From a virus, in the IMG/VR virus record IMGVR_UViG_3300044568_004391, positions 32,001-96,000 of that record: a stretch of 64,000 nt of DNA, one strand, 5' to 3'. Position numbers and translations under genes: made by a program. Positions 1 to 64,000 of this stretch are shown one piece after another (the stretch's first letter is position 1; every line of letters begins with the position of its first letter). The notes beneath the pieces are model-generated. The model did not search any database and had not been told where the DNA came from. It was given only the letters and a program-made list of their open reading frames with translations.

Positions 1-2
1 CG

Positions 3-890
3 GTTTCTTCGGGTAACTTAATTGCTGGTGATTTAGCGATTGTAAAAATTTATGATCAAGCTCTTAGTGACTCAGATATATTAGACAGTTATAATAGCAC
101 ATACACAAGATTTGTAGATCTAACACCTACTCCTACTCCTACTGTAACACCTACTATAACACCGACCATAACTCCAACCCCAACACCTTCACCTTCACCT
201 GCTGGAGGTATTGTAACAAGTAACTTATTTATGAAGTTAGATGCTACTAACTATACAAGTGGAACGTGGAATGATGAGACAGCCAACGGAAATAACGCAA
301 CAATTAATGGTGCGACTTGGTTATCAGATGATGGTGGTATATTTGATTTGGATGGTCTAAATGATAACATAAGTATTCCACACAACTCATCCCTGTCACT
401 ATCCACAACACAACAGAGGACAATTCAGGTGTGGGTCAAATTTGATACATTACCTGCACTTAACACACAAGGACAACCTGTTTTTGGTAAATTATCAAGT
501 TCATTTGGTTTTGATGGGTATTGGGGTGGATTATTTTCTAACACAGGAACAATTAGAGTTGTGACTAATGGTACTGCGATTCAGAGAGTTACAACATCAA
601 CCCTTACAATTACAACAGGAACTTGGTATCTTTATACTTTTATATCTCAGATAACTTCAACTTCAAATACAACTAAAGTATATATCAATACTACAGAATA
701 TGGATCTACGGCACATGGATCAGATACATATACAGAAACAAACCCCTTATATCTTGGATATATAGGTGATGGTGTTTCATCACCATATTTAAATGGTAAA
801 ATCGGGGCTTGTTATTTTTATACTTCAGGATTATCTTTATCTGATATTACAACAAATTATAACGCAACTAAATCAAAGTATGGTTTATAA
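3..890 (+). CDS. LamG/concanavalin A-like domain virion protein with Pro/Thr linker (5'-partial)
   Basis: Frame is open from window start: end of one LamG module (IVKIYDQALSDSDI), a TPTPT linker, then a second LamG module (TIQVWVKF...YLNGKIGACYFY...ITTNYNA). The track start at 231 is internal. Confidence 0.75.
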   Translation, partial: VSSGNLIAGDLAIVKIYDQALSDSDILDSYNSTYTRFVDLTPTPTPTVTPTITPTITPTPTPSPSPAGGIVTSNLFMKLDATNYTSGTWNDETANGNNATINGATWLSDDGGIFDLDGLNDNISIPHNSSLSLSTTQQRTIQVWVKFDTLPALNTQGQPVFGKLSSSFGFDGYWGGLFSNTGTIRVVTNGTAIQRVTTSTLTITTGTWYLYTFISQITSTSNTTKVYINTTEYGSTAHGSDTYTETNPLYLGYIGDGVSSPYLNGKIGACYFYTSGLSLSDITTNYNATKSKYGL

Positions 891-933
891 TTGAATTAAC
901 CAACTTTGAATATATTTATTAATAAAAATCATA

Positions 934-2130
934 ATGAAAAATACAGAATTTGATAACCTCGTTGAAAGACTTCTCAATGAAGCTTTGGACGAAAAAATTG
1001 ATGAGATAAAGTCCAAATTGGAAGTTACGGAGAAAAAAGATGAAAAGTGGATTCAACGTATTGATATGAAGAGAGGATTCTTGAAGAAATACTGTGGTGG
1101 TGAAGTGACTTGTGACTGTGTTGAAAAGGCATTAAAAGAAGGTGGTAAACCAGCAAAACGAGCTAATCTTTACTTGAATATGAACTCTGATAAATGCAAG
1201 AGTTTGCAAAAAGAAAACGAAGCGGATAGATTGTTAACTAAATTGGTTGAAGTAATCAAAGAAGAATTAGGTGAGGAAGAGATGACTGAAGGAAATGCAT
1301 TTTCTGAAGCAAGATGTAAAGCAGGTTGTAAAGGAGGAAACGGAGCTAAGATAGAAGGATTTGATGGAAAAGTAGTTAAAGATTGGTCAGACGATGATAA
1401 AGAATCTTGTGGATGTAAAGATTTGAAGGAATCAAGAAAAAAGAAAATGAAGTTGACTGAAAATGAGTTGATTGATTTAATTGAAAGAATTGTTAAAGAA
1501 GAAAAGGCAAAAGGATTACAGGTTTACAACAAAGTTCACAATGAGGACGGAAAAGAAAATAAACAAGCACTTGATGCGGTTGCTAAAAAAATGAAGGACT
1601 ACACCAAAGATGGATCAAACGGTAAATTTGATATGGATCCCGTAATGTTCCCAAAAGGTAATTTGGAATTGAAAAAAGAGAAAGTTAAGAAGTATACACC
1701 ATCAGAGGCAGTTGAAGAGTATATTGAAGCGTTTGCGTATCCAGGACAAACAAACTTGAGATTTGATGAGATCAAACCTGATGATGAGTTAATTAAAAAA
1801 TATTTGGAGGGTGACTCAACAACAGGAAACGCACAGGTTGACAAAGATGGAAAACCACTTGGTAATGTTACACCTGATGAGGTAGGAAAGAGATTTAAGA
1901 AGAACTATGATGAAAATCTTTATGGTATTGAGCAAGCTGAAGGATCATACAAGAGAGTAACACAACCAGTGGATCTTGCAGGTGATAACACAAAAGATGG
2001 TAAATTACAAAAGAAATCAGACAAAGTTTTGACAAAATTAGAATCGGTTGAAGATAAGAAGGAGAAAAAATTGAACGAGGAACTTGAAAAGATTAAATCA
2101 ATCACAGGTTATAATCAGAAAACACAATAA
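934..2130 (+). CDS. Lys/Glu-rich modular protein, putative head-internal protein with several [ILV]xE sites
   Basis: 398 aa; leader LVERLLNEA, internal MKLTENELIDLIERIVKEE, C-terminal LNEELEKIK; TATTTAT at 913. Confidence 0.5.
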   Translation: MKNTEFDNLVERLLNEALDEKIDEIKSKLEVTEKKDEKWIQRIDMKRGFLKKYCGGEVTCDCVEKALKEGGKPAKRANLYLNMNSDKCKSLQKENEADRLLTKLVEVIKEELGEEEMTEGNAFSEARCKAGCKGGNGAKIEGFDGKVVKDWSDDDKESCGCKDLKESRKKKMKLTENELIDLIERIVKEEKAKGLQVYNKVHNEDGKENKQALDAVAKKMKDYTKDGSNGKFDMDPVMFPKGNLELKKEKVKKYTPSEAVEEYIEAFAYPGQTNLRFDEIKPDDELIKKYLEGDSTTGNAQVDKDGKPLGNVTPDEVGKRFKKNYDENLYGIEQAEGSYKRVTQPVDLAGDNTKDGKLQKKSDKVLTKLESVEDKKEKKLNEELEKIKSITGYNQKTQ

Positions 2131-2150
2131 GTTCAAATATAAATCTAAAT

Positions 2151-2182
2151 AAATATTCCCGACTTGATCGGGAATATTTTTT
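2151..2182 (+). terminator. Intrinsic terminator hairpin
   Basis: AAATATTCCCGA-CTTGA-TCGGGAATATTT followed by T run. Confidence 0.75.
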
Positions 2183-2217
2183 ATGTATAATTTTTAATTG
2201 TTTATTAAAATTATATT

Positions 2218-2703
2218 ATGAGAGAAAAAGCAAGCATCGTGAACACATACGACGAGAGGGAACTTGAAATTTGGTACAAGGCAAATAATATAATTGACGA
2301 GTATTGTGAATTATTTGAAGATTTTATTATTGGACTCTATTTTATAATTGATAAGACGTATTTGGGTCCTGACTCAGAGGGTGGTGTTGAAACAAATATA
2401 GTCTTGAATGATCAGGATATCCGTAATCACTTCGATTGGTGTTGGAGAAAAAACATAGATAATTTCAGAAAAGAAAATATTTTCTTTGAAGAAGAAGGTG
2501 ATCACAAAACATACTTTAATCAGTTTTTCAATGAGACATACTATTACCAAAGTATGGTGGAAATCAAAGAAAGTATCCCTGTTTTTTTCTCTGAACTCTT
2601 TGAATATAAAACAGTAGATACTCAAATTAATTTACAAATGATTGTTGAGATCTACAAAAATCTATATAAGTCTTTACAAAAAACAAATAAACCTAATTTT
2701 TAA
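2218..2703 (+). CDS. Hypothetical protein
   Basis: 161 aa ORF, phage-like codon use. Confidence 0.7.
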   Translation: MREKASIVNTYDERELEIWYKANNIIDEYCELFEDFIIGLYFIIDKTYLGPDSEGGVETNIVLNDQDIRNHFDWCWRKNIDNFRKENIFFEEEGDHKTYFNQFFNETYYYQSMVEIKESIPVFFSELFEYKTVDTQINLQMIVEIYKNLYKSLQKTNKPNF

Positions 2704-2731
2704 GTAAAATAAACCAAAACATTTTTAAAAA

Positions 2732-2914
2732 ATGGAAACATTAGAACAAATCAAGACCTTGGTTGAGAGCTTGAACAACGACGCAACAAAATTCTTTACC
2801 AGCGGAAACAAAAGTGCAGGTACAAGAGCTCGTAAAACTTCACAGGAGATCAAGGCTCTTCTTCAAACTTTGAGAGGTGAAATCTTGGAGGAAAGAAAAA
2901 AGGACAATGAGTAA
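2732..2914 (+). CDS. Histone H1-like (Hc1-type) small nucleoid protein
   Basis: KFFTSGNKSAGTRARK...LR motif typical of Bacteroidota Hc1-like proteins. Confidence 0.7.
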   Translation: METLEQIKTLVESLNNDATKFFTSGNKSAGTRARKTSQEIKALLQTLRGEILEERKKDNE

Positions 2915-3089
2915 TATTCAGTTTTTTTTTGATATGATTTTTTATTTTAGTTTGTTGTCAATCTTCAAACTTATATTTGAATTCGTATCGGCTTTGTTTG
3001 ATAGTCCACCCAAAAGGTTGAGACTATCAAACAATTCTCTTATATTTTATGGAGTAACCTTAAGTTACATTTTATCTTATTTAATATGA
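2907..3089 (+). CDS. Small membrane protein
   Basis: Two hydrophobic segments; ATG at 2907 overlaps the upstream stop. Confidence 0.55.
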   Translation: MSNIQFFFDMIFYFSLLSIFKLIFEFVSALFDSPPKRLRLSNNSLIFYGVTLSYILSYLI

Positions 3090-3472
3090 ACTACTTTTTT
3101 TTAGAAAACATTACATATTTTAATAAACTCACAAAGTTGGGAAATTATCTTTGTTTTGAATTTAATTTCCCAACTTCTTGGGAGGTAGACGGAGAACTTG
3201 TCTCTGCATTTAAACACGAATTGAAGAAGGGGGAGAAATTCTACTCACTTTCCCTTTGGACTGAGTTTTCTGATACGCAAGTTTTTTCTATGGAAGAAAC
3301 CGTATCAAAAATTATTAGATACAACAGAGAGTTAGAGGAGAAGGAAAGACTATTCAAGGAAAAGGTCAAAGAACTTCGTAGTATATTTTTGGAAGGAGAC
3401 TTGGATAGTTTGAAGAAGATCAAATTTGAAACAGAGGAATCCATAATAGAATCCGATGAGACGACAAAATGA
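3086..3472 (+). CDS. Hypothetical protein (C-terminal coiled coil)
   Basis: 128 aa ORF, operon-like packing. Confidence 0.65.
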   Translation: MNYFFLENITYFNKLTKLGNYLCFEFNFPTSWEVDGELVSAFKHELKKGEKFYSLSLWTEFSDTQVFSMEETVSKIIRYNRELEEKERLFKEKVKELRSIFLEGDLDSLKKIKFETEESIIESDETTK

Positions 3473-3599
3473 TCTTGAAAGAGAAAGGAAGGATTTTATT
3501 GATTACATAAAGAAGATTGATAAGTCCGAAATTAAAAATACCACTATTGAACAAAATTTCACGTTATGGCAGAGGATAAAGAAGGTTATGGGATTTTGA
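3456..3599 (+). CDS. Small hypothetical protein (47 aa, not in ORF track)
   Basis: MRRQNDLERERKDFIDYIKK...WQRIKKVMGF; fills the gap between neighbours. Confidence 0.5.
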   Translation: MRRQNDLERERKDFIDYIKKIDKSEIKNTTIEQNFTLWQRIKKVMGF

Positions 3600-3793
3600 T
3601 TCAGAATTTGGCTGAGGCTTCCGAAAAAATAGTGGAATCCTTTGATAGTGTCGGAAAGATTGAAATCATAGTAAAACTACCGGCAGAAGAGTTGGATAAA
3701 ATCAAAAAATACTTTGGTGAAATTTACCGGATCAATGATAAATATGAATTTGATTTCGGTGATACTAGTTATATTTTTGTCTTGGATAATTGA
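3566..3793 (+). CDS. Hypothetical protein
   Basis: 75 aa ORF. Confidence 0.55.
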   Translation: MAEDKEGYGILIQNLAEASEKIVESFDSVGKIEIIVKLPAEELDKIKKYFGEIYRINDKYEFDFGDTSYIFVLDN

Positions 3794-4397
3794 TTACTTG
3801 TCTATAAAGTAATCCTCTGTCATACCCTTTTTCTTCTAACATATCATAAAGTTCTTTTCTCTGAACTTTGGAGTAGTCAGGAACACATATTGAGTGTTTC
3901 TTTGAACTCATTAAATCATCTTGGAGAATGGAGATTAACCTGTCGGCGTCTTCCATAGTTTTAAGTAAAAACAACTCCATATGATCTTCTGCTTGAAACA
4001 ATACTTTGTTATTCAAGGCAACGAAGCTCAACACGCCGGGAAATCTCTTCACATACTTCAATAGAAGGTCATAGGTGAAGTTTACACCTCTGTCATAACT
4101 CCTGATCACTTCTTCTTCGAAGTACTCTCTTTTCTCACATATAGAGAATTCAGAGTTGTCAAGATCTACTTCAACATTCCTTCCGTACTCATCAACATCA
4201 AATAATTTCTTTTGATTTTTTGGACACAACAAAACCAGTTCGTATTTATATTTTTTTCCGTTCTCAAATTGTTTTGGAAATTTAATGTTGTTATTGTCAA
4301 TTAATTTTTTAAATTTAGTTGACGCACCTTGATAACTCTTGTAGGTACGGATTACTTTTTTTAATTTTTTATTTCTAAATAAGACTATCTTATACAT
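3765..4397 (-). CDS. Hypothetical protein
   Basis: Long ORF; likely start MYKIVLF at 4397, head-to-head with dnaJ. Confidence 0.65.
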   Translation of the reverse strand: MYKIVLFRNKKLKKVIRTYKSYQGASTKFKKLIDNNNIKFPKQFENGKKYKYELVLLCPKNQKKLFDVDEYGRNVEVDLDNSEFSICEKREYFEEEVIRSYDRGVNFTYDLLLKYVKRFPGVLSFVALNNKVLFQAEDHMELFLLKTMEDADRLISILQDDLMSSKKHSICVPDYSKVQRKELYDMLEEKGYDRGLLYRQVINYPRQKYN

Positions 4398-4400
4398 CCT

Positions 4401-5339
4401 ATGGAAGATTTTTATCAAATACTCGGTGTTGAAGAAAACGCGGATAGTACAACCATCAAACGTAAATACCGAGAGTTATCTAAAATATACCATCCCGACA
4501 AAAATCCTCAAGGGGAAGATATGTTTAAAAAAATATCAAACGCTTATGAGGTATTGTCTGACGAAAATAAAAGAAGAGATTATGACTTTAAAAGAAAGAA
4601 TCCATTTGCTGGACAAGGGGGGCCGGGTGGATTTGATCCGTTCATGGAATTCTTCCGAAATCAATCAAGACCTCAAGCACCACCTCGTCCACAACAGCAG
4701 ATGAATATAAGTGTTGGGGTTATTGATGCTTATCTCGGAAATGAAATTGATATGAATTATGCAAGGAATGTGATGTGTGGGTCTTGTAATGGAAGTGGGG
4801 GTGAGAAAAGACCTTGTCAAAACTGCGGATCTTCAGGTTTTATTGTAAGGGAAATTGGAAGTTCTTTCTTCAGACAACGAGTTCAACAACCTTGTCCTGT
4901 ATGTCAAGGGATGGGAAGTCAACTGGTGAATGCATGTTTCGATTGTGGAGGATCGGCAGTTAAGAGAGATATGACAAACTTCAGGATCAAATTACCAAAT
5001 CAAGTTAGTGAAGGACAAAAGATTCGGATGGCAGATGCTGGTGATTATAATCCACAATTCAATATGTATAATGAATTGATAGGTACTATTTCACTTGTTC
5101 CTCAGAATAATTTCAAATTAGAAGGAAAAAACTTTGTCTTTACAAAAGAAATTAACATTAACGATGTCAAAAACGATCCCCACATTATCATCCCACATCC
5201 CGATGGTGAGATGAAGATCAGAATACCAAACAATGGGTCAACAAAAACCCCCTTACGAATAAGGGGGAAGGGGTATGATCCGAACTCAAGTGATTTATTT
5301 GTAAAGTTAGAATTTTTTCTAAATGAATTAATCACTTAA
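4401..5339 (+). CDS. dnaJ: DnaJ chaperone (class A)
   Basis: J-domain with HPD, G/F region, four CxxCxGxG-like zinc-finger repeats, C-terminal LRIRGKG. Confidence 0.93.
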   Translation: MEDFYQILGVEENADSTTIKRKYRELSKIYHPDKNPQGEDMFKKISNAYEVLSDENKRRDYDFKRKNPFAGQGGPGGFDPFMEFFRNQSRPQAPPRPQQQMNISVGVIDAYLGNEIDMNYARNVMCGSCNGSGGEKRPCQNCGSSGFIVREIGSSFFRQRVQQPCPVCQGMGSQLVNACFDCGGSAVKRDMTNFRIKLPNQVSEGQKIRMADAGDYNPQFNMYNELIGTISLVPQNNFKLEGKNFVFTKEININDVKNDPHIIIPHPDGEMKIRIPNNGSTKTPLRIRGKGYDPNSSDLFVKLEFFLNELIT

Positions 5340-5361
5340 CATCGTATTTATAAATAAAACT

Positions 5362-5811
5362 TTGCCAGGATTTATAGGTCAAATCAACATTGAGGGAGGA
5401 ACCATTACAGGTTCGAGTTACACATACGACGTAATTGTAAAATCCTGCTCTGAAACTGTATGGGTTCAAATTGGTAATTCTGTTCCCTATTCTTCTTTTC
5501 CCGTTTTTTTTGATGTATTTCAAACGTTGGGTGAGACTTATTGTTATGACTATAATGTAATTGAAGAGAATTTTTTAGCTCAATGTGAGGGAACGGTGAA
5601 TTTCCCAACGCCAACACCAACAATAACCCCAACTATTACCCCTACGGTTTCAGTAACTCCGACAATAACACCTACACATACTAAAACTCCAACAAAAACA
5701 CCCACAGTTACACCAACGAGAACTCAAAATTACGATTGTAATGTTCTTGGAACTGAAAACATGGACAACTTATCGGCGGAAAATGGAGATGAATTATGTA
5801 CGCTTCCATGA
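5362..5811 (+). CDS. Pro/Thr-repeat putative structural protein
   Basis: TPT repeats; C-terminal LGTEN..LSAENGDEL motif; TTG start after TATTTATA at 5345. Confidence 0.55.
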   Translation: MPGFIGQINIEGGTITGSSYTYDVIVKSCSETVWVQIGNSVPYSSFPVFFDVFQTLGETYCYDYNVIEENFLAQCEGTVNFPTPTPTITPTITPTVSVTPTITPTHTKTPTKTPTVTPTRTQNYDCNVLGTENMDNLSAENGDELCTLP

Positions 5812-5835
5812 TAAACGAAAAAAATATAAATAAAA

Positions 5836-8415
5836 ATGCCCACAATCCCAATTTCCTCACTACCCAACTTTGATGAAAACAAGATAGGTACTTGGTTAGT
5901 TATTAATAACTCAGGTGAAACTGAAACCTTTAAAATTCGTAGAGAAGAATTTTTTACATTAAAATCCTATCTCAACGTTCAGGAAATGATTTCTGATCAG
6001 AATATAAATCTGAACGATTACACCGAAACTTATGGTTATTATTTACCCAATGATGGTGGTCAATTGGTTTATCTTATTAAAAATACTGGTACACCCGACG
6101 GTGGATCTGTAATTGAATTGGATAACGGACTATTCGCACATGCTCAATTACCATCTATCCTATCACCAATAATGTGGGGTGGGAAAGTCTTGGATAGTTC
6201 TACTTCTGCAGCAACAACTAACGTTTCTGCTGCTACTAATATGTTTGAATTCATTGCAACAGAAAATACAGCCACTCAAAGTAATGGTAAAAATAGTAGA
6301 AAAGTTAGATTCCCTCAAGGTAATTACTACGTCAACGGAACGATGGTGTTGCCTTCAAAGTTGGGTTCTGGGATCTATGATATTGATTTGAATGGTTGTA
6401 AAATTGTTGGTCTTTCAGCGGCTACGGATTACGCAATATTTCAAAGATTGAAAACCAATATGGATATTGAAACTTACGGATCTATACAAAATTCTTCAGG
6501 GGTTGAATATTTGAATGATAGGGTATTGATTTACAACGGAAATATATATGGACCAAATAGAAATTCAGGAACAATAGGGATTCAGATTCAATGTACCTAT
6601 ACTTCTTCGATTTCAAACATTAACTTTAGTAATTTAGGAACCGGATTGAGTCTTCAGTTTTGTTTGAATACTCAAATATATTCGAATATGTATACATCCT
6701 GTAATTATGGATCATATCTTAGTACTGGAGTTGGTTTTTGGAGTGGTGCAACATCTTCTAATAGTCAATGTAATGTTTCAACAATTAAACAAGATAGACA
6801 TTACTGTACTTATCCTTCACAGGCACCAATATTTATTGGAGGTTCGAGTGGAGTTTCTGTGATTGATTCAATAATAGAGGGTGGGGAAAGCGTCTATGGT
6901 ATTCATTTTAGTGGTATGAACTCAACTGTTGTTAAAGATTTCACAGTTGAAAGATTGCACTTAGAAGTTTCTGACTCAGGATCGAACCAAGGAATTACAG
7001 GTGCTGGAATATTCATTGATTCTCAAGCGGGCGGGGAGGTCAATATACATGGATTGTTTAGTCAATACTCTTACAGTACATTCAACAACGAAAAAAATGA
7101 TTATACAGGTACAACCAACGCAACACCTGGTACTTATATTTTGAGTCAAAGTGATGGTGATTTTACAACCAATGGATCTGGAACGAATTTAACATTTAAA
7201 GTTGTTGTTGGAGGAGGTGGAACAATAACCTCTTGGTCTTTGAGTGGTGATCCATTATCAAGCTCGGGATATAGTGCGGGTGATATTATAACAGTTCCAG
7301 CGGGTACATTCGGAGTGACATCAACTCAAGCTATATTCAAGGTAGATAGGAAAGATATTGATGAAAATGGTAGTATAAAGGCGGGTAATCCTGTTGTTGA
7401 TGCCTCAACATCGAACAGTTCTATGAGACTGAAGTTTCATAGTCTATATTGGCCAACCGGTACAAAAATAAAAGGACCCGTTAGTGATGGTATAGTTTTT
7501 TGGAATTTTGCAGGTTATATACCTGAACAAGTCGCCCAACAGGGTACAGGTTTGAGTAATACGGATTTGCAAGTGACTGATGAATATTGGGTTGCTTGGA
7601 AAAATGACAGTGGTGAGTATGCAGAAGAACAGTATTATAGAATATATTCTGACTCGGTAAATCAGGGTAAACTTGGATTGTCGACTGTTTCTTCATTATC
7701 AAGTTTCAATAGTGTAAATATCTTTCCTGATTTTAATAATCAAAATAAAAAAGCACTTTTTGGACCTAATTTCTTTGATTTCGGAGGAGTTGAATTTCGG
7801 TTTACAAACTCTAATTTGTTTACTGCATTTACAAATTCAGTGTCATTCAGGACAAATGGAGGTAATTTTGATATAACACCCACAGGTGGAGGAGATGTCA
7901 GACTTTTTGACAACGCATATAGATTACCAAAATTATCAGGTAAAACAAATACCACAATCATCAATGATGGATTAGGAACCACCTCATTCGGTTATTTAAG
8001 TGGTCAAATAATCAAAGAAACAATTCTCACGGCAACTACATCTCAATTACAAGAATTGACTGGATCTTTTGCCTTAGTGTCTAACGCTTCAATTACATTT
8101 ACCGCGACTAATACAACACATAAACTTTCGGTTCAAGCTCAAACCCTTAGTACTTCATCTAACAATGTATTTTTTGGTTTGAGTAATAATACGTCAAGTT
8201 ACACTACCTTAGGGGTAAAATATGAAAAATTGGTAAACGTTGCAACAGGACTTCAAAATAATAATGTTAAATGGGTGATTACTGATCTCGTAGTTGGGCA
8301 AAGTTATACGATTAACTTAGCTGGTAAGTTCACAGGTGGTGGTCAATCATATATTGTTTGGGGTGGTAATTCTTCGGGTGGTTATACTGATATAATTATA
8401 ACAATTGAACATTAA
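5836..8415 (+). CDS. Putative tail fibre/spike with pectate-lyase-like beta-helix
   Basis: 859 aa, Ser/Thr/Gly/Asn-rich; VRFPQGNYYV motif typical of beta-helix depolymerase N-termini; N-terminal PISSLP. Confidence 0.6.
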   Translation: MPTIPISSLPNFDENKIGTWLVINNSGETETFKIRREEFFTLKSYLNVQEMISDQNINLNDYTETYGYYLPNDGGQLVYLIKNTGTPDGGSVIELDNGLFAHAQLPSILSPIMWGGKVLDSSTSAATTNVSAATNMFEFIATENTATQSNGKNSRKVRFPQGNYYVNGTMVLPSKLGSGIYDIDLNGCKIVGLSAATDYAIFQRLKTNMDIETYGSIQNSSGVEYLNDRVLIYNGNIYGPNRNSGTIGIQIQCTYTSSISNINFSNLGTGLSLQFCLNTQIYSNMYTSCNYGSYLSTGVGFWSGATSSNSQCNVSTIKQDRHYCTYPSQAPIFIGGSSGVSVIDSIIEGGESVYGIHFSGMNSTVVKDFTVERLHLEVSDSGSNQGITGAGIFIDSQAGGEVNIHGLFSQYSYSTFNNEKNDYTGTTNATPGTYILSQSDGDFTTNGSGTNLTFKVVVGGGGTITSWSLSGDPLSSSGYSAGDIITVPAGTFGVTSTQAIFKVDRKDIDENGSIKAGNPVVDASTSNSSMRLKFHSLYWPTGTKIKGPVSDGIVFWNFAGYIPEQVAQQGTGLSNTDLQVTDEYWVAWKNDSGEYAEEQYYRIYSDSVNQGKLGLSTVSSLSSFNSVNIFPDFNNQNKKALFGPNFFDFGGVEFRFTNSNLFTAFTNSVSFRTNGGNFDITPTGGGDVRLFDNAYRLPKLSGKTNTTIINDGLGTTSFGYLSGQIIKETILTATTSQLQELTGSFALVSNASITFTATNTTHKLSVQAQTLSTSSNNVFFGLSNNTSSYTTLGVKYEKLVNVATGLQNNNVKWVITDLVVGQSYTINLAGKFTGGGQSYIVWGGNSSGGYTDIIITIEH

Positions 8416-8585
8416 TTAACCAACCATTGAATCATATCAACAGTTTCTTTTACACCGCAATAAAAGAGATAAAATGTAAAAGCGAATAAAAAGATTTGTT
8501 GAGGTTTTGAAAAAAATTCAGTAAGTGTCTGTTTTTGTTTATTCTTACACTTTTCACAAGGTTTTTTTTGATTTGAATTTGTCAT
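8412..8585 (-). CDS. Small CxxC membrane protein
   Basis: KPCEKCK followed by a hydrophobic helix. Confidence 0.5.
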   Translation of the reverse strand: MTNSNQKKPCEKCKNKQKQTLTEFFSKPQQIFLFAFTFYLFYCGVKETVDMIQWLVN

Positions 8586-8598
8586 AGTATTTATCATT

Positions 8599-8769
8599 AT
8601 GAAAGATATTATTAAAAGGGTTCTTCATACTTGGAAAGAAGAAACCACCGAAGAGAAATATAAAAAACCAAGGAAGTATAGTAAATCCTATTGTAAATCT
8701 ACACCTTGTTCGGAGATGGGGTTTTCACAAAAGGCATCTTGTAGACCATACAAAAATTGTTATAATTAA
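8599..8769 (+). CDS. Small Cys-rich protein with leader (56 aa, not in ORF track)
   Basis: MKDIIKRVLHTWKEE...YCKSTPCSEMGFSQKASCRPYKNCYN; TATTTAT 4 nt upstream. Confidence 0.6.
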   Translation: MKDIIKRVLHTWKEETTEEKYKKPRKYSKSYCKSTPCSEMGFSQKASCRPYKNCYN

Positions 8770-8819
8770 TTTGCCTTTTTGGATTTTATTTCTTATACTT
8801 AAATCAAAATATTATCATC

Positions 8820-9662
8820 GTGTTATCCTATATTGGCGGTAAGAGCAAAATCGCACCCAAACTTATTATACCCAACATCCCAACGGATATTGAAACTTTT
8901 ATTGAGATCTTTGGTGGAATGTTTTGGACATTCTTCAATATGGATCTCAAAAAATATCCAAACCTTAATAGGGTTGTATATAACGACTTCAATCCTTTGA
9001 ATTATAACTTATTCAAGTGTGTTCAAAATCCATCTGAATTACTCAAAGCTATTAATTCGATTGATTGTCAAAAGGTTGGAGTTGAAGATACTCCCGAAAT
9101 CTTTAAAGAACAATTTGTTCAATTTCAATCTGAACTATTTAATAAGGAGTTGGTTATTTCGGATTGTGATTATGAACTTGCCGCGAAATATGTTTATATC
9201 TTAACACAAGTTTTCAGTGGATCAAAGCCTGAAACATCGAACTTTATTGACCTCAAAGGAAAATACAAATCCAAGTATTTGACCTTCCGTGATAAGTTGT
9301 CCAAACCTGATTGGATTGATCATTTCTTGAAGATCACAGATGTGGAGAACTTAGATTTTGAGTTGGCGGTAAAGAAATATGATTCGAAGTCAACCTACCT
9401 TTACTTGGACCCCCCCTATTGGAAAACAGAGAACTATTATTCCAATCACGATTTTGATAGGAATGACCATGAGAGACTAGCAAATATTTTGAAGGGTGTT
9501 GAAGGTAAGTTCTCTCTGTCTTATTATGACTTCCCACTTTTGTCGGAATGGTTTCCGAAGGATGAATACCGTTGGGAGTCACAGGAATTTGCGAAAGCTG
9601 CGGCAGCTAAGAAGGGTAAAAAGCAAAATAACGCTGTTGAGTTATTGATTATGAATTATTGA
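8820..9662 (+). CDS. DNA adenine methyltransferase (Dam/D12-class)
   Basis: YIGGKS, E-x-FGG, YNDF and DPPY motifs. Confidence 0.88.
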   Translation: MLSYIGGKSKIAPKLIIPNIPTDIETFIEIFGGMFWTFFNMDLKKYPNLNRVVYNDFNPLNYNLFKCVQNPSELLKAINSIDCQKVGVEDTPEIFKEQFVQFQSELFNKELVISDCDYELAAKYVYILTQVFSGSKPETSNFIDLKGKYKSKYLTFRDKLSKPDWIDHFLKITDVENLDFELAVKKYDSKSTYLYLDPPYWKTENYYSNHDFDRNDHERLANILKGVEGKFSLSYYDFPLLSEWFPKDEYRWESQEFAKAAAAKKGKKQNNAVELLIMNY

Positions 9663-9687
9663 TATATTTATAATAAAAAATATCGAT

Positions 9688-11133
9688 ATGAAATTTGTTA
9701 AAATTTTAAAGCAACTCATTCTTGAGGCAAAAAACACAGAAGAACTATTAAACACTTATGCTTATGGTGAAAAAAAATCAGACAAAGGTAAGGTTAAAAG
9801 ATCTTTGATGACACCTGAGGAGTTGATGGTGATCATAGCTAATGACCCCACATCAAGGATTAAAGGTCTTCGACCAGAAAATGTTGTCAACCAATTATAT
9901 AACCCAACGATAAAAGATTCTCAAGATTATATTGATCTTGGTCTCGAAGCGGTTGAAAAACCTGGTGATTATACTGAATGGATCATCACACAGTTAAGGA
10001 AATTGGCGATCAAGGTGGACCAAGAGGTTCCATTCAAAGAAAACAGAGAAGCATTTGAAAGAGCCTATCAAAGGGCTAGACGTCTATTTTTTGAAGACCT
10101 ATTTAAAGTGAAACAGGATTTAATTAGATTTCATGCTAATAAAAAGACCGATAGGATTGAGAAAAAAGATATTAATCAATATGCTAACTTTGATGAATTG
10201 GAATCTGTTGTTGCATCACTACCACTAGAGACTGCAACAACAACAAGATCTGAAAGAAGAGAATCCAAAGTTCACCCTGGAGCTGAGATGGTTTTTGAAA
10301 GTCCAAATTGGGATATTATTAAAATTGAAAGACAAGACGAACTTGGAAGAGAGGCGGCTTGTTTCTATGGTGGAAATCAATTGAGAAAAGAAAGAGGAGA
10401 GACCAATTGGTGTACATCAGCACCAAATGCATCTGGACCTTTCAAAAATTACATCAGTAAAGGACCATTATTTGTTTTAATTCCAAAAGGTGGAAACACA
10501 ACGTTTGGCCCTAAAGATGTAGGAGATATTTCAGGTCTTCCTTCAAGAAGATATCAATTCCACTTTGAAGACAAACAATTTATGGATCCAGATGACAGTC
10601 AGATAGATTTGCTTGAATTTTTCGGACCGGGAGGAGAAATGGAAGAACTCAAAGAATTCTTCAGACCCTATTTTGGTAAAATATTCTTGAAGGGTGAAAA
10701 TACCAATAACAAAACTTTTAAATTGGAATATCCTTCAGGTGGAGCATCGAAGTATGCTGCAATTTATGGATTGGATACAATCATCGATTCTATTCCTGAT
10801 TCCATCACCACATTCGAAGTCATCAATAAAAGTAATACACCACTCGATCTAAAAATAGATGAAGATTTTGTGAAAAAATTCAGTAACTTAAAAGCACTTC
10901 ATTTACATAATGCGGTCTCATCACTCCCAAGTAATTTGGGTGATTTGAATCTTAAGTTCTTGGCAGTCACAAACTCAAAAAATATCGATGAAATCCCTCA
11001 ATCAGTTGACAGATTGGTTGAAGATGGAACTCTTACCTTAGCAAGTTTTGCCGGAAGCAATCCAAACTTGAAATTACCAGAAAAACTCCAAAAAGCTCTT
11101 GAAGATGGAGATATTATTGGTTATTTTGGATAA
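9688..11133 (+). CDS. Leader-bearing protein with KKDINQY/WCTS domain and C-terminal LRRs
   Basis: MKFVKILKQLILEA leader; KKDINQY; YGG...TNWCTSA; LKALHLHN...LPSNLGDL LRR-like region. Confidence 0.6.
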   Translation: MKFVKILKQLILEAKNTEELLNTYAYGEKKSDKGKVKRSLMTPEELMVIIANDPTSRIKGLRPENVVNQLYNPTIKDSQDYIDLGLEAVEKPGDYTEWIITQLRKLAIKVDQEVPFKENREAFERAYQRARRLFFEDLFKVKQDLIRFHANKKTDRIEKKDINQYANFDELESVVASLPLETATTTRSERRESKVHPGAEMVFESPNWDIIKIERQDELGREAACFYGGNQLRKERGETNWCTSAPNASGPFKNYISKGPLFVLIPKGGNTTFGPKDVGDISGLPSRRYQFHFEDKQFMDPDDSQIDLLEFFGPGGEMEELKEFFRPYFGKIFLKGENTNNKTFKLEYPSGGASKYAAIYGLDTIIDSIPDSITTFEVINKSNTPLDLKIDEDFVKKFSNLKALHLHNAVSSLPSNLGDLNLKFLAVTNSKNIDEIPQSVDRLVEDGTLTLASFAGSNPNLKLPEKLQKALEDGDIIGYFG

Positions 11134-11144
11134 AAAAGGAACCT

Positions 11145-11423
11145 ATGAACATCGATTGCGAAATTTATATCAAAAATTTTGTAACATTTTTTAACAACAA
11201 CCCAAACGATCTTCGGAATCTGATTGGTGATGTCCAAAAGGACATTTTTTATGGTAAGGTAAGGGATATGGTTCACAAGAAATGTGATGAAGGTGAAGAG
11301 TATATCCTTACGCAACAAGAACTTTTGAAGATATTGGTTGATATTCACAATCAATATTCCAAACCCAAAGACCCCGAACCTTATGTTCAGATGACAAATT
11401 TCGGTCCGTTATTTTTGAATTAA
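11145..11423 (+). CDS. Hypothetical protein
   Basis: 92 aa ORF. Confidence 0.65.
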   Translation: MNIDCEIYIKNFVTFFNNNPNDLRNLIGDVQKDIFYGKVRDMVHKKCDEGEEYILTQQELLKILVDIHNQYSKPKDPEPYVQMTNFGPLFLN

Positions 11424-11427
11424 ACCC

Positions 11428-12996
11428 ATGAAAAACTACGAGTCATTCTATTTCAAGAGTCTTGGGAACACATGTGCTTTGGAAAAAATTGAAAAGGACG
11501 AATTCTATACTCTATTCAAAGAACCTCTCCTTTTGACTAAGGTTTCTTTAAGTTGGGAGATCATTGATAATGATGATATGGTCAAACTGAAGATGTCCAT
11601 CTTCAACGAAAACAAAAGAATTGAGAGTGTATATTTTAGGAAAGAGATAAAAACTTTGGTTTTTATTTTTAAGAAAAAGACAGGTCTTTTCTATTTTGGT
11701 GAATATACAAAACCATTTAGAAAAAAGAAGATGGTCGGAACTATCAAAACTTTTCCTCAGGTATGTATGACTGACAAATTTATTGGTCAACTGAGGGTTC
11801 TTTTCAAGATGTTACAATCTTCCGATTGGAAGAAGTCTCAATTTGTGAAAGATTATGTTGTAGAATACAGAGGTATTTTGGAAGAATACCAAAACAAAGT
11901 ATTAGACTTCATTGGATACCCAAGAGAAAAGATGAGATTAACGGATTTCGTATTTCTTCTAAAACTTAGAAAGTATGATGTTAAGATTCCAAATAATTGG
12001 ACAACATTTGTTTATATGTACTTACATAAAAAAAATGTAAAATTGAACAATTATAATTTGGTTGATTGTTTCCTGATGAGAAACGATAAAATAGGAAATA
12101 TATATACCAAAAAATATAAAAAGTTTTTCAATACTGCTGACATTACTCCTTTAGATGCGATAAATATAGTCGGCAACCTTAGAATTCTGAAAAGTTTGGT
12201 CGGTCCGGATTATTTTAAAGAATATGATTTGAATGATTTAAAAGAAAATTTGCATGGTTTTTCGTTTTTTAGTAGTCAGTTCATTCAACACATAACAAAT
12301 CAGGATAGATTGAATATACATAGATATATCTTGAAGTCTTTAGAGGTTGGAAATCGTAATTTACTCTCTTTACATGATCACTTGGGTTATATTCATGAAT
12401 TACACGAAAGAATAGGCACAAGTCCAAGATTTGTATTTAAATCATTGGAGGAATTTGAGAATGAACACTATGAATTATCCAATATGGTTCATAAAATGAG
12501 AAATGGGTATATGGTTAGAAATTATGACCCTAAATTTGAAAAACTGTTTTATGATAGTTTTGATGGGTTTGAAGTTAAGTTATTGAAAAATTCAGATGAA
12601 TACGTTGAAGAATCAAACCATCAAAGAAACTGTGTAAAAACATACACAAAAGACAAAGATTGTTTCATTCTTTCCCTCAGAGATAGTGATAATAAAAGGA
12701 TTACTATTGAATATGAAAAAAGTTATAATGGGGTTATACGTAAACAAACTTACGGATTCGCAAATTCACAGGTGGATTTGAATATCTACGGAAAGGCATT
12801 ATCTACGTTGGATACAACAATAGAAAAGTATTTCAAAAAAACAGATGACTTCCAATATGAAATGATCACCAAAACAATAATAAACGAATTTTACCAATAT
12901 ACACATCCCCAAAAAATATCTTGGAAAAATTTGGAAAGGAAGGATTCTTATAGTATCTTTGAAGAAGAAAATTTCAACTTTACAACTAATTTTTAA
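11428..12996 (+). CDS. PcfJ-like domain protein
   Basis: C-terminal EESNHQRNCVKTY...ILSLR...ITIE...Q.YG..N pattern. Confidence 0.7.
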   Translation: MKNYESFYFKSLGNTCALEKIEKDEFYTLFKEPLLLTKVSLSWEIIDNDDMVKLKMSIFNENKRIESVYFRKEIKTLVFIFKKKTGLFYFGEYTKPFRKKKMVGTIKTFPQVCMTDKFIGQLRVLFKMLQSSDWKKSQFVKDYVVEYRGILEEYQNKVLDFIGYPREKMRLTDFVFLLKLRKYDVKIPNNWTTFVYMYLHKKNVKLNNYNLVDCFLMRNDKIGNIYTKKYKKFFNTADITPLDAINIVGNLRILKSLVGPDYFKEYDLNDLKENLHGFSFFSSQFIQHITNQDRLNIHRYILKSLEVGNRNLLSLHDHLGYIHELHERIGTSPRFVFKSLEEFENEHYELSNMVHKMRNGYMVRNYDPKFEKLFYDSFDGFEVKLLKNSDEYVEESNHQRNCVKTYTKDKDCFILSLRDSDNKRITIEYEKSYNGVIRKQTYGFANSQVDLNIYGKALSTLDTTIEKYFKKTDDFQYEMITKTIINEFYQYTHPQKISWKNLERKDSYSIFEEENFNFTTNF

Positions 12997-12999
12997 ACC

Positions 13000-13143
13000 A
13001 TGAAAAAAGCAGGTTCAGCTCAAGCAGGTCAGTATGTCAGTCGTGGAAAAACTGACCGTCCGGGTATTCATTCGAAATGCCGCACATCAAATCATAAACG
13101 ATCCAAGAACTATAAAAAGACATATCGAGGTCAGGGTCGATAA
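13000..13143 (+). CDS. Small basic protein ending YRGQGR (47 aa, not in ORF track)
   Basis: MKKAGS...RPGIHSK...SKNYKKTYRGQGR; stop overlaps the next start. Confidence 0.65.
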   Translation: MKKAGSAQAGQYVSRGKTDRPGIHSKCRTSNHKRSKNYKKTYRGQGR

Positions 13144-13460
13144 TGATTGAGTTTTCCGAAGTATTTCAAAGACTTTCAACAGAGTGGAACGAGGTTCCCT
13201 CTGTTTTTTATTTTCAAAACGTTGACAACGACTTTATTGGTGAATACTTAGAAAAGTCGGAAAAGGTTTTTGAGATCTCTGAATTTATAGGTTTAGAAAA
13301 ACAGATAAATGAAGTTTTACTTTCCATAAAGTCAACTTATAATATCTTTATAAAAAGAAATAAAGAACGTAATAATTTTGATATTTATTACATAACACAA
13401 AGATCAAAAGTAGATGAAGTTCTATTTCATATAAATTATAAACTAAGAAAAAAGAAATGA
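13143..13460 (+). CDS. Hypothetical protein
   Basis: 105 aa ORF, translationally coupled. Confidence 0.6.
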   Translation: MIEFSEVFQRLSTEWNEVPSVFYFQNVDNDFIGEYLEKSEKVFEISEFIGLEKQINEVLLSIKSTYNIFIKRNKERNNFDIYYITQRSKVDEVLFHINYKLRKKK

Positions 13461-13771
13461 TACAAGTTTTAACAAGAGAAGAAGTCCAACAAAAGTTGAG
13501 TAACAAGGAGACATTTATCCTCGATTTTTATGCTGACTGGTGTGGTCCATGCCGTATGTTGGGTCAAAATTTAACAGCTCTTTTGAGTGAGGAAAAAGAT
13601 TTTCCTATCTATAAATTCGATATTGAAGCGGACAGAGAATTTGCTGTCCAACACGGAGTTAGAAGTATTCCGTACATCAAATTCTTCAAAGAAGGTGAAG
13701 AGTTTAAACAAAGGGTGGGTATGGTTTCTAATCAGATCATAAAAGAAGAATATCAAAGTATGTTAAACTGA
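13457..13771 (+). CDS. trxA: Thioredoxin
   Basis: DFYADWCGPC and VRSIP motifs. Confidence 0.93.
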   Translation: MIQVLTREEVQQKLSNKETFILDFYADWCGPCRMLGQNLTALLSEEKDFPIYKFDIEADREFAVQHGVRSIPYIKFFKEGEEFKQRVGMVSNQIIKEEYQSMLN

Positions 13772-14130
13772 TGAATGGTAATTTAATTTTTGTTTACTCT
13801 ATGGAAGGTTGTCCTTGGTGTAAACTCCTTAAAGAAAAGTTGACAGAATCCAATATTGATTTTATTGATCGACCCATTGAAAAATACGATTATGAGTACG
13901 CTAAATTCAAAACCGTCACTAAGAACGATCTTGTTCCTGCGATGGTGATGATGAGGCTTCCACAAGTCCTCAAAGAAGATAGTAAGGCTGAAAAGTTAGT
14001 TTATCTCTGTCCTGACACGGACTTTAAAGACTTGGATGAAGCATTAACTAAAGTAATTGAATTTGTAAACTACCACGAACACGATCTTATTATCGACAAC
14101 GGGTCAAATAATGATCAAGTCGTTGATTAA
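13771..14130 (+). CDS. Glutaredoxin-like protein
   Basis: VYSMEGCPWC and LVP motifs. Confidence 0.8.
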   Translation: MNGNLIFVYSMEGCPWCKLLKEKLTESNIDFIDRPIEKYDYEYAKFKTVTKNDLVPAMVMMRLPQVLKEDSKAEKLVYLCPDTDFKDLDEALTKVIEFVNYHEHDLIIDNGSNNDQVVD

Positions 14131-14919
14131 TCTATCTTCAGTAATACTGTGAGTCATTTTGAAAGTCATTTCAGAGTGACTCATTTCTTTTTTATACTTT
14201 ATTCTGAAGGACTCAAAGTCGAAATCAAAGTAATCCTCAATTATATTTCTAACATACGATTCTGAATACATTAAATTATCGTAATTGACTATATCGAAAA
14301 GATCTGTTGATGTATTATATCTAAGTTGAATTATGTCATTGATATTATATCGAATTAATTCTTCTGCGATTTTATTAAGATAGTAAACAACTATCCTACC
14401 TGCTTTTGATGACAAACCGTGGTAACCATTTGAATTTTTAAATTTGGGGTTAGTCTTTACAACATATTCAGAGGTTAAAAGATGATTAGAACAATCATAT
14501 AGAGTAATACTACCATCTGTTTCAAAACTATATTTATCAAATCCATTACTCAGGAATTCAGATTCTAATATGGTTTCTTTTTTTGTTTTTGTAGTGTAAC
14601 CTCTATCACTAATATTCACGTAGAAATTAAATCTCTCGACTACTGAACCTACACCGTATTCGATATGATCTACAACACTCAAAGGGTGTTCTAATTCAAA
14701 GTCTTTACCATATTTCTCAAAAAACTTTTGAGATACTTCTCCCATATTTAATATTTCTTTACTGTCACAATTCCCTAAAACAAGGATCATTTTCGAAAAA
14801 GATAAACATTGGAGATCACATAACACTTTGTCATCCAAGAGTTCGAATTCGTCGACAACAAAGTCTACGAAGGTGTTGAGGAGGTGTATGTCTGAATATT
14901 TTGAATATACTAAATTCAT
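14104..14919 (-). CDS. Degenerate S-adenosylmethionine synthetase (MetK)-fold protein
   Basis: N- and C-terminal segments align by eye with MetK N- and C-domains, but the catalytic GHPDK and GGG motifs are missing. Confidence 0.5.
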   Translation of the reverse strand: MNLVYSKYSDIHLLNTFVDFVVDEFELLDDKVLCDLQCLSFSKMILVLGNCDSKEILNMGEVSQKFFEKYGKDFELEHPLSVVDHIEYGVGSVVERFNFYVNISDRGYTTKTKKETILESEFLSNGFDKYSFETDGSITLYDCSNHLLTSEYVVKTNPKFKNSNGYHGLSSKAGRIVVYYLNKIAEELIRYNINDIIQLRYNTSTDLFDIVNYDNLMYSESYVRNIIEDYFDFDFESFRIKYKKEMSHSEMTFKMTHSITEDRLINDLIII

Positions 14920-14967
14920 GATTAATTTTTTATAAATTTATTTAATTTAAAATAAACTATAAATAGA

Positions 14968-14992
14968 AAATGGAGGACAATGTCCTCCATTT
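14968..14992. terminator. Hairpin terminator downstream of 15014-15151
   Basis: AAATGGAGGACA-A-TGTCCTCCATTT. Confidence 0.65.
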
Positions 14993-15013
14993 CATAAATT
15001 AACCCAAGATCAA

Positions 15014-15151
15014 TTATTGAGCGTCGTTGGATTTATTGTAGTATTTCTCGACAGTCTTTTTGATAACGTCTTGGTTAGTTGACTCAGTTGTTACATTTTG
15101 TGTTTGAACATTCTGAGTTTGGTTTTGTTTATTTTTGCATCCGCAACCCAT
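15014..15151 (-). CDS. Small MGCGCK protein (45 aa, not in ORF track)
   Basis: MGCGCKNKQNQTQ...VEKYYNKSNDAQ; minus-strand TATTTAT at 15183-15189 and its own terminator. Confidence 0.65.
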   Translation of the reverse strand: MGCGCKNKQNQTQNVQTQNVTTESTNQDVIKKTVEKYYNKSNDAQ

Positions 15152-15243
15152 TTTACAATTTTTTTTTGAGGTTTATATACCTATAAATATTAAGATCTTT
15201 CTTTTAAAGTGTAAATCCTTCATATTTATAAATAAAATTTAAT

Positions 15244-16770
15244 ATGAAATTTTATGATTTTTTGATACTAGAGAATGAGAAATTTAAACAAAAGTTTGAT
15301 TCGGGAAGGTATCGTAAAATAGAGAGTATTGCTCAAAGATCTTTAGATCAAAATGATATAATTGAATTTTTGGGTGAAAATTTAGATTCACTATACGGTG
15401 ATGAACAGTTATTTGAATTGAAGGATTTGATTGTCAATTTCAAACAAGTAAAAGAATTTTTGGATAAGAAGTCTTTGAAGGAGTATAGTTCTTCAGAAGA
15501 ATTGAAACAAGCATTGAATAATTTAAAGAAAGATATGTTAAATTTGAATACATCTGCTGATGTAATTAAAGTTTACGAAGATGAAAATTATGTTTTGGTT
15601 TATCCTGAAAACTTTACCTCCGCTAAATTATATGGGGGTCTGATCAATAATCCATATTCTGTTTCCAAAGATGAAATTAAGTATTTGAAAGAAAAATTAT
15701 ATGGTGTCACTTTCTATTTAATACCCAAAAATGGTAGTGAATTTACTTACAAAATAACATATAAATTTGGAGATGAGTTTATGATATTCGACAAGGGGGG
15801 TACAAGAATCGGAATAAATCGAATTGATAGATCTATTTTACAAAAATGTAGAGACTTTGTTTACGAAAAATTCAAAAAAATAGTTAATATCTTTGAAGAT
15901 GATTATTTGAAAGAAAAATATATTGCTCTTAATTTGGAAGGTATTGAACAAAAAGCTAAACAAAATCAAGACAAACTTAGACAAGAGGACGCCTGGTTTG
16001 GAACCGATATTGGAAACAGAGCAAAGGCGGCTTTCGAATATTCTAAGGATTATCGTAATGCTGGTTTTGAAGAATTACGTGATATTTACGACTTATATTG
16101 GGACGGTTATGCTGAGTTCAGTACAGAACCTGAAGGGGAGGGTGTGGTCTTCAGAGTTTTAAACCAAGAAGAAGCGGACAACGAATCACAACAATATTGG
16201 GAAAGTTATGTTGATGATGTTGATCCGACAGAGGCATTTAGTCGAAGTTATTTAAATCATTTTCTCGATGAAGAAAAAATCAAAGAATATTTTTGGTCAC
16301 TTATGGAGGACCAAATCAAAGATGATCTCGAATCGTATTTCGAAGTTGAAGAATTACCCATCAATTCATACGACCAAAGAAAAATTGATAGGTTAAAAAG
16401 TGAAAAAGATTCCCTTCAACAGGAAATAGATAATGAAGAGATGAGTGATGAGGACATTAAAAGTCATCAAGAAAGAATAGATGAAATTGATTTGGAAATT
16501 GAAGAGATAGAAGAAAATGCTGAAAGGGAACCAACCAGTAATCAGATCGAAGAAAAAATCGATGAAGAATGGTATGATGTATCAAGGGGAAGTTTGATCG
16601 ATTGGATTGAGGATATAGGGTTGGATTTAGGGGATTTTCTAGATACTGAAGCGTTAATCAAAAATTTAATAAGTGACGGTGAATATGGTTCATCATTATC
16701 TACATATGATGGTGATTACAACTATTATAATATGGACGGAAAGGATTATTATGCTTTTAGAATTTCATGA
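15244..16770 (+). CDS. Acidic leader-bearing protein with coiled coil
   Basis: MKFYDFLILE leader; N-half resembles 9688 and 16767; TATTTATA at 15223. Confidence 0.6.
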   Translation: MKFYDFLILENEKFKQKFDSGRYRKIESIAQRSLDQNDIIEFLGENLDSLYGDEQLFELKDLIVNFKQVKEFLDKKSLKEYSSSEELKQALNNLKKDMLNLNTSADVIKVYEDENYVLVYPENFTSAKLYGGLINNPYSVSKDEIKYLKEKLYGVTFYLIPKNGSEFTYKITYKFGDEFMIFDKGGTRIGINRIDRSILQKCRDFVYEKFKKIVNIFEDDYLKEKYIALNLEGIEQKAKQNQDKLRQEDAWFGTDIGNRAKAAFEYSKDYRNAGFEELRDIYDLYWDGYAEFSTEPEGEGVVFRVLNQEEADNESQQYWESYVDDVDPTEAFSRSYLNHFLDEEKIKEYFWSLMEDQIKDDLESYFEVEELPINSYDQRKIDRLKSEKDSLQQEIDNEEMSDEDIKSHQERIDEIDLEIEEIEENAEREPTSNQIEEKIDEEWYDVSRGSLIDWIEDIGLDLGDFLDTEALIKNLISDGEYGSSLSTYDGDYNYYNMDGKDYYAFRIS

Positions 16771-17756
16771 CAAAAAATACACTCATTAAAGAAGGAAGGA
16801 GAGAAGATATACTCACCAAAGACCCTGAACAATTCAGAGTACCTTCTGAACAAGAAGTAGATACTCCTTTTCATAAAAAAACAAATTATAAATACTTAAA
16901 TTGGGTCTTCGACCAGTATAACAAAAACGAAGATTATTCATTCGAAGAATTATCCAATATAGTGGAGAGGTTCGATAAGATAAGTAAAAACCTGACCAAA
17001 AAAGACATCAACCAATACAAGGATCTTGATGAACTTTTGAATATCTTCAAATTCTACGGATCGACCAAAGAAGAAAAAAAGTCGGGAAAAAAAGTATTAC
17101 TTGACACGGATGATTTTTTGGTTATTCGACCACTCACCCGTGAAGCATCATGTTATTATGGAGCCAACACCAAATGGTGTACCTCTGCAACTGCGGAGGG
17201 TAAGAACAAATTCGAACAGTATGCTTCCACTGGAAAGTTATATTATATCATATCAAGAAAACCTTTGGATATGAAAAATTGGAATAAGGTGGCGATATAT
17301 GTAGATGATTATTATGGTGGTGAAGTCTTCTATGATAATTTGGATGTCACCATGAACAAACAACAATCAGAAGACTATCTGTCAATTTTATCTTCAGATG
17401 TAATTGAATCCATAAGAAATGATTATTCAAGCGATGAAAATCAGGATAAATGGAGAAACCTAAAAAATGTTTTATACAATTATCCATATGTAAAATTTAA
17501 ATCCAACGGTCATGTAATTGGAATGTGGGGTGAAAATGATAAGTTGAATTTTATAATTGATGATGATGAGTTTTTTGGGATTGTGGATGGAAATAAAGTT
17601 GTTTTTTATTCACAGGACAAACCTATTGTTGAAGAAATAAAAATTGATAATTTTTTGAGATCGGCCGTTTACCGAAATGTAGGAATTCCATTTAAGAATT
17701 TGGTTTATTTATCTTTTGTAAATTTTCTTGTATCTTTTATAAAGAAAATCTATTAG
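16767..17756 (+). CDS. KKDINQY/WCTS-domain protein
   Basis: KKDINQY; ASCYYGANTKWCTSA shared with 9688; leader TLIKE. Confidence 0.6.
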   Translation: MTKNTLIKEGRREDILTKDPEQFRVPSEQEVDTPFHKKTNYKYLNWVFDQYNKNEDYSFEELSNIVERFDKISKNLTKKDINQYKDLDELLNIFKFYGSTKEEKKSGKKVLLDTDDFLVIRPLTREASCYYGANTKWCTSATAEGKNKFEQYASTGKLYYIISRKPLDMKNWNKVAIYVDDYYGGEVFYDNLDVTMNKQQSEDYLSILSSDVIESIRNDYSSDENQDKWRNLKNVLYNYPYVKFKSNGHVIGMWGENDKLNFIIDDDEFFGIVDGNKVVFYSQDKPIVEEIKIDNFLRSAVYRNVGIPFKNLVYLSFVNFLVSFIKKIY

Positions 17757-17758
17757 TC

Positions 17759-18451
17759 TTGAGAAAAGAAATGTATTTACCATACAACTGGATGTTCAAA
17801 TTACCAGTTGATCTCGAACATAAAAAATATGTTCTACTAGCCACATTTCAGAAATATGATAATGATTTTGATGAACTCAAAATTTATCCTACCTTCACTG
17901 AAATTAGTTTTCATTTTGCCGATGCGATGACCATATTGAATGATGGGAAATTCTTGGCATTCAAAAACGCATTTGAATATACCACTCATAACCTTCAGAT
18001 TGACGAACTACAAGCAGGAGAAGTTCCGAGAGAATTTTATAAGATGGATGACTTCAAAGAATACGTTGAATATTCTAAGTCAACACATATGAAATACTTT
18101 GGATTGTTTGAATCATTATGGAAAAAAGTAAATTGGAGCACCCAAGTCCTGACAAAAGAAAACTTCGACATGTTGTCGTTGGGGAAAGGTTATGTTGATT
18201 TGGTTTACAGAGGTGAAAATCTTTATTTTGTGTATGAAAGAAAGATGAAGTCCCCCAAATCGAATCAATACTATGTTGAAATAAAGGCAATTAAAGACCT
18301 CAACGAAAGGAATGAAATATTACCAGTTTTGGAAGTCAGGACTGATGATTTCTTTCCACTTAATGAGTCTGTATTACCCTGTCTTCAATCAAGGATTAAC
18401 CATATAATTGAAGAGACGTTGAGAATTGATATATTCAAAAAGGTAATATGA
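17759..18451 (+). CDS. Hypothetical protein
   Basis: 230 aa ORF (PVDLEHKKYVLL). Confidence 0.65.
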   Translation: MRKEMYLPYNWMFKLPVDLEHKKYVLLATFQKYDNDFDELKIYPTFTEISFHFADAMTILNDGKFLAFKNAFEYTTHNLQIDELQAGEVPREFYKMDDFKEYVEYSKSTHMKYFGLFESLWKKVNWSTQVLTKENFDMLSLGKGYVDLVYRGENLYFVYERKMKSPKSNQYYVEIKAIKDLNERNEILPVLEVRTDDFFPLNESVLPCLQSRINHIIEETLRIDIFKKVI

Positions 18452-18849
18452 GAGAGTTAGATAAGGTTCCTTACGATGAGGAAACCGGCAAATTTTATAA
18501 ACATTTACTTACCTACGCATCAGAGGTTGGATCCATCAAGTTCGAGGTTCAAGATGTTTCGTTATGGAAAAGGAATGAATTGGAAAAGGTTAAGAACGTA
18601 TTCCAACAAGATCTCGTCGAGATAAATGAAAAAATTCAAAGATTAATGGATGATATTGTGTTGAATGATATGATCTATTCGAGCAATATGAACTTCGAGC
18701 CCATAGTCGGTCACACTTATCACCTTTATGAGAATAAAAAAGGTGAAAAATTTCTATCACTTATTGAACCGGAATTGTGGAATATGCCGTATCTTGGCAC
18801 CTACAAACTAAATTCAGACAGGAAATGGGTTTCAATAAAAAATTCTTGA
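18448..18849 (+). CDS. DUF2452-like protein
   Basis: YASEVG...FEPIVGHTYHLY...FLSLIEPELW pattern. Confidence 0.6.
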   Translation: MRELDKVPYDEETGKFYKHLLTYASEVGSIKFEVQDVSLWKRNELEKVKNVFQQDLVEINEKIQRLMDDIVLNDMIYSSNMNFEPIVGHTYHLYENKKGEKFLSLIEPELWNMPYLGTYKLNSDRKWVSIKNS

Positions 18850-18983
18850 GTGAAGCGTCAATCAAGTCGAGGTTAGAGATGGGTATGAAATTAGAAAAAA
18901 TATTCCATGCCGACTGCTTGATTTTCACAGATGAATATTCCTATAATTTGTATGAGAACTACATTAATAACAAATGGGTATGA
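18825..18983 (+). CDS. Small hypothetical protein
   Basis: MGFNKKFL... overlaps neighbours in operon fashion. Confidence 0.5.
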   Translation: MGFNKKFLSEASIKSRLEMGMKLEKIFHADCLIFTDEYSYNLYENYINNKWV

Positions 18984-19171
18984 ACTACGATAAAAAGTTG
19001 ATCAAAAAGTTGACAAGACCAATTCATATCACTTATATTAGTGACGTATATTTCAAAAACAATATGGATTTAGCTAGAAAAGAGATTCAATCAATGATCG
19101 ATGACGGACTTGTGGTTGAATCCAAATATGGAAAAGACTACTATGTATTAACGGCGAAGACAGATGGATAA
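18974..19171 (+). CDS. Small winged-helix-like hypothetical protein
   Basis: 65 aa; PIHITYIS...LVVES pattern. Confidence 0.5.
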   Translation: MGMNYDKKLIKKLTRPIHITYISDVYFKNNMDLARKEIQSMIDDGLVVESKYGKDYYVLTAKTDG

Positions 19172-19400
19172 TAAAGAAATGGTGAATCACCCGAATCATT
19201 ATGGGGGTGAAAATAACATATACGAAGCGATTAAGGTCATAGACGCTTGGGAGTTGGGGTTCTCTTTGGGTAATACAGTAAAGTACATCTCAAGAGCGGG
19301 GAAGAAGAATTCTGACAAAGAATTAGAAGACCTTAAAAAAGCAAAATGGTATTTGGATCACCATATAAAAAACTTAGAAACCAAATTAAACAATCAATAA
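19164..19400 (+). CDS. DUF3310 (SaV-like) protein
   Basis: VNHPNHY, GNTVKYISRAGKK, EDLKKAKWYL. Confidence 0.85.
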   Translation: MDNKEMVNHPNHYGGENNIYEAIKVIDAWELGFSLGNTVKYISRAGKKNSDKELEDLKKAKWYLDHHIKNLETKLNNQ

Positions 19401-19451
19401 AACCTATATAATTATTAGTTGTAATAAACCAAAAAAAAACAAGTAAAAAAA

Positions 19452-19658
19452 ATGAAAAACCTTCTTTTGATGGCTGCGATTCTTGGACTTGTATCATGTG
19501 GAACCGAAACAACTTGCGATTGTTCACCCGAATGCGCGGCGAAATGCCACGGGGATTCAGTCGTCGTTGACTCTGTCTCTTTGGACACCACAGGTATTGA
19601 GAACGTTGAAGAGCTCTTGGACACGTTGGAGACACTTCCAGCAGCGACACCCGAATAA
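19452..19658 (+). CDS. Small lipoprotein
   Basis: Lipobox LVSC after a hydrophobic signal; Cys cluster. Confidence 0.65.
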   Translation: MKNLLLMAAILGLVSCGTETTCDCSPECAAKCHGDSVVVDSVSLDTTGIENVEELLDTLETLPAATPE

Positions 19659-19694
19659 TTTTTAACCATTCGGAAAAATTAATTGAGGAGACCT

Positions 19695-19725
19695 TTTGGT
19701 TTCCTCATTTTTTTGCTTATCTTTG
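19695..19725 (+). promoter_or_regulatory. Bacteroidota-type sigma-A promoter
   Basis: TTTG(19695)-N19-TATCTTTG(19718). Confidence 0.7.
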
Positions 19726-19745
19726 TGGTATCAAAAAACACACCC

Positions 19746-19982
19746 ATGATGACAATCGCTGAGATGCTTGCAGTTCAAAACCCGATGAAGTGGTCTGCAT
19801 TGGAAAACCCGATTGAACTCAGTCAGGTTTATATCAAATACGCTAGTCGGTGGGTAAATATGTCCGAGATCGAACGACTCATCGATCAGGAAACACCTGA
19901 AGAGTTCGAGTTCATTTTCACACGATCCGAAGACAAAGCAATCGTTGAGACCGTGATTGATATTTGGTCAACACTCAACTGA
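19746..19982 (+). CDS. Hypothetical protein
   Basis: Likely start MMTIAEML downstream of the promoter. Confidence 0.6.
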   Translation: MMTIAEMLAVQNPMKWSALENPIELSQVYIKYASRWVNMSEIERLIDQETPEEFEFIFTRSEDKAIVETVIDIWSTLN

Positions 19983-19993
19983 GTATAGATCGA

Positions 19994-20305
19994 TCACATG
20001 AAGTGTCTTTTAATCTTCTCGTGACTATATTCCATAATGACCTTCCTTACTTTGGGGAGGTCATTTTCATTTAGTTTCATTTTCTTGTTCAGATAATCAA
20101 TCATGTGAACTGTATCTGAATCCACGATTGTGTATTCGGATAAACCGATAGGTTTACTGGTGAAAGACTTCTTAGCTCTATCAAACCAAACCATAGAAAG
20201 GTTGGGAGATTCCAACTCTTCAAAAAACACACAATATCGTTGATCCTGTCTTTCAACGAAAACATTAAACTTTTCATCCAAGATTTTTATAATAGACTTC
20301 TTCAT
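19994..20305 (-). CDS. Hypothetical protein
   Basis: 103 aa; MKKSIIKILDE leader-like start. Confidence 0.6.
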   Translation of the reverse strand: MKKSIIKILDEKFNVFVERQDQRYCVFFEELESPNLSMVWFDRAKKSFTSKPIGLSEYTIVDSDTVHMIDYLNKKMKLNENDLPKVRKVIMEYSHEKIKRHFM

Positions 20306-20340
20306 ATTTATAAAATATAGTTTATTTAATATTTATCAAC

Positions 20341-20790
20341 ATGAAAATTTTAGATATCTTAAAAAGATTGATCAAGGAATATATTCATCCTGATGCTTCA
20401 GTTATATATGAAACAAAACTTAAAGGTAAGGATTTTATATTTTACGATAGTCCACACTTATATGAGATCAGAAAAGATTTTGGAACGGTTAGATTAAAAG
20501 ATATGTCATTGTTAATAGATATATGTAAGAGTACCGTGTTCAAGCTTTATACTCAGTACTATAGGATGAACAAACACTATAGAGAGATTGACGAGTACGA
20601 CCCCAAAAAAATCAGATTTGGAGTTGTAAAGAAGTTTGAAAATAAGGACGTGATGGTGATCATGCAGATTGAGAAGTTTGATAGAAAGGAGGGATTTATC
20701 ATCGTGGTGATAACAATCTTTGATGAGGAGGGTATAACACCAAGATCTTTGGAAAGAAATTATAATACAAGATTTTTCTTGGAAGTTTAA
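20341..20790 (+). CDS. Leader-bearing hypothetical protein (possible BECR/RelE-like fold)
   Basis: MKILDILKRLIKE leader; SPHLYEIR...IIVVITIF; TATTTAT 4 nt upstream. Confidence 0.55.
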   Translation: MKILDILKRLIKEYIHPDASVIYETKLKGKDFIFYDSPHLYEIRKDFGTVRLKDMSLLIDICKSTVFKLYTQYYRMNKHYREIDEYDPKKIRFGVVKKFENKDVMVIMQIEKFDRKEGFIIVVITIFDEEGITPRSLERNYNTRFFLEV

Positions 20791-20809
20791 GAAAAACGCC
20801 TTATATTTG
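20779..20809 (+). promoter_or_regulatory. Sigma-A promoter of small RNA copy 1
   Basis: TTG-N20-TATATTTG; duplicated exactly at 20959-20989. Confidence 0.75.
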
Positions 20810-20813
20810 TACT

Positions 20814-20949
20814 GTTAACGATGGTTAACTGGTCGTCGGGAGTTTAAATCATTCGTACCGAGACGAGATTATAAAGGATGATTAAAGGTTGATGTACCTC
20901 GATCGGGATGATCAAAAACATTAAAGGACCTTCGGGTCCTTTTTTTTTT
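20814..20949 (+). ncRNA. Unidentified structured small RNA, copy 1
   Basis: No meaningful ORF between promoter and GGACC-TTCG-GGTCC-T9 terminator; hairpins GTTAAC/GTTAAC, TCGTC-GG/CCG-A-GACGA, AGGT/ACCT. Confidence 0.7.
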
Positions 20950-20993
20950 ATGTGTTTTTTGGAAGTTTAAGAAAAACGCCTTATATTTGTACT

Positions 20994-21181
20994 GTTAACG
21001 ATGGTTGACTGGTCGCCAGGAGTCTGATTGTCTGTACTGGGACGAGATTATAAAAGATGATCATCGGATATTGAGTTAATCCGTACAATCTCAACGTCAA
21101 GAACCTGGCGATTAGGTTCAGGGGTGATGTACCTCAATCCGATCGGATGGAACACATCGAAGGACCTTCGGGTCCTTTTTT
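20994..21181 (+). ncRNA. Unidentified structured small RNA, copy 2 (with inserted hairpins)
   Basis: Same promoter, scaffold and terminator as copy 1; compensatory CCAG/CTGG stem; extra TTGAG/CTCAA and GAACCT/AGGTTC hairpins inside an ATCGGAT/ATCCGAT stem. Confidence 0.7.
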
Positions 21182-21238
21182 CGTTTTTGGAAATTTAAAA
21201 ACTTCGCTTTATATTTGTCCTATAAATCCTTTTCACTC

Positions 21239-21358
21239 ATGACAAAAGCACAAGTTAAAATGATGATCGAAATGTCGGATCCTGATTTCGTTTACACGAT
21301 GTTGTTGGATCAGGAATTGGATGATCTTGCGGATTGGGTTGCGGACGAATATTTTTAA
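21239..21358 (+). CDS. Small acidic protein (39 aa, not in ORF track)
   Basis: MTKAQVKMMIEMSDPDFVYTMLLDQELDDLADWVADEYF, behind a third diverged promoter copy (TATATTTG 21210). Confidence 0.55.
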   Translation: MTKAQVKMMIEMSDPDFVYTMLLDQELDDLADWVADEYF

Positions 21359-21359
21359 A

Positions 21360-21803
21360 ATGGAATGGACACACTATTTTCTCCAAATTGCGGAGACAGT
21401 TAAACTAAAATCAAAAGACCAACGCACACAGATAGGTGCGGTCATAGTTGGCGAGGATAATGAGATTGTATCCACGGGGTACAACTCATTTCCTCGTGGT
21501 ATTAATGATGATATTCAAGAACGACAAGAAAGACCCGAAAAATATTATTGGGTGGTTCATGCGGAAATGAATGCAATATTGAATGCTGCTCGTATTGGTA
21601 TGTCCACAAAAGATTGTACGATGTATCTTACTTGTGGTGTGCCGTGTTCAGATTGTTGCAGGGGAATAATTAACTCAGGAATCAAAAGAATATTTGTGAA
21701 GAGGGAAGACACCACCCGTAACCGTGAACATTGGGATGCTCACGCTGCTCGATCACGTGTGATGTTTGAAGAGAGTGGTGTCCAAGTTTGTTTTTACGAG
21801 TGA
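21360..21803 (+). CDS. dCMP deaminase
   Basis: STGYN, HAEMNA and PCSDC zinc motifs; start MEWTHYF. Confidence 0.9.
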   Translation: MEWTHYFLQIAETVKLKSKDQRTQIGAVIVGEDNEIVSTGYNSFPRGINDDIQERQERPEKYYWVVHAEMNAILNAARIGMSTKDCTMYLTCGVPCSDCCRGIINSGIKRIFVKREDTTRNREHWDAHAARSRVMFEESGVQVCFYE

Positions 21804-21822
21804 AATTTACTATTTTCTCAGC

Positions 21823-22413
21823 ATGAAAAATTACACAGATAAGGATGTCATCAGCATTCTTGAAAACAACTTTATATCACAACTGTCGAATACAGAATAT
21901 GGTAAAATGATTCAATGTGCTGCGGAAGAATACATCGAACATAGAGTCAATCAAATTGCGGGGGAACCTATTTTGGTAAATGTAACTGACTCCAAAGAGT
22001 TGATGGAAGAATTTCACTATCAAAACAACGGACCAGGTTTCGACAGACTAACCAAGAACGGTAAAAAAATCCAAATCAAATTCAGACAAGTCGATGGTAA
22101 TACACCATACACCAGACAAACTCACTTCTCAAATACAAGGAGACATAGCAAGAAAAACAAAGGGAATGGTGATCAAACCGGTATGATTGCTTATCGTAAT
22201 GATGAGTTTGATTTTGTTTTGGTCATTCTGTGTCATATCAAAGATGGGGTTAGAAAAAACTACAAAGAATGGTCATTTTCTCTAATACCTGTTGATGAAT
22301 TGGTAGATGTTAACAATAGTCCATTTTTACTTGCGAGTATACCTTCAGATAGACTTTACAAATACAAATGTGATGATATTTATATGTTAACAACAAAACT
22401 CAAGGAACTATGA
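21823..22413 (+). CDS. Putative Type II restriction endonuclease (PD-(D/E)xK)
   Basis: GFD...IQIK motif; translationally coupled to the MTase. Confidence 0.5.
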   Translation: MKNYTDKDVISILENNFISQLSNTEYGKMIQCAAEEYIEHRVNQIAGEPILVNVTDSKELMEEFHYQNNGPGFDRLTKNGKKIQIKFRQVDGNTPYTRQTHFSNTRRHSKKNKGNGDQTGMIAYRNDEFDFVLVILCHIKDGVRKNYKEWSFSLIPVDELVDVNNSPFLLASIPSDRLYKYKCDDIYMLTTKLKEL

Positions 22414-23336
22414 ACCAATATATCGTAGGTGATAATATAAACGAATTAATTCGATTAAGGGAGAATAGTTCTATTGTGGATTTGATCTACTTCGATCCAC
22501 CATATAACACAGGAAGAGATTTCGACGATTTCAATGATAAGTACGAAACATATCAATCCTATCGAGAAGATTTTATCAAACCGAGGTTGGAGATTATGAT
22601 TGATTTACTTTCAGATAATGGTGTTATAGTTGTACATGTCGAACCATCGGTTTCTCACCATATCAGAATAGCATTGGATGACGTTTTCGGTGAGAAAAAC
22701 TTTGTCAACGAAATTGTATGGAAAAGCGGTGGGAACAAGAAGTCCACAAAGAAGTTGATGAGATTTCATGACACCATCATCGTTTATTCCAAGAAATCCA
22801 AATACACCTATAATCCTCAATACCTTCCTTATGACGAGGATTACAGAAAAACTAATACCATCAAAAAGGATGATAAAGGTGAATACACGACATCGGCCGC
22901 TCACAACTCACAACCTAATGTAGTCAAAAGACCAAATTTAAGGTATGAGTGGAACGGACACCACAAACAATGGTGGTGGTCTGAAGAAAGAATGAGAGAA
23001 TTACACTCACAGGATAGATTGGAATACAATGAAAACGGAGTGCCAAGGGTAAAAAAATACTTGAAAGAAATGGACGGTATTCCCGTAAGAGATTTGTGGC
23101 TGGATATAAATCAAATACAGGGTAATGAAAAGCTTGATTATGCAACTCAGAAACCAGTCAAGTTACTCGAAAGGATTGTAAAGATGTTTTCAAACGAAGG
23201 TGATTTGGTCTTGGATCCATTTGCAGGTTCAGGAACCACAGGAAGAGCTTGTATTAATACCAAAAGGAATTACATCATGTTGGACATAAATCCGAAGGGT
23301 AGGGAGATATTCGAAGAATCTATAAAATCAAATTAG
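22410..23336 (+). CDS. Beta-class N6-adenine/N4-cytosine DNA methyltransferase
   Basis: DPPY, TQKP and LDPFAGSGTT. Confidence 0.92.
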   Translation: MNQYIVGDNINELIRLRENSSIVDLIYFDPPYNTGRDFDDFNDKYETYQSYREDFIKPRLEIMIDLLSDNGVIVVHVEPSVSHHIRIALDDVFGEKNFVNEIVWKSGGNKKSTKKLMRFHDTIIVYSKKSKYTYNPQYLPYDEDYRKTNTIKKDDKGEYTTSAAHNSQPNVVKRPNLRYEWNGHHKQWWWSEERMRELHSQDRLEYNENGVPRVKKYLKEMDGIPVRDLWLDINQIQGNEKLDYATQKPVKLLERIVKMFSNEGDLVLDPFAGSGTTGRACINTKRNYIMLDINPKGREIFEESIKSN

Positions 23337-23384
23337 CTGAATTTATTTTAGAAATCATCAAACACGGAAGTATATGAACTTAAC

Positions 23385-23428
23385 AAAGTTTTGTTTTAGG
23401 ACAAAACTTAATTATCTTTGTAATCATG
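23385..23428 (+). repeat. Palindromic promoter/operator repeat, copy A
   Basis: 39/44 identical to 25861-25904; contains AAGTTTTGT...ACAAAACTT inverted repeat and TATCTTTG. Confidence 0.8.
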
Positions 23429-24904
23429 GGAACTCAAGAACTCTATAAGTCAGTCAACGAGAAAGACGTTGAAAATCTCTATCGTCACACCTTGATGAAG
23501 AAATTCAAGGATATGGAGATCACATCACCTTTTGGGTGTGACGGATTTGCAGTATCCAAACAACATAAGATCCGTACTCTTCTTGAGTTCAAAGATGACT
23601 TGAACTTGAATTCGAAATTGGAACAGTCCAAAGTTTTGGCTCAGGCAATCTACTACGTCAAAAAGTTTTACGATAAGGGTCAAATTCCTCCTTCCACAAT
23701 CTTTGTTGGTGATCGTAATGAATGTTTGGCTCTTCACGTCAACAGTCTTTTGAAATACCTTGAGATGGATTTGGATTGGTCGATTGCACCATCTTCCGCT
23801 CACAAAAATGTGGAACTGATTTCCATGTTGATGGATGACCAAGAAGTTTGTCCATTTGTATTCAACTCAGATCACTTCGAACAGTGTATCGACAAGATCA
23901 AAGACCTTACGGATAACATTCAACGTAAAGTAATTGTAACCGATAAAAATATCACTGAGGTCTTTCGTTATTTTGAGGAAAAGATCCTGACCAAAACTTG
24001 TAAACTCTCAACCAACGAGAAGGCAAACCTCTTTGTTCAGCTCTTAGTGAACAACGTAGACAACTATCTCCATCCGTTCGATAAAAGGAAGATGGTTGTA
24101 ACCAAGAGTTTCGGTGAGATTCCTATCGTGTCTCGTGAATCCTTTGTTTCTTTCTTTTCTCACTTTGCGTCTTCGTACTCTCCATCTCAAAAACATAAAT
24201 TGACCGCTGTGGTTGACCGAATTGTTGAGGATGTAACTCGTCGTAAACAAGGTGAGTTCTTCACACCGGCAATTTGGGTTGACAAAGCTCACGAGTACAT
24301 CGCTTCTGTATATGGTGACGATTGGAAAGAAAAGTATGTCGTTTGGGATCCTGCATGGGGAACAGGTAATCTGACCCGTGACTATAAGTTTAAGGAACTG
24401 TACGCTTCAACCTTGAATCAATCTGACATCGATACTGCTAATCAGATGGGGTACAATCCTGAAGCGATGAAGTTTCAGTACGATTTCTTGAATGATGACT
24501 ACGAAAAACTTCCTAAAGGACTTAGGGTTGCTATTGAGGAAGGTCGTCAAATCATTGTGTTGATGAATCCGCCTTATGGTCGAGCATCGAATGGTCGTAT
24601 TGCCGATGGTTCATCGAGAACGGGTATTGCTATGACGAGTTTGCGTGATGAAATGTTGAACGAAGATTATGGTAAATCTGTTCAACAACTTTACACACAA
24701 TTCATGTATAAGTGTAAAAAATATGGTATGAATATTTGTATGTTCTCAAAACCTAATTTCGCAACTGCACCATCATTTGATAAATTTAGAAAAAACTTTA
24801 TGTTAGAGTATGACTTTAGTGGTGGTTTTGTAATGGACGCTTCTGAATTCGCTGACGTAAAATCTTGGCCTTTAACCTTTACTATTTTATCGTTTAAGAA
24901 ATAA
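23426..24904 (+). CDS. Type IIG/I-like nuclease-methyltransferase, N-terminal part
   Basis: N-terminal D...LEFK nuclease-like motif; GEFFTP, DPAWGTG and NPPY gamma-class N6A MTase motifs. Confidence 0.8.
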   Translation: MGTQELYKSVNEKDVENLYRHTLMKKFKDMEITSPFGCDGFAVSKQHKIRTLLEFKDDLNLNSKLEQSKVLAQAIYYVKKFYDKGQIPPSTIFVGDRNECLALHVNSLLKYLEMDLDWSIAPSSAHKNVELISMLMDDQEVCPFVFNSDHFEQCIDKIKDLTDNIQRKVIVTDKNITEVFRYFEEKILTKTCKLSTNEKANLFVQLLVNNVDNYLHPFDKRKMVVTKSFGEIPIVSRESFVSFFSHFASSYSPSQKHKLTAVVDRIVEDVTRRKQGEFFTPAIWVDKAHEYIASVYGDDWKEKYVVWDPAWGTGNLTRDYKFKELYASTLNQSDIDTANQMGYNPEAMKFQYDFLNDDYEKLPKGLRVAIEEGRQIIVLMNPPYGRASNGRIADGSSRTGIAMTSLRDEMLNEDYGKSVQQLYTQFMYKCKKYGMNICMFSKPNFATAPSFDKFRKNFMLEYDFSGGFVMDASEFADVKSWPLTFTILSFKK

Positions 24905-24937
24905 ATTGTATATTTGTATTAACAAAAAGAATAAATT

Positions 24938-25846
24938 ATGTTTGATTACGACATCTTAAAGGTTAATGACTTTAACATTCAAAAAGAAGGGGTTAAGAAA
25001 TATTACAGTACTGATGGTTTACGAACTATTAAAGAATGGTATAAAGATGAGGATAGTCCTTCAATAGATTTCCCTGGTTGTTCTAGTGTGTTTAATTTGA
25101 CCAAATCAAATAAATCAACAATTAGAGAGAATAGTGTTGGGTATTTTTATTCTGATAGTAATTCAGTTGAAAAAAACTCACTGAATGTCGGGTTATTTAC
25201 TATGGGGTTTTCTCATGGTCAGGGTAATTCGGTAACTAAGAATAACTTTGTTAAAGTTACCGCATCATTTTCTGCTCGTAGACTCATAGTTCCAAATTGG
25301 ATTAATGAAAAAGACGAATATCTTTGGCCAAATGAAGTTCATGAACAATTTGAACAATTTAATTACGATTCATTGGTTTATTCACTATTTAACAATGCGT
25401 CATATCAATCATCTCTTCGTCAAGTAACCTACAAAGGTAAATTGTGGGATATCAAGAACGAGTTCTTTTGGATGTCCGCAGAACGGATGAAGGAGTTGGC
25501 TGACAACAACGGGTATGATAATCTTTACAACGACGCAAGGACTTCACCCAACCGTCACGTTTACAACCTGTTGTTTGGTGAGGAAAGGATCTACGATAAA
25601 CTCTCTCCTGATGCCAAAGCTGTCTTGGACAAAGCAACAGAACTCGTGGAGAAGTCTATCAAGATGAGGATGATCATGTCCAACGATGAGAACCACCTTG
25701 ACTCATGGGATGCAGGATATGCTCAACTAAAACTTGTTTGGAAGGAGTACTTCTCTGATGACTTCAAGGAGTTCCGTCAACTTTACAAGAATATGGAAGA
25801 CCGCATGAGACCTTTGGTTTACGAACTAGGTTTCCTTATGAAGTGA
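24938..25846 (+). CDS. Probable specificity/C-terminal subunit of the preceding RM enzyme
   Basis: Directly follows the MTase; both lie within flanking 44-bp repeats. Confidence 0.55.
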   Translation: MFDYDILKVNDFNIQKEGVKKYYSTDGLRTIKEWYKDEDSPSIDFPGCSSVFNLTKSNKSTIRENSVGYFYSDSNSVEKNSLNVGLFTMGFSHGQGNSVTKNNFVKVTASFSARRLIVPNWINEKDEYLWPNEVHEQFEQFNYDSLVYSLFNNASYQSSLRQVTYKGKLWDIKNEFFWMSAERMKELADNNGYDNLYNDARTSPNRHVYNLLFGEERIYDKLSPDAKAVLDKATELVEKSIKMRMIMSNDENHLDSWDAGYAQLKLVWKEYFSDDFKEFRQLYKNMEDRMRPLVYELGFLMK

Positions 25847-25860
25847 TATAAAAACCAAAG

Positions 25861-25904
25861 AAAGTTTTGTTTTACGACAAAACTTTTTTATCTTTGTAGT
25901 TATG
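25861..25904 (+). repeat. Palindromic promoter/operator repeat, copy B
   Basis: See copy A; TTTG-N19-TATCTTTG. Confidence 0.8.
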
Positions 25905-26162
25905 AAAACTATCACAGAAAAAACGCTGAAGAAATTTGGATTTCAGAAGGAGGAAAGTTATGACACTAACGACGGGGTTCCTGACTTTTACTATTACACC
26001 TTGGATATTGGAAGTCTTTCTTTGATTACCAATACGGATGATATGGCAAAAACTGATGGTTGGATTGTTGAAATCTTTGATCACGGTGACTTTACCGTTT
26101 GTCACAAGAAAGAACTGAAGAAACTTATCAACTCACTTTATTGTATTTTGGACGTAGAATGA
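25902..26162 (+). CDS. Hypothetical protein
   Basis: 86 aa; first gene of a small-ORF operon. Confidence 0.65.
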   Translation: MKTITEKTLKKFGFQKEESYDTNDGVPDFYYYTLDIGSLSLITNTDDMAKTDGWIVEIFDHGDFTVCHKKELKKLINSLYCILDVE

Positions 26163-26626
26163 ATCACTTCAGATTTTTATCGGTATACAATTCACCGTTT
26201 GTTCGCCCGAAGATCAAATGGTATTTTGGTAAGGTCGCCGTCGGTGTGCCGTATTCTCTTCCGAGAAAACGGTTCGGATTTGACTTTGTTGATCTCGGAT
26301 GGAAAACCAAATGGGATAAGGACGATTTCAGGTTTGAATGGAATCCGATGATCTCGTTTGTATTTTGGAAATGGCAGGTTGCATTGTCCTTTGTTCCTGA
26401 CAATATGGATACATATTGGGAAGCTTGGCTTTATTATGAACTCAGGACCGACAAGACCAAATCCAAGATGGAAAGACTAGCTCAATGCCGAGTTAAATTT
26501 CCGATTACCAACACGACATACAATGGAAATAAAAAATATATCATTGATTGGTATGATTTTATCTTGAAGGAAAAATATCTCGTCGATCATGAGTATAGTC
26601 GCATTTTCAAAAACTCGAAAAAATAA
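26159..26626 (+). CDS. Hypothetical protein
   Basis: Start MNHFRF overlaps the upstream stop (ATGA). Confidence 0.65.
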   Translation: MNHFRFLSVYNSPFVRPKIKWYFGKVAVGVPYSLPRKRFGFDFVDLGWKTKWDKDDFRFEWNPMISFVFWKWQVALSFVPDNMDTYWEAWLYYELRTDKTKSKMERLAQCRVKFPITNTTYNGNKKYIIDWYDFILKEKYLVDHEYSRIFKNSKK

Positions 26627-26637
26627 AACTTATAAAT

Positions 26638-26880
26638 ATGAGCACTTGGAATCATAGGGTATTGGCCCAAAAAGAAGGAGATGGAATTTACTTTCAGATC
26701 CACGAAGTATATTATGACAAAGAAGGAAAACCTGATGGGTTTACCAAAGAGGGAATTAGTGTTGGTGGAGATAGTTTGGAAAGTCTGAGTTGGGTTTTGG
26801 AACGAATGAAAGAATGTCTTGACAAACCTGTATTATCCTATAGTGATTTTCCGAATGAATTTAATAGTGAAAAAAAATGA
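26638..26880 (+). CDS. Hypothetical phage protein
   Basis: MSTWNHRV...IHEVYY...KPVL pattern. Confidence 0.7.
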   Translation: MSTWNHRVLAQKEGDGIYFQIHEVYYDKEGKPDGFTKEGISVGGDSLESLSWVLERMKECLDKPVLSYSDFPNEFNSEKK

Positions 26881-27095
26881 AACAAAGAACCGCAATGCAA
26901 ACCTTGATTCATGAGATAAGCAAATCTCCAATCTCAAATCTGTCTATTTTAAATCTGATTGAAGATTTGCAACTGCTTGAGATGGAAAAGGAACAGATTA
27001 TGGGTGCTTACGATGCCTATGCCGGATTTGCGGTCTGGGGACTTCCTACAGCAGAGGACTACTACAACGAAACCTTTACTACCGACGAGAAATGA
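26877..27095 (+). CDS. Hypothetical phage protein
   Basis: TAMQ...MEKEQIM.AY...AEDYYNETF pattern. Confidence 0.7.
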   Translation: MKQRTAMQTLIHEISKSPISNLSILNLIEDLQLLEMEKEQIMGAYDAYAGFAVWGLPTAEDYYNETFTTDEK

Positions 27096-27286
27096 AAGTT
27101 CATGTTGTAACTGCTCAGAACGTATATCAGGGAAACCAACACTCTTATGTGGTCGGGGTATATGATAATTTTGAGGATGCTAAAAAATCAATTGATATTG
27201 AAGAAATGAATAGAGGTGGGAAGTATGAATGTAGGATCGATGATTTTACACTCAATACTATACCTGAAGAACTAACTAGTGATTAA
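27092..27286 (+). CDS. Hypothetical protein
   Basis: 64 aa, coupled. Confidence 0.6.
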   Translation: MKVHVVTAQNVYQGNQHSYVVGVYDNFEDAKKSIDIEEMNRGGKYECRIDDFTLNTIPEELTSD

Positions 27287-27287
27287 G

Positions 27288-27578
27288 ATGAATAAGAACT
27301 CAGAAAGATACAGGCTTATACTCCACGAGAATTTCAACGATAAAGGTGTGATTGACAGTAAGTATTACACAATCCAAAAGAGAAAAAATATTTTGGGGTT
27401 TTCTTATTGGAAAGACATCAAATCTCAAAAAATAATCAGAGGTAAATTTTTTGAATTTAAAACAACGTTTATGTCGTTGAAAGATGCTCAAAAATTTATT
27501 GATGATGTTTTGTCTCGTGATGTTCCAAGAGATAAAACATTGAAAACGATTATCTATAATAAAACTAAAAAAAATTAA
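27288..27578 (+). CDS. Hypothetical protein
   Basis: Basic 96 aa ORF. Confidence 0.55.
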   Translation: MNKNSERYRLILHENFNDKGVIDSKYYTIQKRKNILGFSYWKDIKSQKIIRGKFFEFKTTFMSLKDAQKFIDDVLSRDVPRDKTLKTIIYNKTKKN

Positions 27579-27580
27579 AT

Positions 27581-27748
27581 ATGTCTGAAGTTAATCATAG
27601 TTTATATGAAATATTGCATGATTTATTTCTCGATGCTTATGAGTTGGGTGTAGTTGCAAAGGATATGAATGAAATAGATTATATAAATTTTCGTAAAGAA
27701 TCTATCAACAAATCAATTCAAGAAATAAATAATACTTTAAATAAATAA
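27581..27748 (+). CDS. Small hypothetical protein (55 aa, not in ORF track)
   Basis: MSEVNHSLYEILHDLF...; fills the gap in the operon. Confidence 0.5.
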   Translation: MSEVNHSLYEILHDLFLDAYELGVVAKDMNEIDYINFRKESINKSIQEINNTLNK

Positions 27749-27758
27749 AAAACAAAAT

Positions 27759-27983
27759 ATGAAAGCAACTCTGAAGTTTGATTTACCAGAAGATGATCGT
27801 GATTTCCGAATGGCAACCACAGGTAATTCGATGCATACTGTTTTACGGGAAATGGATGTATGGTTGAGGTGTAAAACAAAATATGCACCCGATTCCACGA
27901 GTCAGGATACAATTGATGCGTATGAACGTAGTAGAGAAAGACTTTACCAACTATTGGATCAGTATAATATAGATTTAGAATGA
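27759..27983 (+). CDS. Hypothetical phage protein
   Basis: MKATLKFDLPED...LR...KY pattern. Confidence 0.7.
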   Translation: MKATLKFDLPEDDRDFRMATTGNSMHTVLREMDVWLRCKTKYAPDSTSQDTIDAYERSRERLYQLLDQYNIDLE

Positions 27984-28405
27984 AAAGAATCTACTTAGAC
28001 GACATCAGAACACCGAAACCTGAAACGGGTGATTGGGTCGTTGTTAGAAACTATGATGAGTTTGTAAAGGCTGTAACTTTGATTGGTTTACGGAACATCA
28101 GTTTGATATCTTTAGATCATGATTTGGATGAATCGGCTATGAAAGAATGGTATAATAGTGTTTATCACAACTACACTTTAGATTATAATAACATTACCGA
28201 TAAAACAGGAATGGATTGTGCCAAATGGTTGGTTGAACAATGGTTGAATGGAGAACCTGTAGTACAGGTAATGATCCATTCAGCCAATGCTGTTGGTGGT
28301 GATAACATGATGGGATTTATTAACAACTACAAACATATTCATCGTTTACCTCAGGACTGTAATAGGTGGGTAGTACCTCATGATATGGAAACAATAATTG
28401 AATAA
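27980..28405 (+). CDS. Cyclic-phosphate processing receiver-domain protein
   Basis: IYLDDIRTP, SLDHDL, TGMDCAKWL and HSAN motifs. Confidence 0.75.
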   Translation: MKRIYLDDIRTPKPETGDWVVVRNYDEFVKAVTLIGLRNISLISLDHDLDESAMKEWYNSVYHNYTLDYNNITDKTGMDCAKWLVEQWLNGEPVVQVMIHSANAVGGDNMMGFINNYKHIHRLPQDCNRWVVPHDMETIIE

Positions 28406-28406
28406 T

Positions 28407-29504
28407 ATGAATAATTTAGATAAACAATATCAAGTGCTCCTTCAAGACATTCTTGATAATGGAGTAGAGAAAAAAGATCGTACAGGAACAGGAACCATCT
28501 CAGTTTTTGGTAGACAGATCCGTCATAAGATGAGTGATGGATTTCCACTTCTCACAACCAAGAAGATGGCATTCAAAACTATGGTAACTGAGTTGTTATG
28601 GTTTTTGAGAGGTGATACTAATATCAAATATCTTGTTGACAATAATTGTCATATTTGGGATGGTGATGCTTACAAAAACTATACAAAGTCATTTCTTGGT
28701 TATGAAGATATACCATCTCAAGAATGGTTTATAAATGAAATCAAAAGCAACACAGAATTTGCTAAACGATTTGGTGAACTCGGGCCCGTGTATGGTAAGC
28801 AATGGAGAAGGTGGGAAATAAACGAACCTAAAAATATAGTAAAAACAGAAAATGTTACTTGGCCATATGAACCAAACCCACATACATATCAACAAAGAGT
28901 TGGTTCATTTAAGATAACACAGATAGACCAAATCGCAAACCTAATCAACGGTCTGAAAACAAATCCAGACTCAAGACGATTGATGGTTAATGCTTGGAAT
29001 GTAGGTGAGATTGACCAAATGGTTCTTCCACCTTGTCATTATGGATTTCAAGTTTATACAAGAGAGTTGAGTTTGAATGAGAAATGGGAACAATATACTA
29101 AATCAGGACTAAATATAGAAATAAATGGAACACCATTAGAATTAAAACATATGGGAACTCCATTCTATCCTAAATTATTACCACAACGAGCAATCTCTTT
29201 AATGTGGAATCAACGTAGCTGTGATATTTTTCTCGGAATTCCATTTAATATTGCTTCTTACGGATTATTACTTGAAATAATCGCTAAAGAAGTTAATATG
29301 ATACCTGATGAGTTGATTGGTAATTTAGGCGATGTTCACTTGTATTCTAACCACATTGAGCAAGCTAAAGAACAGATTGGTAGAGAACCATTTCAACTAC
29401 CTAAATTAACTTTAGAACACAGTAGTTTAGATCCTGTTGAGTTAGTTTACAAGTTGGAAGATTATCAATCACACCCAACCATCAAAGCACCTTTATCCAA
29501 TTAA
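28407..29504 (+). CDS. thyA: Thymidylate synthase
   Basis: DRTGTGT, FPLLTTKK, ELLWF, LPPCH, QRSCD.FLG.PFN, HLY.NH. Confidence 0.96.
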   Translation: MNNLDKQYQVLLQDILDNGVEKKDRTGTGTISVFGRQIRHKMSDGFPLLTTKKMAFKTMVTELLWFLRGDTNIKYLVDNNCHIWDGDAYKNYTKSFLGYEDIPSQEWFINEIKSNTEFAKRFGELGPVYGKQWRRWEINEPKNIVKTENVTWPYEPNPHTYQQRVGSFKITQIDQIANLINGLKTNPDSRRLMVNAWNVGEIDQMVLPPCHYGFQVYTRELSLNEKWEQYTKSGLNIEINGTPLELKHMGTPFYPKLLPQRAISLMWNQRSCDIFLGIPFNIASYGLLLEIIAKEVNMIPDELIGNLGDVHLYSNHIEQAKEQIGREPFQLPKLTLEHSSLDPVELVYKLEDYQSHPTIKAPLSN

Positions 29505-29506
29505 TT

Positions 29507-29947
29507 ATGATCTTAGTTTGGTTTTTTATTATCCTTTATGGGTTTGTTCTCTTGTTCAGGTTCATGGACTTTATTACCTCACCCATCTATATAATTCATG
29601 GGATGTTCAATAAGAGTAGGTTGGTCAGACAAGATGCATTTAAAGGTTCATTTAGACTGATGAAAGGTATTTTATGGATTTCAATTCCGATTCTTATCTT
29701 TTACTACGACTTCAACAGTAGTAACAAAGAAATGAACTGGTTTGAGTTTTTGTTGTTTATTATTGCTCTTGTGATTTTTTTATACCCCTCCCGTTTGGAG
29801 CCAATGATTTTTAGGTTCTTGAGTATGTTTTATAGTTATGAGGAGATGTTGAATGGGGTTAATAGTATGAAAATAGGAAGCGGTAGTGAGGACAAAAGTA
29901 TCATCAGAAAATATGAGATATTGGAAAAACTCAAACCAAAAGTTTGA
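29507..29947 (+). CDS. Membrane protein
   Basis: Three hydrophobic segments. Confidence 0.6.
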   Translation: MILVWFFIILYGFVLLFRFMDFITSPIYIIHGMFNKSRLVRQDAFKGSFRLMKGILWISIPILIFYYDFNSSNKEMNWFEFLLFIIALVIFLYPSRLEPMIFRFLSMFYSYEEMLNGVNSMKIGSGSEDKSIIRKYEILEKLKPKV

Positions 29948-29980
29948 GTTTTCATTTTTTTTACTTTATTATTAAGAACA

Positions 29981-30877
29981 ATGAATGAATATATTAATCA
30001 AATAGTTTGTGACAACAGCGTTCATTTTATGAGAAATATAATGAATGAGAATTCGATTGATCTTATTATTACCAGTCCACCATACGGCGTTGGTATTGAT
30101 TATGACAGTTGGGATGATGATGAGGAGTTTGAGGATTACAAAAACTTTTCAAGGGAATGGTTGACCGAGGCTTACAGGGTTTTAAAATCTGATGGTAGAA
30201 TTTGTTTGAATATCCCATATGAAATCAATAGACAGAAGAAGGGTGGAAGGATCTTTTTCGCCTCTGAGATTTGGCAGATTATGAAGGAGATCGGATTTGG
30301 TTTCTTTGGTATTGTGGATTTGGAGGAGAGTTCACCACATAGAAGTAAAACTACTGCGTGGGGATCTTGGATGAGTCCTTCAGCTCCTTATATCTATAAC
30401 CCAAAAGAGTGTGTCATCTTGGCATATAAGAACTTATCCAAGAAACAGGTTAAGGGTACACCTGAGTGGCAGGGTGAATATCAGAGGGTTCCAAGTGAAA
30501 AGATTGAGGGTGAGTTCAGAAATAAGTTGGTTTATGATGAGAAGGACAAGAAGGATTTTATGGAACTTGTATTTGGTCAATGGAATTATTTTGCCGATAC
30601 AAGATCTTTGACCAAGGCGACCTTCAGTTTGGATATTCCTTGGAAAGCAATTAAGATCTTGTCATATAAAGAAGATATTATCTTTGATCCATTTAATGGT
30701 AGTGGAACCACGTGTTTGGCGGCGGAGAAACTCGGAAGAAAATGGATTGGATGTGAAATCAGTGAAAACTATTGTGAGGTGGCAAGAAAAAGAATTAAAG
30801 AATATCAGGCAGAAAGAAGCGCTGCCAAAACCTTATTTTGTGATGAAATTAAAACTGGAAGATTTTTGGACATATGA
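29981..30877 (+). CDS. Beta-class DNA methyltransferase (probably N4-cytosine)
   Basis: TSPPY and DPFNGSGTT. Confidence 0.9.
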   Translation: MNEYINQIVCDNSVHFMRNIMNENSIDLIITSPPYGVGIDYDSWDDDEEFEDYKNFSREWLTEAYRVLKSDGRICLNIPYEINRQKKGGRIFFASEIWQIMKEIGFGFFGIVDLEESSPHRSKTTAWGSWMSPSAPYIYNPKECVILAYKNLSKKQVKGTPEWQGEYQRVPSEKIEGEFRNKLVYDEKDKKDFMELVFGQWNYFADTRSLTKATFSLDIPWKAIKILSYKEDIIFDPFNGSGTTCLAAEKLGRKWIGCEISENYCEVARKRIKEYQAERSAAKTLFCDEIKTGRFLDI

Positions 30878-32355
30878 TAAAGAGATATAATTATTACAAC
30901 GAAGATCTGTATCGGATCGCAATTGACGAAGGGGTAAAGACCACTTCACAAGGGATTCTTTATTTCCCCACCGGCAAGTTCACGGGACGATCTCCCAAAG
31001 ACAGATATTTCTGTGATGGAGAATATGTTGATAAGGTGATAGACAAATCAAGGGAAATCAACCAAATCATATCAAGGGAAACTTATTCTAAACTCAAGAA
31101 TTCTTTGGAAGAACATATCAAGAATTCACCTGTGGAATATAAAACTTCAAGGGTAGTTTGTTATCATAAGAAGTTTCATACTTTGGTTGACCTTCATACC
31201 ACCCATGCATGGGCGAACATATTCTTCAATAATATGACCATCAATGCGACGGGGATACAAGCGGAAGGTGGAGGATTTTTTACCAAGTGGAAGGTTCTTC
31301 ACGGACCGGAGTTTGTTCCCCAAGAAACATACGAAGATCTTAAAAACCCAAACTTTGTCATCATAGATTTTGAGGATAAAACCATCATTATCGGTGGAAC
31401 CAGTTATACCGGTGAGATAAAGAAAAGCATCTTTACCGTTTTAAATACTATCTTTATTGATCACGGAGTTCTTCCGATGCATTGTTCGGCAAATGCAAAC
31501 TCCAAAAATGGAAAAGGGGTTAATCTATTTTTTGGTTTATCGGGAACAGGGAAGACAACTTTATCTTCGGATCCAAATAAGTTTTTTATCGGAGACGATG
31601 AACACGGATGGTTTGAAGATCATATCTTCAACTTCGAGGGAGGATGTTACGCAAAACTTATTAACCTCAAGAAAGAAAACGAACCAATCATTTGGGACTC
31701 CATTCATTCTCCTGATAGATTCAATCATACCAACTGTTCTTTGATGGAGAATATCGTCGTGGACGATGAGAATAACCCCGACTTTTCGGATTCATCAATT
31801 ACGGAGAATATCAGAGCATCATATTCATTGGGACAACTTCCTGAAGAGTTTATGGTAGATGATTTAGGGCTTGGAAAGAATGTCAAAAATATCTTCTTCT
31901 TATCTTTTGATGCTTTTGGTGTCTTACCTCCGATTTCAAAACTTGATTTGGATGACGCAGCAAGATTCTTCAAGATGGGATATACTTCCAAAGTGGCGGG
32001 AACGGAGGTGGGTGTGACCGAACCAACGGTGGTCTTTTCTACTTGTTTCGGTTCACCTTTCTTACCAAGAAAAGTGGAAGATTATGTGGATTTATTCAAG
32101 GAGAAAGTCCGAAAGTCGGGGTGTAATGTATGGTTGGTGAATACAGGGTTTGATGAAAATCTCAAAAGATATCCGATTGATATAACACGAAAAGTTATTA
32201 ATGGTGTGATCGACGGGAAGTATTCAGAGAAAACATTTGATTATCACGGACTCAAAATTCCCAACAGGATATTGGATCTTGATTTGATCACTCTCAAACC
32301 TGATATTGAAGAAGAAAGGATTGAGAAATTATTTGAACTTTTGGATCAACATTGA
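30874..32355 (+). CDS. pckA: Phosphoenolpyruvate carboxykinase (ATP)
   Basis: TGRSPKD, YTGEIKK, MHCSAN, GLSGTGKTTLS, IGDDEHGW, NFEGGCYAK. Confidence 0.95.
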   Translation: MIKRYNYYNEDLYRIAIDEGVKTTSQGILYFPTGKFTGRSPKDRYFCDGEYVDKVIDKSREINQIISRETYSKLKNSLEEHIKNSPVEYKTSRVVCYHKKFHTLVDLHTTHAWANIFFNNMTINATGIQAEGGGFFTKWKVLHGPEFVPQETYEDLKNPNFVIIDFEDKTIIIGGTSYTGEIKKSIFTVLNTIFIDHGVLPMHCSANANSKNGKGVNLFFGLSGTGKTTLSSDPNKFFIGDDEHGWFEDHIFNFEGGCYAKLINLKKENEPIIWDSIHSPDRFNHTNCSLMENIVVDDENNPDFSDSSITENIRASYSLGQLPEEFMVDDLGLGKNVKNIFFLSFDAFGVLPPISKLDLDDAARFFKMGYTSKVAGTEVGVTEPTVVFSTCFGSPFLPRKVEDYVDLFKEKVRKSGCNVWLVNTGFDENLKRYPIDITRKVINGVIDGKYSEKTFDYHGLKIPNRILDLDLITLKPDIEEERIEKLFELLDQH

Positions 32356-32379
32356 CCCCTCTTTATGAGGGGTTTTTTT
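32355..32379 (+). terminator. CCCCTC/GAGGGG-family terminator
   Basis: ACCCCTC-TTTAT-GAGGGGT then T run. Confidence 0.75.
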
Positions 32380-32414
32380 ATGTTTTGATGTATTTATATT
32401 AAAACTATTTTATT

Positions 32415-32777
32415 ATGGGAAGAATTACAACAGACGAAAATGAAAAACAAAGGATTTTGAATCTTCATTTGGAAGCAACCAAAAGACATTATTTGAAAGA
32501 AGATGATGGAAAATTACCACAATCAACGTTGTCAAATGCAACTATAGAAGAAGGTGATGAGGTTTATATTATTGATGGTAAATACACAATCGATGCTGCG
32601 GATGATGGAGTGAGTGTTGCTGGTACATCTGATTTGAGAGGTAAACAATTTACCAAAAATGACATCATTAAAATACCGGTGGGTAAAAGATTGTATTTTG
32701 GAAATCCAAAAAGAGTAGGTCTCGTTGCCTTGGGAGAAAAAGATGGTTCAATATATGTTCACAAACCAAAAGATTGA
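32415..32777 (+). CDS. Leader-bearing hypothetical protein
   Basis: ITTDENEKQRILNLH...YLKE leader; TATTTAT at 32391. Confidence 0.65.
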   Translation: MGRITTDENEKQRILNLHLEATKRHYLKEDDGKLPQSTLSNATIEEGDEVYIIDGKYTIDAADDGVSVAGTSDLRGKQFTKNDIIKIPVGKRLYFGNPKRVGLVALGEKDGSIYVHKPKD

Positions 32778-32779
32778 AC

Positions 32780-33460
32780 ATGAAATTTCAAATTACGGAG
32801 TCCGAGAAAAAGAGGATCAAAGATCTTTATCAAATCAATGAACAAGGTTGGATGACTCATTTTTTTGATTTACTCGACGATGGGTCAACTTCATTAGATT
32901 CTGATGGGAAAGGATCATCATCCGATTCTGATGACAAAGGATCGTCATCCGATTCTGATGGGAAGAAATATTCTTCCACAAACTATGATTCCGGGAATAT
33001 AATTGAACATATAAAAAAATGGGAGGGTTTTGTTGGATTTACTTATGACGACGCCGTATATCCATCAAAACCTGTTAAAGTAGGTGAGCGTTGTAAAGGT
33101 AGGTGTACTATAGGTTATGGTATTACGGATAAAAAAAAGGCAAAACCAGGTGCGACAGTCACTAAAGAACAAGCGGAACAATGGTTGAAAGATGTTGTCA
33201 ATCAAACATGCATACCTTGTATAGAAAGATGGCAGAAAAGAAATAAAATTGAAATATCAAAACCAATATTTGACGCTTTGATCGATGTTGTTTATAACAA
33301 AGGGTGTGATGGATTTACAACTTCACGAATTGCTAAAAAACTTAAAAATAAGGATATTGAAGGAGCGGGTGAGGAACTAAAAAATTGGCAAGGTTGGGGT
33401 GGAAATCAAAAAAGAAGAGACGCGGTATATAAAAACTTCTACACAAAAGGAATTAAATGA
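32780..33460 (+). CDS. Lysozyme (GH24-like) with N-terminal leader
   Basis: IKKWEG...YDD...TIGYG, FDALID..YN.G, RR; leader ITESEKKRIKDLYQINE. Confidence 0.8.
   Translation: MKFQITESEKKRIKDLYQINEQGWMTHFFDLLDDGSTSLDSDGKGSSSDSDDKGSSSDSDGKKYSSTNYDSGNIIEHIKKWEGFVGFTYDDAVYPSKPVKVGERCKGRCTIGYGITDKKKAKPGATVTKEQAEQWLKDVVNQTCIPCIERWQKRNKIEISKPIFDALIDVVYNKGCDGFTTSRIAKKLKNKDIEGAGEELKNWQGWGGNQKRRDAVYKNFYTKGIK
32897..32964 (+). repeat. 27-bp tandem repeat (DSDGKGSSS linker, about 2.5 copies)
   Basis: GATTCTGATG at 32897, 32924 and 32951. Confidence 0.8.
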
Positions 33461-34863
33461 AAAAAGTAATTAACGAAGGTGGGATTAGAGACATAAACGC
33501 ATTATCCAAAAGATATCCGAAAGCAAAGATATATTTTCACCAAGATTTGGATGGTGTAACTTCTGCGTTGGGTATGAAGGAATATTTGGAATCAAATGGT
33601 ATAAAGGTCGTTGATGCTGAAATCATTCAATATGGTGATAAAGAGTTCTCGATCAAGAAGTTGGAAGCTGAAGGTGATATTATGCCAGTTTTAGTTGATT
33701 TTGCTCACGGAAAACCGATGTTCAAAATTCATACAGACCACCACGACAGACAAGCCGGAGCAGAGGACACCAAATCCAAATCATTCAGATCTGCAAGATC
33801 AAATATTGAAACAATATCACAAGTTCTGTCACCGAAAGATATATTTCCATCTGACGACATAAAGTTAATCTCCACCGTTGATTCTGCCAACTTCAAACCC
33901 TACGGAATTAAACCCCGTGACGTTATGAATTATATCCTTAAATTAGATAAGGAGGGAACTTTGGAGAAGAACAAGATGGCTCTTGGGTTGTTAACCAACA
34001 AACTTCTTTTGGCATATAAAAACAAACCAAACTTTATGGAGGAATTGGTTATGACTTCTTCACCTTCTTTGATGAATATCTATCAGAACATCAAAAAAAT
34101 TGCAAAGGAAAGAAGGTTTGCTTCACCCGAAGAAATGGCTCAAAACCAAGAAACATATATCAAATCTCAAAAAGAATCACCCAATGTCGTTTTTGAAGAT
34201 GGAATCATAAAACAATATGGTGGTGGTTCATTATTCAAACCAGGTTCTTATGACAGATATACACCATTCGAAAACTATCCCGACGCAAATTTCTTAATTA
34301 TTGCTTGGCCTTTGGGATTGGTTCAGGCAAGTTGTAATCCATTTAAAGAAGACAGAGCTCTCAAAGGTATTGACTTGGGTGAAATTAAAGATGAGATCCT
34401 CGAAGAAAACAAGGGTTGGATGAAAAAGGAAATGGTTCCTCTCTCAACTCTAAAATGGATCTCTGAAACATCTGTTGGTCCTGAAAGTGTTGGTTTTACA
34501 TCTTCCGACTTGAAAGCGTTTTATATGGACAAAGTTCAAGCGGGGAACGAAGAATATCTTTCAAGATTGGATCAAATTATGGATAAAAAGTTCTCTGAAC
34601 TAAATGAAGATGAACTTACAATATTAGATAGTTTTGCAATTCCATTTTATGACTTGGTGGTGGAAAACTCTGGAGGTCACAAATGTATAACTAATCTCTC
34701 AGGTCTTAATTATTTGAGAAGATCCAAGAGACCACCACAAGGTGATTATAAAAGAGAACCAGGAACGGAAGCCAAGTTCGTTCAAGGGGTGAAATTCTTC
34801 CAAGATCAGTTCTTTGAAAAACTGAAGGGTAGAATTCAAGGGGTTGAGACGGAATCGGAATAA
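33457..34863 (+). CDS. DHH-family phosphoesterase-like protein
   Basis: HQDLDG, VDF, TDHH and SGGH motifs. Confidence 0.65.
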   Translation: MKKVINEGGIRDINALSKRYPKAKIYFHQDLDGVTSALGMKEYLESNGIKVVDAEIIQYGDKEFSIKKLEAEGDIMPVLVDFAHGKPMFKIHTDHHDRQAGAEDTKSKSFRSARSNIETISQVLSPKDIFPSDDIKLISTVDSANFKPYGIKPRDVMNYILKLDKEGTLEKNKMALGLLTNKLLLAYKNKPNFMEELVMTSSPSLMNIYQNIKKIAKERRFASPEEMAQNQETYIKSQKESPNVVFEDGIIKQYGGGSLFKPGSYDRYTPFENYPDANFLIIAWPLGLVQASCNPFKEDRALKGIDLGEIKDEILEENKGWMKKEMVPLSTLKWISETSVGPESVGFTSSDLKAFYMDKVQAGNEEYLSRLDQIMDKKFSELNEDELTILDSFAIPFYDLVVENSGGHKCITNLSGLNYLRRSKRPPQGDYKREPGTEAKFVQGVKFFQDQFFEKLKGRIQGVETESE

Positions 34864-35204
34864 ATGACAAAGGGATCGCCTTCTTTGATATTGTGATCCT
34901 GACAATAACCACCGGGTAATTCCAAGACGATATTTCCAACTCCTGTGTATGACTCACATTGATCAGAATTACAGGGGGGACAATCGTGATGTATTTTATT
35001 TACAACATTATTTTTGATGAAAATTATATCCAATGGAATGATACAATTTTTCATCCAAAAACTATGAGATTTTCCATTCATCAAGAACACCATTGAATCA
35101 AAACCTTCAAATGTTTTATCCATCATGCCGTTCTCAATTTGATATGGTGTTGCACAAATCTTTGACTTTAGTATATTATTTTTTATTTTGGTTTTTACAA
35201 TCAT
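34836..35204 (-). CDS. DUF192 family protein
   Basis: FWMKN..IPLDIIF...VLELPGG. Confidence 0.85.
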   Translation of the reverse strand: MIVKTKIKNNILKSKICATPYQIENGMMDKTFEGFDSMVFLMNGKSHSFWMKNCIIPLDIIFIKNNVVNKIHHDCPPCNSDQCESYTGVGNIVLELPGGYCQDHNIKEGDPFVIYSDSVSTP

Positions 35205-35210
35205 AACTTT

Positions 35211-35756
35211 TTAATTACGTCTAAAAATAAACCTACCAACATTTATCATACTTCTAATTTCTTCATTTGTATATTTTTCTGATAGGTATTTGTTCAAATG
35301 CAAACTACCATCAACAGATTTGAGATTTTCAAGGGTTTTAATTTTTGTTTCTCTCACATCCAAACTACTACCAACAGATTGAAGTTTTGGAAGGGATTTG
35401 ATTTGTGTTCCTCTCAAACTTAAATAACCAACAACCGATTGAAGATTATCAAGGGATTCGATTGGCGTTCCTTTCAATTCTAAATAACCACCAACCGATT
35501 GAAGATTTCCAAGAAATTTAATTTTTGTCCTTTCCAAATCTAAAAAACCCGTAATCGAAACAAGTCCTTCAAGCCAAGTTAAATCACCATCATAGCCACC
35601 CAAATTTAATTTATCATCCAACGACCATCTTTTGATGTTCTTTTTTTGGATGAAGTTTTTTAGACCTTCAATTCCATCAGGGAAAAAAGAAAGACTTGGT
35701 ATTGCCAATACCTCTTCGGTTTCCTCTTTTAATATTTGTTTAATAAGTGATCTCAT
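35211..35756 (-). CDS. Variable LRR protein (4 repeats)
   Basis: LIKQILKEETEE leader; 20-aa NLQSVGGYL.L.GT.I.SL repeats; paralog of 48287-50264. Confidence 0.8.
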   Translation of the reverse strand: MRSLIKQILKEETEEVLAIPSLSFFPDGIEGLKNFIQKKNIKRWSLDDKLNLGGYDGDLTWLEGLVSITGFLDLERTKIKFLGNLQSVGGYLELKGTPIESLDNLQSVVGYLSLRGTQIKSLPKLQSVGSSLDVRETKIKTLENLKSVDGSLHLNKYLSEKYTNEEIRSMINVGRFIFRRN

Positions 35757-35825
35757 TTCCAATAAATACCCAACTCTTGATTAATTGAATTTATATTGTT
35801 AGGTTTAAGGACAGAACTTTTAATT

Positions 35826-36227
35826 ATGAGAAGATCGTCAGGAATTTTACATAAATATAAGGATAAAGTTCTCCTTTGTAAAAGGAGTGAAGAATCAGAA
35901 ACACTTGGTAAGTTTTGGTCAATACCTGGTGGTGGTTGGAAGAAAAACGAATCTTCACAAGCTGCGGCTTTGAGAGAATTCTATGAAGAAACGAATATAA
36001 ATATATCGGACCCACTCATTTATGTTGGAACATCGGTTCACAAAAATGAGGATGGATCGGGAAGTAAGTTGGATGTTTTTATGGTTGAAGCCTCAGAAAT
36101 GATTTCACCTGAGTTAGAAAATGCAAAAGATGGATTTGAGCATTCTGAATGTGGTTATTTTGAAATTGATAAATTACCCTCTCCTATGCCAAGAGATCTT
36201 ATTAACATTATAAAAAAAATTAATTAA
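35826..36227 (+). CDS. Nudix hydrolase
   Basis: PGGGWKKNESSQAAALREFYEET Nudix box. Confidence 0.88.
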   Translation: MRRSSGILHKYKDKVLLCKRSEESETLGKFWSIPGGGWKKNESSQAAALREFYEETNINISDPLIYVGTSVHKNEDGSGSKLDVFMVEASEMISPELENAKDGFEHSECGYFEIDKLPSPMPRDLINIIKKIN

Positions 36228-36237
36228 TCTAAAAAAA

Positions 36238-36669
36238 ATGGCAGTTAAAAAAGGAGACAAAATCCAAGTTCATTATAAGGGAACTTTGGTTGAAACAGGA
36301 ATGGAGTTTGACAACTCATACGAAAGGGGTGAGACCTTGAATTTTGAGGTTGGTCTTGGACAGATGATCAAAGGTTTTGAAGATGCGGTTTATGATATGG
36401 AAATCGGACAAATCAAAGAGATTCAAATTCCAGCTTCAGAAGCATATGGTGATCATATGGAAGCGGCAATTCAAAATGTTCCACGATCCAACTTCCCACC
36501 CGACTTTGAGGTAAATATCGGATCTATGGTTCAGGGTCAGAATCAGATGGGTCATCCCATCCAAGCTCTTGTTGTTGAAGAAAACGAAGAAGGGATTGTG
36601 TTGGATTTCAATCATCCTTTGGCGGGAAAAGATTTGAATTTCTCTATTGAACTTGTTGGAATTGAATGA
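36238..36669 (+). CDS. FKBP-type peptidyl-prolyl isomerase (SlyD/FkpB-like)
   Basis: VHYKG, FDNS, IKGFE, AYG and DFNHPLAGK. Confidence 0.92.
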   Translation: MAVKKGDKIQVHYKGTLVETGMEFDNSYERGETLNFEVGLGQMIKGFEDAVYDMEIGQIKEIQIPASEAYGDHMEAAIQNVPRSNFPPDFEVNIGSMVQGQNQMGHPIQALVVEENEEGIVLDFNHPLAGKDLNFSIELVGIE

Positions 36670-36696
36670 AAATAATAAACTATTAAAATCAAAACT

Positions 36697-36900
36697 ATGG
36701 AAATTAAAAGAAGATTGGTTGAAGCCTTGAGAAGCAAATATCGGGCGGATATGGAACTCGCATCTGCCGCACTTCAGGTATATCTTGAACGACCGGCAGG
36801 AATTGGTGAGCACCCACAAATTTTGGATGAGATGGATAAACTTGTTGAATCTTATGCCAACGCAAAGGATAAACTCGATTCGTTGTTATTCATTAATTGA
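36697..36900 (+). CDS. Hypothetical phage protein
   Basis: GIGEHP motif. Confidence 0.7.
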   Translation: MEIKRRLVEALRSKYRADMELASAALQVYLERPAGIGEHPQILDEMDKLVESYANAKDKLDSLLFIN

Positions 36901-36906
36901 TTTCCC

Positions 36907-37215
36907 ATGAAGACGATAAGTAAAGAAACTCTCAATAAAGTATGGATCATCACCAAGAGAATCATCAACTATATCTTTCTTTTGATCGTTCTCGGAACAG
37001 GATTTTACATCGGAAAAACCTATGTGGAATATATCCCTGAAGAGAAAAACAACCAACCCGTCACTTTGGATAATGTATCCATCGCCGTTGACGAGAAGAA
37101 CCATATATTTATAATAGATAAACATACAGGAGAATACCAAGTATTTTCCGACTCCGTTGGTATCACAATCTTCAAGATGTATGCCGGTAAAATCTATAAC
37201 TCACAACCGAAGTAA
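36907..37215 (+). CDS. Single-pass membrane protein
   Basis: TM segment; coupled to the SLT gene. Confidence 0.65.
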   Translation: MKTISKETLNKVWIITKRIINYIFLLIVLGTGFYIGKTYVEYIPEEKNNQPVTLDNVSIAVDEKNHIFIIDKHTGEYQVFSDSVGITIFKMYAGKIYNSQPK

Positions 37216-37736
37216 TGTATAAAGTAAAATTCGTCACCGTCACCATCATATTTTTTATCGCTTATGTGATATACCAAAATCAATCACAACAAGAAGATAT
37301 AACCCCAACCTATGTGGAGACGGGAACGGTTTTACCTACCAATGAACCCCCCTGTATTCAGATGTATTATTATATAGAACAATATTCCAAACAATACAAT
37401 ATACCAAGAAAATATGCATATGGAATTGCTTACAAAGAAACTGGATACAGGGGACCCTTTCATTGGAAATACAATCACAAACAAGTGAGTTTCGCAGGTG
37501 CGATGGGTCCGATGCAGATCATGCCCTCCACTGCAAAAAGTGTAAACGGATATTATGTATCCAACGAAAAACTTACCTCCGATATTAAATTCAATGTCGA
37601 AACTTCGATGAAGTTGTTACAAAAGTTGAAAAACAAATATGGGAGTTGGGAAGTTGCATTTGGTGTTTATAACACCGGCCGTCCGATGGTAAATCAGTAT
37701 GCTATGGACGTTTATCGGTTTGAACCGAATTGGTAA
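37215..37736 (+). CDS. Lytic transglycosylase (SLT domain) with N-terminal TM/signal
   Basis: AYKET, AGAMGPMQIMPSTA, YNTG. Confidence 0.87.
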   Translation: MYKVKFVTVTIIFFIAYVIYQNQSQQEDITPTYVETGTVLPTNEPPCIQMYYYIEQYSKQYNIPRKYAYGIAYKETGYRGPFHWKYNHKQVSFAGAMGPMQIMPSTAKSVNGYYVSNEKLTSDIKFNVETSMKLLQKLKNKYGSWEVAFGVYNTGRPMVNQYAMDVYRFEPNW

Positions 37737-37769
37737 TTTAATCAGAAACAATAATTTTTTTAAAAACAT

Positions 37770-38813
37770 ATGAAAGTAAAATTGGAATACATTTGGTTGG
37801 ATGGTTATGAACCAGAACCAAACCTAAGAAGTAAAGTCAAAGTTGTTGATGCAAAGAGACAGCAAGGAGTTGATCGAGATGTTTTTGGTATTGAACTTAA
37901 AGATTGTCCTGAATGGTCTTTTGATGGATCTTCCACCAATCAAGCGGAAGGTCACTTCTCTGATTGTGTCCTTAAACCTGTTTCCCTTTATCCTAATCCA
38001 CTAAACAAAGGAGTTATACCATCCTACTTTGTGATGTGTGAAGTTTATCTTCCTGATGGAACCCCTCATCCTTCAAATACGAGATCATCTATTGAAACAG
38101 AGGATGAAGATCTTTGGTTCGGTTTTGAACAAGAATATACTCTTGTAAAGGACGGAAGACCTTTGGGTTTCCCAAACAATGGTTATCCCGCTCCACAAGG
38201 AAAATACTACTGTGGTGTAGGTAATGGACAGGTCAACGGAAGAACTTTTGTTGATGAGCATTTGGAGATGTGTGTATACGCAGGGATTGATATTACAGGA
38301 ACCAACGCTGAGGTGATGCTCGGACAATGGGAATATCAGGTCTTCAGTAAGGGGAAGAAAAAAGCAGGTGATGATCTTTGGATCACACGATATATTTTGG
38401 AACAGATGTCCGAGAACTACGGATTTAAAATTGAATTCCACCCCAAACCTGTTCAAGGTGATTGGAATGGATCGGGACTTCACTGTAACTTCTCAAACAA
38501 GAGGATGAGAGAAAATGGTAGTAAGGAATATTTTGAGGGAATCTTCAAACAATTTGAGGATAGACACTGGTTACATATTGAAAACTATGGATCAGACAAC
38601 AACCTTCGTTTGACAGGAAAACACGAAACACAACATATCTCCAAATTCAGTTGGGGTGTATCAAATCGTGGAGCGTCAATCAGAGTTCCATTGAATACTA
38701 CACATAATAATTGGGCGAGTGGGTATTTGGAAGATCGTAGACCTGCTTCTCACGCTGATCCATATAAGATTGTGAAAGTAATTTCAGATTCTTTGGATTT
38801 AGTTGAAGTTTGA
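37770..38813 (+). CDS. glnA: Glutamine synthetase, type II
   Basis: EYIWLDG, WSFDGSST, FGFEQEY, NAEVMLGQWEYQ, DWNGSGLH, RLTGKHET, NRGASIRVP, YLEDRRP. Confidence 0.94.
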   Translation: MKVKLEYIWLDGYEPEPNLRSKVKVVDAKRQQGVDRDVFGIELKDCPEWSFDGSSTNQAEGHFSDCVLKPVSLYPNPLNKGVIPSYFVMCEVYLPDGTPHPSNTRSSIETEDEDLWFGFEQEYTLVKDGRPLGFPNNGYPAPQGKYYCGVGNGQVNGRTFVDEHLEMCVYAGIDITGTNAEVMLGQWEYQVFSKGKKKAGDDLWITRYILEQMSENYGFKIEFHPKPVQGDWNGSGLHCNFSNKRMRENGSKEYFEGIFKQFEDRHWLHIENYGSDNNLRLTGKHETQHISKFSWGVSNRGASIRVPLNTTHNNWASGYLEDRRPASHADPYKIVKVISDSLDLVEV

Positions 38814-38815
38814 GC

Positions 38816-38957
38816 TTGACAAACCGAAAAAAAGTTCATACATTTGTAATCCAAACCGAACGAGGTTAGGGTTTTTTCACGAAAACGATATATTTATATA
38901 TCACAGAAAAAAATAGGGGATTTCACTTGACAAAACGAAAATTAAGTTGTAGTTTTG
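38816..38957 (+). promoter_or_regulatory. Three stacked promoters upstream of the large ncRNA
   Basis: TTG(38816)-N20-TACATTTG(38839); TATTTAT(38891); TTG(38927)-N20-TAGTTTTG(38950). Confidence 0.65.
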
Positions 38958-38962
38958 TCCTC

Positions 38963-39750
38963 TGAAATTAGAGTTCTTTGATTAAAACCTTTTATTGATG
39001 GTTTAAACGGTTGGCGGCTTAGCGTCGTTAGATAACCCCGGCGACGGGAATAAAGGGTCGGAATTCAGATCTAGCAATCTGATTATATGACCGCAGAACA
39101 TTAGGTGTTCTGACAACTAAGCAAATTACCTACGATAGAAACCCTAAGGGCAACTGCTAAGGGGGTTCTATTATCCTGAGTCCGTGGAATATCAGGGTTG
39201 AGGTGGTGACACCAATAGGAAAAGGTAAAGATGACGGTTCGAAACAACCTGCCAGTTGTTTGAGGGCTGAGCATCAGTCTGAGGGGCATCCGATGGAAAA
39301 TTAATCCGACGTTGTCCTGAAAGGCCGTGAGTGGGCAGACTCACAGAGAGTAGTGTGGTATTCCGTGTTCAAAAGATATGGAGTCACACCGACAGCGCTA
39401 CTTTCCATTTCCACATTTGCTAATTTAATACTTAAATTAAGCAAAAGTCTGTCGGCGTTGTAAACGAAAGGTGTCTAAAACTTCAGACCGTGAGGTCAAT
39501 GAAGTCTCAGATAAGACCGCAAGTCTTTCTGAGTTGATTGTGAAAGTTCTAGTAGGTCGGCCAACCTTTAGTGAGTGAAAACTCAATAGAAACGAGTATT
39601 AGTCGAGTGGTTTACAACGATACGAGTGGTTACCGATAGTAACCGACACTGATCTGATATCACGGGCAATCGTGATGGACAAGTTGGCAACCTGTCGTGG
39701 GGTACACCAACGAAAGACAGATCACTCAAGCGTGTAGTCTCAGCGCAAAC
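38963..39750 (+). ncRNA. Large (~790 nt) highly structured ncRNA, GOLLD-like candidate
   Basis: GC-richer, no credible ORF, many hairpins with GNRA-type loops, long-range pairs (39456-65/39610-19; 39346-55/39396-405), pseudoknot 39389-95/39449-55, own promoters and terminator. The GOLLD label rests on size and phage context only. Confidence 0.75.
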
Positions 39751-39765
39751 TTAAAGAATCCCCTT

Positions 39766-39796
39766 ACCTTAACCGTAGTTGGTTAAGGTTTTTTTT
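39766..39796 (+). terminator. Intrinsic terminator of the large ncRNA
   Basis: ACCTTAACC-GTAGTT-GGTTAAGGT-T7. Confidence 0.85.
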
Positions 39797-39857
39797 GCCC
39801 TATTGACTCAAAACAAAAAAAGTTGTATATTTATTTATAGTTAATACATTTTATGAA

Positions 39858-40019
39858 ATGAATAATTTAACTGACGAAGATGAAGACCTCTCCTACATTT
39901 GGGGTGGTGGTAAGAAAATTAAAAAACCCAAGAAAAATCAAAAACCGACTGATGGATTTTGGGAAGATGAGTATTACGAATCGGATCAGAAGAAAGGAAG
40001 AGGTAAAAAAAAGTTTTGA
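39858..40019 (+). CDS. Small charged protein (53 aa, not in ORF track)
   Basis: MNNLTDEDEDLSYIWGGGKK...; TATTTAT at 39828. Confidence 0.5.
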   Translation: MNNLTDEDEDLSYIWGGGKKIKKPKKNQKPTDGFWEDEYYESDQKKGRGKKKF

Positions 40020-40062
40020 AGTTTGAGTAAAATAGCTTATCTTTGTATCAAACGAAGATAAG

Positions 40063-40329
40063 ATGACTCAAAAACAAATCTCCATCCTCCATCCTAAACA
40101 CGGATCAATCTTGAGTGAGTCGTTTGTTGACGATGTTCAATTCAAACTTTTCCTCAAGTCCGTCAACGGATGTTTGTCCTTGAAACGAGATCTGACGTTC
40201 TACGATGGTAACCACTTCCTCATACACATCCCGTATGTTGTATTGAAGTCTTCAATCGTTACAACAAAAGTTGAGACAATCACACCTGGAAAGGTTTTGA
40301 TTGAATCGGCTTTGGAAAAGAGCCACTGA
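40063..40329 (+). CDS. Hypothetical protein
   Basis: 88 aa; TTTG-N19-TATCTTTG promoter at 40015-40045. Confidence 0.7.
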   Translation: MTQKQISILHPKHGSILSESFVDDVQFKLFLKSVNGCLSLKRDLTFYDGNHFLIHIPYVVLKSSIVTTKVETITPGKVLIESALEKSH

Positions 40330-40364
40330 GCGTAGGACCAAGGTGGAGTGCCTTAATCGGCCCT

Positions 40365-40390
40365 AAAGTCCAGAGAAATCTGGACTTTTT
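40365..40390 (+). terminator. Intrinsic terminator
   Basis: AAAGTCCAGA-GAAA-TCTGGACTTT-TT. Confidence 0.8.
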
Positions 40391-40426
40391 CTTTTTATGA
40401 TATATTTATAGTCAAATGATTTAAAA

Positions 40427-40738
40427 ATGGCAAAATTCGTTATTACCCAAAAACAACTTGACTATATAGTTGAAAATGTTAAAAAAGATAAGTTGAATGA
40501 AGATTCAGATGGTAGTTATATGGCGAAACAACAATTGTTTGTAATTGCTACTATGGCTTATAAGATGTGGGAGATGTTGGACGACAACGCACAACTTGAG
40601 GATTGGATGGAAAGTAAAATCGCTCAGTGTGAACAAAGTGTAAGTTCTGTAGTTAAGGCTTATTTGTATGACGAATTTGATGCCGAATTAAAGGGAATGG
40701 ACACCTTGAGTTATGATGATTTGGTGATAGGACAATAA
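40427..40738 (+). CDS. Leader-bearing hypothetical protein
   Basis: FVITQKQLDYIVE...LNED leader; YMAKQQL...LEDWMESKI. Confidence 0.65.
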   Translation: MAKFVITQKQLDYIVENVKKDKLNEDSDGSYMAKQQLFVIATMAYKMWEMLDDNAQLEDWMESKIAQCEQSVSSVVKAYLYDEFDAELKGMDTLSYDDLVIGQ

Positions 40739-40844
40739 TCAAAAGATTTAGAAAGAAATCGACCTCAAACGGTCGATTTTTTTTTGTTTAAACATTTGAT
40801 AAGATCCTAATATTTGAGTATAATTAGAAGTAATTTATAAATTA

Positions 40845-41861
40845 ATGATTAATTTCGCAGACATTATTGTTGATCTTCAGGCGGGTGACACAGGTAAAGG
40901 GAAAGTGGCTCATGCACTTGCAAAAACAAACGACTACACACATGTTATTAGGTATAACGGAGGTGGTAATGCGGGTCACACCGTTTACCATGACGGAGAA
41001 AAAGTAGTAACCCATTTCATACCAGTTGGGGTTCTTTATAACATCCCTTCCATTATTGGACCAGGATGTGTCGTTGATCCAATCAAATTGGAGATGGAAC
41101 TCGATGATTTAACAAAGGTAAATCCAAGAGTTAGAGAATTTCTTTTTATTGATCGTGGAGTCCATATTATAACAGAACAACACAAAGAAGAGGATGGTAA
41201 AGATTTCAAAATCGGAACAACTAAAACAGGAAATGGTCCGGCTTATGTGGATAAGTACAATAGAAGTGGAATCAGATATGAAAATTATGTGACAATCAAC
41301 AATCCTTCCAACAACTACCTTTGTGATATTTATGACATTTTATTTTCTCAAGAGGATGTTAAAATTCTTTTCGAAGGTGCTCAGGGTTTTGAGTTGGATA
41401 TTGATTGGGGTGATTATCCGTTTGTCACATCTTCTCATTGTACGGCGGGTAGTGCTTGTTTGAATGGTGTATCACCCAAATACATCAGAGACATTTATGG
41501 TATTTCAAAAGCATATGTTACTTATGTAGGTGCAAAAGAATTTGAGGGTGGTCTTGATATTTTTCAGAAAATCAGAGAAGTTGGAAATGAATATGGGGCA
41601 ACTACAGGAAGACCAAGACAAGTTAATTGGTTGAATTTAGATAATTTAATCAAAGGATCCAACATCAACGGTGTTACGAAATTAATTATTAATAAAATTG
41701 ATGTATTGGAAAAAATAAACTACTATTGTTTGATTTATTTAGGTGAGGAAATTATTTTTGACAAAAAATTAGAATTCAAAAATTTTATTCACCAAACACT
41801 TATTGAAAAGTGTCCTCTAATTCAAGAAGTAATTTTTAGCTATACACCTTACGAGATATGA
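40845..41861 (+). CDS. purA: Adenylosuccinate synthetase (compact form)
   Basis: QAGDTGKGK, GGGNAGHT, IGTTKTGNGPAY, FEGAQG, YPFVTSS, EYGATTGRPR. Confidence 0.93.
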   Translation: MINFADIIVDLQAGDTGKGKVAHALAKTNDYTHVIRYNGGGNAGHTVYHDGEKVVTHFIPVGVLYNIPSIIGPGCVVDPIKLEMELDDLTKVNPRVREFLFIDRGVHIITEQHKEEDGKDFKIGTTKTGNGPAYVDKYNRSGIRYENYVTINNPSNNYLCDIYDILFSQEDVKILFEGAQGFELDIDWGDYPFVTSSHCTAGSACLNGVSPKYIRDIYGISKAYVTYVGAKEFEGGLDIFQKIREVGNEYGATTGRPRQVNWLNLDNLIKGSNINGVTKLIINKIDVLEKINYYCLIYLGEEIIFDKKLEFKNFIHQTLIEKCPLIQEVIFSYTPYEI

Positions 41862-42043
41862 AATGGAATTTAGTGATCAACCAGTTTAACAGATCCGACG
41901 AGGAATTTTACCTACTTCCCTGGATCAAGTTTTTCAACATTATGAATTTTCAAACTGAGGAGGGATATGAATCTCCTTTGGTAGGATTTGAATTTGGTCT
42001 TTTCAAATTTTATTATACCTTTGCAATTCAGAAGACCTATTAG
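41858..42043 (+). CDS. Small hypothetical protein
   Basis: 61 aa, coupled to purA. Confidence 0.5.
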   Translation: MKWNLVINQFNRSDEEFYLLPWIKFFNIMNFQTEEGYESPLVGFEFGLFKFYYTFAIQKTY

Positions 42044-42097
42044 GACTTTTGATCTTGATTTATTAACTCTAAATTATACTATTAAAAATAAAAACAT

Positions 42098-43501
42098 ATG
42101 AATCGTTTCATCTCTTTTCTTGTTCTGATGTTTATGAGTACTTTTGTGTATTCACAAAAAAACACACCTTTTGGATGTATAACCTTTGGAGAAAATAAAA
42201 ACATTTTACCGATGGGTAGGTTGAAATCCAAATCAACCAATACACCCAAAGAAATCAGATTGGTATTTCACGTTTGTTATACTGACGCGATTCCATTGAG
42301 TGAAATTCCTGTTGAATCAATATATGGTGCGATTGATCAAGCCAATGTAGATTTCGAGGGAACTAACATCAGTTTTGTTTATGCAGGTCATGATTATATC
42401 AATATCCGAGAGTTCGCTTGGCACGACTCATTTGTCTCAGGTCAAGTTTGTTTCCCAACTTATAGAACTCAATCAACAATGATTTCTAACAAATACGCTT
42501 GGGATATTTCAGAGTATTGTAATGTTTATATTATCCCTAAAATGTGTTCCACTATCTTGGGATATGCCTTTATCACATATGGACCTGCAAATAAAGATGA
42601 CGGGGTTTGGGTTAAGACCGAGTCTTTTGGGTATGGACCTTGGCCACACGTAAACCCGAAGTATGTGGAAAACGAAACCTTTAGTCATGAGCTCGGTCAC
42701 TACTGTGGATTGTTTCACGTATTCAATAACACATCGTATTGTGGACAACAAGAGGCAAACATACCTTGTGAATATGAAGGTGATTTTGTATGTGATACTC
42801 CACCCACCAAACTCGCAAGAGGATGTCCTTCCTACCCTGTTGGATCATATTGTCCTGAAGTAAATTACGATGGTGGAGTTCCATATCGTGCGAACAACCA
42901 CATGGACTATTGTCCTGAACAATGTAGAGATGTATTTACTCCAGGTCAGATAGACCGAATGCATAGAATGTTGGACTTCCAAAGATATGAGTTATACACA
43001 GAAGAGCAAGTAACACCCTTCTGTTTGGGTGATTTCGATAAGAACGGAATGATTGGAACTGGTGATCTGTTGATTATATTGTCCCATTATGGTTGTGTGG
43101 AATGTGACTATGAGGAAGGAGATATGAATATGGATGCACTTGTTAATGTTTTGGACTTAAACTTCTTGTTGGCTTTTTGGGGTGATGTTTGTGGTGACGG
43201 GGTAGGACAGATCCAAGCCAAAAGATCAGGACCTCAACCCGAATTAGAAGATCCTTTCGAGATTATCAGTAACTATGATTTTCCTGAACGAGGAACTCCC
43301 ACGAAAGAAAAAGATCGTGAAGAAAAAAAGGAAGAACCTTCTTTTGGTCTTATGAATTTGGTAAAAGAAATTAAAAAAACGGCCCAATTTAAATTGGAAG
43401 AAATTGATGAACTTGATTTGAATACGTTATTTTCTGAATATGGTGTTGATAGTTTGATTGTGAATATCAACGAAGATGAGAAAATTGTGATTGAACGATA
43501 A
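42098..43501 (+). CDS. Secreted M43 (pappalysin/ulilysin-like) zinc metalloprotease with dockerin-like domain
   Basis: Signal peptide; HELGHYCGLFH, GDFVCDTPP, NHMDY; paired DFDKNG/DMNMDA Ca-binding repeats. Confidence 0.85.
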   Translation: MNRFISFLVLMFMSTFVYSQKNTPFGCITFGENKNILPMGRLKSKSTNTPKEIRLVFHVCYTDAIPLSEIPVESIYGAIDQANVDFEGTNISFVYAGHDYINIREFAWHDSFVSGQVCFPTYRTQSTMISNKYAWDISEYCNVYIIPKMCSTILGYAFITYGPANKDDGVWVKTESFGYGPWPHVNPKYVENETFSHELGHYCGLFHVFNNTSYCGQQEANIPCEYEGDFVCDTPPTKLARGCPSYPVGSYCPEVNYDGGVPYRANNHMDYCPEQCRDVFTPGQIDRMHRMLDFQRYELYTEEQVTPFCLGDFDKNGMIGTGDLLIILSHYGCVECDYEEGDMNMDALVNVLDLNFLLAFWGDVCGDGVGQIQAKRSGPQPELEDPFEIISNYDFPERGTPTKEKDREEKKEEPSFGLMNLVKEIKKTAQFKLEEIDELDLNTLFSEYGVDSLIVNINEDEKIVIER

Positions 43502-43516
43502 CAAATCATTTTACAT

Positions 43517-44449
43517 ATGAAATACATCATCACGGGTGCTTATGGATTTATCGGATCCGAGTTTTTGAAACGGGTTTATCGTGAAAACGAATTCTCCGAA
43601 ATTATTGTTGTTGATTCCGTCACCTATGCTGCGGACAAATCAAGGATTCCAATTCAGATTTTGAGAGATCAGAGGGTTACATTTCTTGAGATGGACATCT
43701 GTGACCTGACTTACGATATGATCGGCGATTTTGAATATCTTGTGAACTTTGCGGCTGAAACTCACGTGGACAACTCTATAGAAAATGGTTTTCCTTTTAT
43801 GAAAACAAATGTTCAAGGGGTTTATAACCTTTTGGAAGTTTCAAGGAAATCCAAAACCTTGAAGAAGTTTGTTCAAATATCTACGGATGAAGTCTACGGT
43901 GATGTGAAAGATAAGTTTTGTTCGAACGAAAAGGATATATTGAATCCAAGTTCATATTATTCGGCAACTAAAGCTAGTGCCGATCTTTTGGTTCAATCCG
44001 CTCACAGAACATATGGTGTTCCATATCTTATCACACGATCCTGTAATAATTTCGGTGGGCTTCAAAATGCGGAGAAGTTTATCCCGAAGGTGATCGATTG
44101 TATCAAATCCAACAAACCAATCCCTATTTATGGTGATGGAAACCAGCTTCGGGTTTGGATTTCTGTTGAGGAGAATGCTGACGTAATTTTCAAACTCACC
44201 ACCTATGATGATTGTGTAAATGAGATTATCAATGTCGGTTCCGAACATCAACGAACCAACAACGAGATTGTAAAGATGATTTCAACCAACTTATTCAGAG
44301 AACCAACCATCTATTATGTCCAAGATCGGTTGGGTCACGATGAGGAATATAATTTGGATTTGTGTAAACTAAAAAGTTTGGAATTTGAATTGGATATTTG
44401 TGTTGATGAATTCCAAACTCCCGAAGATTATTTCCAAGAAAATCTATAA
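43517..44449 (+). CDS. rfbB: dTDP-glucose 4,6-dehydratase
   Basis: TGAYGFIGS, FAAETHVD, STDEVYG, YSATKA, DRLGHD. Confidence 0.92.
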   Translation: MKYIITGAYGFIGSEFLKRVYRENEFSEIIVVDSVTYAADKSRIPIQILRDQRVTFLEMDICDLTYDMIGDFEYLVNFAAETHVDNSIENGFPFMKTNVQGVYNLLEVSRKSKTLKKFVQISTDEVYGDVKDKFCSNEKDILNPSSYYSATKASADLLVQSAHRTYGVPYLITRSCNNFGGLQNAEKFIPKVIDCIKSNKPIPIYGDGNQLRVWISVEENADVIFKLTTYDDCVNEIINVGSEHQRTNNEIVKMISTNLFREPTIYYVQDRLGHDEEYNLDLCKLKSLEFELDICVDEFQTPEDYFQENL

Positions 44450-44455
44450 AAAAAT

Positions 44456-44481
44456 AAAACCTCTCCTTTGAGAGGTTTTTT
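44456..44481 (+). terminator. Terminator hairpin
   Basis: AAAACCTCTC-CTTT-GAGAGGTTTT. Confidence 0.75.
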
Positions 44482-44656
44482 CTTATATTCAATTTCGGTA
44501 AAAAAAAGGGAATGAAACATTGAATATATTTCGAAAGTAGACAGATTATGTAAAATGTAAAGTAAATTTAATGATAAATATAATCTTATCTTTTGATTTA
44601 CAAGCAAGGACAACTCTTTTATCTTTATTCAAGAATAAAATGAAAGAATTGAAATA

Positions 44657-45289
44657 GTGATGACCACTTTAATTACATTTAATAGAGACGATTCTCCTGT
44701 TACGGAGAATTTTTTATCATATTACAATAGATTTGTAGATAGAATTGAGATATGGGATATATCCTCTGACAGTAACGCAGTGAAATTCGTGGGGACAGAC
44801 AAAGTCAAAGTTGTAGCTTTGGCGGAAGGGTATAGGAATGACAACGGATTGATCCAACTCATGTCAACAGAATGGAAAATAATCAGAAACGAAAACGACA
44901 TCATGATTGTTGTGGAACCCGATGAATATATCCATTCAAGAAACTACGATGCGATTATCAGATTGAATAAAGACAATCACAGTTTAATTGAACCAACAGG
45001 ATTTCAAGTTTATGTGGACAGAGATTTTGATTTCAATTTTGATAACAAAGAGATATACGGTAAAGTGGATGGAAATTATACCAAACCTGTAATCGTATTT
45101 GTTAAGAACTTGTTGAAACTAAAATTCACACCTCAATTTAAATTGATTGATTCAATCAAATCCCTCAATGGACAAAAAGCACTGAGGAATACTTCTTCAC
45201 CTTTAAGTTTTCCAGTAAAACTACTAAAAGTAAGATACAACGATGAACTTACAGAAGAAGAAAAGAACAAAAAAATTAGGATTATTTAA
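44657..45289 (+). CDS. Divergent glycosyltransferase family 2-like protein
   Basis: FLSYYNRFVDRIEIWDISSD and IVVEPDEYI resemble GT-A motifs; adjacent to rfbB. Confidence 0.5.
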   Translation: MMTTLITFNRDDSPVTENFLSYYNRFVDRIEIWDISSDSNAVKFVGTDKVKVVALAEGYRNDNGLIQLMSTEWKIIRNENDIMIVVEPDEYIHSRNYDAIIRLNKDNHSLIEPTGFQVYVDRDFDFNFDNKEIYGKVDGNYTKPVIVFVKNLLKLKFTPQFKLIDSIKSLNGQKALRNTSSPLSFPVKLLKVRYNDELTEEEKNKKIRII

Positions 45290-45311
45290 TTTAAACATCT
45301 AATTTTGTAAT

Positions 45312-45488
45312 ATGTCAAATAAAGAAACTTACCAAAAAATCCTCGAACAATTAGAGGATATGAGAAAGGAGGGTTATACGATTATGAACCACGATTTCAG
45401 AGCTCTTTGTGAGATGAGGAATGAACTCAAACGTAAAATTGACAACAGCGAACCGAGTAGGGACTACAAGAAATTTATGGAGGACTGA
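45312..45488 (+). CDS. Small hypothetical protein (58 aa, not in ORF track)
   Basis: MSNKETYQKILEQLEDMRK... Confidence 0.5.
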   Translation: MSNKETYQKILEQLEDMRKEGYTIMNHDFRALCEMRNELKRKIDNSEPSRDYKKFMED

Positions 45489-45501
45489 AGTATTTAATAG
45501 T

Positions 45502-45843
45502 ATGGAGGAAAAAATCAAAAAACTATTGGATTCTCATCTTGATGAGTATAATGTAACATATACAATAACAAATTATAACAATAATTATAGGATTTTGTTT
45601 GATATTGACGGAGAAATTATTGCGTTTTATTCTTTTTTCTCTTATAATGATAAGATTGAATCTTTTTTCGATCAGTCCTTTTTTTGGTTTTTAGGTTTAT
45701 TATCCGAAGAAGACCAACTATTTGCATCAAAATACTTTTTAACAAAATATGTACCACCATATTCACCAGACTTTCCAAAAGCTGTACATAAAAGGTGGAA
45801 TATTTCTGATGTTATTTTTGGTGGATTAACAGATTTGAGTTGA
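45502..45843 (+). CDS. Hypothetical protein
   Basis: Likely start MEEKIKKLLDSHLDE after TATTTAA. Confidence 0.55.
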   Translation: MEEKIKKLLDSHLDEYNVTYTITNYNNNYRILFDIDGEIIAFYSFFSYNDKIESFFDQSFFWFLGLLSEEDQLFASKYFLTKYVPPYSPDFPKAVHKRWNISDVIFGGLTDLS

Positions 45844-45886
45844 TTTAAAATTTGATTATGATAAAATTTTTAATTAAATTTTTATC

Positions 45887-46204
45887 ATGTCGATCACTCA
45901 AAAATACCTTACAATTAAAACAAGAACTTCTGGTTTCTCTTCACCGGCAGAATCCTATGTTGACAAAAGATTGGATCTAAATGAACTAATATGTCAAAAC
46001 TCATTTTCAACCTTTTATTTCAAATATGTCGGACCAAACACACTGGGTGTTAAGGATGGAGATATACTTGTTTTAGACAAGTCAGAAACACCAAAGGAAG
46101 GTGATTTGGTTGTCCTAACAGATAAGACATATTTTAAAATCCGTGAATACAAAGAACAGGATAATCTTTGGGGTAAAGTAACTTGGATCTTAACCAAAAA
46201 ATGA
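45887..46204 (+). CDS. umuD: UmuD-like Pol V accessory subunit (shortened, catalytic Ser apparently absent)
   Basis: [26 protein letters not shown]; directly upstream of umuC. Confidence 0.8.
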
Positions 46205-47406
46205 TGAAACGAAAGATCGGTATTATTGACTGCAACAATTTCTATGTTTCTTGTGAGAGGGTATTTAATCCAACTTCAATTGGAAAACCAACGGTAGTTC
46301 TATCCAATAATGATGGATGTGTAATTGCTAGATCACAAGAGGCTAAAGCGTTGGGTATAAAGATGGGTGAACCATTCTTTCAGAAAAGAGATTTTATGGA
46401 TCAACACAGGTTCTGTGTATATTCATCCAACTATAATCTATATGGTGATATGTCAGACAGGGTGATGAGTGTTATCAAAGAATATGCAAATGAAGTTGAG
46501 GTGTATTCTATTGATGAGGCATTCGTTGATTTTTCAAATATACCTGACGATGAACTTTTGGATCGTTTACATTTTATCAAAAACGAAGTGAAGAGAAAGG
46601 TGGGGATTCCAGTATCTATTGGTGTTGGACCGAATAAAACTTTGGCTAAGTTGACATCACATATTGCAAAACAAACACCCGGTTACGACGGGGTTTGTTC
46701 TTATTGGGGTTTGAAGAACTTCAGGAACATGATGTATAATGTTGAGGTTGATGAGGTGTGGGGAATTGGAAGAAAGTGGTCCAAGAAATTAAAGACAATC
46801 GGTGTGGAATCCATCGGTCAATTTATGAATATGTCGGATTATGTTGTTAGAAAGATGATGAACATAAATGGACTCAAAACCAAACACGAGTTGTTTGAGA
46901 TGTATTGTCATCCGATCCAGCTAAAGTCCAAGATGAAAAAGAATATTGCATCCACACGATCTTTTGGTGAGGATGTTGATCAGTTTGATCAGATTGCCGA
47001 AGCAATGTATTCCTACATAAAATCGGGAGTAAAGAAACTTCAAGACAACGAAATCATCGCATCACGGGCAACCATCTTTGTAAGTGGGAACAAACACAAA
47101 GATCAAGGACATTACAGATCCAAATTGGTTTTTTTCCAAGAACCAACACAAGATGTAGATATGATTTGGTCACAAGTATATCCTCTTCTCAAGAAGATAT
47201 ATTCAAATTCCAAAAAATATAAAAAGTGTGGAATCATCTTCAACGAATTAACTCCTGAAAATTCAAAACAGATTTCTTTGTTTACCGAACCCATCCAATT
47301 GGTGTCACCACCATCGAATAAGGAAAAGAGATGGGAGATGAAACAAGAATATGTATCACAAAAATATACGACATCTTGGAATGAACTACCTCTTGTCTAT
47401 GTTTAA
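46201..47406 (+). CDS. umuC: Y-family DNA polymerase V catalytic subunit
   Basis: [42 protein letters not shown]-terminal W.MK...S..YTT.W. Confidence 0.93.
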
Positions 47407-47596
47407 AAAAATAATTAGGAGTAAGTATGTCAAACTGATTATGTCGGTATTGGTGATCTCATCCACAATACCTACCGTAATTTCAGATTTCACAAATGAT
47501 GAAAATAACGGGTGGGAACACTATGGGTTGATGCTGATTGGTATTTTCTATATGATCCAAAGTTTGATAGATCTATTTGAAATTTGGTTTGATTAA
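47399..47596 (+). CDS. Small two-TM membrane protein
   Basis: Two hydrophobic helices. Confidence 0.5.
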
Positions 47597-47607
47597 TAAT
47601 TATAAAT

Positions 47608-48246
47608 ATGTCATATTTAATAGCTAATTTACCCCCGATTCAGTGTTACGTTCGTAAAGAATATCTATATGATTTCGAAAAAGGATTTGGAGAATATGAA
47701 CCTTGTTATTGGGTTTCAGTAAAATCAATAAAAGGTAAAGCTCTTTATTTCGAATCTTACTTGAATGAGTATGGTGCCTTGTACGATAAATTACCCTTAT
47801 CCGCATTTGTTTGGAGAACAGATGTGAGTCAAGATGAACTTTTACCTTTGGATTTTTTGGAAATATGGGATGCGTTTTCTTATAATATTTCTGTAATAAA
47901 AAAAGAATTGTTATTTGGTATGGATGTTAAAGTTTATATGAAGGACAAAAAATTTTATGACGGGTACTATCTTTTTACAATAGATTCTTGTCACTCTAAC
48001 CCTAATGAATTAGATACAACATTATCTGAAACACCCAACGAACACAAGTCATTTAATATTATCAAAATGGACAACGGTCAGTTTGCGGCCCAACCAAATA
48101 ATAGATTATTGTTTTATGATCAATCATTAACACCTAAAGGTTTAAGAATACCTGATTTTAAGGTCTCTACAAAAGAATTTTATTGTGAAGATTCAACAAA
48201 ATGGAGTTTTGGTGATAGTAATGATTTCTTTTATGATGAAAAATAA
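47608..48246 (+). CDS. Hypothetical phage protein
   Basis: YLIANLPP...GALYDKLP...EHKS...NGQFAAQPNNR. Confidence 0.75.
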   Translation: MSYLIANLPPIQCYVRKEYLYDFEKGFGEYEPCYWVSVKSIKGKALYFESYLNEYGALYDKLPLSAFVWRTDVSQDELLPLDFLEIWDAFSYNISVIKKELLFGMDVKVYMKDKKFYDGYYLFTIDSCHSNPNELDTTLSETPNEHKSFNIIKMDNGQFAAQPNNRLLFYDQSLTPKGLRIPDFKVSTKEFYCEDSTKWSFGDSNDFFYDEK

Positions 48247-48250
48247 ATAA

Positions 48251-48276
48251 AAAACCCTCCTCTGAGGGTTTTTTTT
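48251..48276. terminator. Bidirectional terminator between convergent genes
   Basis: AAAACCCTC-CTCT-GAGGGTTTT. Confidence 0.75.
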
Positions 48277-48286
48277 ATTAAGTCTT

Positions 48287-48886
48287 TCATAGTCTAACAA
48301 TTAAAGCACCAACATCCACCATACTTTTTATTTCTTCATTTGTTTTTGTTGATAAATAACTGTTCAAATAAAGTCTTGCACCAACAGATTTAAGATTTCC
48401 AAAGGATTCAATTTGTGTTCCTCTTATGTCCAAATAACCACCTACGGATTGAAGATTTCCAAGGGATTTAATTGGTGTTTTATTTAAATCCAAAGATGCT
48501 CCAACAGTCCTGAGATTTCCAAGGGATTCAATTGGAGTTTCTTCCAAATTCAAATCATCACCAACAGATTGAAGATTTCCAAGAGATTCAATTTGTGAGT
48601 TGTATAGGTTCAAATAACCATCAACCGATATAAGATTTTTGAAGGATTTGATTTCTGTTCCATATGCATTAAAATCACCACTAATAGAAACAAGACCTTC
48701 AAGCCAAGTTAAATCACCTTTATATCCACCCAAATCCAAATCATCATCCAACGACCATCTTGTGATGTTATTTTTTTTGATGAAGTTTTTTAGTCCTTCA
48801 ACTCCATCAGGGAAATAGTGAAGACCAGGTATTACAAATATCTCTTCGGTTTCCTCTTTTAATATTTTTTTGATTAGGTCTTTCAT
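48287..48886 (-). CDS. Variable LRR protein (5 repeats)
   Basis: MKDLIKKILKEETEE leader; 60-bp repeat units. Confidence 0.8.
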   Translation of the reverse strand: MKDLIKKILKEETEEIFVIPGLHYFPDGVEGLKNFIKKNNITRWSLDDDLDLGGYKGDLTWLEGLVSISGDFNAYGTEIKSFKNLISVDGYLNLYNSQIESLGNLQSVGDDLNLEETPIESLGNLRTVGASLDLNKTPIKSLGNLQSVGGYLDIRGTQIESFGNLKSVGARLYLNSYLSTKTNEEIKSMVDVGALIVRL

Positions 48887-49545
48887 TATCTAATAATTCT
48901 ACCACCAACATTTATCATACCTCTAATTTCTTCATCTGTATAATTCTTCAAAACGTATTTGTTTAACCACAAATTAGTACCAACATATTGAAGTTTTGGA
49001 AGGGATTCAATTTGTGTTCCTCTTATATCTAAATAATCACCAACCGACTGAAGATTTGGAAGGTCTTTAATTGGTGTTCCCTCCAAATCCAAACTACCAC
49101 CAACCGATTGAAGGTTTCCAAGGTCTTTAATTTGTGTTTTTCTTAAATCCAACCCACCACCAACCGATTGAAGATTTGGAAGGGATTCAATTTCTGTTCC
49201 TCTTAAATGTAAAAAACTACCAACCGATTGAAGATTTGGAAGGGATTTAATTTGTGTGCTTCTTATATCTAAATAACCACCAACAGATTGAAGATTTCCA
49301 AGAAATTTAATTTCTGTCCTTTCCAAATCCAAAAAACCCGTGATCGAAACAAGTCCTTCAATCCAAGTTAAATCATCTCCATATTCACGGAAATCCACAT
49401 CATCATCCAACGACCATCTTTTGATGTTCTTTTTTTGAATGAAGTTTTTTAATCCGTAAATTTCATCAGGAAAAAAACTAAGACTAGGTATTACAAATAC
49501 CTCTTCGGTTTCTTCTTTTAATATTTTTTTGATTAAGTCTTTCAT
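48886..49545 (-). CDS. Variable LRR protein (6 repeats)
   Basis: Same leader and caps; 60-bp repeat units. Confidence 0.8.
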   Translation of the reverse strand: MKDLIKKILKEETEEVFVIPSLSFFPDEIYGLKNFIQKKNIKRWSLDDDVDFREYGDDLTWIEGLVSITGFLDLERTEIKFLGNLQSVGGYLDIRSTQIKSLPNLQSVGSFLHLRGTEIESLPNLQSVGGGLDLRKTQIKDLGNLQSVGGSLDLEGTPIKDLPNLQSVGDYLDIRGTQIESLPKLQYVGTNLWLNKYVLKNYTDEEIRGMINVGGRIIR

Positions 49546-50264
49546 GGTCTTAAAATTCCACCACCAACATTTATTATATTTCTAATTTCTTCATTTGTAT
49601 ATTTTTCTGAAAGGAATTTGTTTAAAAATAAATCATATTTAACCGATTGAAGATTTTCAAAGGATTCAATTTGTGTTCTTCTTATATCTAAAGAACCACC
49701 AACAGATTGGAGTTTTGGAAGGGATTTAATTTTTGTTCCTCCTATAAACAAATTACCACCAACCGATTGAAGGTTTCCAAGGGATTTAACTTGTGTTCCA
49801 GTTAAATCCAAATGTTTACCAACATATTTAAGATTTGGAAGGGATTCTATTTGTGTTCCTCTTGTATCTAAAGACCTACCAACCGATTGAAGATTATCAA
49901 GGGATTTAATTTGTGTGCTTCTTATATCTAAATAACCACCAACCGATTGGAGATTTGGAAGGGATTTAATTTGTGTGCTTTTTATATCTAAATAACCACC
50001 AACCGATTGAAGATTATCAAGGGATTTAATTTTTTTTCCTTCCAAATCCAAATAACCACTAATGGAAACAAGACCTTCAAGCCAAGTTAAATCATCTCCA
50101 TATTCACGGAAATCCAAATCATCATCCAACGACCATCTTTTGATGTTCTTTTTTTGAATGAAGTTTTTTAATCCGTCAATTTCATCAGGAAAAAAACTAA
50201 GACCAGGTATTACAAATATCTCTTCGGTTTCTTCTTTTAATATTTTTTTGATTAAGTCTTTCAT
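49542..50264 (-). CDS. Variable LRR protein (7 repeats)
   Basis: Same leader and caps; minus-strand TATTTAT at 50273-50279. Confidence 0.8.
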   Translation of the reverse strand: MKDLIKKILKEETEEIFVIPGLSFFPDEIDGLKNFIQKKNIKRWSLDDDLDFREYGDDLTWLEGLVSISGYLDLEGKKIKSLDNLQSVGGYLDIKSTQIKSLPNLQSVGGYLDIRSTQIKSLDNLQSVGRSLDTRGTQIESLPNLKYVGKHLDLTGTQVKSLGNLQSVGGNLFIGGTKIKSLPKLQSVGGSLDIRRTQIESFENLQSVKYDLFLNKFLSEKYTNEEIRNIINVGGGILRP

Positions 50265-50321
50265 ATAATGTTATAAATACTTCAAAATTGTTTTGTATTT
50301 ATGTAATAAATTGAATTTATC

Positions 50322-50978
50322 ATGAAAACATTATTTATCTTGCCACTTTTATTAATTTTATCTTCTTGCCAAGAGAAGTCGGATATTGAAATTATAAAAG
50401 AAGTTGAACCAACATTAACGGAAGAAACAATAAAGAAAACAATTGGTTCTCAATCAGAGCAATATGGATCCGAAGATCTTTTGGATTTCCTTTCTGTTTA
50501 TGGAGAAAATGTAACGGACATCACACCAGCATTTATGAACTATTATCAAGATATTTCATCATCACAATCGAACTCTCTATATGACAACTTAACCGAACCC
50601 AACGGTAATTACAGTTACAGATGGTTCATCAACGAAAAACTTGTTTCAACAGATTATAATCTTGTATTAAATTCTTTGGTCAATGTCCTTCCTTGTGAAG
50701 GTGTTATGAGAGTTAAATTGGAAGTTACGGACAACAGGTTTAAAAGTGTATATGTAAGAGAAGAATATGGTTTTTTGGAATTTGTGGATAAAGATGATTT
50801 TACTGAATGGTGTGAATGTGGAGGTTGTCCTGACTATTGGGATGTCTTCTACGAATTTTACCCACCAAGAGATCCTTATTTTTATCAAACCAAACCTGCG
50901 AGATGGGATTTTGACAAAAACAACTTCATCAACTCCGAAGATTTGTTAATTTTCTTAAGTAAATACGGAGAACAATAA
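50322..50978 (+). CDS. Lipoprotein with dockerin-like Ca-binding motif
   Basis: Lipobox LSSC; EDLLDFLSVYGE and WDFDKNNFINSEDLLIFLSKYGE. Confidence 0.6.
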   Translation: MKTLFILPLLLILSSCQEKSDIEIIKEVEPTLTEETIKKTIGSQSEQYGSEDLLDFLSVYGENVTDITPAFMNYYQDISSSQSNSLYDNLTEPNGNYSYRWFINEKLVSTDYNLVLNSLVNVLPCEGVMRVKLEVTDNRFKSVYVREEYGFLEFVDKDDFTEWCECGGCPDYWDVFYEFYPPRDPYFYQTKPARWDFDKNNFINSEDLLIFLSKYGEQ

Positions 50979-51024
50979 ACAAGCGGCGGGCGGGGAAAAA
51001 CACCGAAAGGTCAGAAAAAAATTT

Positions 51025-51486
51025 CTAGATCATACCCAAAGAAGTTTCTTTGGACTTCTTTCTAAGTTTCTTCAAGGTAGAGTAAAAAGGGTGGGATCTA
51101 TTTCCTCTGATGTTCAAAGGTAAGTTAAGTTCTTTGATCAATTTAGACTCTCTGTCTTCATAATCTTCACAAACTTCATATCTGACCTTCATCTCTTTCC
51201 TTAAGAACTCATCTACGATCTCTTTGGAAGAAACCATATTTCCCACCAAAAGGGCAGAGAGAGTTTGACGTAACGTAGACACAAATCCTGATCTAATGGA
51301 TGAATGGGAATGAGAGTCATTCAGGTGCCAATTCAGTCGTTCATTTATATTTTTGGCAAGACCGATATATACCAAGAACATATCATCTTCTTTCAAACAC
51401 TCGGACACATCAATCCCCAACTTCTCGGCACCATTTTTACTTACATACCAATAATAAACGCCGCTCAAAGAGGGGAAGTTCTCCAT
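51025..51486 (-). CDS. GIY-YIG nuclease family protein
   Basis: GVY...VYIG.A.NINERL..H...STLR...E..LI...PLN. Confidence 0.8.
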   Translation of the reverse strand: MENFPSLSGVYYWYVSKNGAEKLGIDVSECLKEDDMFLVYIGLAKNINERLNWHLNDSHSHSSIRSGFVSTLRQTLSALLVGNMVSSKEIVDEFLRKEMKVRYEVCEDYEDRESKLIKELNLPLNIRGNRSHPFYSTLKKLRKKSKETSLGMI

Positions 51487-51508
51487 ATCACAATAATACG
51501 ACTTTTTT

Positions 51509-52630
51509 TTATTTTACACAAGTTTGTCCTATACCTGTTAAGAAAATTAAAAAGTCCTGTGAACTAACAAATCCATCGGCATCGAGATCACACTTATAAC
51601 ATTGACCACTTTCTGTGGTGGTTCCGTGACAACTCAAATAGATAAGAAAATCTTGTGAGGTGACTAAACCATCATTATCCAAATCCAATAAACAATTTAA
51701 AGAAAGAGTTTTGAATACATCTTTCCTGTTTTGGTTTACATAACTATGCATTCTGTTGATCTGACCATTGGTAAAACTGCGCCGACAATTATTGGCAAGG
51801 TAATCCATATGATTATCTTGGACATAACCAAACCAGGGATCAGATTCCAAAATGATCACATTACAACCTGGCGTGCAGTCGGGGACAAAGTTAGATCTTT
51901 GAAATGGTGGGGTGTCACAAACAAGATCTCCTGTCGTTCCGCAATCCAATCCATAATTTTCACAAGAGAACGCACCATTAAAGGTATGAAACAAACCAAG
52001 ATAATGACCGACCTCATGGACAAGAGTTGCGTTTCTGTGATATGAAGATGGGTTCAAAGAGAAGGTGGAAGTTCTAATCCAGATCCCGTCAGGTGGTTTG
52101 GGTGCGGGATTGATGATGGTTGCTCCGAAGGGTGGGATAAACGAAAAACCAAGAGAATTATATACTTTGGGTTGAATAAAGATATTGAGAGTTGTGTTGG
52201 GATTTACACTCATGGTATTACCAATTTCAAATAGTTTTGAAGAACCTGGCGGATACATAGCGGGAAGTTTGCTACTATTCATAGGTTCGGTCATATATTC
52301 TTGATACCAAGAGAAATCTTTCAGAGGTTTCCGATTGATTGAAACAAGAACAAATCTAAATTTTGCTTTATTGAATTTAATATTCAAATCATTTAGAGCA
52401 ACCAACAAGGTGGAGTCAGAAACATTCAACAACTGATCGTCATAGAGGACATGGAAGACGATGGGGATTTCTTTGTATGTAATCGGATCGGAGGATTTAT
52501 TGGATAGTCTAGCAGATTTACGAGACAAAGAAGAGAAATCTTTTTTGGAGGTTTGAGTTCCACATTCTTCTTGAGAGAAAGATCCAAATGATATAAAAGA
52601 CAAAAGTATTAATAAGATATAGTTTTTCAT
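51509..52630 (-). CDS. Secreted M43 zinc metalloprotease with dockerin-like domain
   Basis: Signal peptide, CGT cysteine switch, IPIVFHV, HEVGHYLGLFHTF, GDLVCDTPP, NHMDY; DLDNDG/DLDADG repeats. Confidence 0.87.
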   Translation of the reverse strand: MKNYILLILLSFISFGSFSQEECGTQTSKKDFSSLSRKSARLSNKSSDPITYKEIPIVFHVLYDDQLLNVSDSTLLVALNDLNIKFNKAKFRFVLVSINRKPLKDFSWYQEYMTEPMNSSKLPAMYPPGSSKLFEIGNTMSVNPNTTLNIFIQPKVYNSLGFSFIPPFGATIINPAPKPPDGIWIRTSTFSLNPSSYHRNATLVHEVGHYLGLFHTFNGAFSCENYGLDCGTTGDLVCDTPPFQRSNFVPDCTPGCNVIILESDPWFGYVQDNHMDYLANNCRRSFTNGQINRMHSYVNQNRKDVFKTLSLNCLLDLDNDGLVTSQDFLIYLSCHGTTTESGQCYKCDLDADGFVSSQDFLIFLTGIGQTCVK

Positions 52631-52699
52631 ATTTTCATTCTTTATTTTTCAAAAGATAATCTATGGAAGATATATGTAAATTTTATTATTTTTAAACTT

Positions 52700-53050
52700 A
52701 TGAAAGTAATAATTGCAGGAGGTAGAAACTTCCGTGACTATGACAAATTAAAAGAGTCGTGTGATAATATATTGGTTAATCAAAAAGAGGTGGAGATTGT
52801 TTCAGGAACGGCGGCGGGGGCGGACACTCTCGGAGAGAGATATGCACAAGAGAAGGGTTACGAAGTAAAAAAATTTCCAGCTCAATGGGATCTATATGGA
52901 AAGAGTGCAGGATATAAAAGAAATCAACAGATGGCAGAATATGCGGATGGATTAATTGCGTTTTGGGATGGTAAGAGTAGGGGGACAAAACATATGATAG
53001 ATATTGCAAATAAGATGGGATTAAAAGTTAGGGTCGTAAGATATTTATAA
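52700..53050 (+). CDS. SLOG-family protein (YspA/DUF2493-like)
   Basis: IIAGGRNF, IVSG.A.GAD, AGYKRN..M, AFWDG.S.GT..MI. Confidence 0.85.
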   Translation: MKVIIAGGRNFRDYDKLKESCDNILVNQKEVEIVSGTAAGADTLGERYAQEKGYEVKKFPAQWDLYGKSAGYKRNQQMAEYADGLIAFWDGKSRGTKHMIDIANKMGLKVRVVRYL

Positions 53051-53069
53051 ACATAAAATTTAAAAAAAA

Positions 53070-53711
53070 ATGAAAAATTTATTATTAACTATTTTGTCGG
53101 TATTTGTTTTGGTGGGATGTGGTCATAATTCTGAACCTGAAGATCAAGAAGTTTTGGTTCTTCACAAAGGTTTATATTCTTTTTGTGGTGCTTCGGGTGC
53201 TGAACCTACGGGTAAAAAAATAATTATTCAAGGTGTAGAGTTTGATGAAGGATGTGCAATTTGTCCTGTGATGGATGGATCATCAATTTCCAATTTAGCA
53301 ATGGAAGGTTCAGGTGGAACATGGGGAGATTTTAATGTGAGAGAAAATCAGCAAACTCCTGATGGTACAAATAAAACAACATGGTCATTCTTTTGGTTTT
53401 TCGGATCCAACGATACTGTTCCACAATTCAACCCCGAAACCAAAGAATGGGAATGGTTGGCACCTGTTAATCGTTCATTTGTCGTAAACACAGATGCGGA
53501 TAGTACGAGTATGAGTAATATGTTCGCAATGCCATGTGAGATTATCGATACTCTCGATAATGGAATTATTTTATCTAAGTGTTATGGTCCATTGAATGAA
53601 GCGGCAGTTCCATTACGTAAACCTATAAAAGTAAAAAGTGGTATGACATCTGTTACTGCAGCTAAGAAAGGTTTTCCTTATCCTGTAGGTACACCAATAC
53701 CTGTAAAATAA
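53070..53711 (+). CDS. Cys-containing lipoprotein
   Basis: Lipobox LVGC. Confidence 0.65.
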   Translation: MKNLLLTILSVFVLVGCGHNSEPEDQEVLVLHKGLYSFCGASGAEPTGKKIIIQGVEFDEGCAICPVMDGSSISNLAMEGSGGTWGDFNVRENQQTPDGTNKTTWSFFWFFGSNDTVPQFNPETKEWEWLAPVNRSFVVNTDADSTSMSNMFAMPCEIIDTLDNGIILSKCYGPLNEAAVPLRKPIKVKSGMTSVTAAKKGFPYPVGTPIPVK

Positions 53712-53808
53712 ATTAGGATAGATTTATTCAAAACCTCTCCATTACGGAGGGGTTTTTTTCTCACACGAATATTTATTAATATTGGATTACAAATACCAAA
53801 TTTATAAG

Positions 53809-54741
53809 ATGCCAACACAAGATCAAATTAACAAAGTAAAATCAAATTTAAGAAACCTTATGGACTTAAATTCTGACATTCTTGTGAATGGTAATCTCAA
53901 AATAGAAAACGCATTTGCTCTTTTATCCATCCAAGACAATAAAGATTTAGGAGTCCAAATCGGAATCAATATTTTAGATGGATCATTTTGGGCAGCATCC
54001 GACGGGGTTACTCAAATCGCCGCCAATTTTTGTTGTGGAGTTGTTTCAAGATATTCAACCAATACGCCACCGAGTCTTTTAAGTGCGACAAGCCGTCTTA
54101 TAGAAAGATTCCAAAATACCTCCAATCAATTTCAGTTAGATTTACAAACATTCTATGATGATCCAACCACATATTGGGACACAGTTTATGAAGGACAAGT
54201 CAACACCGCATTCGGAACTTACACAGTCTCGGGAAAACTATCTGATTTATCAACGGTAGATGTACCAGCCAAAACTGATACAGGTTATACTGACATTATG
54301 CTTCAAGCGGTTTTTGGTCTTGATCAACAAGTATGGAATACACTTTTACCTAATTTTGAAATTACAGCATGGTATCCAAGTAATCAATGTGATGATAGGA
54401 TTTCTGAGTGTAACGAAAATTCCTTTATTTCCAATGCAAGTGAATGGTATATTGAAAACCCGGCATATTGGCAATACTGGCAATGGTATCAGGATATTGG
54501 AATCTTCGGAGGAAAAAAAGATCACGGGGTATGGTACATTACAAACTATAGTATAGGAACAGGATGGTCGATTGGATCATACGGTAATTTAAGTGACGAC
54601 GCTTGTAACTATTTATTTAATGATCTATATAACGGAGTTCCCAATCCAAACGCACCATTCGGAGGAGGATTATTCCCAAGAGAGTTTGTATTTAATAATA
54701 TGCCGAACATTAAAAAAACTTCACATACATTTAGTCATTAA
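53809..54741 (+). CDS. Hypothetical protein
   Basis: Long ORF; likely start MPTQDQ; TATTTAT at 53770. Confidence 0.65.
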   Translation: MPTQDQINKVKSNLRNLMDLNSDILVNGNLKIENAFALLSIQDNKDLGVQIGINILDGSFWAASDGVTQIAANFCCGVVSRYSTNTPPSLLSATSRLIERFQNTSNQFQLDLQTFYDDPTTYWDTVYEGQVNTAFGTYTVSGKLSDLSTVDVPAKTDTGYTDIMLQAVFGLDQQVWNTLLPNFEITAWYPSNQCDDRISECNENSFISNASEWYIENPAYWQYWQWYQDIGIFGGKKDHGVWYITNYSIGTGWSIGSYGNLSDDACNYLFNDLYNGVPNPNAPFGGGLFPREFVFNNMPNIKKTSHTFSH

Positions 54742-54742
54742 A

Positions 54743-55243
54743 ATGAATCTACAAGAACAACTATCAAAAATGAAATCAATGATGGGGATCATTAAGGAAG
54801 ATGATAATCAAAGAGTTCATTTTGATATGCAAGATTTATTGGACAGAGGAATTATCTTTATAACACAAGCCCACGATTTATCTACAGGTGAAATGATTCC
54901 ACCACAAGAAGATCCTCAAACAGGTGAAATATACAACGATTCAACAAATTTAATTACCTTATGGAATGTAACTCATCCAGAAGAAGGTGAACAAGATTTT
55001 ATTTCAAAGGCATTAGAACATCCAAGACCTGACCAAATTTCATATTGGCAAAACGCGCAAAATCAATTAAGTCAGGAAAAATATGATCAGATATTAAGAA
55101 GTATTGAATTACAAAATAAAAACTCAGCCGAACTAACGGAGGGAGAATTAACTGAAAGATGTTGGAAAGGATATACCCAAAAGGGTATGAAAACTATGTT
55201 CGGAAAGAAATACCCTAACTGTGTAAAGAAAACAAAAAAATGA
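54743..55243 (+). CDS. Leader-bearing protein with C-terminal CWKGY...PNCV module
   Basis: MNLQEQLSKMKSMMGIIKE leader shared with 55240. Confidence 0.7.
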   Translation: MNLQEQLSKMKSMMGIIKEDDNQRVHFDMQDLLDRGIIFITQAHDLSTGEMIPPQEDPQTGEIYNDSTNLITLWNVTHPEEGEQDFISKALEHPRPDQISYWQNAQNQLSQEKYDQILRSIELQNKNSAELTEGELTERCWKGYTQKGMKTMFGKKYPNCVKKTKK

Positions 55244-55620
55244 AATTACAAGAACAATTATCAAGAATGAAATCAATGATGGGGATCATCAAAGAGAATG
55301 AGGCAACTGAACTCATACAAGATATGGTGGATGAGGTTTTGGAGTCATTAAGAAAGTATGCTAATGATGCGGATGACTTAGAAGACATAACAACCATAAG
55401 AATAATTAACTCCATAGATAAAATCCAAGTAACCGATTTCACAACAAATAGGTTTGAACCCAATATACATCTTGTAATTTATCAAAACAAAGACATCTCA
55501 AACTATGATTTAGTATTGGAACAAATGTATTCAAAGTTCAATACCCTCATCCCAAATCTATTAATACAGATAGATGATGTGATCAACAGCGAAACAGGAC
55601 AATCTGTATACGGATTTTAA
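55240..55620 (+). CDS. Leader-bearing hypothetical protein
   Basis: MKLQEQLSRMKSMMGIIKE leader. Confidence 0.7.
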   Translation: MKLQEQLSRMKSMMGIIKENEATELIQDMVDEVLESLRKYANDADDLEDITTIRIINSIDKIQVTDFTTNRFEPNIHLVIYQNKDISNYDLVLEQMYSKFNTLIPNLLIQIDDVINSETGQSVYGF

Positions 55621-55642
55621 AGTTTCGTAAGAAACGATTTTT

Positions 55643-55942
55643 TTAAGGTCTCCATCTTTTCTGTGATACATCCTTTCTAACCATCAAAAAGGCAATCAAA
55701 GGATATATAACACACCCGTATATTCCAAGAGTCATTGCGTAAGACCACAAGTCCACTTTATATGGTATTAACTTTACAATTATAAGAGTAAAGATACACC
55801 CAAGAACGAGTTTTAAAAACATTCCCGTCTGAATAAAATATATGGAAGATATTCCTTCTATATTTTTAGCATACCATATAAAACCTACACCAATAATGGT
55901 TAAGATTGTACATACAATCAAACCCGCAATTAATCCACTCAT
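55643..55942 (-). CDS. Three-TM membrane protein
   Basis: Three hydrophobic helices. Confidence 0.6.
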   Translation of the reverse strand: MSGLIAGLIVCTILTIIGVGFIWYAKNIEGISSIYFIQTGMFLKLVLGCIFTLIIVKLIPYKVDLWSYAMTLGIYGCVIYPLIAFLMVRKDVSQKRWRP

Positions 55943-56003
55943 AGTTTCATTCGTTTTAAAGTGATCCAATACTAACAGATAATATATAGATAATCAATAT
56001 GTC

Positions 56004-56096
56004 GGGTAATTAATAATACTATTCTCTCCACATTTCACTTCGTGAACCACTCCACTTCGTTCCGTTATGTTTCGTTCATACTATTATTAATTACCC
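56004..56096. repeat. Perfect 15-bp inverted repeat enclosing CACTTCGT motifs
   Basis: GGGTAATTAATAATA (56004-18) / TATTATTAATTACCC (56082-96). Confidence 0.85.
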
Positions 56097-56258
56097 ACCC
56101 CTTTATTTGTCCCACCTCCTGAAGTCCCACCCTGAAGAGACTGATAATGTAGGGAAACTTACAGATAAGGATGGTTCCCATCCTTTACTATGAAGAGTTT
56201 CCATATGTAGTGTTTCTCGAATTATAACATAGGGAAGGGACTCTTCGAGTCAAGGATA

Positions 56259-56274
56259 TGTTTCCCGTGAAACA
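56259..56274. promoter_or_regulatory. parS-like palindrome
   Basis: TGTTTCCCGTGAAACA, 15/16 match to the consensus TGTTTCACGTGAAACA. Confidence 0.5.
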
Positions 56275-56644
56275 TGTTAGTATGTCAGTCTGACACCCCC
56301 ACTTTTTTATTTGAGAACTACTGAAGAGGGATAAATTTGACCCTCTAAAGTTGGGGAATTTAAAGGAACTTCGTTCTCACGCCCCTTCAGGGGGGATATT
56401 CTTTTTTTTGCTGTAAATAATTACCATCTAATTTTTCCTTGCTGGCACTACTGCCAGAGGGGATTTTTTCCCCTTCTTACTATCAAGAACGACAATATGG
56501 TGGTATAAAGTGGGGGAAGGTGGGAACAAATGGGAGGACAAAATATGGGGGGTGGGATTATCCCATCCCGCAGTCGAGACTGACATTTTGTCATTTCCAA
56601 ATATTTCAGGTTATTTTTTTATTAAAAATTACCCCTCTTTATAC

Positions 56645-57007
56645 TCAGGGGACTAAGTATACTATTGTTTTAGAAGGTCTCCAATCTTGTATTTCAAAAT
56701 CTGTAACCTTATTGATATCCAAGTAATCGGATAAGATGGGTGATATTGATATTATGAATTTTTCAATAAAGGTAAAAAAATCCTCTTCGTTTAAAGTATT
56801 TTTGATAATTCCGTAGGCGGGTAGTGTGTCATATATATCAAATCTACCCAACACATCAATAGAATTATATTCTTCATATGTAAAGATATGAGTTTGATCC
56901 ACATAATAAAATACTGTTATATTACCTCTTGAATCTCTGTGGGGAACTAATCTCCCACCTTTAAGTTCAGATAGAACTAGGGATATGAGTTTATCAATTT
57001 TTTTCAT
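56645..57007 (-). CDS. Paralog family A member
   Basis: MKKIDKLISLVLSELKGG. Confidence 0.65.
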   Translation of the reverse strand: MKKIDKLISLVLSELKGGRLVPHRDSRGNITVFYYVDQTHIFTYEEYNSIDVLGRFDIYDTLPAYGIIKNTLNEEDFFTFIEKFIISISPILSDYLDINKVTDFEIQDWRPSKTIVYLVP

Positions 57008-57401
57008 GATCGAAATATACTCTTGAGTAACCCCATTGGTCATAGAGATCATTTACATGTATGATGTTCACTTTGTTTATATCCACAATTTCAGAAAATA
57101 TGGGAAGGATTGCCATGGTTAATTTCTCGATAAACTCTTTTAATTCTTCTTTTGAGACGGAAGACAAGATTATTTTAAAGTGGGGTATATTACCATAGAT
57201 GTTAAGAAAGTTTTCTCCGAGTCCTCTGGGAGCAAAACTTCGTTGTAAATATAATACCATTTCTTTATCGACATAATAATAACCCAACCTTTTTCCGTAT
57301 GGATTAAACTCTGATTCACCTGCGGGTCTAAGTTCTTTATATAATCTCCCACCTTCGAGTTCGGGAAGGACCAACTTAACGAGTTTATCTAATTTATTCA
57401 T
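56994..57401 (-). CDS. Paralog family A member
   Basis: MNKLDKLVKLVLPELEGG. Confidence 0.7.
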   Translation of the reverse strand: MNKLDKLVKLVLPELEGGRLYKELRPAGESEFNPYGKRLGYYYVDKEMVLYLQRSFAPRGLGENFLNIYGNIPHFKIILSSVSKEELKEFIEKLTMAILPIFSEIVDINKVNIIHVNDLYDQWGYSRVYFDHEKN

Positions 57402-57775
57402 TTTAAGTTATAGTATACAATTGTTTTTTCATGTCTTACCTCCGCCACCCTTATGGACGATATATCTTCGGGATCCAAGACTTCCGAGAAGTAGGGTAGA
57501 ATTAGTTTTGCAAATTCTTCCATCAGTTCATAGAATTCTTTTGGGGGTAATGATGACAATAACAAACTATAGGTGGGGAGATTATCGGTAATAAATAAAG
57601 CCCAATAATCAGAACGGTTAAGATAAAATTTGTCTAGCTGTAAGTGGCAAATAGTTTCATGTTCTTTATTATAAAGAATGGCTATTGTGTATTCTGTGTC
57701 TTCAACCACTTTTACATGCAAGTCATCTTGAATTTCAGATAGAATTACTTTTGCGAGTTTGTTGATCTTATTCAT
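57398..57775 (-). CDS. Paralog family A member
   Basis: MNKINKLAKVILSEI. Confidence 0.7.
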   Translation of the reverse strand: MNKINKLAKVILSEIQDDLHVKVVEDTEYTIAILYNKEHETICHLQLDKFYLNRSDYWALFITDNLPTYSLLLSSLPPKEFYELMEEFAKLILPYFSEVLDPEDISSIRVAEVRHEKTIVYYNLK

Positions 57776-58128
57776 CTGTATACAATATAAGATATAAAAT
57801 GGTTGGGATAGATGCTCGACACCACCACCTCACCGTAATAATCTATTAAGTCGGGAAGGATCACATATGCGATTTTCAATGCAAAGATTTCCTGATCGGT
57901 CCTATCAAGCAAACCCAGAATCATATTCATATTTTCAATCCGAGCGGAAACGATCCTGAGTTCATAATAACTGCTGTCCTGATCATCAAGCAGTGTGGCG
58001 ATTATCCTCCCCGAAGGGTCCCTCAAATCAGAAACAGTATTGTGATCATTGTAGTGCTTGCTTTTTACAAGATCCAAATTCTCTAACTCAGGTATCATGA
58101 GAGAAACGAGTTTGTCTATCTTCTTCAT
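57772..58128 (-). CDS. Paralog family A member
   Basis: MKKIDKLVSLMIPELE; minus-strand TATTTAT at 58134-58140. Confidence 0.7.
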   Translation of the reverse strand: MKKIDKLVSLMIPELENLDLVKSKHYNDHNTVSDLRDPSGRIIATLLDDQDSSYYELRIVSARIENMNMILGLLDRTDQEIFALKIAYVILPDLIDYYGEVVVSSIYPNHFISYIVYR

Positions 58129-58269
58129 AACAGATAAATATACAAAAAAAATAATTGATAAAAAAATTGGATCTTAATTTTTTTCGCCGTAACTTAGCAT
58201 CATCTGACTAACCGAGAGGGGAGCAAGTATACTCCAACCTGCTTTATATTTTTTATAAAGGGGTGGGGA

Positions 58270-58626
58270 TTAAGTAAACCAATATTCACCTCCACCCACC
58301 TTTCCCTGAAAAGTTAAATCCTGTGGGTAAACCTTCTTCGGGATCCTTGTTCCCAACATAGAAACCATTTTCTTGAATACTCCCTTGACAACCTTAAACA
58401 TATCAGTCCATTCCAACATATTGACAACACCATTGGATTCAATAAAGTCCTTCTCAAAATAAAACTCCGATCCTATCCTATATGTGAAAAAACCAACCAA
58501 CTGACCATCCTTCCTAACAAATAACTGATTGTATCCATGCAACATATTCGGTTCCCTGATCTCAACCTCCAACGGTCCATCATCCAAGATAGAGTCAACC
58601 AATGTATTTAATTGTCTCTCTGTCAT
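58270..58626 (-). CDS. Paralog family B member
   Basis: MTERQLNTLVDSI...SNGV..ML; TATTTAT at 58642-48 (minus). Confidence 0.7.
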   Translation of the reverse strand: MTERQLNTLVDSILDDGPLEVEIREPNMLHGYNQLFVRKDGQLVGFFTYRIGSEFYFEKDFIESNGVVNMLEWTDMFKVVKGVFKKMVSMLGTRIPKKVYPQDLTFQGKVGGGEYWFT

Positions 58627-58627
58627 T

Positions 58628-58966
58628 TCAATTCCTTGTAAATAAATACCCACCCGTAAGTTTACAACAATATTCTAAACTATCCAATATAGATGGGTTG
58701 GGTATATATTCTTTAACAATAGAAGCAACCCTTCCGTATAAACCATAAAGAAGTTCTATCTGATCCTCCTCCTTTAACATATCAAATACACCATTGGATT
58801 TAACAAACTCAGGCCATAAGAAAAAGTTAATGTCACCACCATACGCAGCAACCCAATCACCATCTTGAGTTTGAACATTACACCTCCCTTCTTCACCAAC
58901 ATTAACAACTAATTCATTGTCACCTATTATGCTTTCAACCAAAGTATTTAATTGTCTCTCTGTCAT
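58628..58966 (-). CDS. Paralog family B member
   Basis: MTERQLNTLVESI...SNGV..ML; TATTTAT at 58985-91 (minus). Confidence 0.7.
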   Translation of the reverse strand: MTERQLNTLVESIIGDNELVVNVGEEGRCNVQTQDGDWVAAYGGDINFFLWPEFVKSNGVFDMLKEEDQIELLYGLYGRVASIVKEYIPNPSILDSLEYCCKLTGGYLFTRN

Positions 58967-59033
58967 ATCATTACTATTGATAATATAAATACCAATACAT
59001 AATAAATTTGGAATTGTCAAATATTCTATTACA

Positions 59034-59172
59034 GGGGGGATCAGGTGTTAGGGGATGGGTAAACCCCCTCCATACCCTATTGACCCCCCCTCCCCCTCCG
59101 TATGCCCCCCATATACCCCCCTAAGATGGGTCAAAAAGGGGGTTTAATCCCCTCTATAAAGTTTTCCCCCCT
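59034..59172. other. Homopolymeric C/G-run region at a divergent strand switch
   Basis: Multiple C5-C7 runs on + (G-tracts on -) in an otherwise AT-rich genome. Confidence 0.7.
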
Positions 59173-59342
59173 GAAAGTGAAAAAAATGTTTATAAAATTT
59201 TTTGGAAAAATTTGGGATTTTTGTCTTATATGTTTTTGGAAACATTGACCCCCTCTTTAAGAATGATCTGTATATATGAAATAAAAATTTTTGGAAAAAT
59301 TTACAAAATCGGGTTTTATATATATGATTGAAAAAAAACAAT

Positions 59343-60011
59343 ATGTTAGAAAATTTCAAATGGGGGAGTCAAGATTCTGAGACACAAAATTACTGTATAA
59401 ATGAAATTTTGGAAAACAACACATATTCAAAAATCTTCAATGTTGATCAAGGGGATATTGTTGTTGATTTGGGAGGGTCTAATGGGATCTTTAGTTATTC
59501 CATTTTAAATCGTAAACCTATGTTTATCTATGTTCTTGAGGCTATATCCGATCAGGTTAAATTAATTGATGAGAATTTAGGAGAATATCCTCACTTATCT
59601 ATTCACGGGGCACTTTCTGAAAAGAAGACAATTAAGGAAATCAGGTGGGGGTCTTATGTTGATTATAATATCCCAACTTTTTCATTTGAAGAATTTATTC
59701 ACGGGTTTAATATCCCAAAGATTGATTTCTTCAAGGTGGATATAGAGGGTGGGGAGTATGATATATTTAAAAAAGAACATATTGATTATTTGTTATCCAT
59801 TCCAAAGATCGTTTGTGAGTTTCATCTTCATAGGGACGAGAGTTTGAATAACTGTAAATTCAGATATTTCAGGGACAATATCTTACCCAACTTTTCTAAC
59901 TTCCATGTTTTTTCCTTGGACGGTGCTGATATTAAGTGGGATCTATGGAACGAACATTTTTTGGAATATTATACCGAAGTAATTTTTCATTTTGATAATA
60001 GGACACATTGA
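59343..60011 (+). CDS. FkbM-family methyltransferase
   Basis: VVDLGGSNGIFS, IDFFKVDIEGGE, CEFH. Confidence 0.85.
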   Translation: MLENFKWGSQDSETQNYCINEILENNTYSKIFNVDQGDIVVDLGGSNGIFSYSILNRKPMFIYVLEAISDQVKLIDENLGEYPHLSIHGALSEKKTIKEIRWGSYVDYNIPTFSFEEFIHGFNIPKIDFFKVDIEGGEYDIFKKEHIDYLLSIPKIVCEFHLHRDESLNNCKFRYFRDNILPNFSNFHVFSLDGADIKWDLWNEHFLEYYTEVIFHFDNRTH

Positions 60012-60145
60012 TTTTTAACCCCTCTTAAGTGAGGGGTTTTTTATTTCTGAAATATTGACCCCTCCTTTATTATGGGGATGGGAAATCTGAAATAAAATTT
60101 CTGGAAAAATTTTTTAATTTTGTTGGGGTTCATTATCTTTGGGAT

Positions 60146-60490
60146 ATGGAAAGGAAATCTGATTTGATCTTGCTTCGTTTGTTTCAAGAATTTCGGTGGG
60201 TTTCATATGGGTCTATCAAAGATCATATTAACTATAGAATTCCTGATGGGGATATGGTTTTAATTCGCAATGGTGATCCTGACAAGGAGATCTATATCCA
60301 TATGACCGGTGGTGATGCCCGGTTTAACATTGCCTTATACGAAGACCATTTTTGTGATATGTCATTGGAATATTTCAAAAAGTTTCTTCGGGTCTTTCTT
60401 TTGGAACATGGATTGCATCGGTATTCAAGGGTGGTGAAATGGGACTTCCCTTTATTTCGAAGACCTCATGGTTTCATCTCCCCTCTTTGA
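60146..60490 (+). CDS. Hypothetical protein
   Basis: 114 aa; TATCTTTG at 60134. Confidence 0.6.
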   Translation: MERKSDLILLRLFQEFRWVSYGSIKDHINYRIPDGDMVLIRNGDPDKEIYIHMTGGDARFNIALYEDHFCDMSLEYFKKFLRVFLLEHGLHRYSRVVKWDFPLFRRPHGFISPL

Positions 60491-60566
60491 GGTTAATTTA
60501 TATCCCCTCCCTTATTGGTGAGGGGTTTTTTATTTTTTATTATATTTATTTGTAAATAATAATTCT

Positions 60567-60980
60567 ATGACACAACGACTAATATTAACAGAAGAAGAAA
60601 AAAGAAACATCCAAAAGATGTATGGTATGATTAATGAACAACCTGATGACCAATTAAAAATGCTTCAAAATGAAGGTTATATTGATGTAACAGATTCTGT
60701 TCATAAAGGCGAATATGTATTAGAAATTCCTGATGGTAAAAACTATAAAGTCAAAGGTGGTGGTTATCAATTTAAGCTTTTAACAGATGATAATAAAGAA
60801 ACAGGTTATCTTTTTTTATCTGAAAATGGAGTAAGAACACCTTCTATGGAGAAAGGTCCATTCTATGTTGAGGATAATGGAAAAATGATTCGTCTTAATC
60901 AAGAATTTATAGGGATTTTAGGTCAAAATGGAAGGATTTTGTATAACCAAAAATTAAATCAAGTTAAAATTGAAAGATAA
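60567..60980 (+). CDS. Leader-bearing cargo protein
   Basis: MTQRLILTEEEKRNIQKMYGMINEQ leader. Confidence 0.75.
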   Translation: MTQRLILTEEEKRNIQKMYGMINEQPDDQLKMLQNEGYIDVTDSVHKGEYVLEIPDGKNYKVKGGGYQFKLLTDDNKETGYLFLSENGVRTPSMEKGPFYVEDNGKMIRLNQEFIGILGQNGRILYNQKLNQVKIER

Positions 60981-61067
60981 ATTTTTATAAACTATATATT
61001 TAAGAACCTCTCCAATACGGGGAGGTTTTTTTGTTTTCAATTATATTTATTTGTAAACAATAATTCT

Positions 61068-61469
61068 ATGGCACAACGACTAATATTAACAGAAGAAGAA
61101 AAGAGAAACATCCAAAAGATGTATGGTATGATTAATGAACAAGAAGAGACCAATTTCGATAAAAATTACTTTATGTCTAAAAAGACGGGAACTGTAACCT
61201 TCGGTTCTCAAGCCATTCCATTAGAAGTTGACGGGATTAAGGTTTCTGACTACAAGACCCAATGGAAAAGAAATTTCAAAATAGAGAATATAGGGGGTAG
61301 AGGATTTCAACCTGGGGTTTTCACATGGACATACGGAGAGGAAGTTCCAACGGGAGTTATGGGTTATAGTACTGATTCTGATGTACGTACATCAGAACCA
61401 GGTATATCAATAAAAGATAGTGCAAATAAAGAAGTTGGCACACTTATTTTTGAGTTACCTTGGGATTAA
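61068..61469 (+). CDS. Leader-bearing cargo protein
   Basis: Same 25-aa leader as 60567, unrelated remainder. Confidence 0.75.
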   Translation: MAQRLILTEEEKRNIQKMYGMINEQEETNFDKNYFMSKKTGTVTFGSQAIPLEVDGIKVSDYKTQWKRNFKIENIGGRGFQPGVFTWTYGEEVPTGVMGYSTDSDVRTSEPGISIKDSANKEVGTLIFELPWD

Positions 61470-61559
61470 ACCCCCTCCCTTATTGGTGAGGGGTTTTTTG
61501 TTTTTTATTATATTTATATATAAAATAAAATAAAATAAAATAATTTTAAAATCAATAAA

Positions 61560-61970
61560 ATGAGAAAAGTTAGATTGACGGAATCAGAATTGGTCCGTAT
61601 CATAGAAAGAATTGTAAAAGAAGAATCCTTAACGGGAGGTAGATCAAAACCAGAATTCAAAGGTAGATTGGCTAAATCCAAAAAAGATTTTGGGATGGGA
61701 TGGAGAGATGAATATGACAGCCCATCTGAAGGACCAGGTGAGAGATCAGGTTCGATTGTGAGTTATGAAGATTTTATGCGTTTCGCAGAAGACCACCCCG
61801 ATTTGGCTGAGTTTTATTTTGGTTGGGCCGGTGATGAATCAGGTGAAGTTTTTGACAAATATGGTGGTGTAGATCTATTTAATCCTGAAGAAGATATGGC
61901 AAATCTTGAAGAGATGAAAAGAAAAGTCAGAGTTATGGAAAATAAACTCAAAAGGAAAATGGGAAGATAA
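61560..61970 (+). CDS. Leader-bearing cargo protein
   Basis: MRKVRLTESELVRIIERIVKEE. Confidence 0.75.
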   Translation: MRKVRLTESELVRIIERIVKEESLTGGRSKPEFKGRLAKSKKDFGMGWRDEYDSPSEGPGERSGSIVSYEDFMRFAEDHPDLAEFYFGWAGDESGEVFDKYGGVDLFNPEEDMANLEEMKRKVRVMENKLKRKMGR

Positions 61971-61974
61971 CAAA

Positions 61975-62382
61975 ATGAAAAAAGTTGTAAGATTAACGGA
62001 AAATGATTTGATTAGATTAACCAAGAGAGTTCTACTCGAATCGAAAGCTCAAGAGGCGGTAGACACCGCCTTTGAAAAATTTGAATCAGGTCAAAAACCT
62101 CCAGCAGGTATGGTTCAAAATGTAAAAAAATGTTTGGAGAATACACCTCTCAGAAATATTGTTTTGGCTGGGGGAGATGTTGCTCAGTTAATTTTGAGTG
62201 TATTAGCATTGACGTTACTTGTCATGGTTGGTTGGGAAGCAGCATTGGTTGTGGCGGGGATTCATGGGGCACTTAGTATTTTAGAACACACATATAAAAT
62301 AAAAGGTGTAAATGTTTTTGCAAAATCAGAAAAAGATATAAAATTTTTCGTTAATTGTTTACAATCAAAAGGGGTAATTTAA
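61975..62382 (+). CDS. Leader-bearing protein with hydrophobic hairpin
   Basis: MKKVVRLTENDLIRLTKRVLLES; long hydrophobic stretch. Confidence 0.7.
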   Translation: MKKVVRLTENDLIRLTKRVLLESKAQEAVDTAFEKFESGQKPPAGMVQNVKKCLENTPLRNIVLAGGDVAQLILSVLALTLLVMVGWEAALVVAGIHGALSILEHTYKIKGVNVFAKSEKDIKFFVNCLQSKGVI

Positions 62383-62428
62383 TAATCGATATTTCTTCTT
62401 TTATTGGAATAAAAAATAAAATTATTTC

Positions 62429-62455
62429 GGGGACCGAATTGGTCCCCTTTTTTTT
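62429..62455 (+). terminator. Intrinsic terminator
   Basis: GGGGACC-GAATT-GGTCCCC-T run. Confidence 0.8.
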
Positions 62456-62530
62456 GAAATCTAAAATTTCTGGAAAATTTTTTGATATTATGGGGGTTTA
62501 TTCTTATGTTTATAATATAGACCCAAAATT

Positions 62531-62959
62531 ATGAAACATATCATTTCCGTTATTTGTTTTATGATCTTCTCTCTTGTGGGAAGTTCACAAACCATCACAA
62601 AGGCTGCCATCTATAGATCCACCAATCAGAAGATTTCCATTTCAGAATTTGCTGGCGGTGCCATCATCTTCTATTATCAAAATCCTGACTATACTCACAT
62701 CGTTGACCTCCTTCATTTCGGGGTTCAAAACAAGACCGAAGCTCTTGCTCTTATGGATGAATGTCTTCATGTTTTGAGTATGGAAAAAACCGGACAAGAC
62801 CAACATATCTATCATAACTATAAATTCCATCAGATCATCCGGTATGGGTTCAATCAAAACTCCGTCATCATCGGCCGGTTATATCTGAATGCCAAAACCA
62901 TCGAGGAAATCAAACTTGCTCTTCTGAACTATTCTTATTCATCAATCAAAAATCAATAA
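62531..62959 (+). CDS. Secreted hypothetical protein
   Basis: Bacteroidota-type signal peptide ending SSQ. Confidence 0.65.
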   Translation: MKHIISVICFMIFSLVGSSQTITKAAIYRSTNQKISISEFAGGAIIFYYQNPDYTHIVDLLHFGVQNKTEALALMDECLHVLSMEKTGQDQHIYHNYKFHQIIRYGFNQNSVIIGRLYLNAKTIEEIKLALLNYSYSSIKNQ

Positions 62960-62960
62960 T

Positions 62961-63569
62961 ATGAAAAAAGTTATTATCTTAATTTGTTTGGGACTTATTT
63001 CCTTGACCTCTTCTTCCCAACAATATATCGATATATTTCATTCAAGTCGCGGACCACATGTGATTAGCGCTTGTGAAGATGGAAAAGGTGGTTATGTTCA
63101 TTTCTATCAAATGGAACCTATGGGGTTTTCAAGATCTACTCTTCTCTTTTTTGAAAATAAATCTGAAGACGATTCTCTGTCCGATGATTTTTATGAGGTG
63201 ATTGACTTAACAAAAAAAATGTTAAAAAGAAAATATGTTGAAAAAAGAAAGGAAACTCCCGACACAACTCTTGTCAATTTCACCACAAATATGAAATGTG
63301 CCTTTCTTCATAAGGATGTTTGGTATTTTGATCGTGATGTAAACCTTTCTTATGAACTCACCAGAGAACCTTGGGGTATGGAAATAAAGGTCGAAACTGA
63401 TCGTCTCTGCGATGATAAAAACCCAAATATCTGCGTCCAAGGTGGAAGGTTTGTATTTTTGGATTATGAAGATTTTTATCTCTTCCCACTTTATTATTTG
63501 GATTGGGATGATGTGAATAGAATTCTAAACGAAAAAAAATCTCTTGAGCAATATTTTATTGATCAATAA
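62961..63569 (+). CDS. Secreted hypothetical protein
   Basis: Signal peptide ending SSSQ. Confidence 0.65.
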   Translation: MKKVIILICLGLISLTSSSQQYIDIFHSSRGPHVISACEDGKGGYVHFYQMEPMGFSRSTLLFFENKSEDDSLSDDFYEVIDLTKKMLKRKYVEKRKETPDTTLVNFTTNMKCAFLHKDVWYFDRDVNLSYELTREPWGMEIKVETDRLCDDKNPNICVQGGRFVFLDYEDFYLFPLYYLDWDDVNRILNEKKSLEQYFIDQ

Positions 63570-63599
63570 TTTTTATTGTTTCCCTATGTATTTATTAAT

Positions 63600-64000
63600 A
63601 TGGGAAAAAGAATTGTAATTTCAGAAAATGAGAAAGTAAAAATTCGTAAGTTATATGGATTGTCTGAAGGACTTGATTTTGAGCAGATCATGCTTGGGAT
63701 CGGGTCCATCATTTTTTTAAGAAAGTTTTTTCAAGGACTTCGTTCTGATCCCAAATTCAAAGCATTATTTCTTCGTGATGAAGATGTGGAACAGAATATC
63801 AAACACTTGGATAAGGTGATGGAAAGATATTTGAATGGTCTCGATGAGTATTACAGTGATATTGAAGAATATGACCGGGTGGAAATTCGTGATATATATG
63901 AAAACGATATTAAACCTTTGCTCAGAGAAAAGAAACTTGTGGATATGGAAGATATTGTGAATTATTTGAGTTACAAACTAGATTATCTTAACAAACAAAA
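63600..64000 (+). CDS. Leader-bearing protein (3'-partial, not in ORF track)
   Basis: MGKRIVISENEKVKIRKLYGLSEG...; open to window end; TATTTAT at 63589. Confidence 0.7.
   Translation, partial: MGKRIVISENEKVKIRKLYGLSEGLDFEQIMLGIGSIIFLRKFFQGLRSDPKFKALFLRDEDVEQNIKHLDKVMERYLNGLDEYYSDIEEYDRVEIRDIYENDIKPLLREKKLVDMEDIVNYLSYKLDYLNKQ

Follow-up and report, generated by a model that had tools for sequence, protein, structure and literature searches.

PeSLs of T4-type phages are repeated cassettes of about 100 bp, made up of a promoter and a stem-loop and found in hyperplastic regions, where they lie upstream of ORFans (Arbiol et al. 2010, PMC2839356; Comeau et al. 2014, PMC4122927). They bound insertions and deletions between close T4-type relatives, and homologous recombination between PeSLs has been proposed (PMC2839356, PMC4122927). 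The T4 capsid-targeting sequence (CTS) is the only conserved feature of the diverse T-even internal proteins IPI, IPII, IPIII and Alt, whose loci are hyperdiverse (PMC3012670). The head and ejection proteins of phiKZ and SPN3US carry N-terminal propeptides, either short (20–24 residues) or long, that are removed after a Glu at P1, and many head-internal proteins without known function are processed by the prohead protease in these phages (PMC10052503). We describe here a locus with features of these systems. It is likely, in our judgement, that cassettes of a hyperplastic region are exchanged there via near-identical blocks by homologous recombination, and that the leader encoded at the end of each block is a module at the protein level.

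The window, the stretch of 64,000 nt that was analyzed, comprises bases 32001–96000 of a linear, 151,984-nt IMG/VR virus record with a G+C content of 34% and a completeness estimated by CheckV at about 52%. The source is an uncultured giant phage and the cassettes sit in its hyperplastic region. Genes recognised in the record were those for thymidylate synthase, DNA methyltransferases, a Y-family polymerase and PEPCK; no head or replication core genes were identified in the available half genome. The flanks encode virion structural proteins and the nearest cultured matches are mostly T4-like cyanophages at 27–32% identity, with the affinity to T4 hinted at by one protein only, a virion structural protein that matches phrog_1645 (E=8.5e-48). 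A search for related loci in IMG/VR with the virion structural protein returned no relatives. No match was found when 59000–64000 was compared by blastn with 50,697 phage records, and cultured phages showed no DNA-level match to the region.

Several other genes and repeats in the window were recorded along the way. At 30874–32355 the phage encodes a full-length phosphoenolpyruvate carboxykinase of the ATP-dependent type (PEPCK_ATP, E=3.6e-140), which is uncommon as an auxiliary metabolic gene, and at 46183–47406 a UmuC-type Y-family DNA polymerase with IMS, IMS_C and DUF4113 domains. The gene at 40845–41861 matches PHROG 1211 (E=2.9e-62), which is described there as 2-aminooxy adenylosuccinate synthetase, and its product may be a PurZ/PurA-like enzyme. 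There are two Peptidase_M43 (pappalysin-type) metalloprotease genes at 42098–43501 and 51509–52630, the second of which additionally has dockerin/EF-hand-like repeats. Self-blastn revealed a four-gene family at 35211–35762 and 48287–50264 (72–86% nucleotide identity) with internal repeat units of about 60 nt. A 108-nt direct repeat of 87% identity is present at 20775–20882 and 20955–21061, where the surrounding region is without a long ORF. On the minus strand, 57772–59020 encodes tandem paralogues of 112–118 aa with the common N-terminus MTERQLNTLV; the DNA repeat at 58595–58650 and 58935–58993 is 86% identical and L006, a related contig of 14 kb, has one additional paralogue.

The features of the locus are listed in Table 1. 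The ORFs at 60567–60980 (137 aa) and 61068–61469 (133 aa) have 24 of their first 25 residues in common (M[T/A]QRLILTEEEKRNIQKMYGMINEQ). As an earlier note on this DNA had observed, 60541–60641 and 61042–61142 agree at all but 3 of 101 nt (97%, E=2e-44), and self-blastn lengthened this pair to 60523–60655 and 61024–61155 (91.7% over 133 nt). The identity stops exactly past codon 25 (...MINEQ), falling from 97% to none within one codon, and BLASTP of the two ORFs detects nothing past residue 25. The block of terminator and promoter-like motif at 60504–60549 likewise recurs at 61472–61517 with 1 mismatch in 46 nt as read from the sequence, and blastn aligns 60498–60556 with 61466–61524 at 91.5% over 59 nt. 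The earlier description of near-identical terminator-promoter-leader blocks was accurate for the promoter-like motif, the UTR and the leader, which are common to all copies, and too broad for the terminator, as the T2 stem has a different sequence. The expandable array that had been envisaged is not obvious here: in the 152-kb record there are only two exact occurrences of the leader DNA, which form no evidently expanding series, and the block is a local feature and not a record-wide array.

Table 1 Coordinates of the cassettes and their flanking elements in the window.
Feature	Position	Strand	Remarks
Intrinsic-terminator-like stem-loop	60017..60048	+	After FkbM-type methyltransferase gene (59328-60011); -14.2 kcal/mol, then U-run
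Second-class repeated intergenic block	60040..60134	+	Further copies 59189-59310, 62455-62502; bounds cassettes in relatives
114-aa ORF, conserved upstream flank of cassette A	60146..60490	+	No family match; 97.2% identical in L013
Terminator-like stem-loop T1 (CCCCTCCC..GAGGGG + U-run)	60498..60536	+	-14.3 kcal/mol; 0/200 shuffles fold as well
Promoter-like motif ATATTTATTTGTAAA + short 5' UTR, in shared block	60537..60566	+	Kept in 7 block copies, 4 genomes
Leader A, 25 codons, MTQRLILTEEEKRNIQKMYGMINEQ	60567..60641	+	
Cargo A, 112-aa beta-rich domain (GYIDVTD..IPDG..GxGY..TGY..LYNxKLNQVK family)	60642..60980	+	
Terminator-like stem-loop T2, stem sequence unlike T1 and T3	61002..61030	+	-16.4 kcal/mol
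Promoter-like motif + 5' UTR, copy two	61037..61067	+	
Leader B, 25 codons, MAQRLILTEEEKRNIQKMYGMINEQ	61068..61142	+	
Cargo B, 108-aa domain (NFDKNYF..GGRGFQGG..PGISIKD..VGTLIF family)	61143..61469	+	
Terminator-like stem-loop T3 + promoter-like motif, third block copy	61466..61524	+	-14.6 kcal/mol; upstream of gene 61560
136-aa ORF, class-a leader (MRKVRLTESELVRIIERIVKEE)	61560..61970	+	
135-aa ORF, class-a leader (MKKVVRLTENDLIRLTKRVLLES)	61975..62382	+	Absent from L006
Terminator-like stem-loop + second-class intergenic block	62426..62502	+	-15 kcal/mol
142-aa ORF, class-b-like leader (MGKRIVISENEKVKIRKLYGLSEG)	63600..64000	+	Runs off window end; in L006 and L007, 90-96% aa identity

In seven copies of the block from four genomes, the identity spans the promoter-like motif through codon 25 and collapses at the same codon, after N-E/D-Q. 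This invariable 3' edge behind ...NEQ is a boundary between protein domains, where a leader module common to six classes stops. Since the homology simply ends where the leader module ends, the 3' edge is no marker of crossover sites.

The stem-loops T1, T2 and T3 each precede a U-run, and the stem at the upstream end of the locus, after the methyltransferase gene, is related to the stems at 60508 and 61476. The motif ATATTTATTTGTAAA is matched 6 times in the window where 0.29 matches would be expected, and every match lies on the plus strand just upstream of an ORF start. A sigma-70 promoter reading was rejected because a scan placed no site in either copy of the motif and UTR (60537–60566 and 61037–61067) and the total number of sites was no higher than in shuffles. 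We infer that the motifs act as promoter and terminator. The promoter role is an assumption, as the motif is not of the sigma-70 type and sits only about 10–25 nt from the start codon. The genes behind other ATATTTAT-type motifs were scanned against PHROG, and the results did not hint at when these genes are expressed.

Neither cargo A nor cargo B has a Pfam, PHROG or PDB-fold match, and the term "effector" that the earlier note had applied to them is therefore an assumption. Body A has 18 representative homologues and body B has homologues at 45–59% identity. When the alignments of the two families were compared by hhalign, only the leader columns aligned, and BLASTP among leader-stripped bodies gave no significant pair except the P0005/P0006 alleles. 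AF2 modelled the two bodies as beta-rich with differing orders of elements (pLDDT 68 for A and 76 for B); it placed a low-confidence helix at residues 9–18 of the leader, followed by a low-confidence, disordered junction at residues 19–25. Judged by sequence, by profile comparison and by the different predicted order of secondary structure, bodies A and B are not homologous. Several of the bodies represent new domain families without known fold.

The same bodies are found behind different leaders. Leader classes a, c and f are found in front of body B, and classes a, b, d, e and f in front of body A. The leaders of body B are of the RLTESDLxRIVxRVI type, of ISxEEKNRILEQH plus LLESKxGxxKPLISEQ, and of IINEEEKNRILNMH; body A occurs with the same leaders and additionally with KEINEIRQMMGLVNEQ and SKIRHIQESNxRLEKRLLGEQ. 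Three proteins (P0020, P0024 and P0029) have two bodies stacked in one chain, with ...EQ ahead of each. In the homologue of gene 61560 at L008:1298–1783, an extra module of about 80 aa (..YYIF..TNAxQKxP..G..YxNxGKGY..) lies between leader and body, and the same module precedes the body-A domain in P0020. This module of L008 and P0020 belongs to the same combinatorial set as one more mobile domain.

The relatives carry variable cargo behind the conserved block and are not syntenic with a fixed cargo. Six related metagenome contigs, with a shared block 88–97% identical, have five further unrelated bodies behind it; five of the six informative relatives are metagenome contigs of 1.4–3.5 kb in which chimeric joins at the repeat are possible. 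In the window, the gene at 60146 is followed by leader-A, leader-B and gene 61560. L013 has the 60146 gene (97.2% identical), a leader with the P0004 body, a 107-aa gene and the start of 61560, and its bases 1–495 correspond to 60145–60641 of the window at 97.2% before a P0004-type body takes the place of A. L007 reads from a 158-aa gene through a leader with the P0004 body to a 61560-like start, and L008 has a leader with the P0003 body, a leader with the P0004 body and a 61560-like gene. In L010, which overlaps L013, two additional leader-body cassettes are present upstream of the 60146 gene. L011 has a 158-aa gene (98.2% identical to that of L007) followed by leader-A (97.5% identical to that of the window), and its breakpoint could be mapped: it is identical to L007 across the terminator and promoter and follows the window beyond about leader codon 10. 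This places the exchange point within the shared block, as homologous recombination would predict.

The longest comparison is that with L006, which has 91–97% nucleotide identity to the window in shared genes. It has four genes in place of the six window genes from 59328 to 62382, namely an HNH gene, a 140-aa gene, a leader with the P0009 body and a 211-aa gene with a class-a leader, and it differs from the window by five further whole-gene insertions or deletions. The junctions coincide with the terminator/promoter block or with the second repeated intergenic block, copies of which are located at 2539–2628, 4522–4623 and 5489–5578 in L006 and at 1241–1375 and 2251–2335 in L007; within the window, 62455–62502 and 60088–60134 are 83.7% identical. 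Synteny with both L006 and L007 resumes at 62426–62502, and 62462–62959 corresponds to L006 4564–5061 at 94%. The alternative cargos (P0003, P0004, P0005/6, P0007–9 and P0037) and the L006-specific genes are absent from the entire 152-kb record, and this absence indicates that different genomes truly carry different bodies behind the same leader.

Protein searches recovered the leader, with the consensus M[TAG]QRLIL[TS]EEEKR[ND]IQKMYGMIN[ED]Q, ahead of other bodies. A search of 5.8 billion proteins that was restricted to the leader yielded 10 clusters representing seven distinct bodies; given this small number and the two occurrences of the exact leader in the record, the block with the leader A/B sequence is a small, lineage-restricted system. 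The exact degenerate leader pattern returned nothing in IMG/VR. In the JGI metagenomes the exact pattern gave 6 loci, of which L009, L012 and L014 were discarded as false positives on unrelated bacterial contigs. A tblastn search of cultured phages with a class-a leader protein produced one weak match only, and it lay outside the leader.

Across classes, the leaders share the end of the peptide. The junction [LIVM]-x-E-[Q/G] is present in 45 of the 48 distinct leaders from six classes and in 15 of 206 other ORFs (7%), a difference whose p-value overstates independence because the 48 leaders are mutually related, so that the recurrence over six classes is the stronger point. The shorter motif [LIVM]-x-E is found in all 48 and in 38% of the other ORFs, and the junction E is invariant over 12 body-B homologues with three leader classes. 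Leader-type N-termini were counted in 8 ORFs of the record and in 7 ORFs within an 18-kb stretch of a relative's 265-kb contig; among 55,833 residues the leader pattern appeared at 6 internal positions. As a portable module at the protein level, the leader is more than a recombination scar. Two leader-bearing proteins have recognisable domains: a 228-aa protein at 32774–33460, in which a class-b-like leader (MNMKFQITESEKKRIKDLYQINEQ) is followed by a Ser/Asp-rich linker and by a Phage_lysozyme domain (E=1.7e-20), and a 472-aa protein just past the window end (97054–98472 of the genome), which combines a PG_binding_1 domain with a related leader. The leader lacks a hydrophobic stretch, and its reading as a signal peptide was rejected for that reason. 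The most likely role of the leader, which we put forward tentatively and by analogy with the T4 CTS, may be that of a capsid-loading tag that is then removed by a protease. The prohead protease families S77 (PF03420) and S78 (PF04586) had no match in the 152-kb, ~52% complete record, in a search where the PF03420 control matched nowhere.

We considered whether the paired genes may have arisen by ordinary tandem duplication, in which case A and B would be paralogues whose C-terminal parts diverged while selection or gene conversion kept the 5' end, with no swapping. The two genes are adjacent, their products are similar in size and both beta-rich, and tandem paralogue families with conserved N-termini exist nearby (e.g. 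58270 and 58628). This explanation is nevertheless extremely unlikely, since each body belongs to its own well-conserved family with homologues, at 45–59% identity, that bear entirely different leaders, profile-profile comparison aligns the leader alone, the nucleotide identity is lost inside one codon and relatives have, at this locus, further bodies of unrelated sequence following the block. The mosaics could also be an assembly artefact, with chimeric contigs joined at the repeated block and true genomes that are colinear. The repeat is 100–135 nt long and 93–97% identical, and its long exact runs are similar in size to the k-mers of assemblers; of the six informative relatives, five are no longer than 3.5 kb, and unique flanks on both sides of the region are available for G000 and L006 only. 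Because a near-identical repeat of 135 nt invites chimeric short-read joins, the junctions of L011, L013 and L008 could be artefacts. As an account of the mosaics in general, we regard this as quite improbable: the alternative bodies are missing from the whole record, the insertions and deletions of L006 are each flanked on both sides by unique sequence at 91–97% identity, and the contigs come from differing samples and assemblers (ENA, JGI and Logan). The missing bodies and the mosaic 14-kb contig together argue that the cargo diversity is genuine.

Two other explanations concern the leader. The block may be mainly an expression element, its first codons constrained at the mRNA level and its peptide functionless, with genes captured behind a strong signal. 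In keeping with this, the conservation includes the non-coding promoter-like motif and UTR besides the codons, and the differences between copies are about equally non-synonymous (codon 2 T/A/G/K, N/D and E/D) and synonymous, a pattern that looks like recent homogenisation and not like purifying selection on a peptide. It is difficult to reconcile, however, with leader classes that are dissimilar in DNA and yet keep the peptide architecture and its [LIVM]-x-E-[Q/G] end, with the occurrence of an ...EQ-like motif ahead of the internal body domain in P0024 and, as ...NEQ, in P0020, or with the invariant junction E across three leader classes of body B, and we consider it very unlikely. A conserved N-terminus joined to a variable C-terminus is also what a polymorphic-toxin or secreted-effector-like system would show, in which the leader would be a trafficking domain for export or the envelope and the bodies interchangeable toxins or enzymes; the leader-bearing Phage_lysozyme and PG_binding_1 proteins, both envelope-acting, are compatible with it. 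We assign a low probability to this possibility as well. The leader is charged and amphipathic, without a hydrophobic core or lipobox, the neighbours 62531 and 62961 have ordinary signal peptides, no immunity-like partner genes are evident, and delivery in the virion would account for cell-wall enzymes equally well.

The best-supported reading, which draws on sequence comparison and on analogy, is a PeSL-like modular shuffling. A cassette would consist of a terminator stem-loop, a promoter-like motif, a short UTR, a leader of 22–25 residues and an unrelated body. The near-identical terminator/promoter/leader block of 100–135 nt would serve as a landing pad for homologous recombination and the similar block downstream of the body as a second one, such that block-to-block exchange could insert, delete or replace entire cassettes, with each incoming cassette bringing its own transcription signals and N-terminal tag. 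The proposal in the earlier note that recombination swaps the cargo is borne out as far as the cargo is variable and non-homologous and an exchange point falls inside the block; that homologous recombination is the operating mechanism is something we infer from comparisons, some of them on short contigs. Its view that no integrase takes part agrees with a scan of nine cassette-flanking ORFs, in which no recombinase gene was seen. The in-frame fusion at ...EQ, by which a new body first gains a leader, is outside what homologous recombination explains.

If the leader does load the capsid, the variable bodies would be candidate injected host-takeover or counter-defence proteins and the leader a simple sequence handle to find such proteins in metagenomes. 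A more far-reaching proposal, which we regard as doubtful, is that the block is a three-in-one adaptor that supplies homology for recombination, a signal for expression and a tag for capsid loading, the last of which is cleaved off afterwards. The product of any ORF captured behind such a block would from then on be delivered by the virion, the six leader classes would be the signature of a wide combinatorial set of injected proteins, cell-wall enzymes among them, and the whole would amount to an integron-like system for virion cargo, driven by homologous recombination, in uncultured giant phages. Apart from any role of the tag, the locus offers a breakpoint-level example, outside cultured T4-type phages, of what appears to be accessory-gene exchange without a dedicated recombinase. 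It suggests that a recombination module can reach into coding sequence, so that an N-terminal tag travels with the expression signals.

Integrons resemble this locus in being arrays of promoter-dependent, interchangeable single-gene cassettes whose content varies between relatives. They differ in that the shared sequence here is at the 5' end and includes coding sequence. A scan of the nine neighbouring ORFs gave no integron-type integrase family, and no attC-like sites were seen near the cassettes; the window has a single integrase-like match, at 15244 and 45 kb from the cassettes, and it is weak (E=5.4e-4). The exchange is most simply explained by general homologous recombination.

The comparison with capsid proteins concerns the leader. 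As with the T4 CTS, a short conserved N-terminal peptide is the only feature common to diverse small proteins whose genes lie in plastic regions. T4-type prohead proteases cut at hydrophobic-x-Glu type sites, and the leaders here end in hydrophobic-x-Glu, which may be taken as a match at the level of the motif. The leaders here, of 22–25 residues, fall into at least six sequence classes that do not visibly resemble the T4 CTS, and the available half genome yielded no prohead protease. The propeptides of phiKZ and SPN3US are similar in that they can be short N-terminal peptides ending near Glu. The cleavage motif in those phages has a small residue at P3 (A/S/G-x-E), whereas P3 is hydrophobic in the leaders here, and their propeptides are not described as near-identical DNA blocks that mediate cassette exchange.

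The likeness to PeSLs extends to the organization of the region. An intergenic motif of about 100 bp, containing a terminator stem-loop and a promoter-like element, lies directly upstream of ORFans; the downstream genes are without a Pfam or PHROG family and the region is mosaic between relatives. Motif-bounded insertions, deletions and replacements distinguish the window from L006, L007, L008, L011 and L013, which are mostly short contigs. The PeSL promoter follows the host sigma-70 consensus (-35/-10), whereas the promoter-like motif here is not sigma-70-like, and PeSLs are known from T4-type phages whereas the phage here belongs to an uncultured lineage. Excised mini-circles, produced when flanking motifs recombine, are a further mark of PeSL-type cassettes. 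The block described here also continues past the start codon into 25 codons, and would thereby move the N-terminal tag too. Block-mediated gene shuffling is already known in T4-type phages; the extension here is a shared block that includes an N-terminal protein tag.
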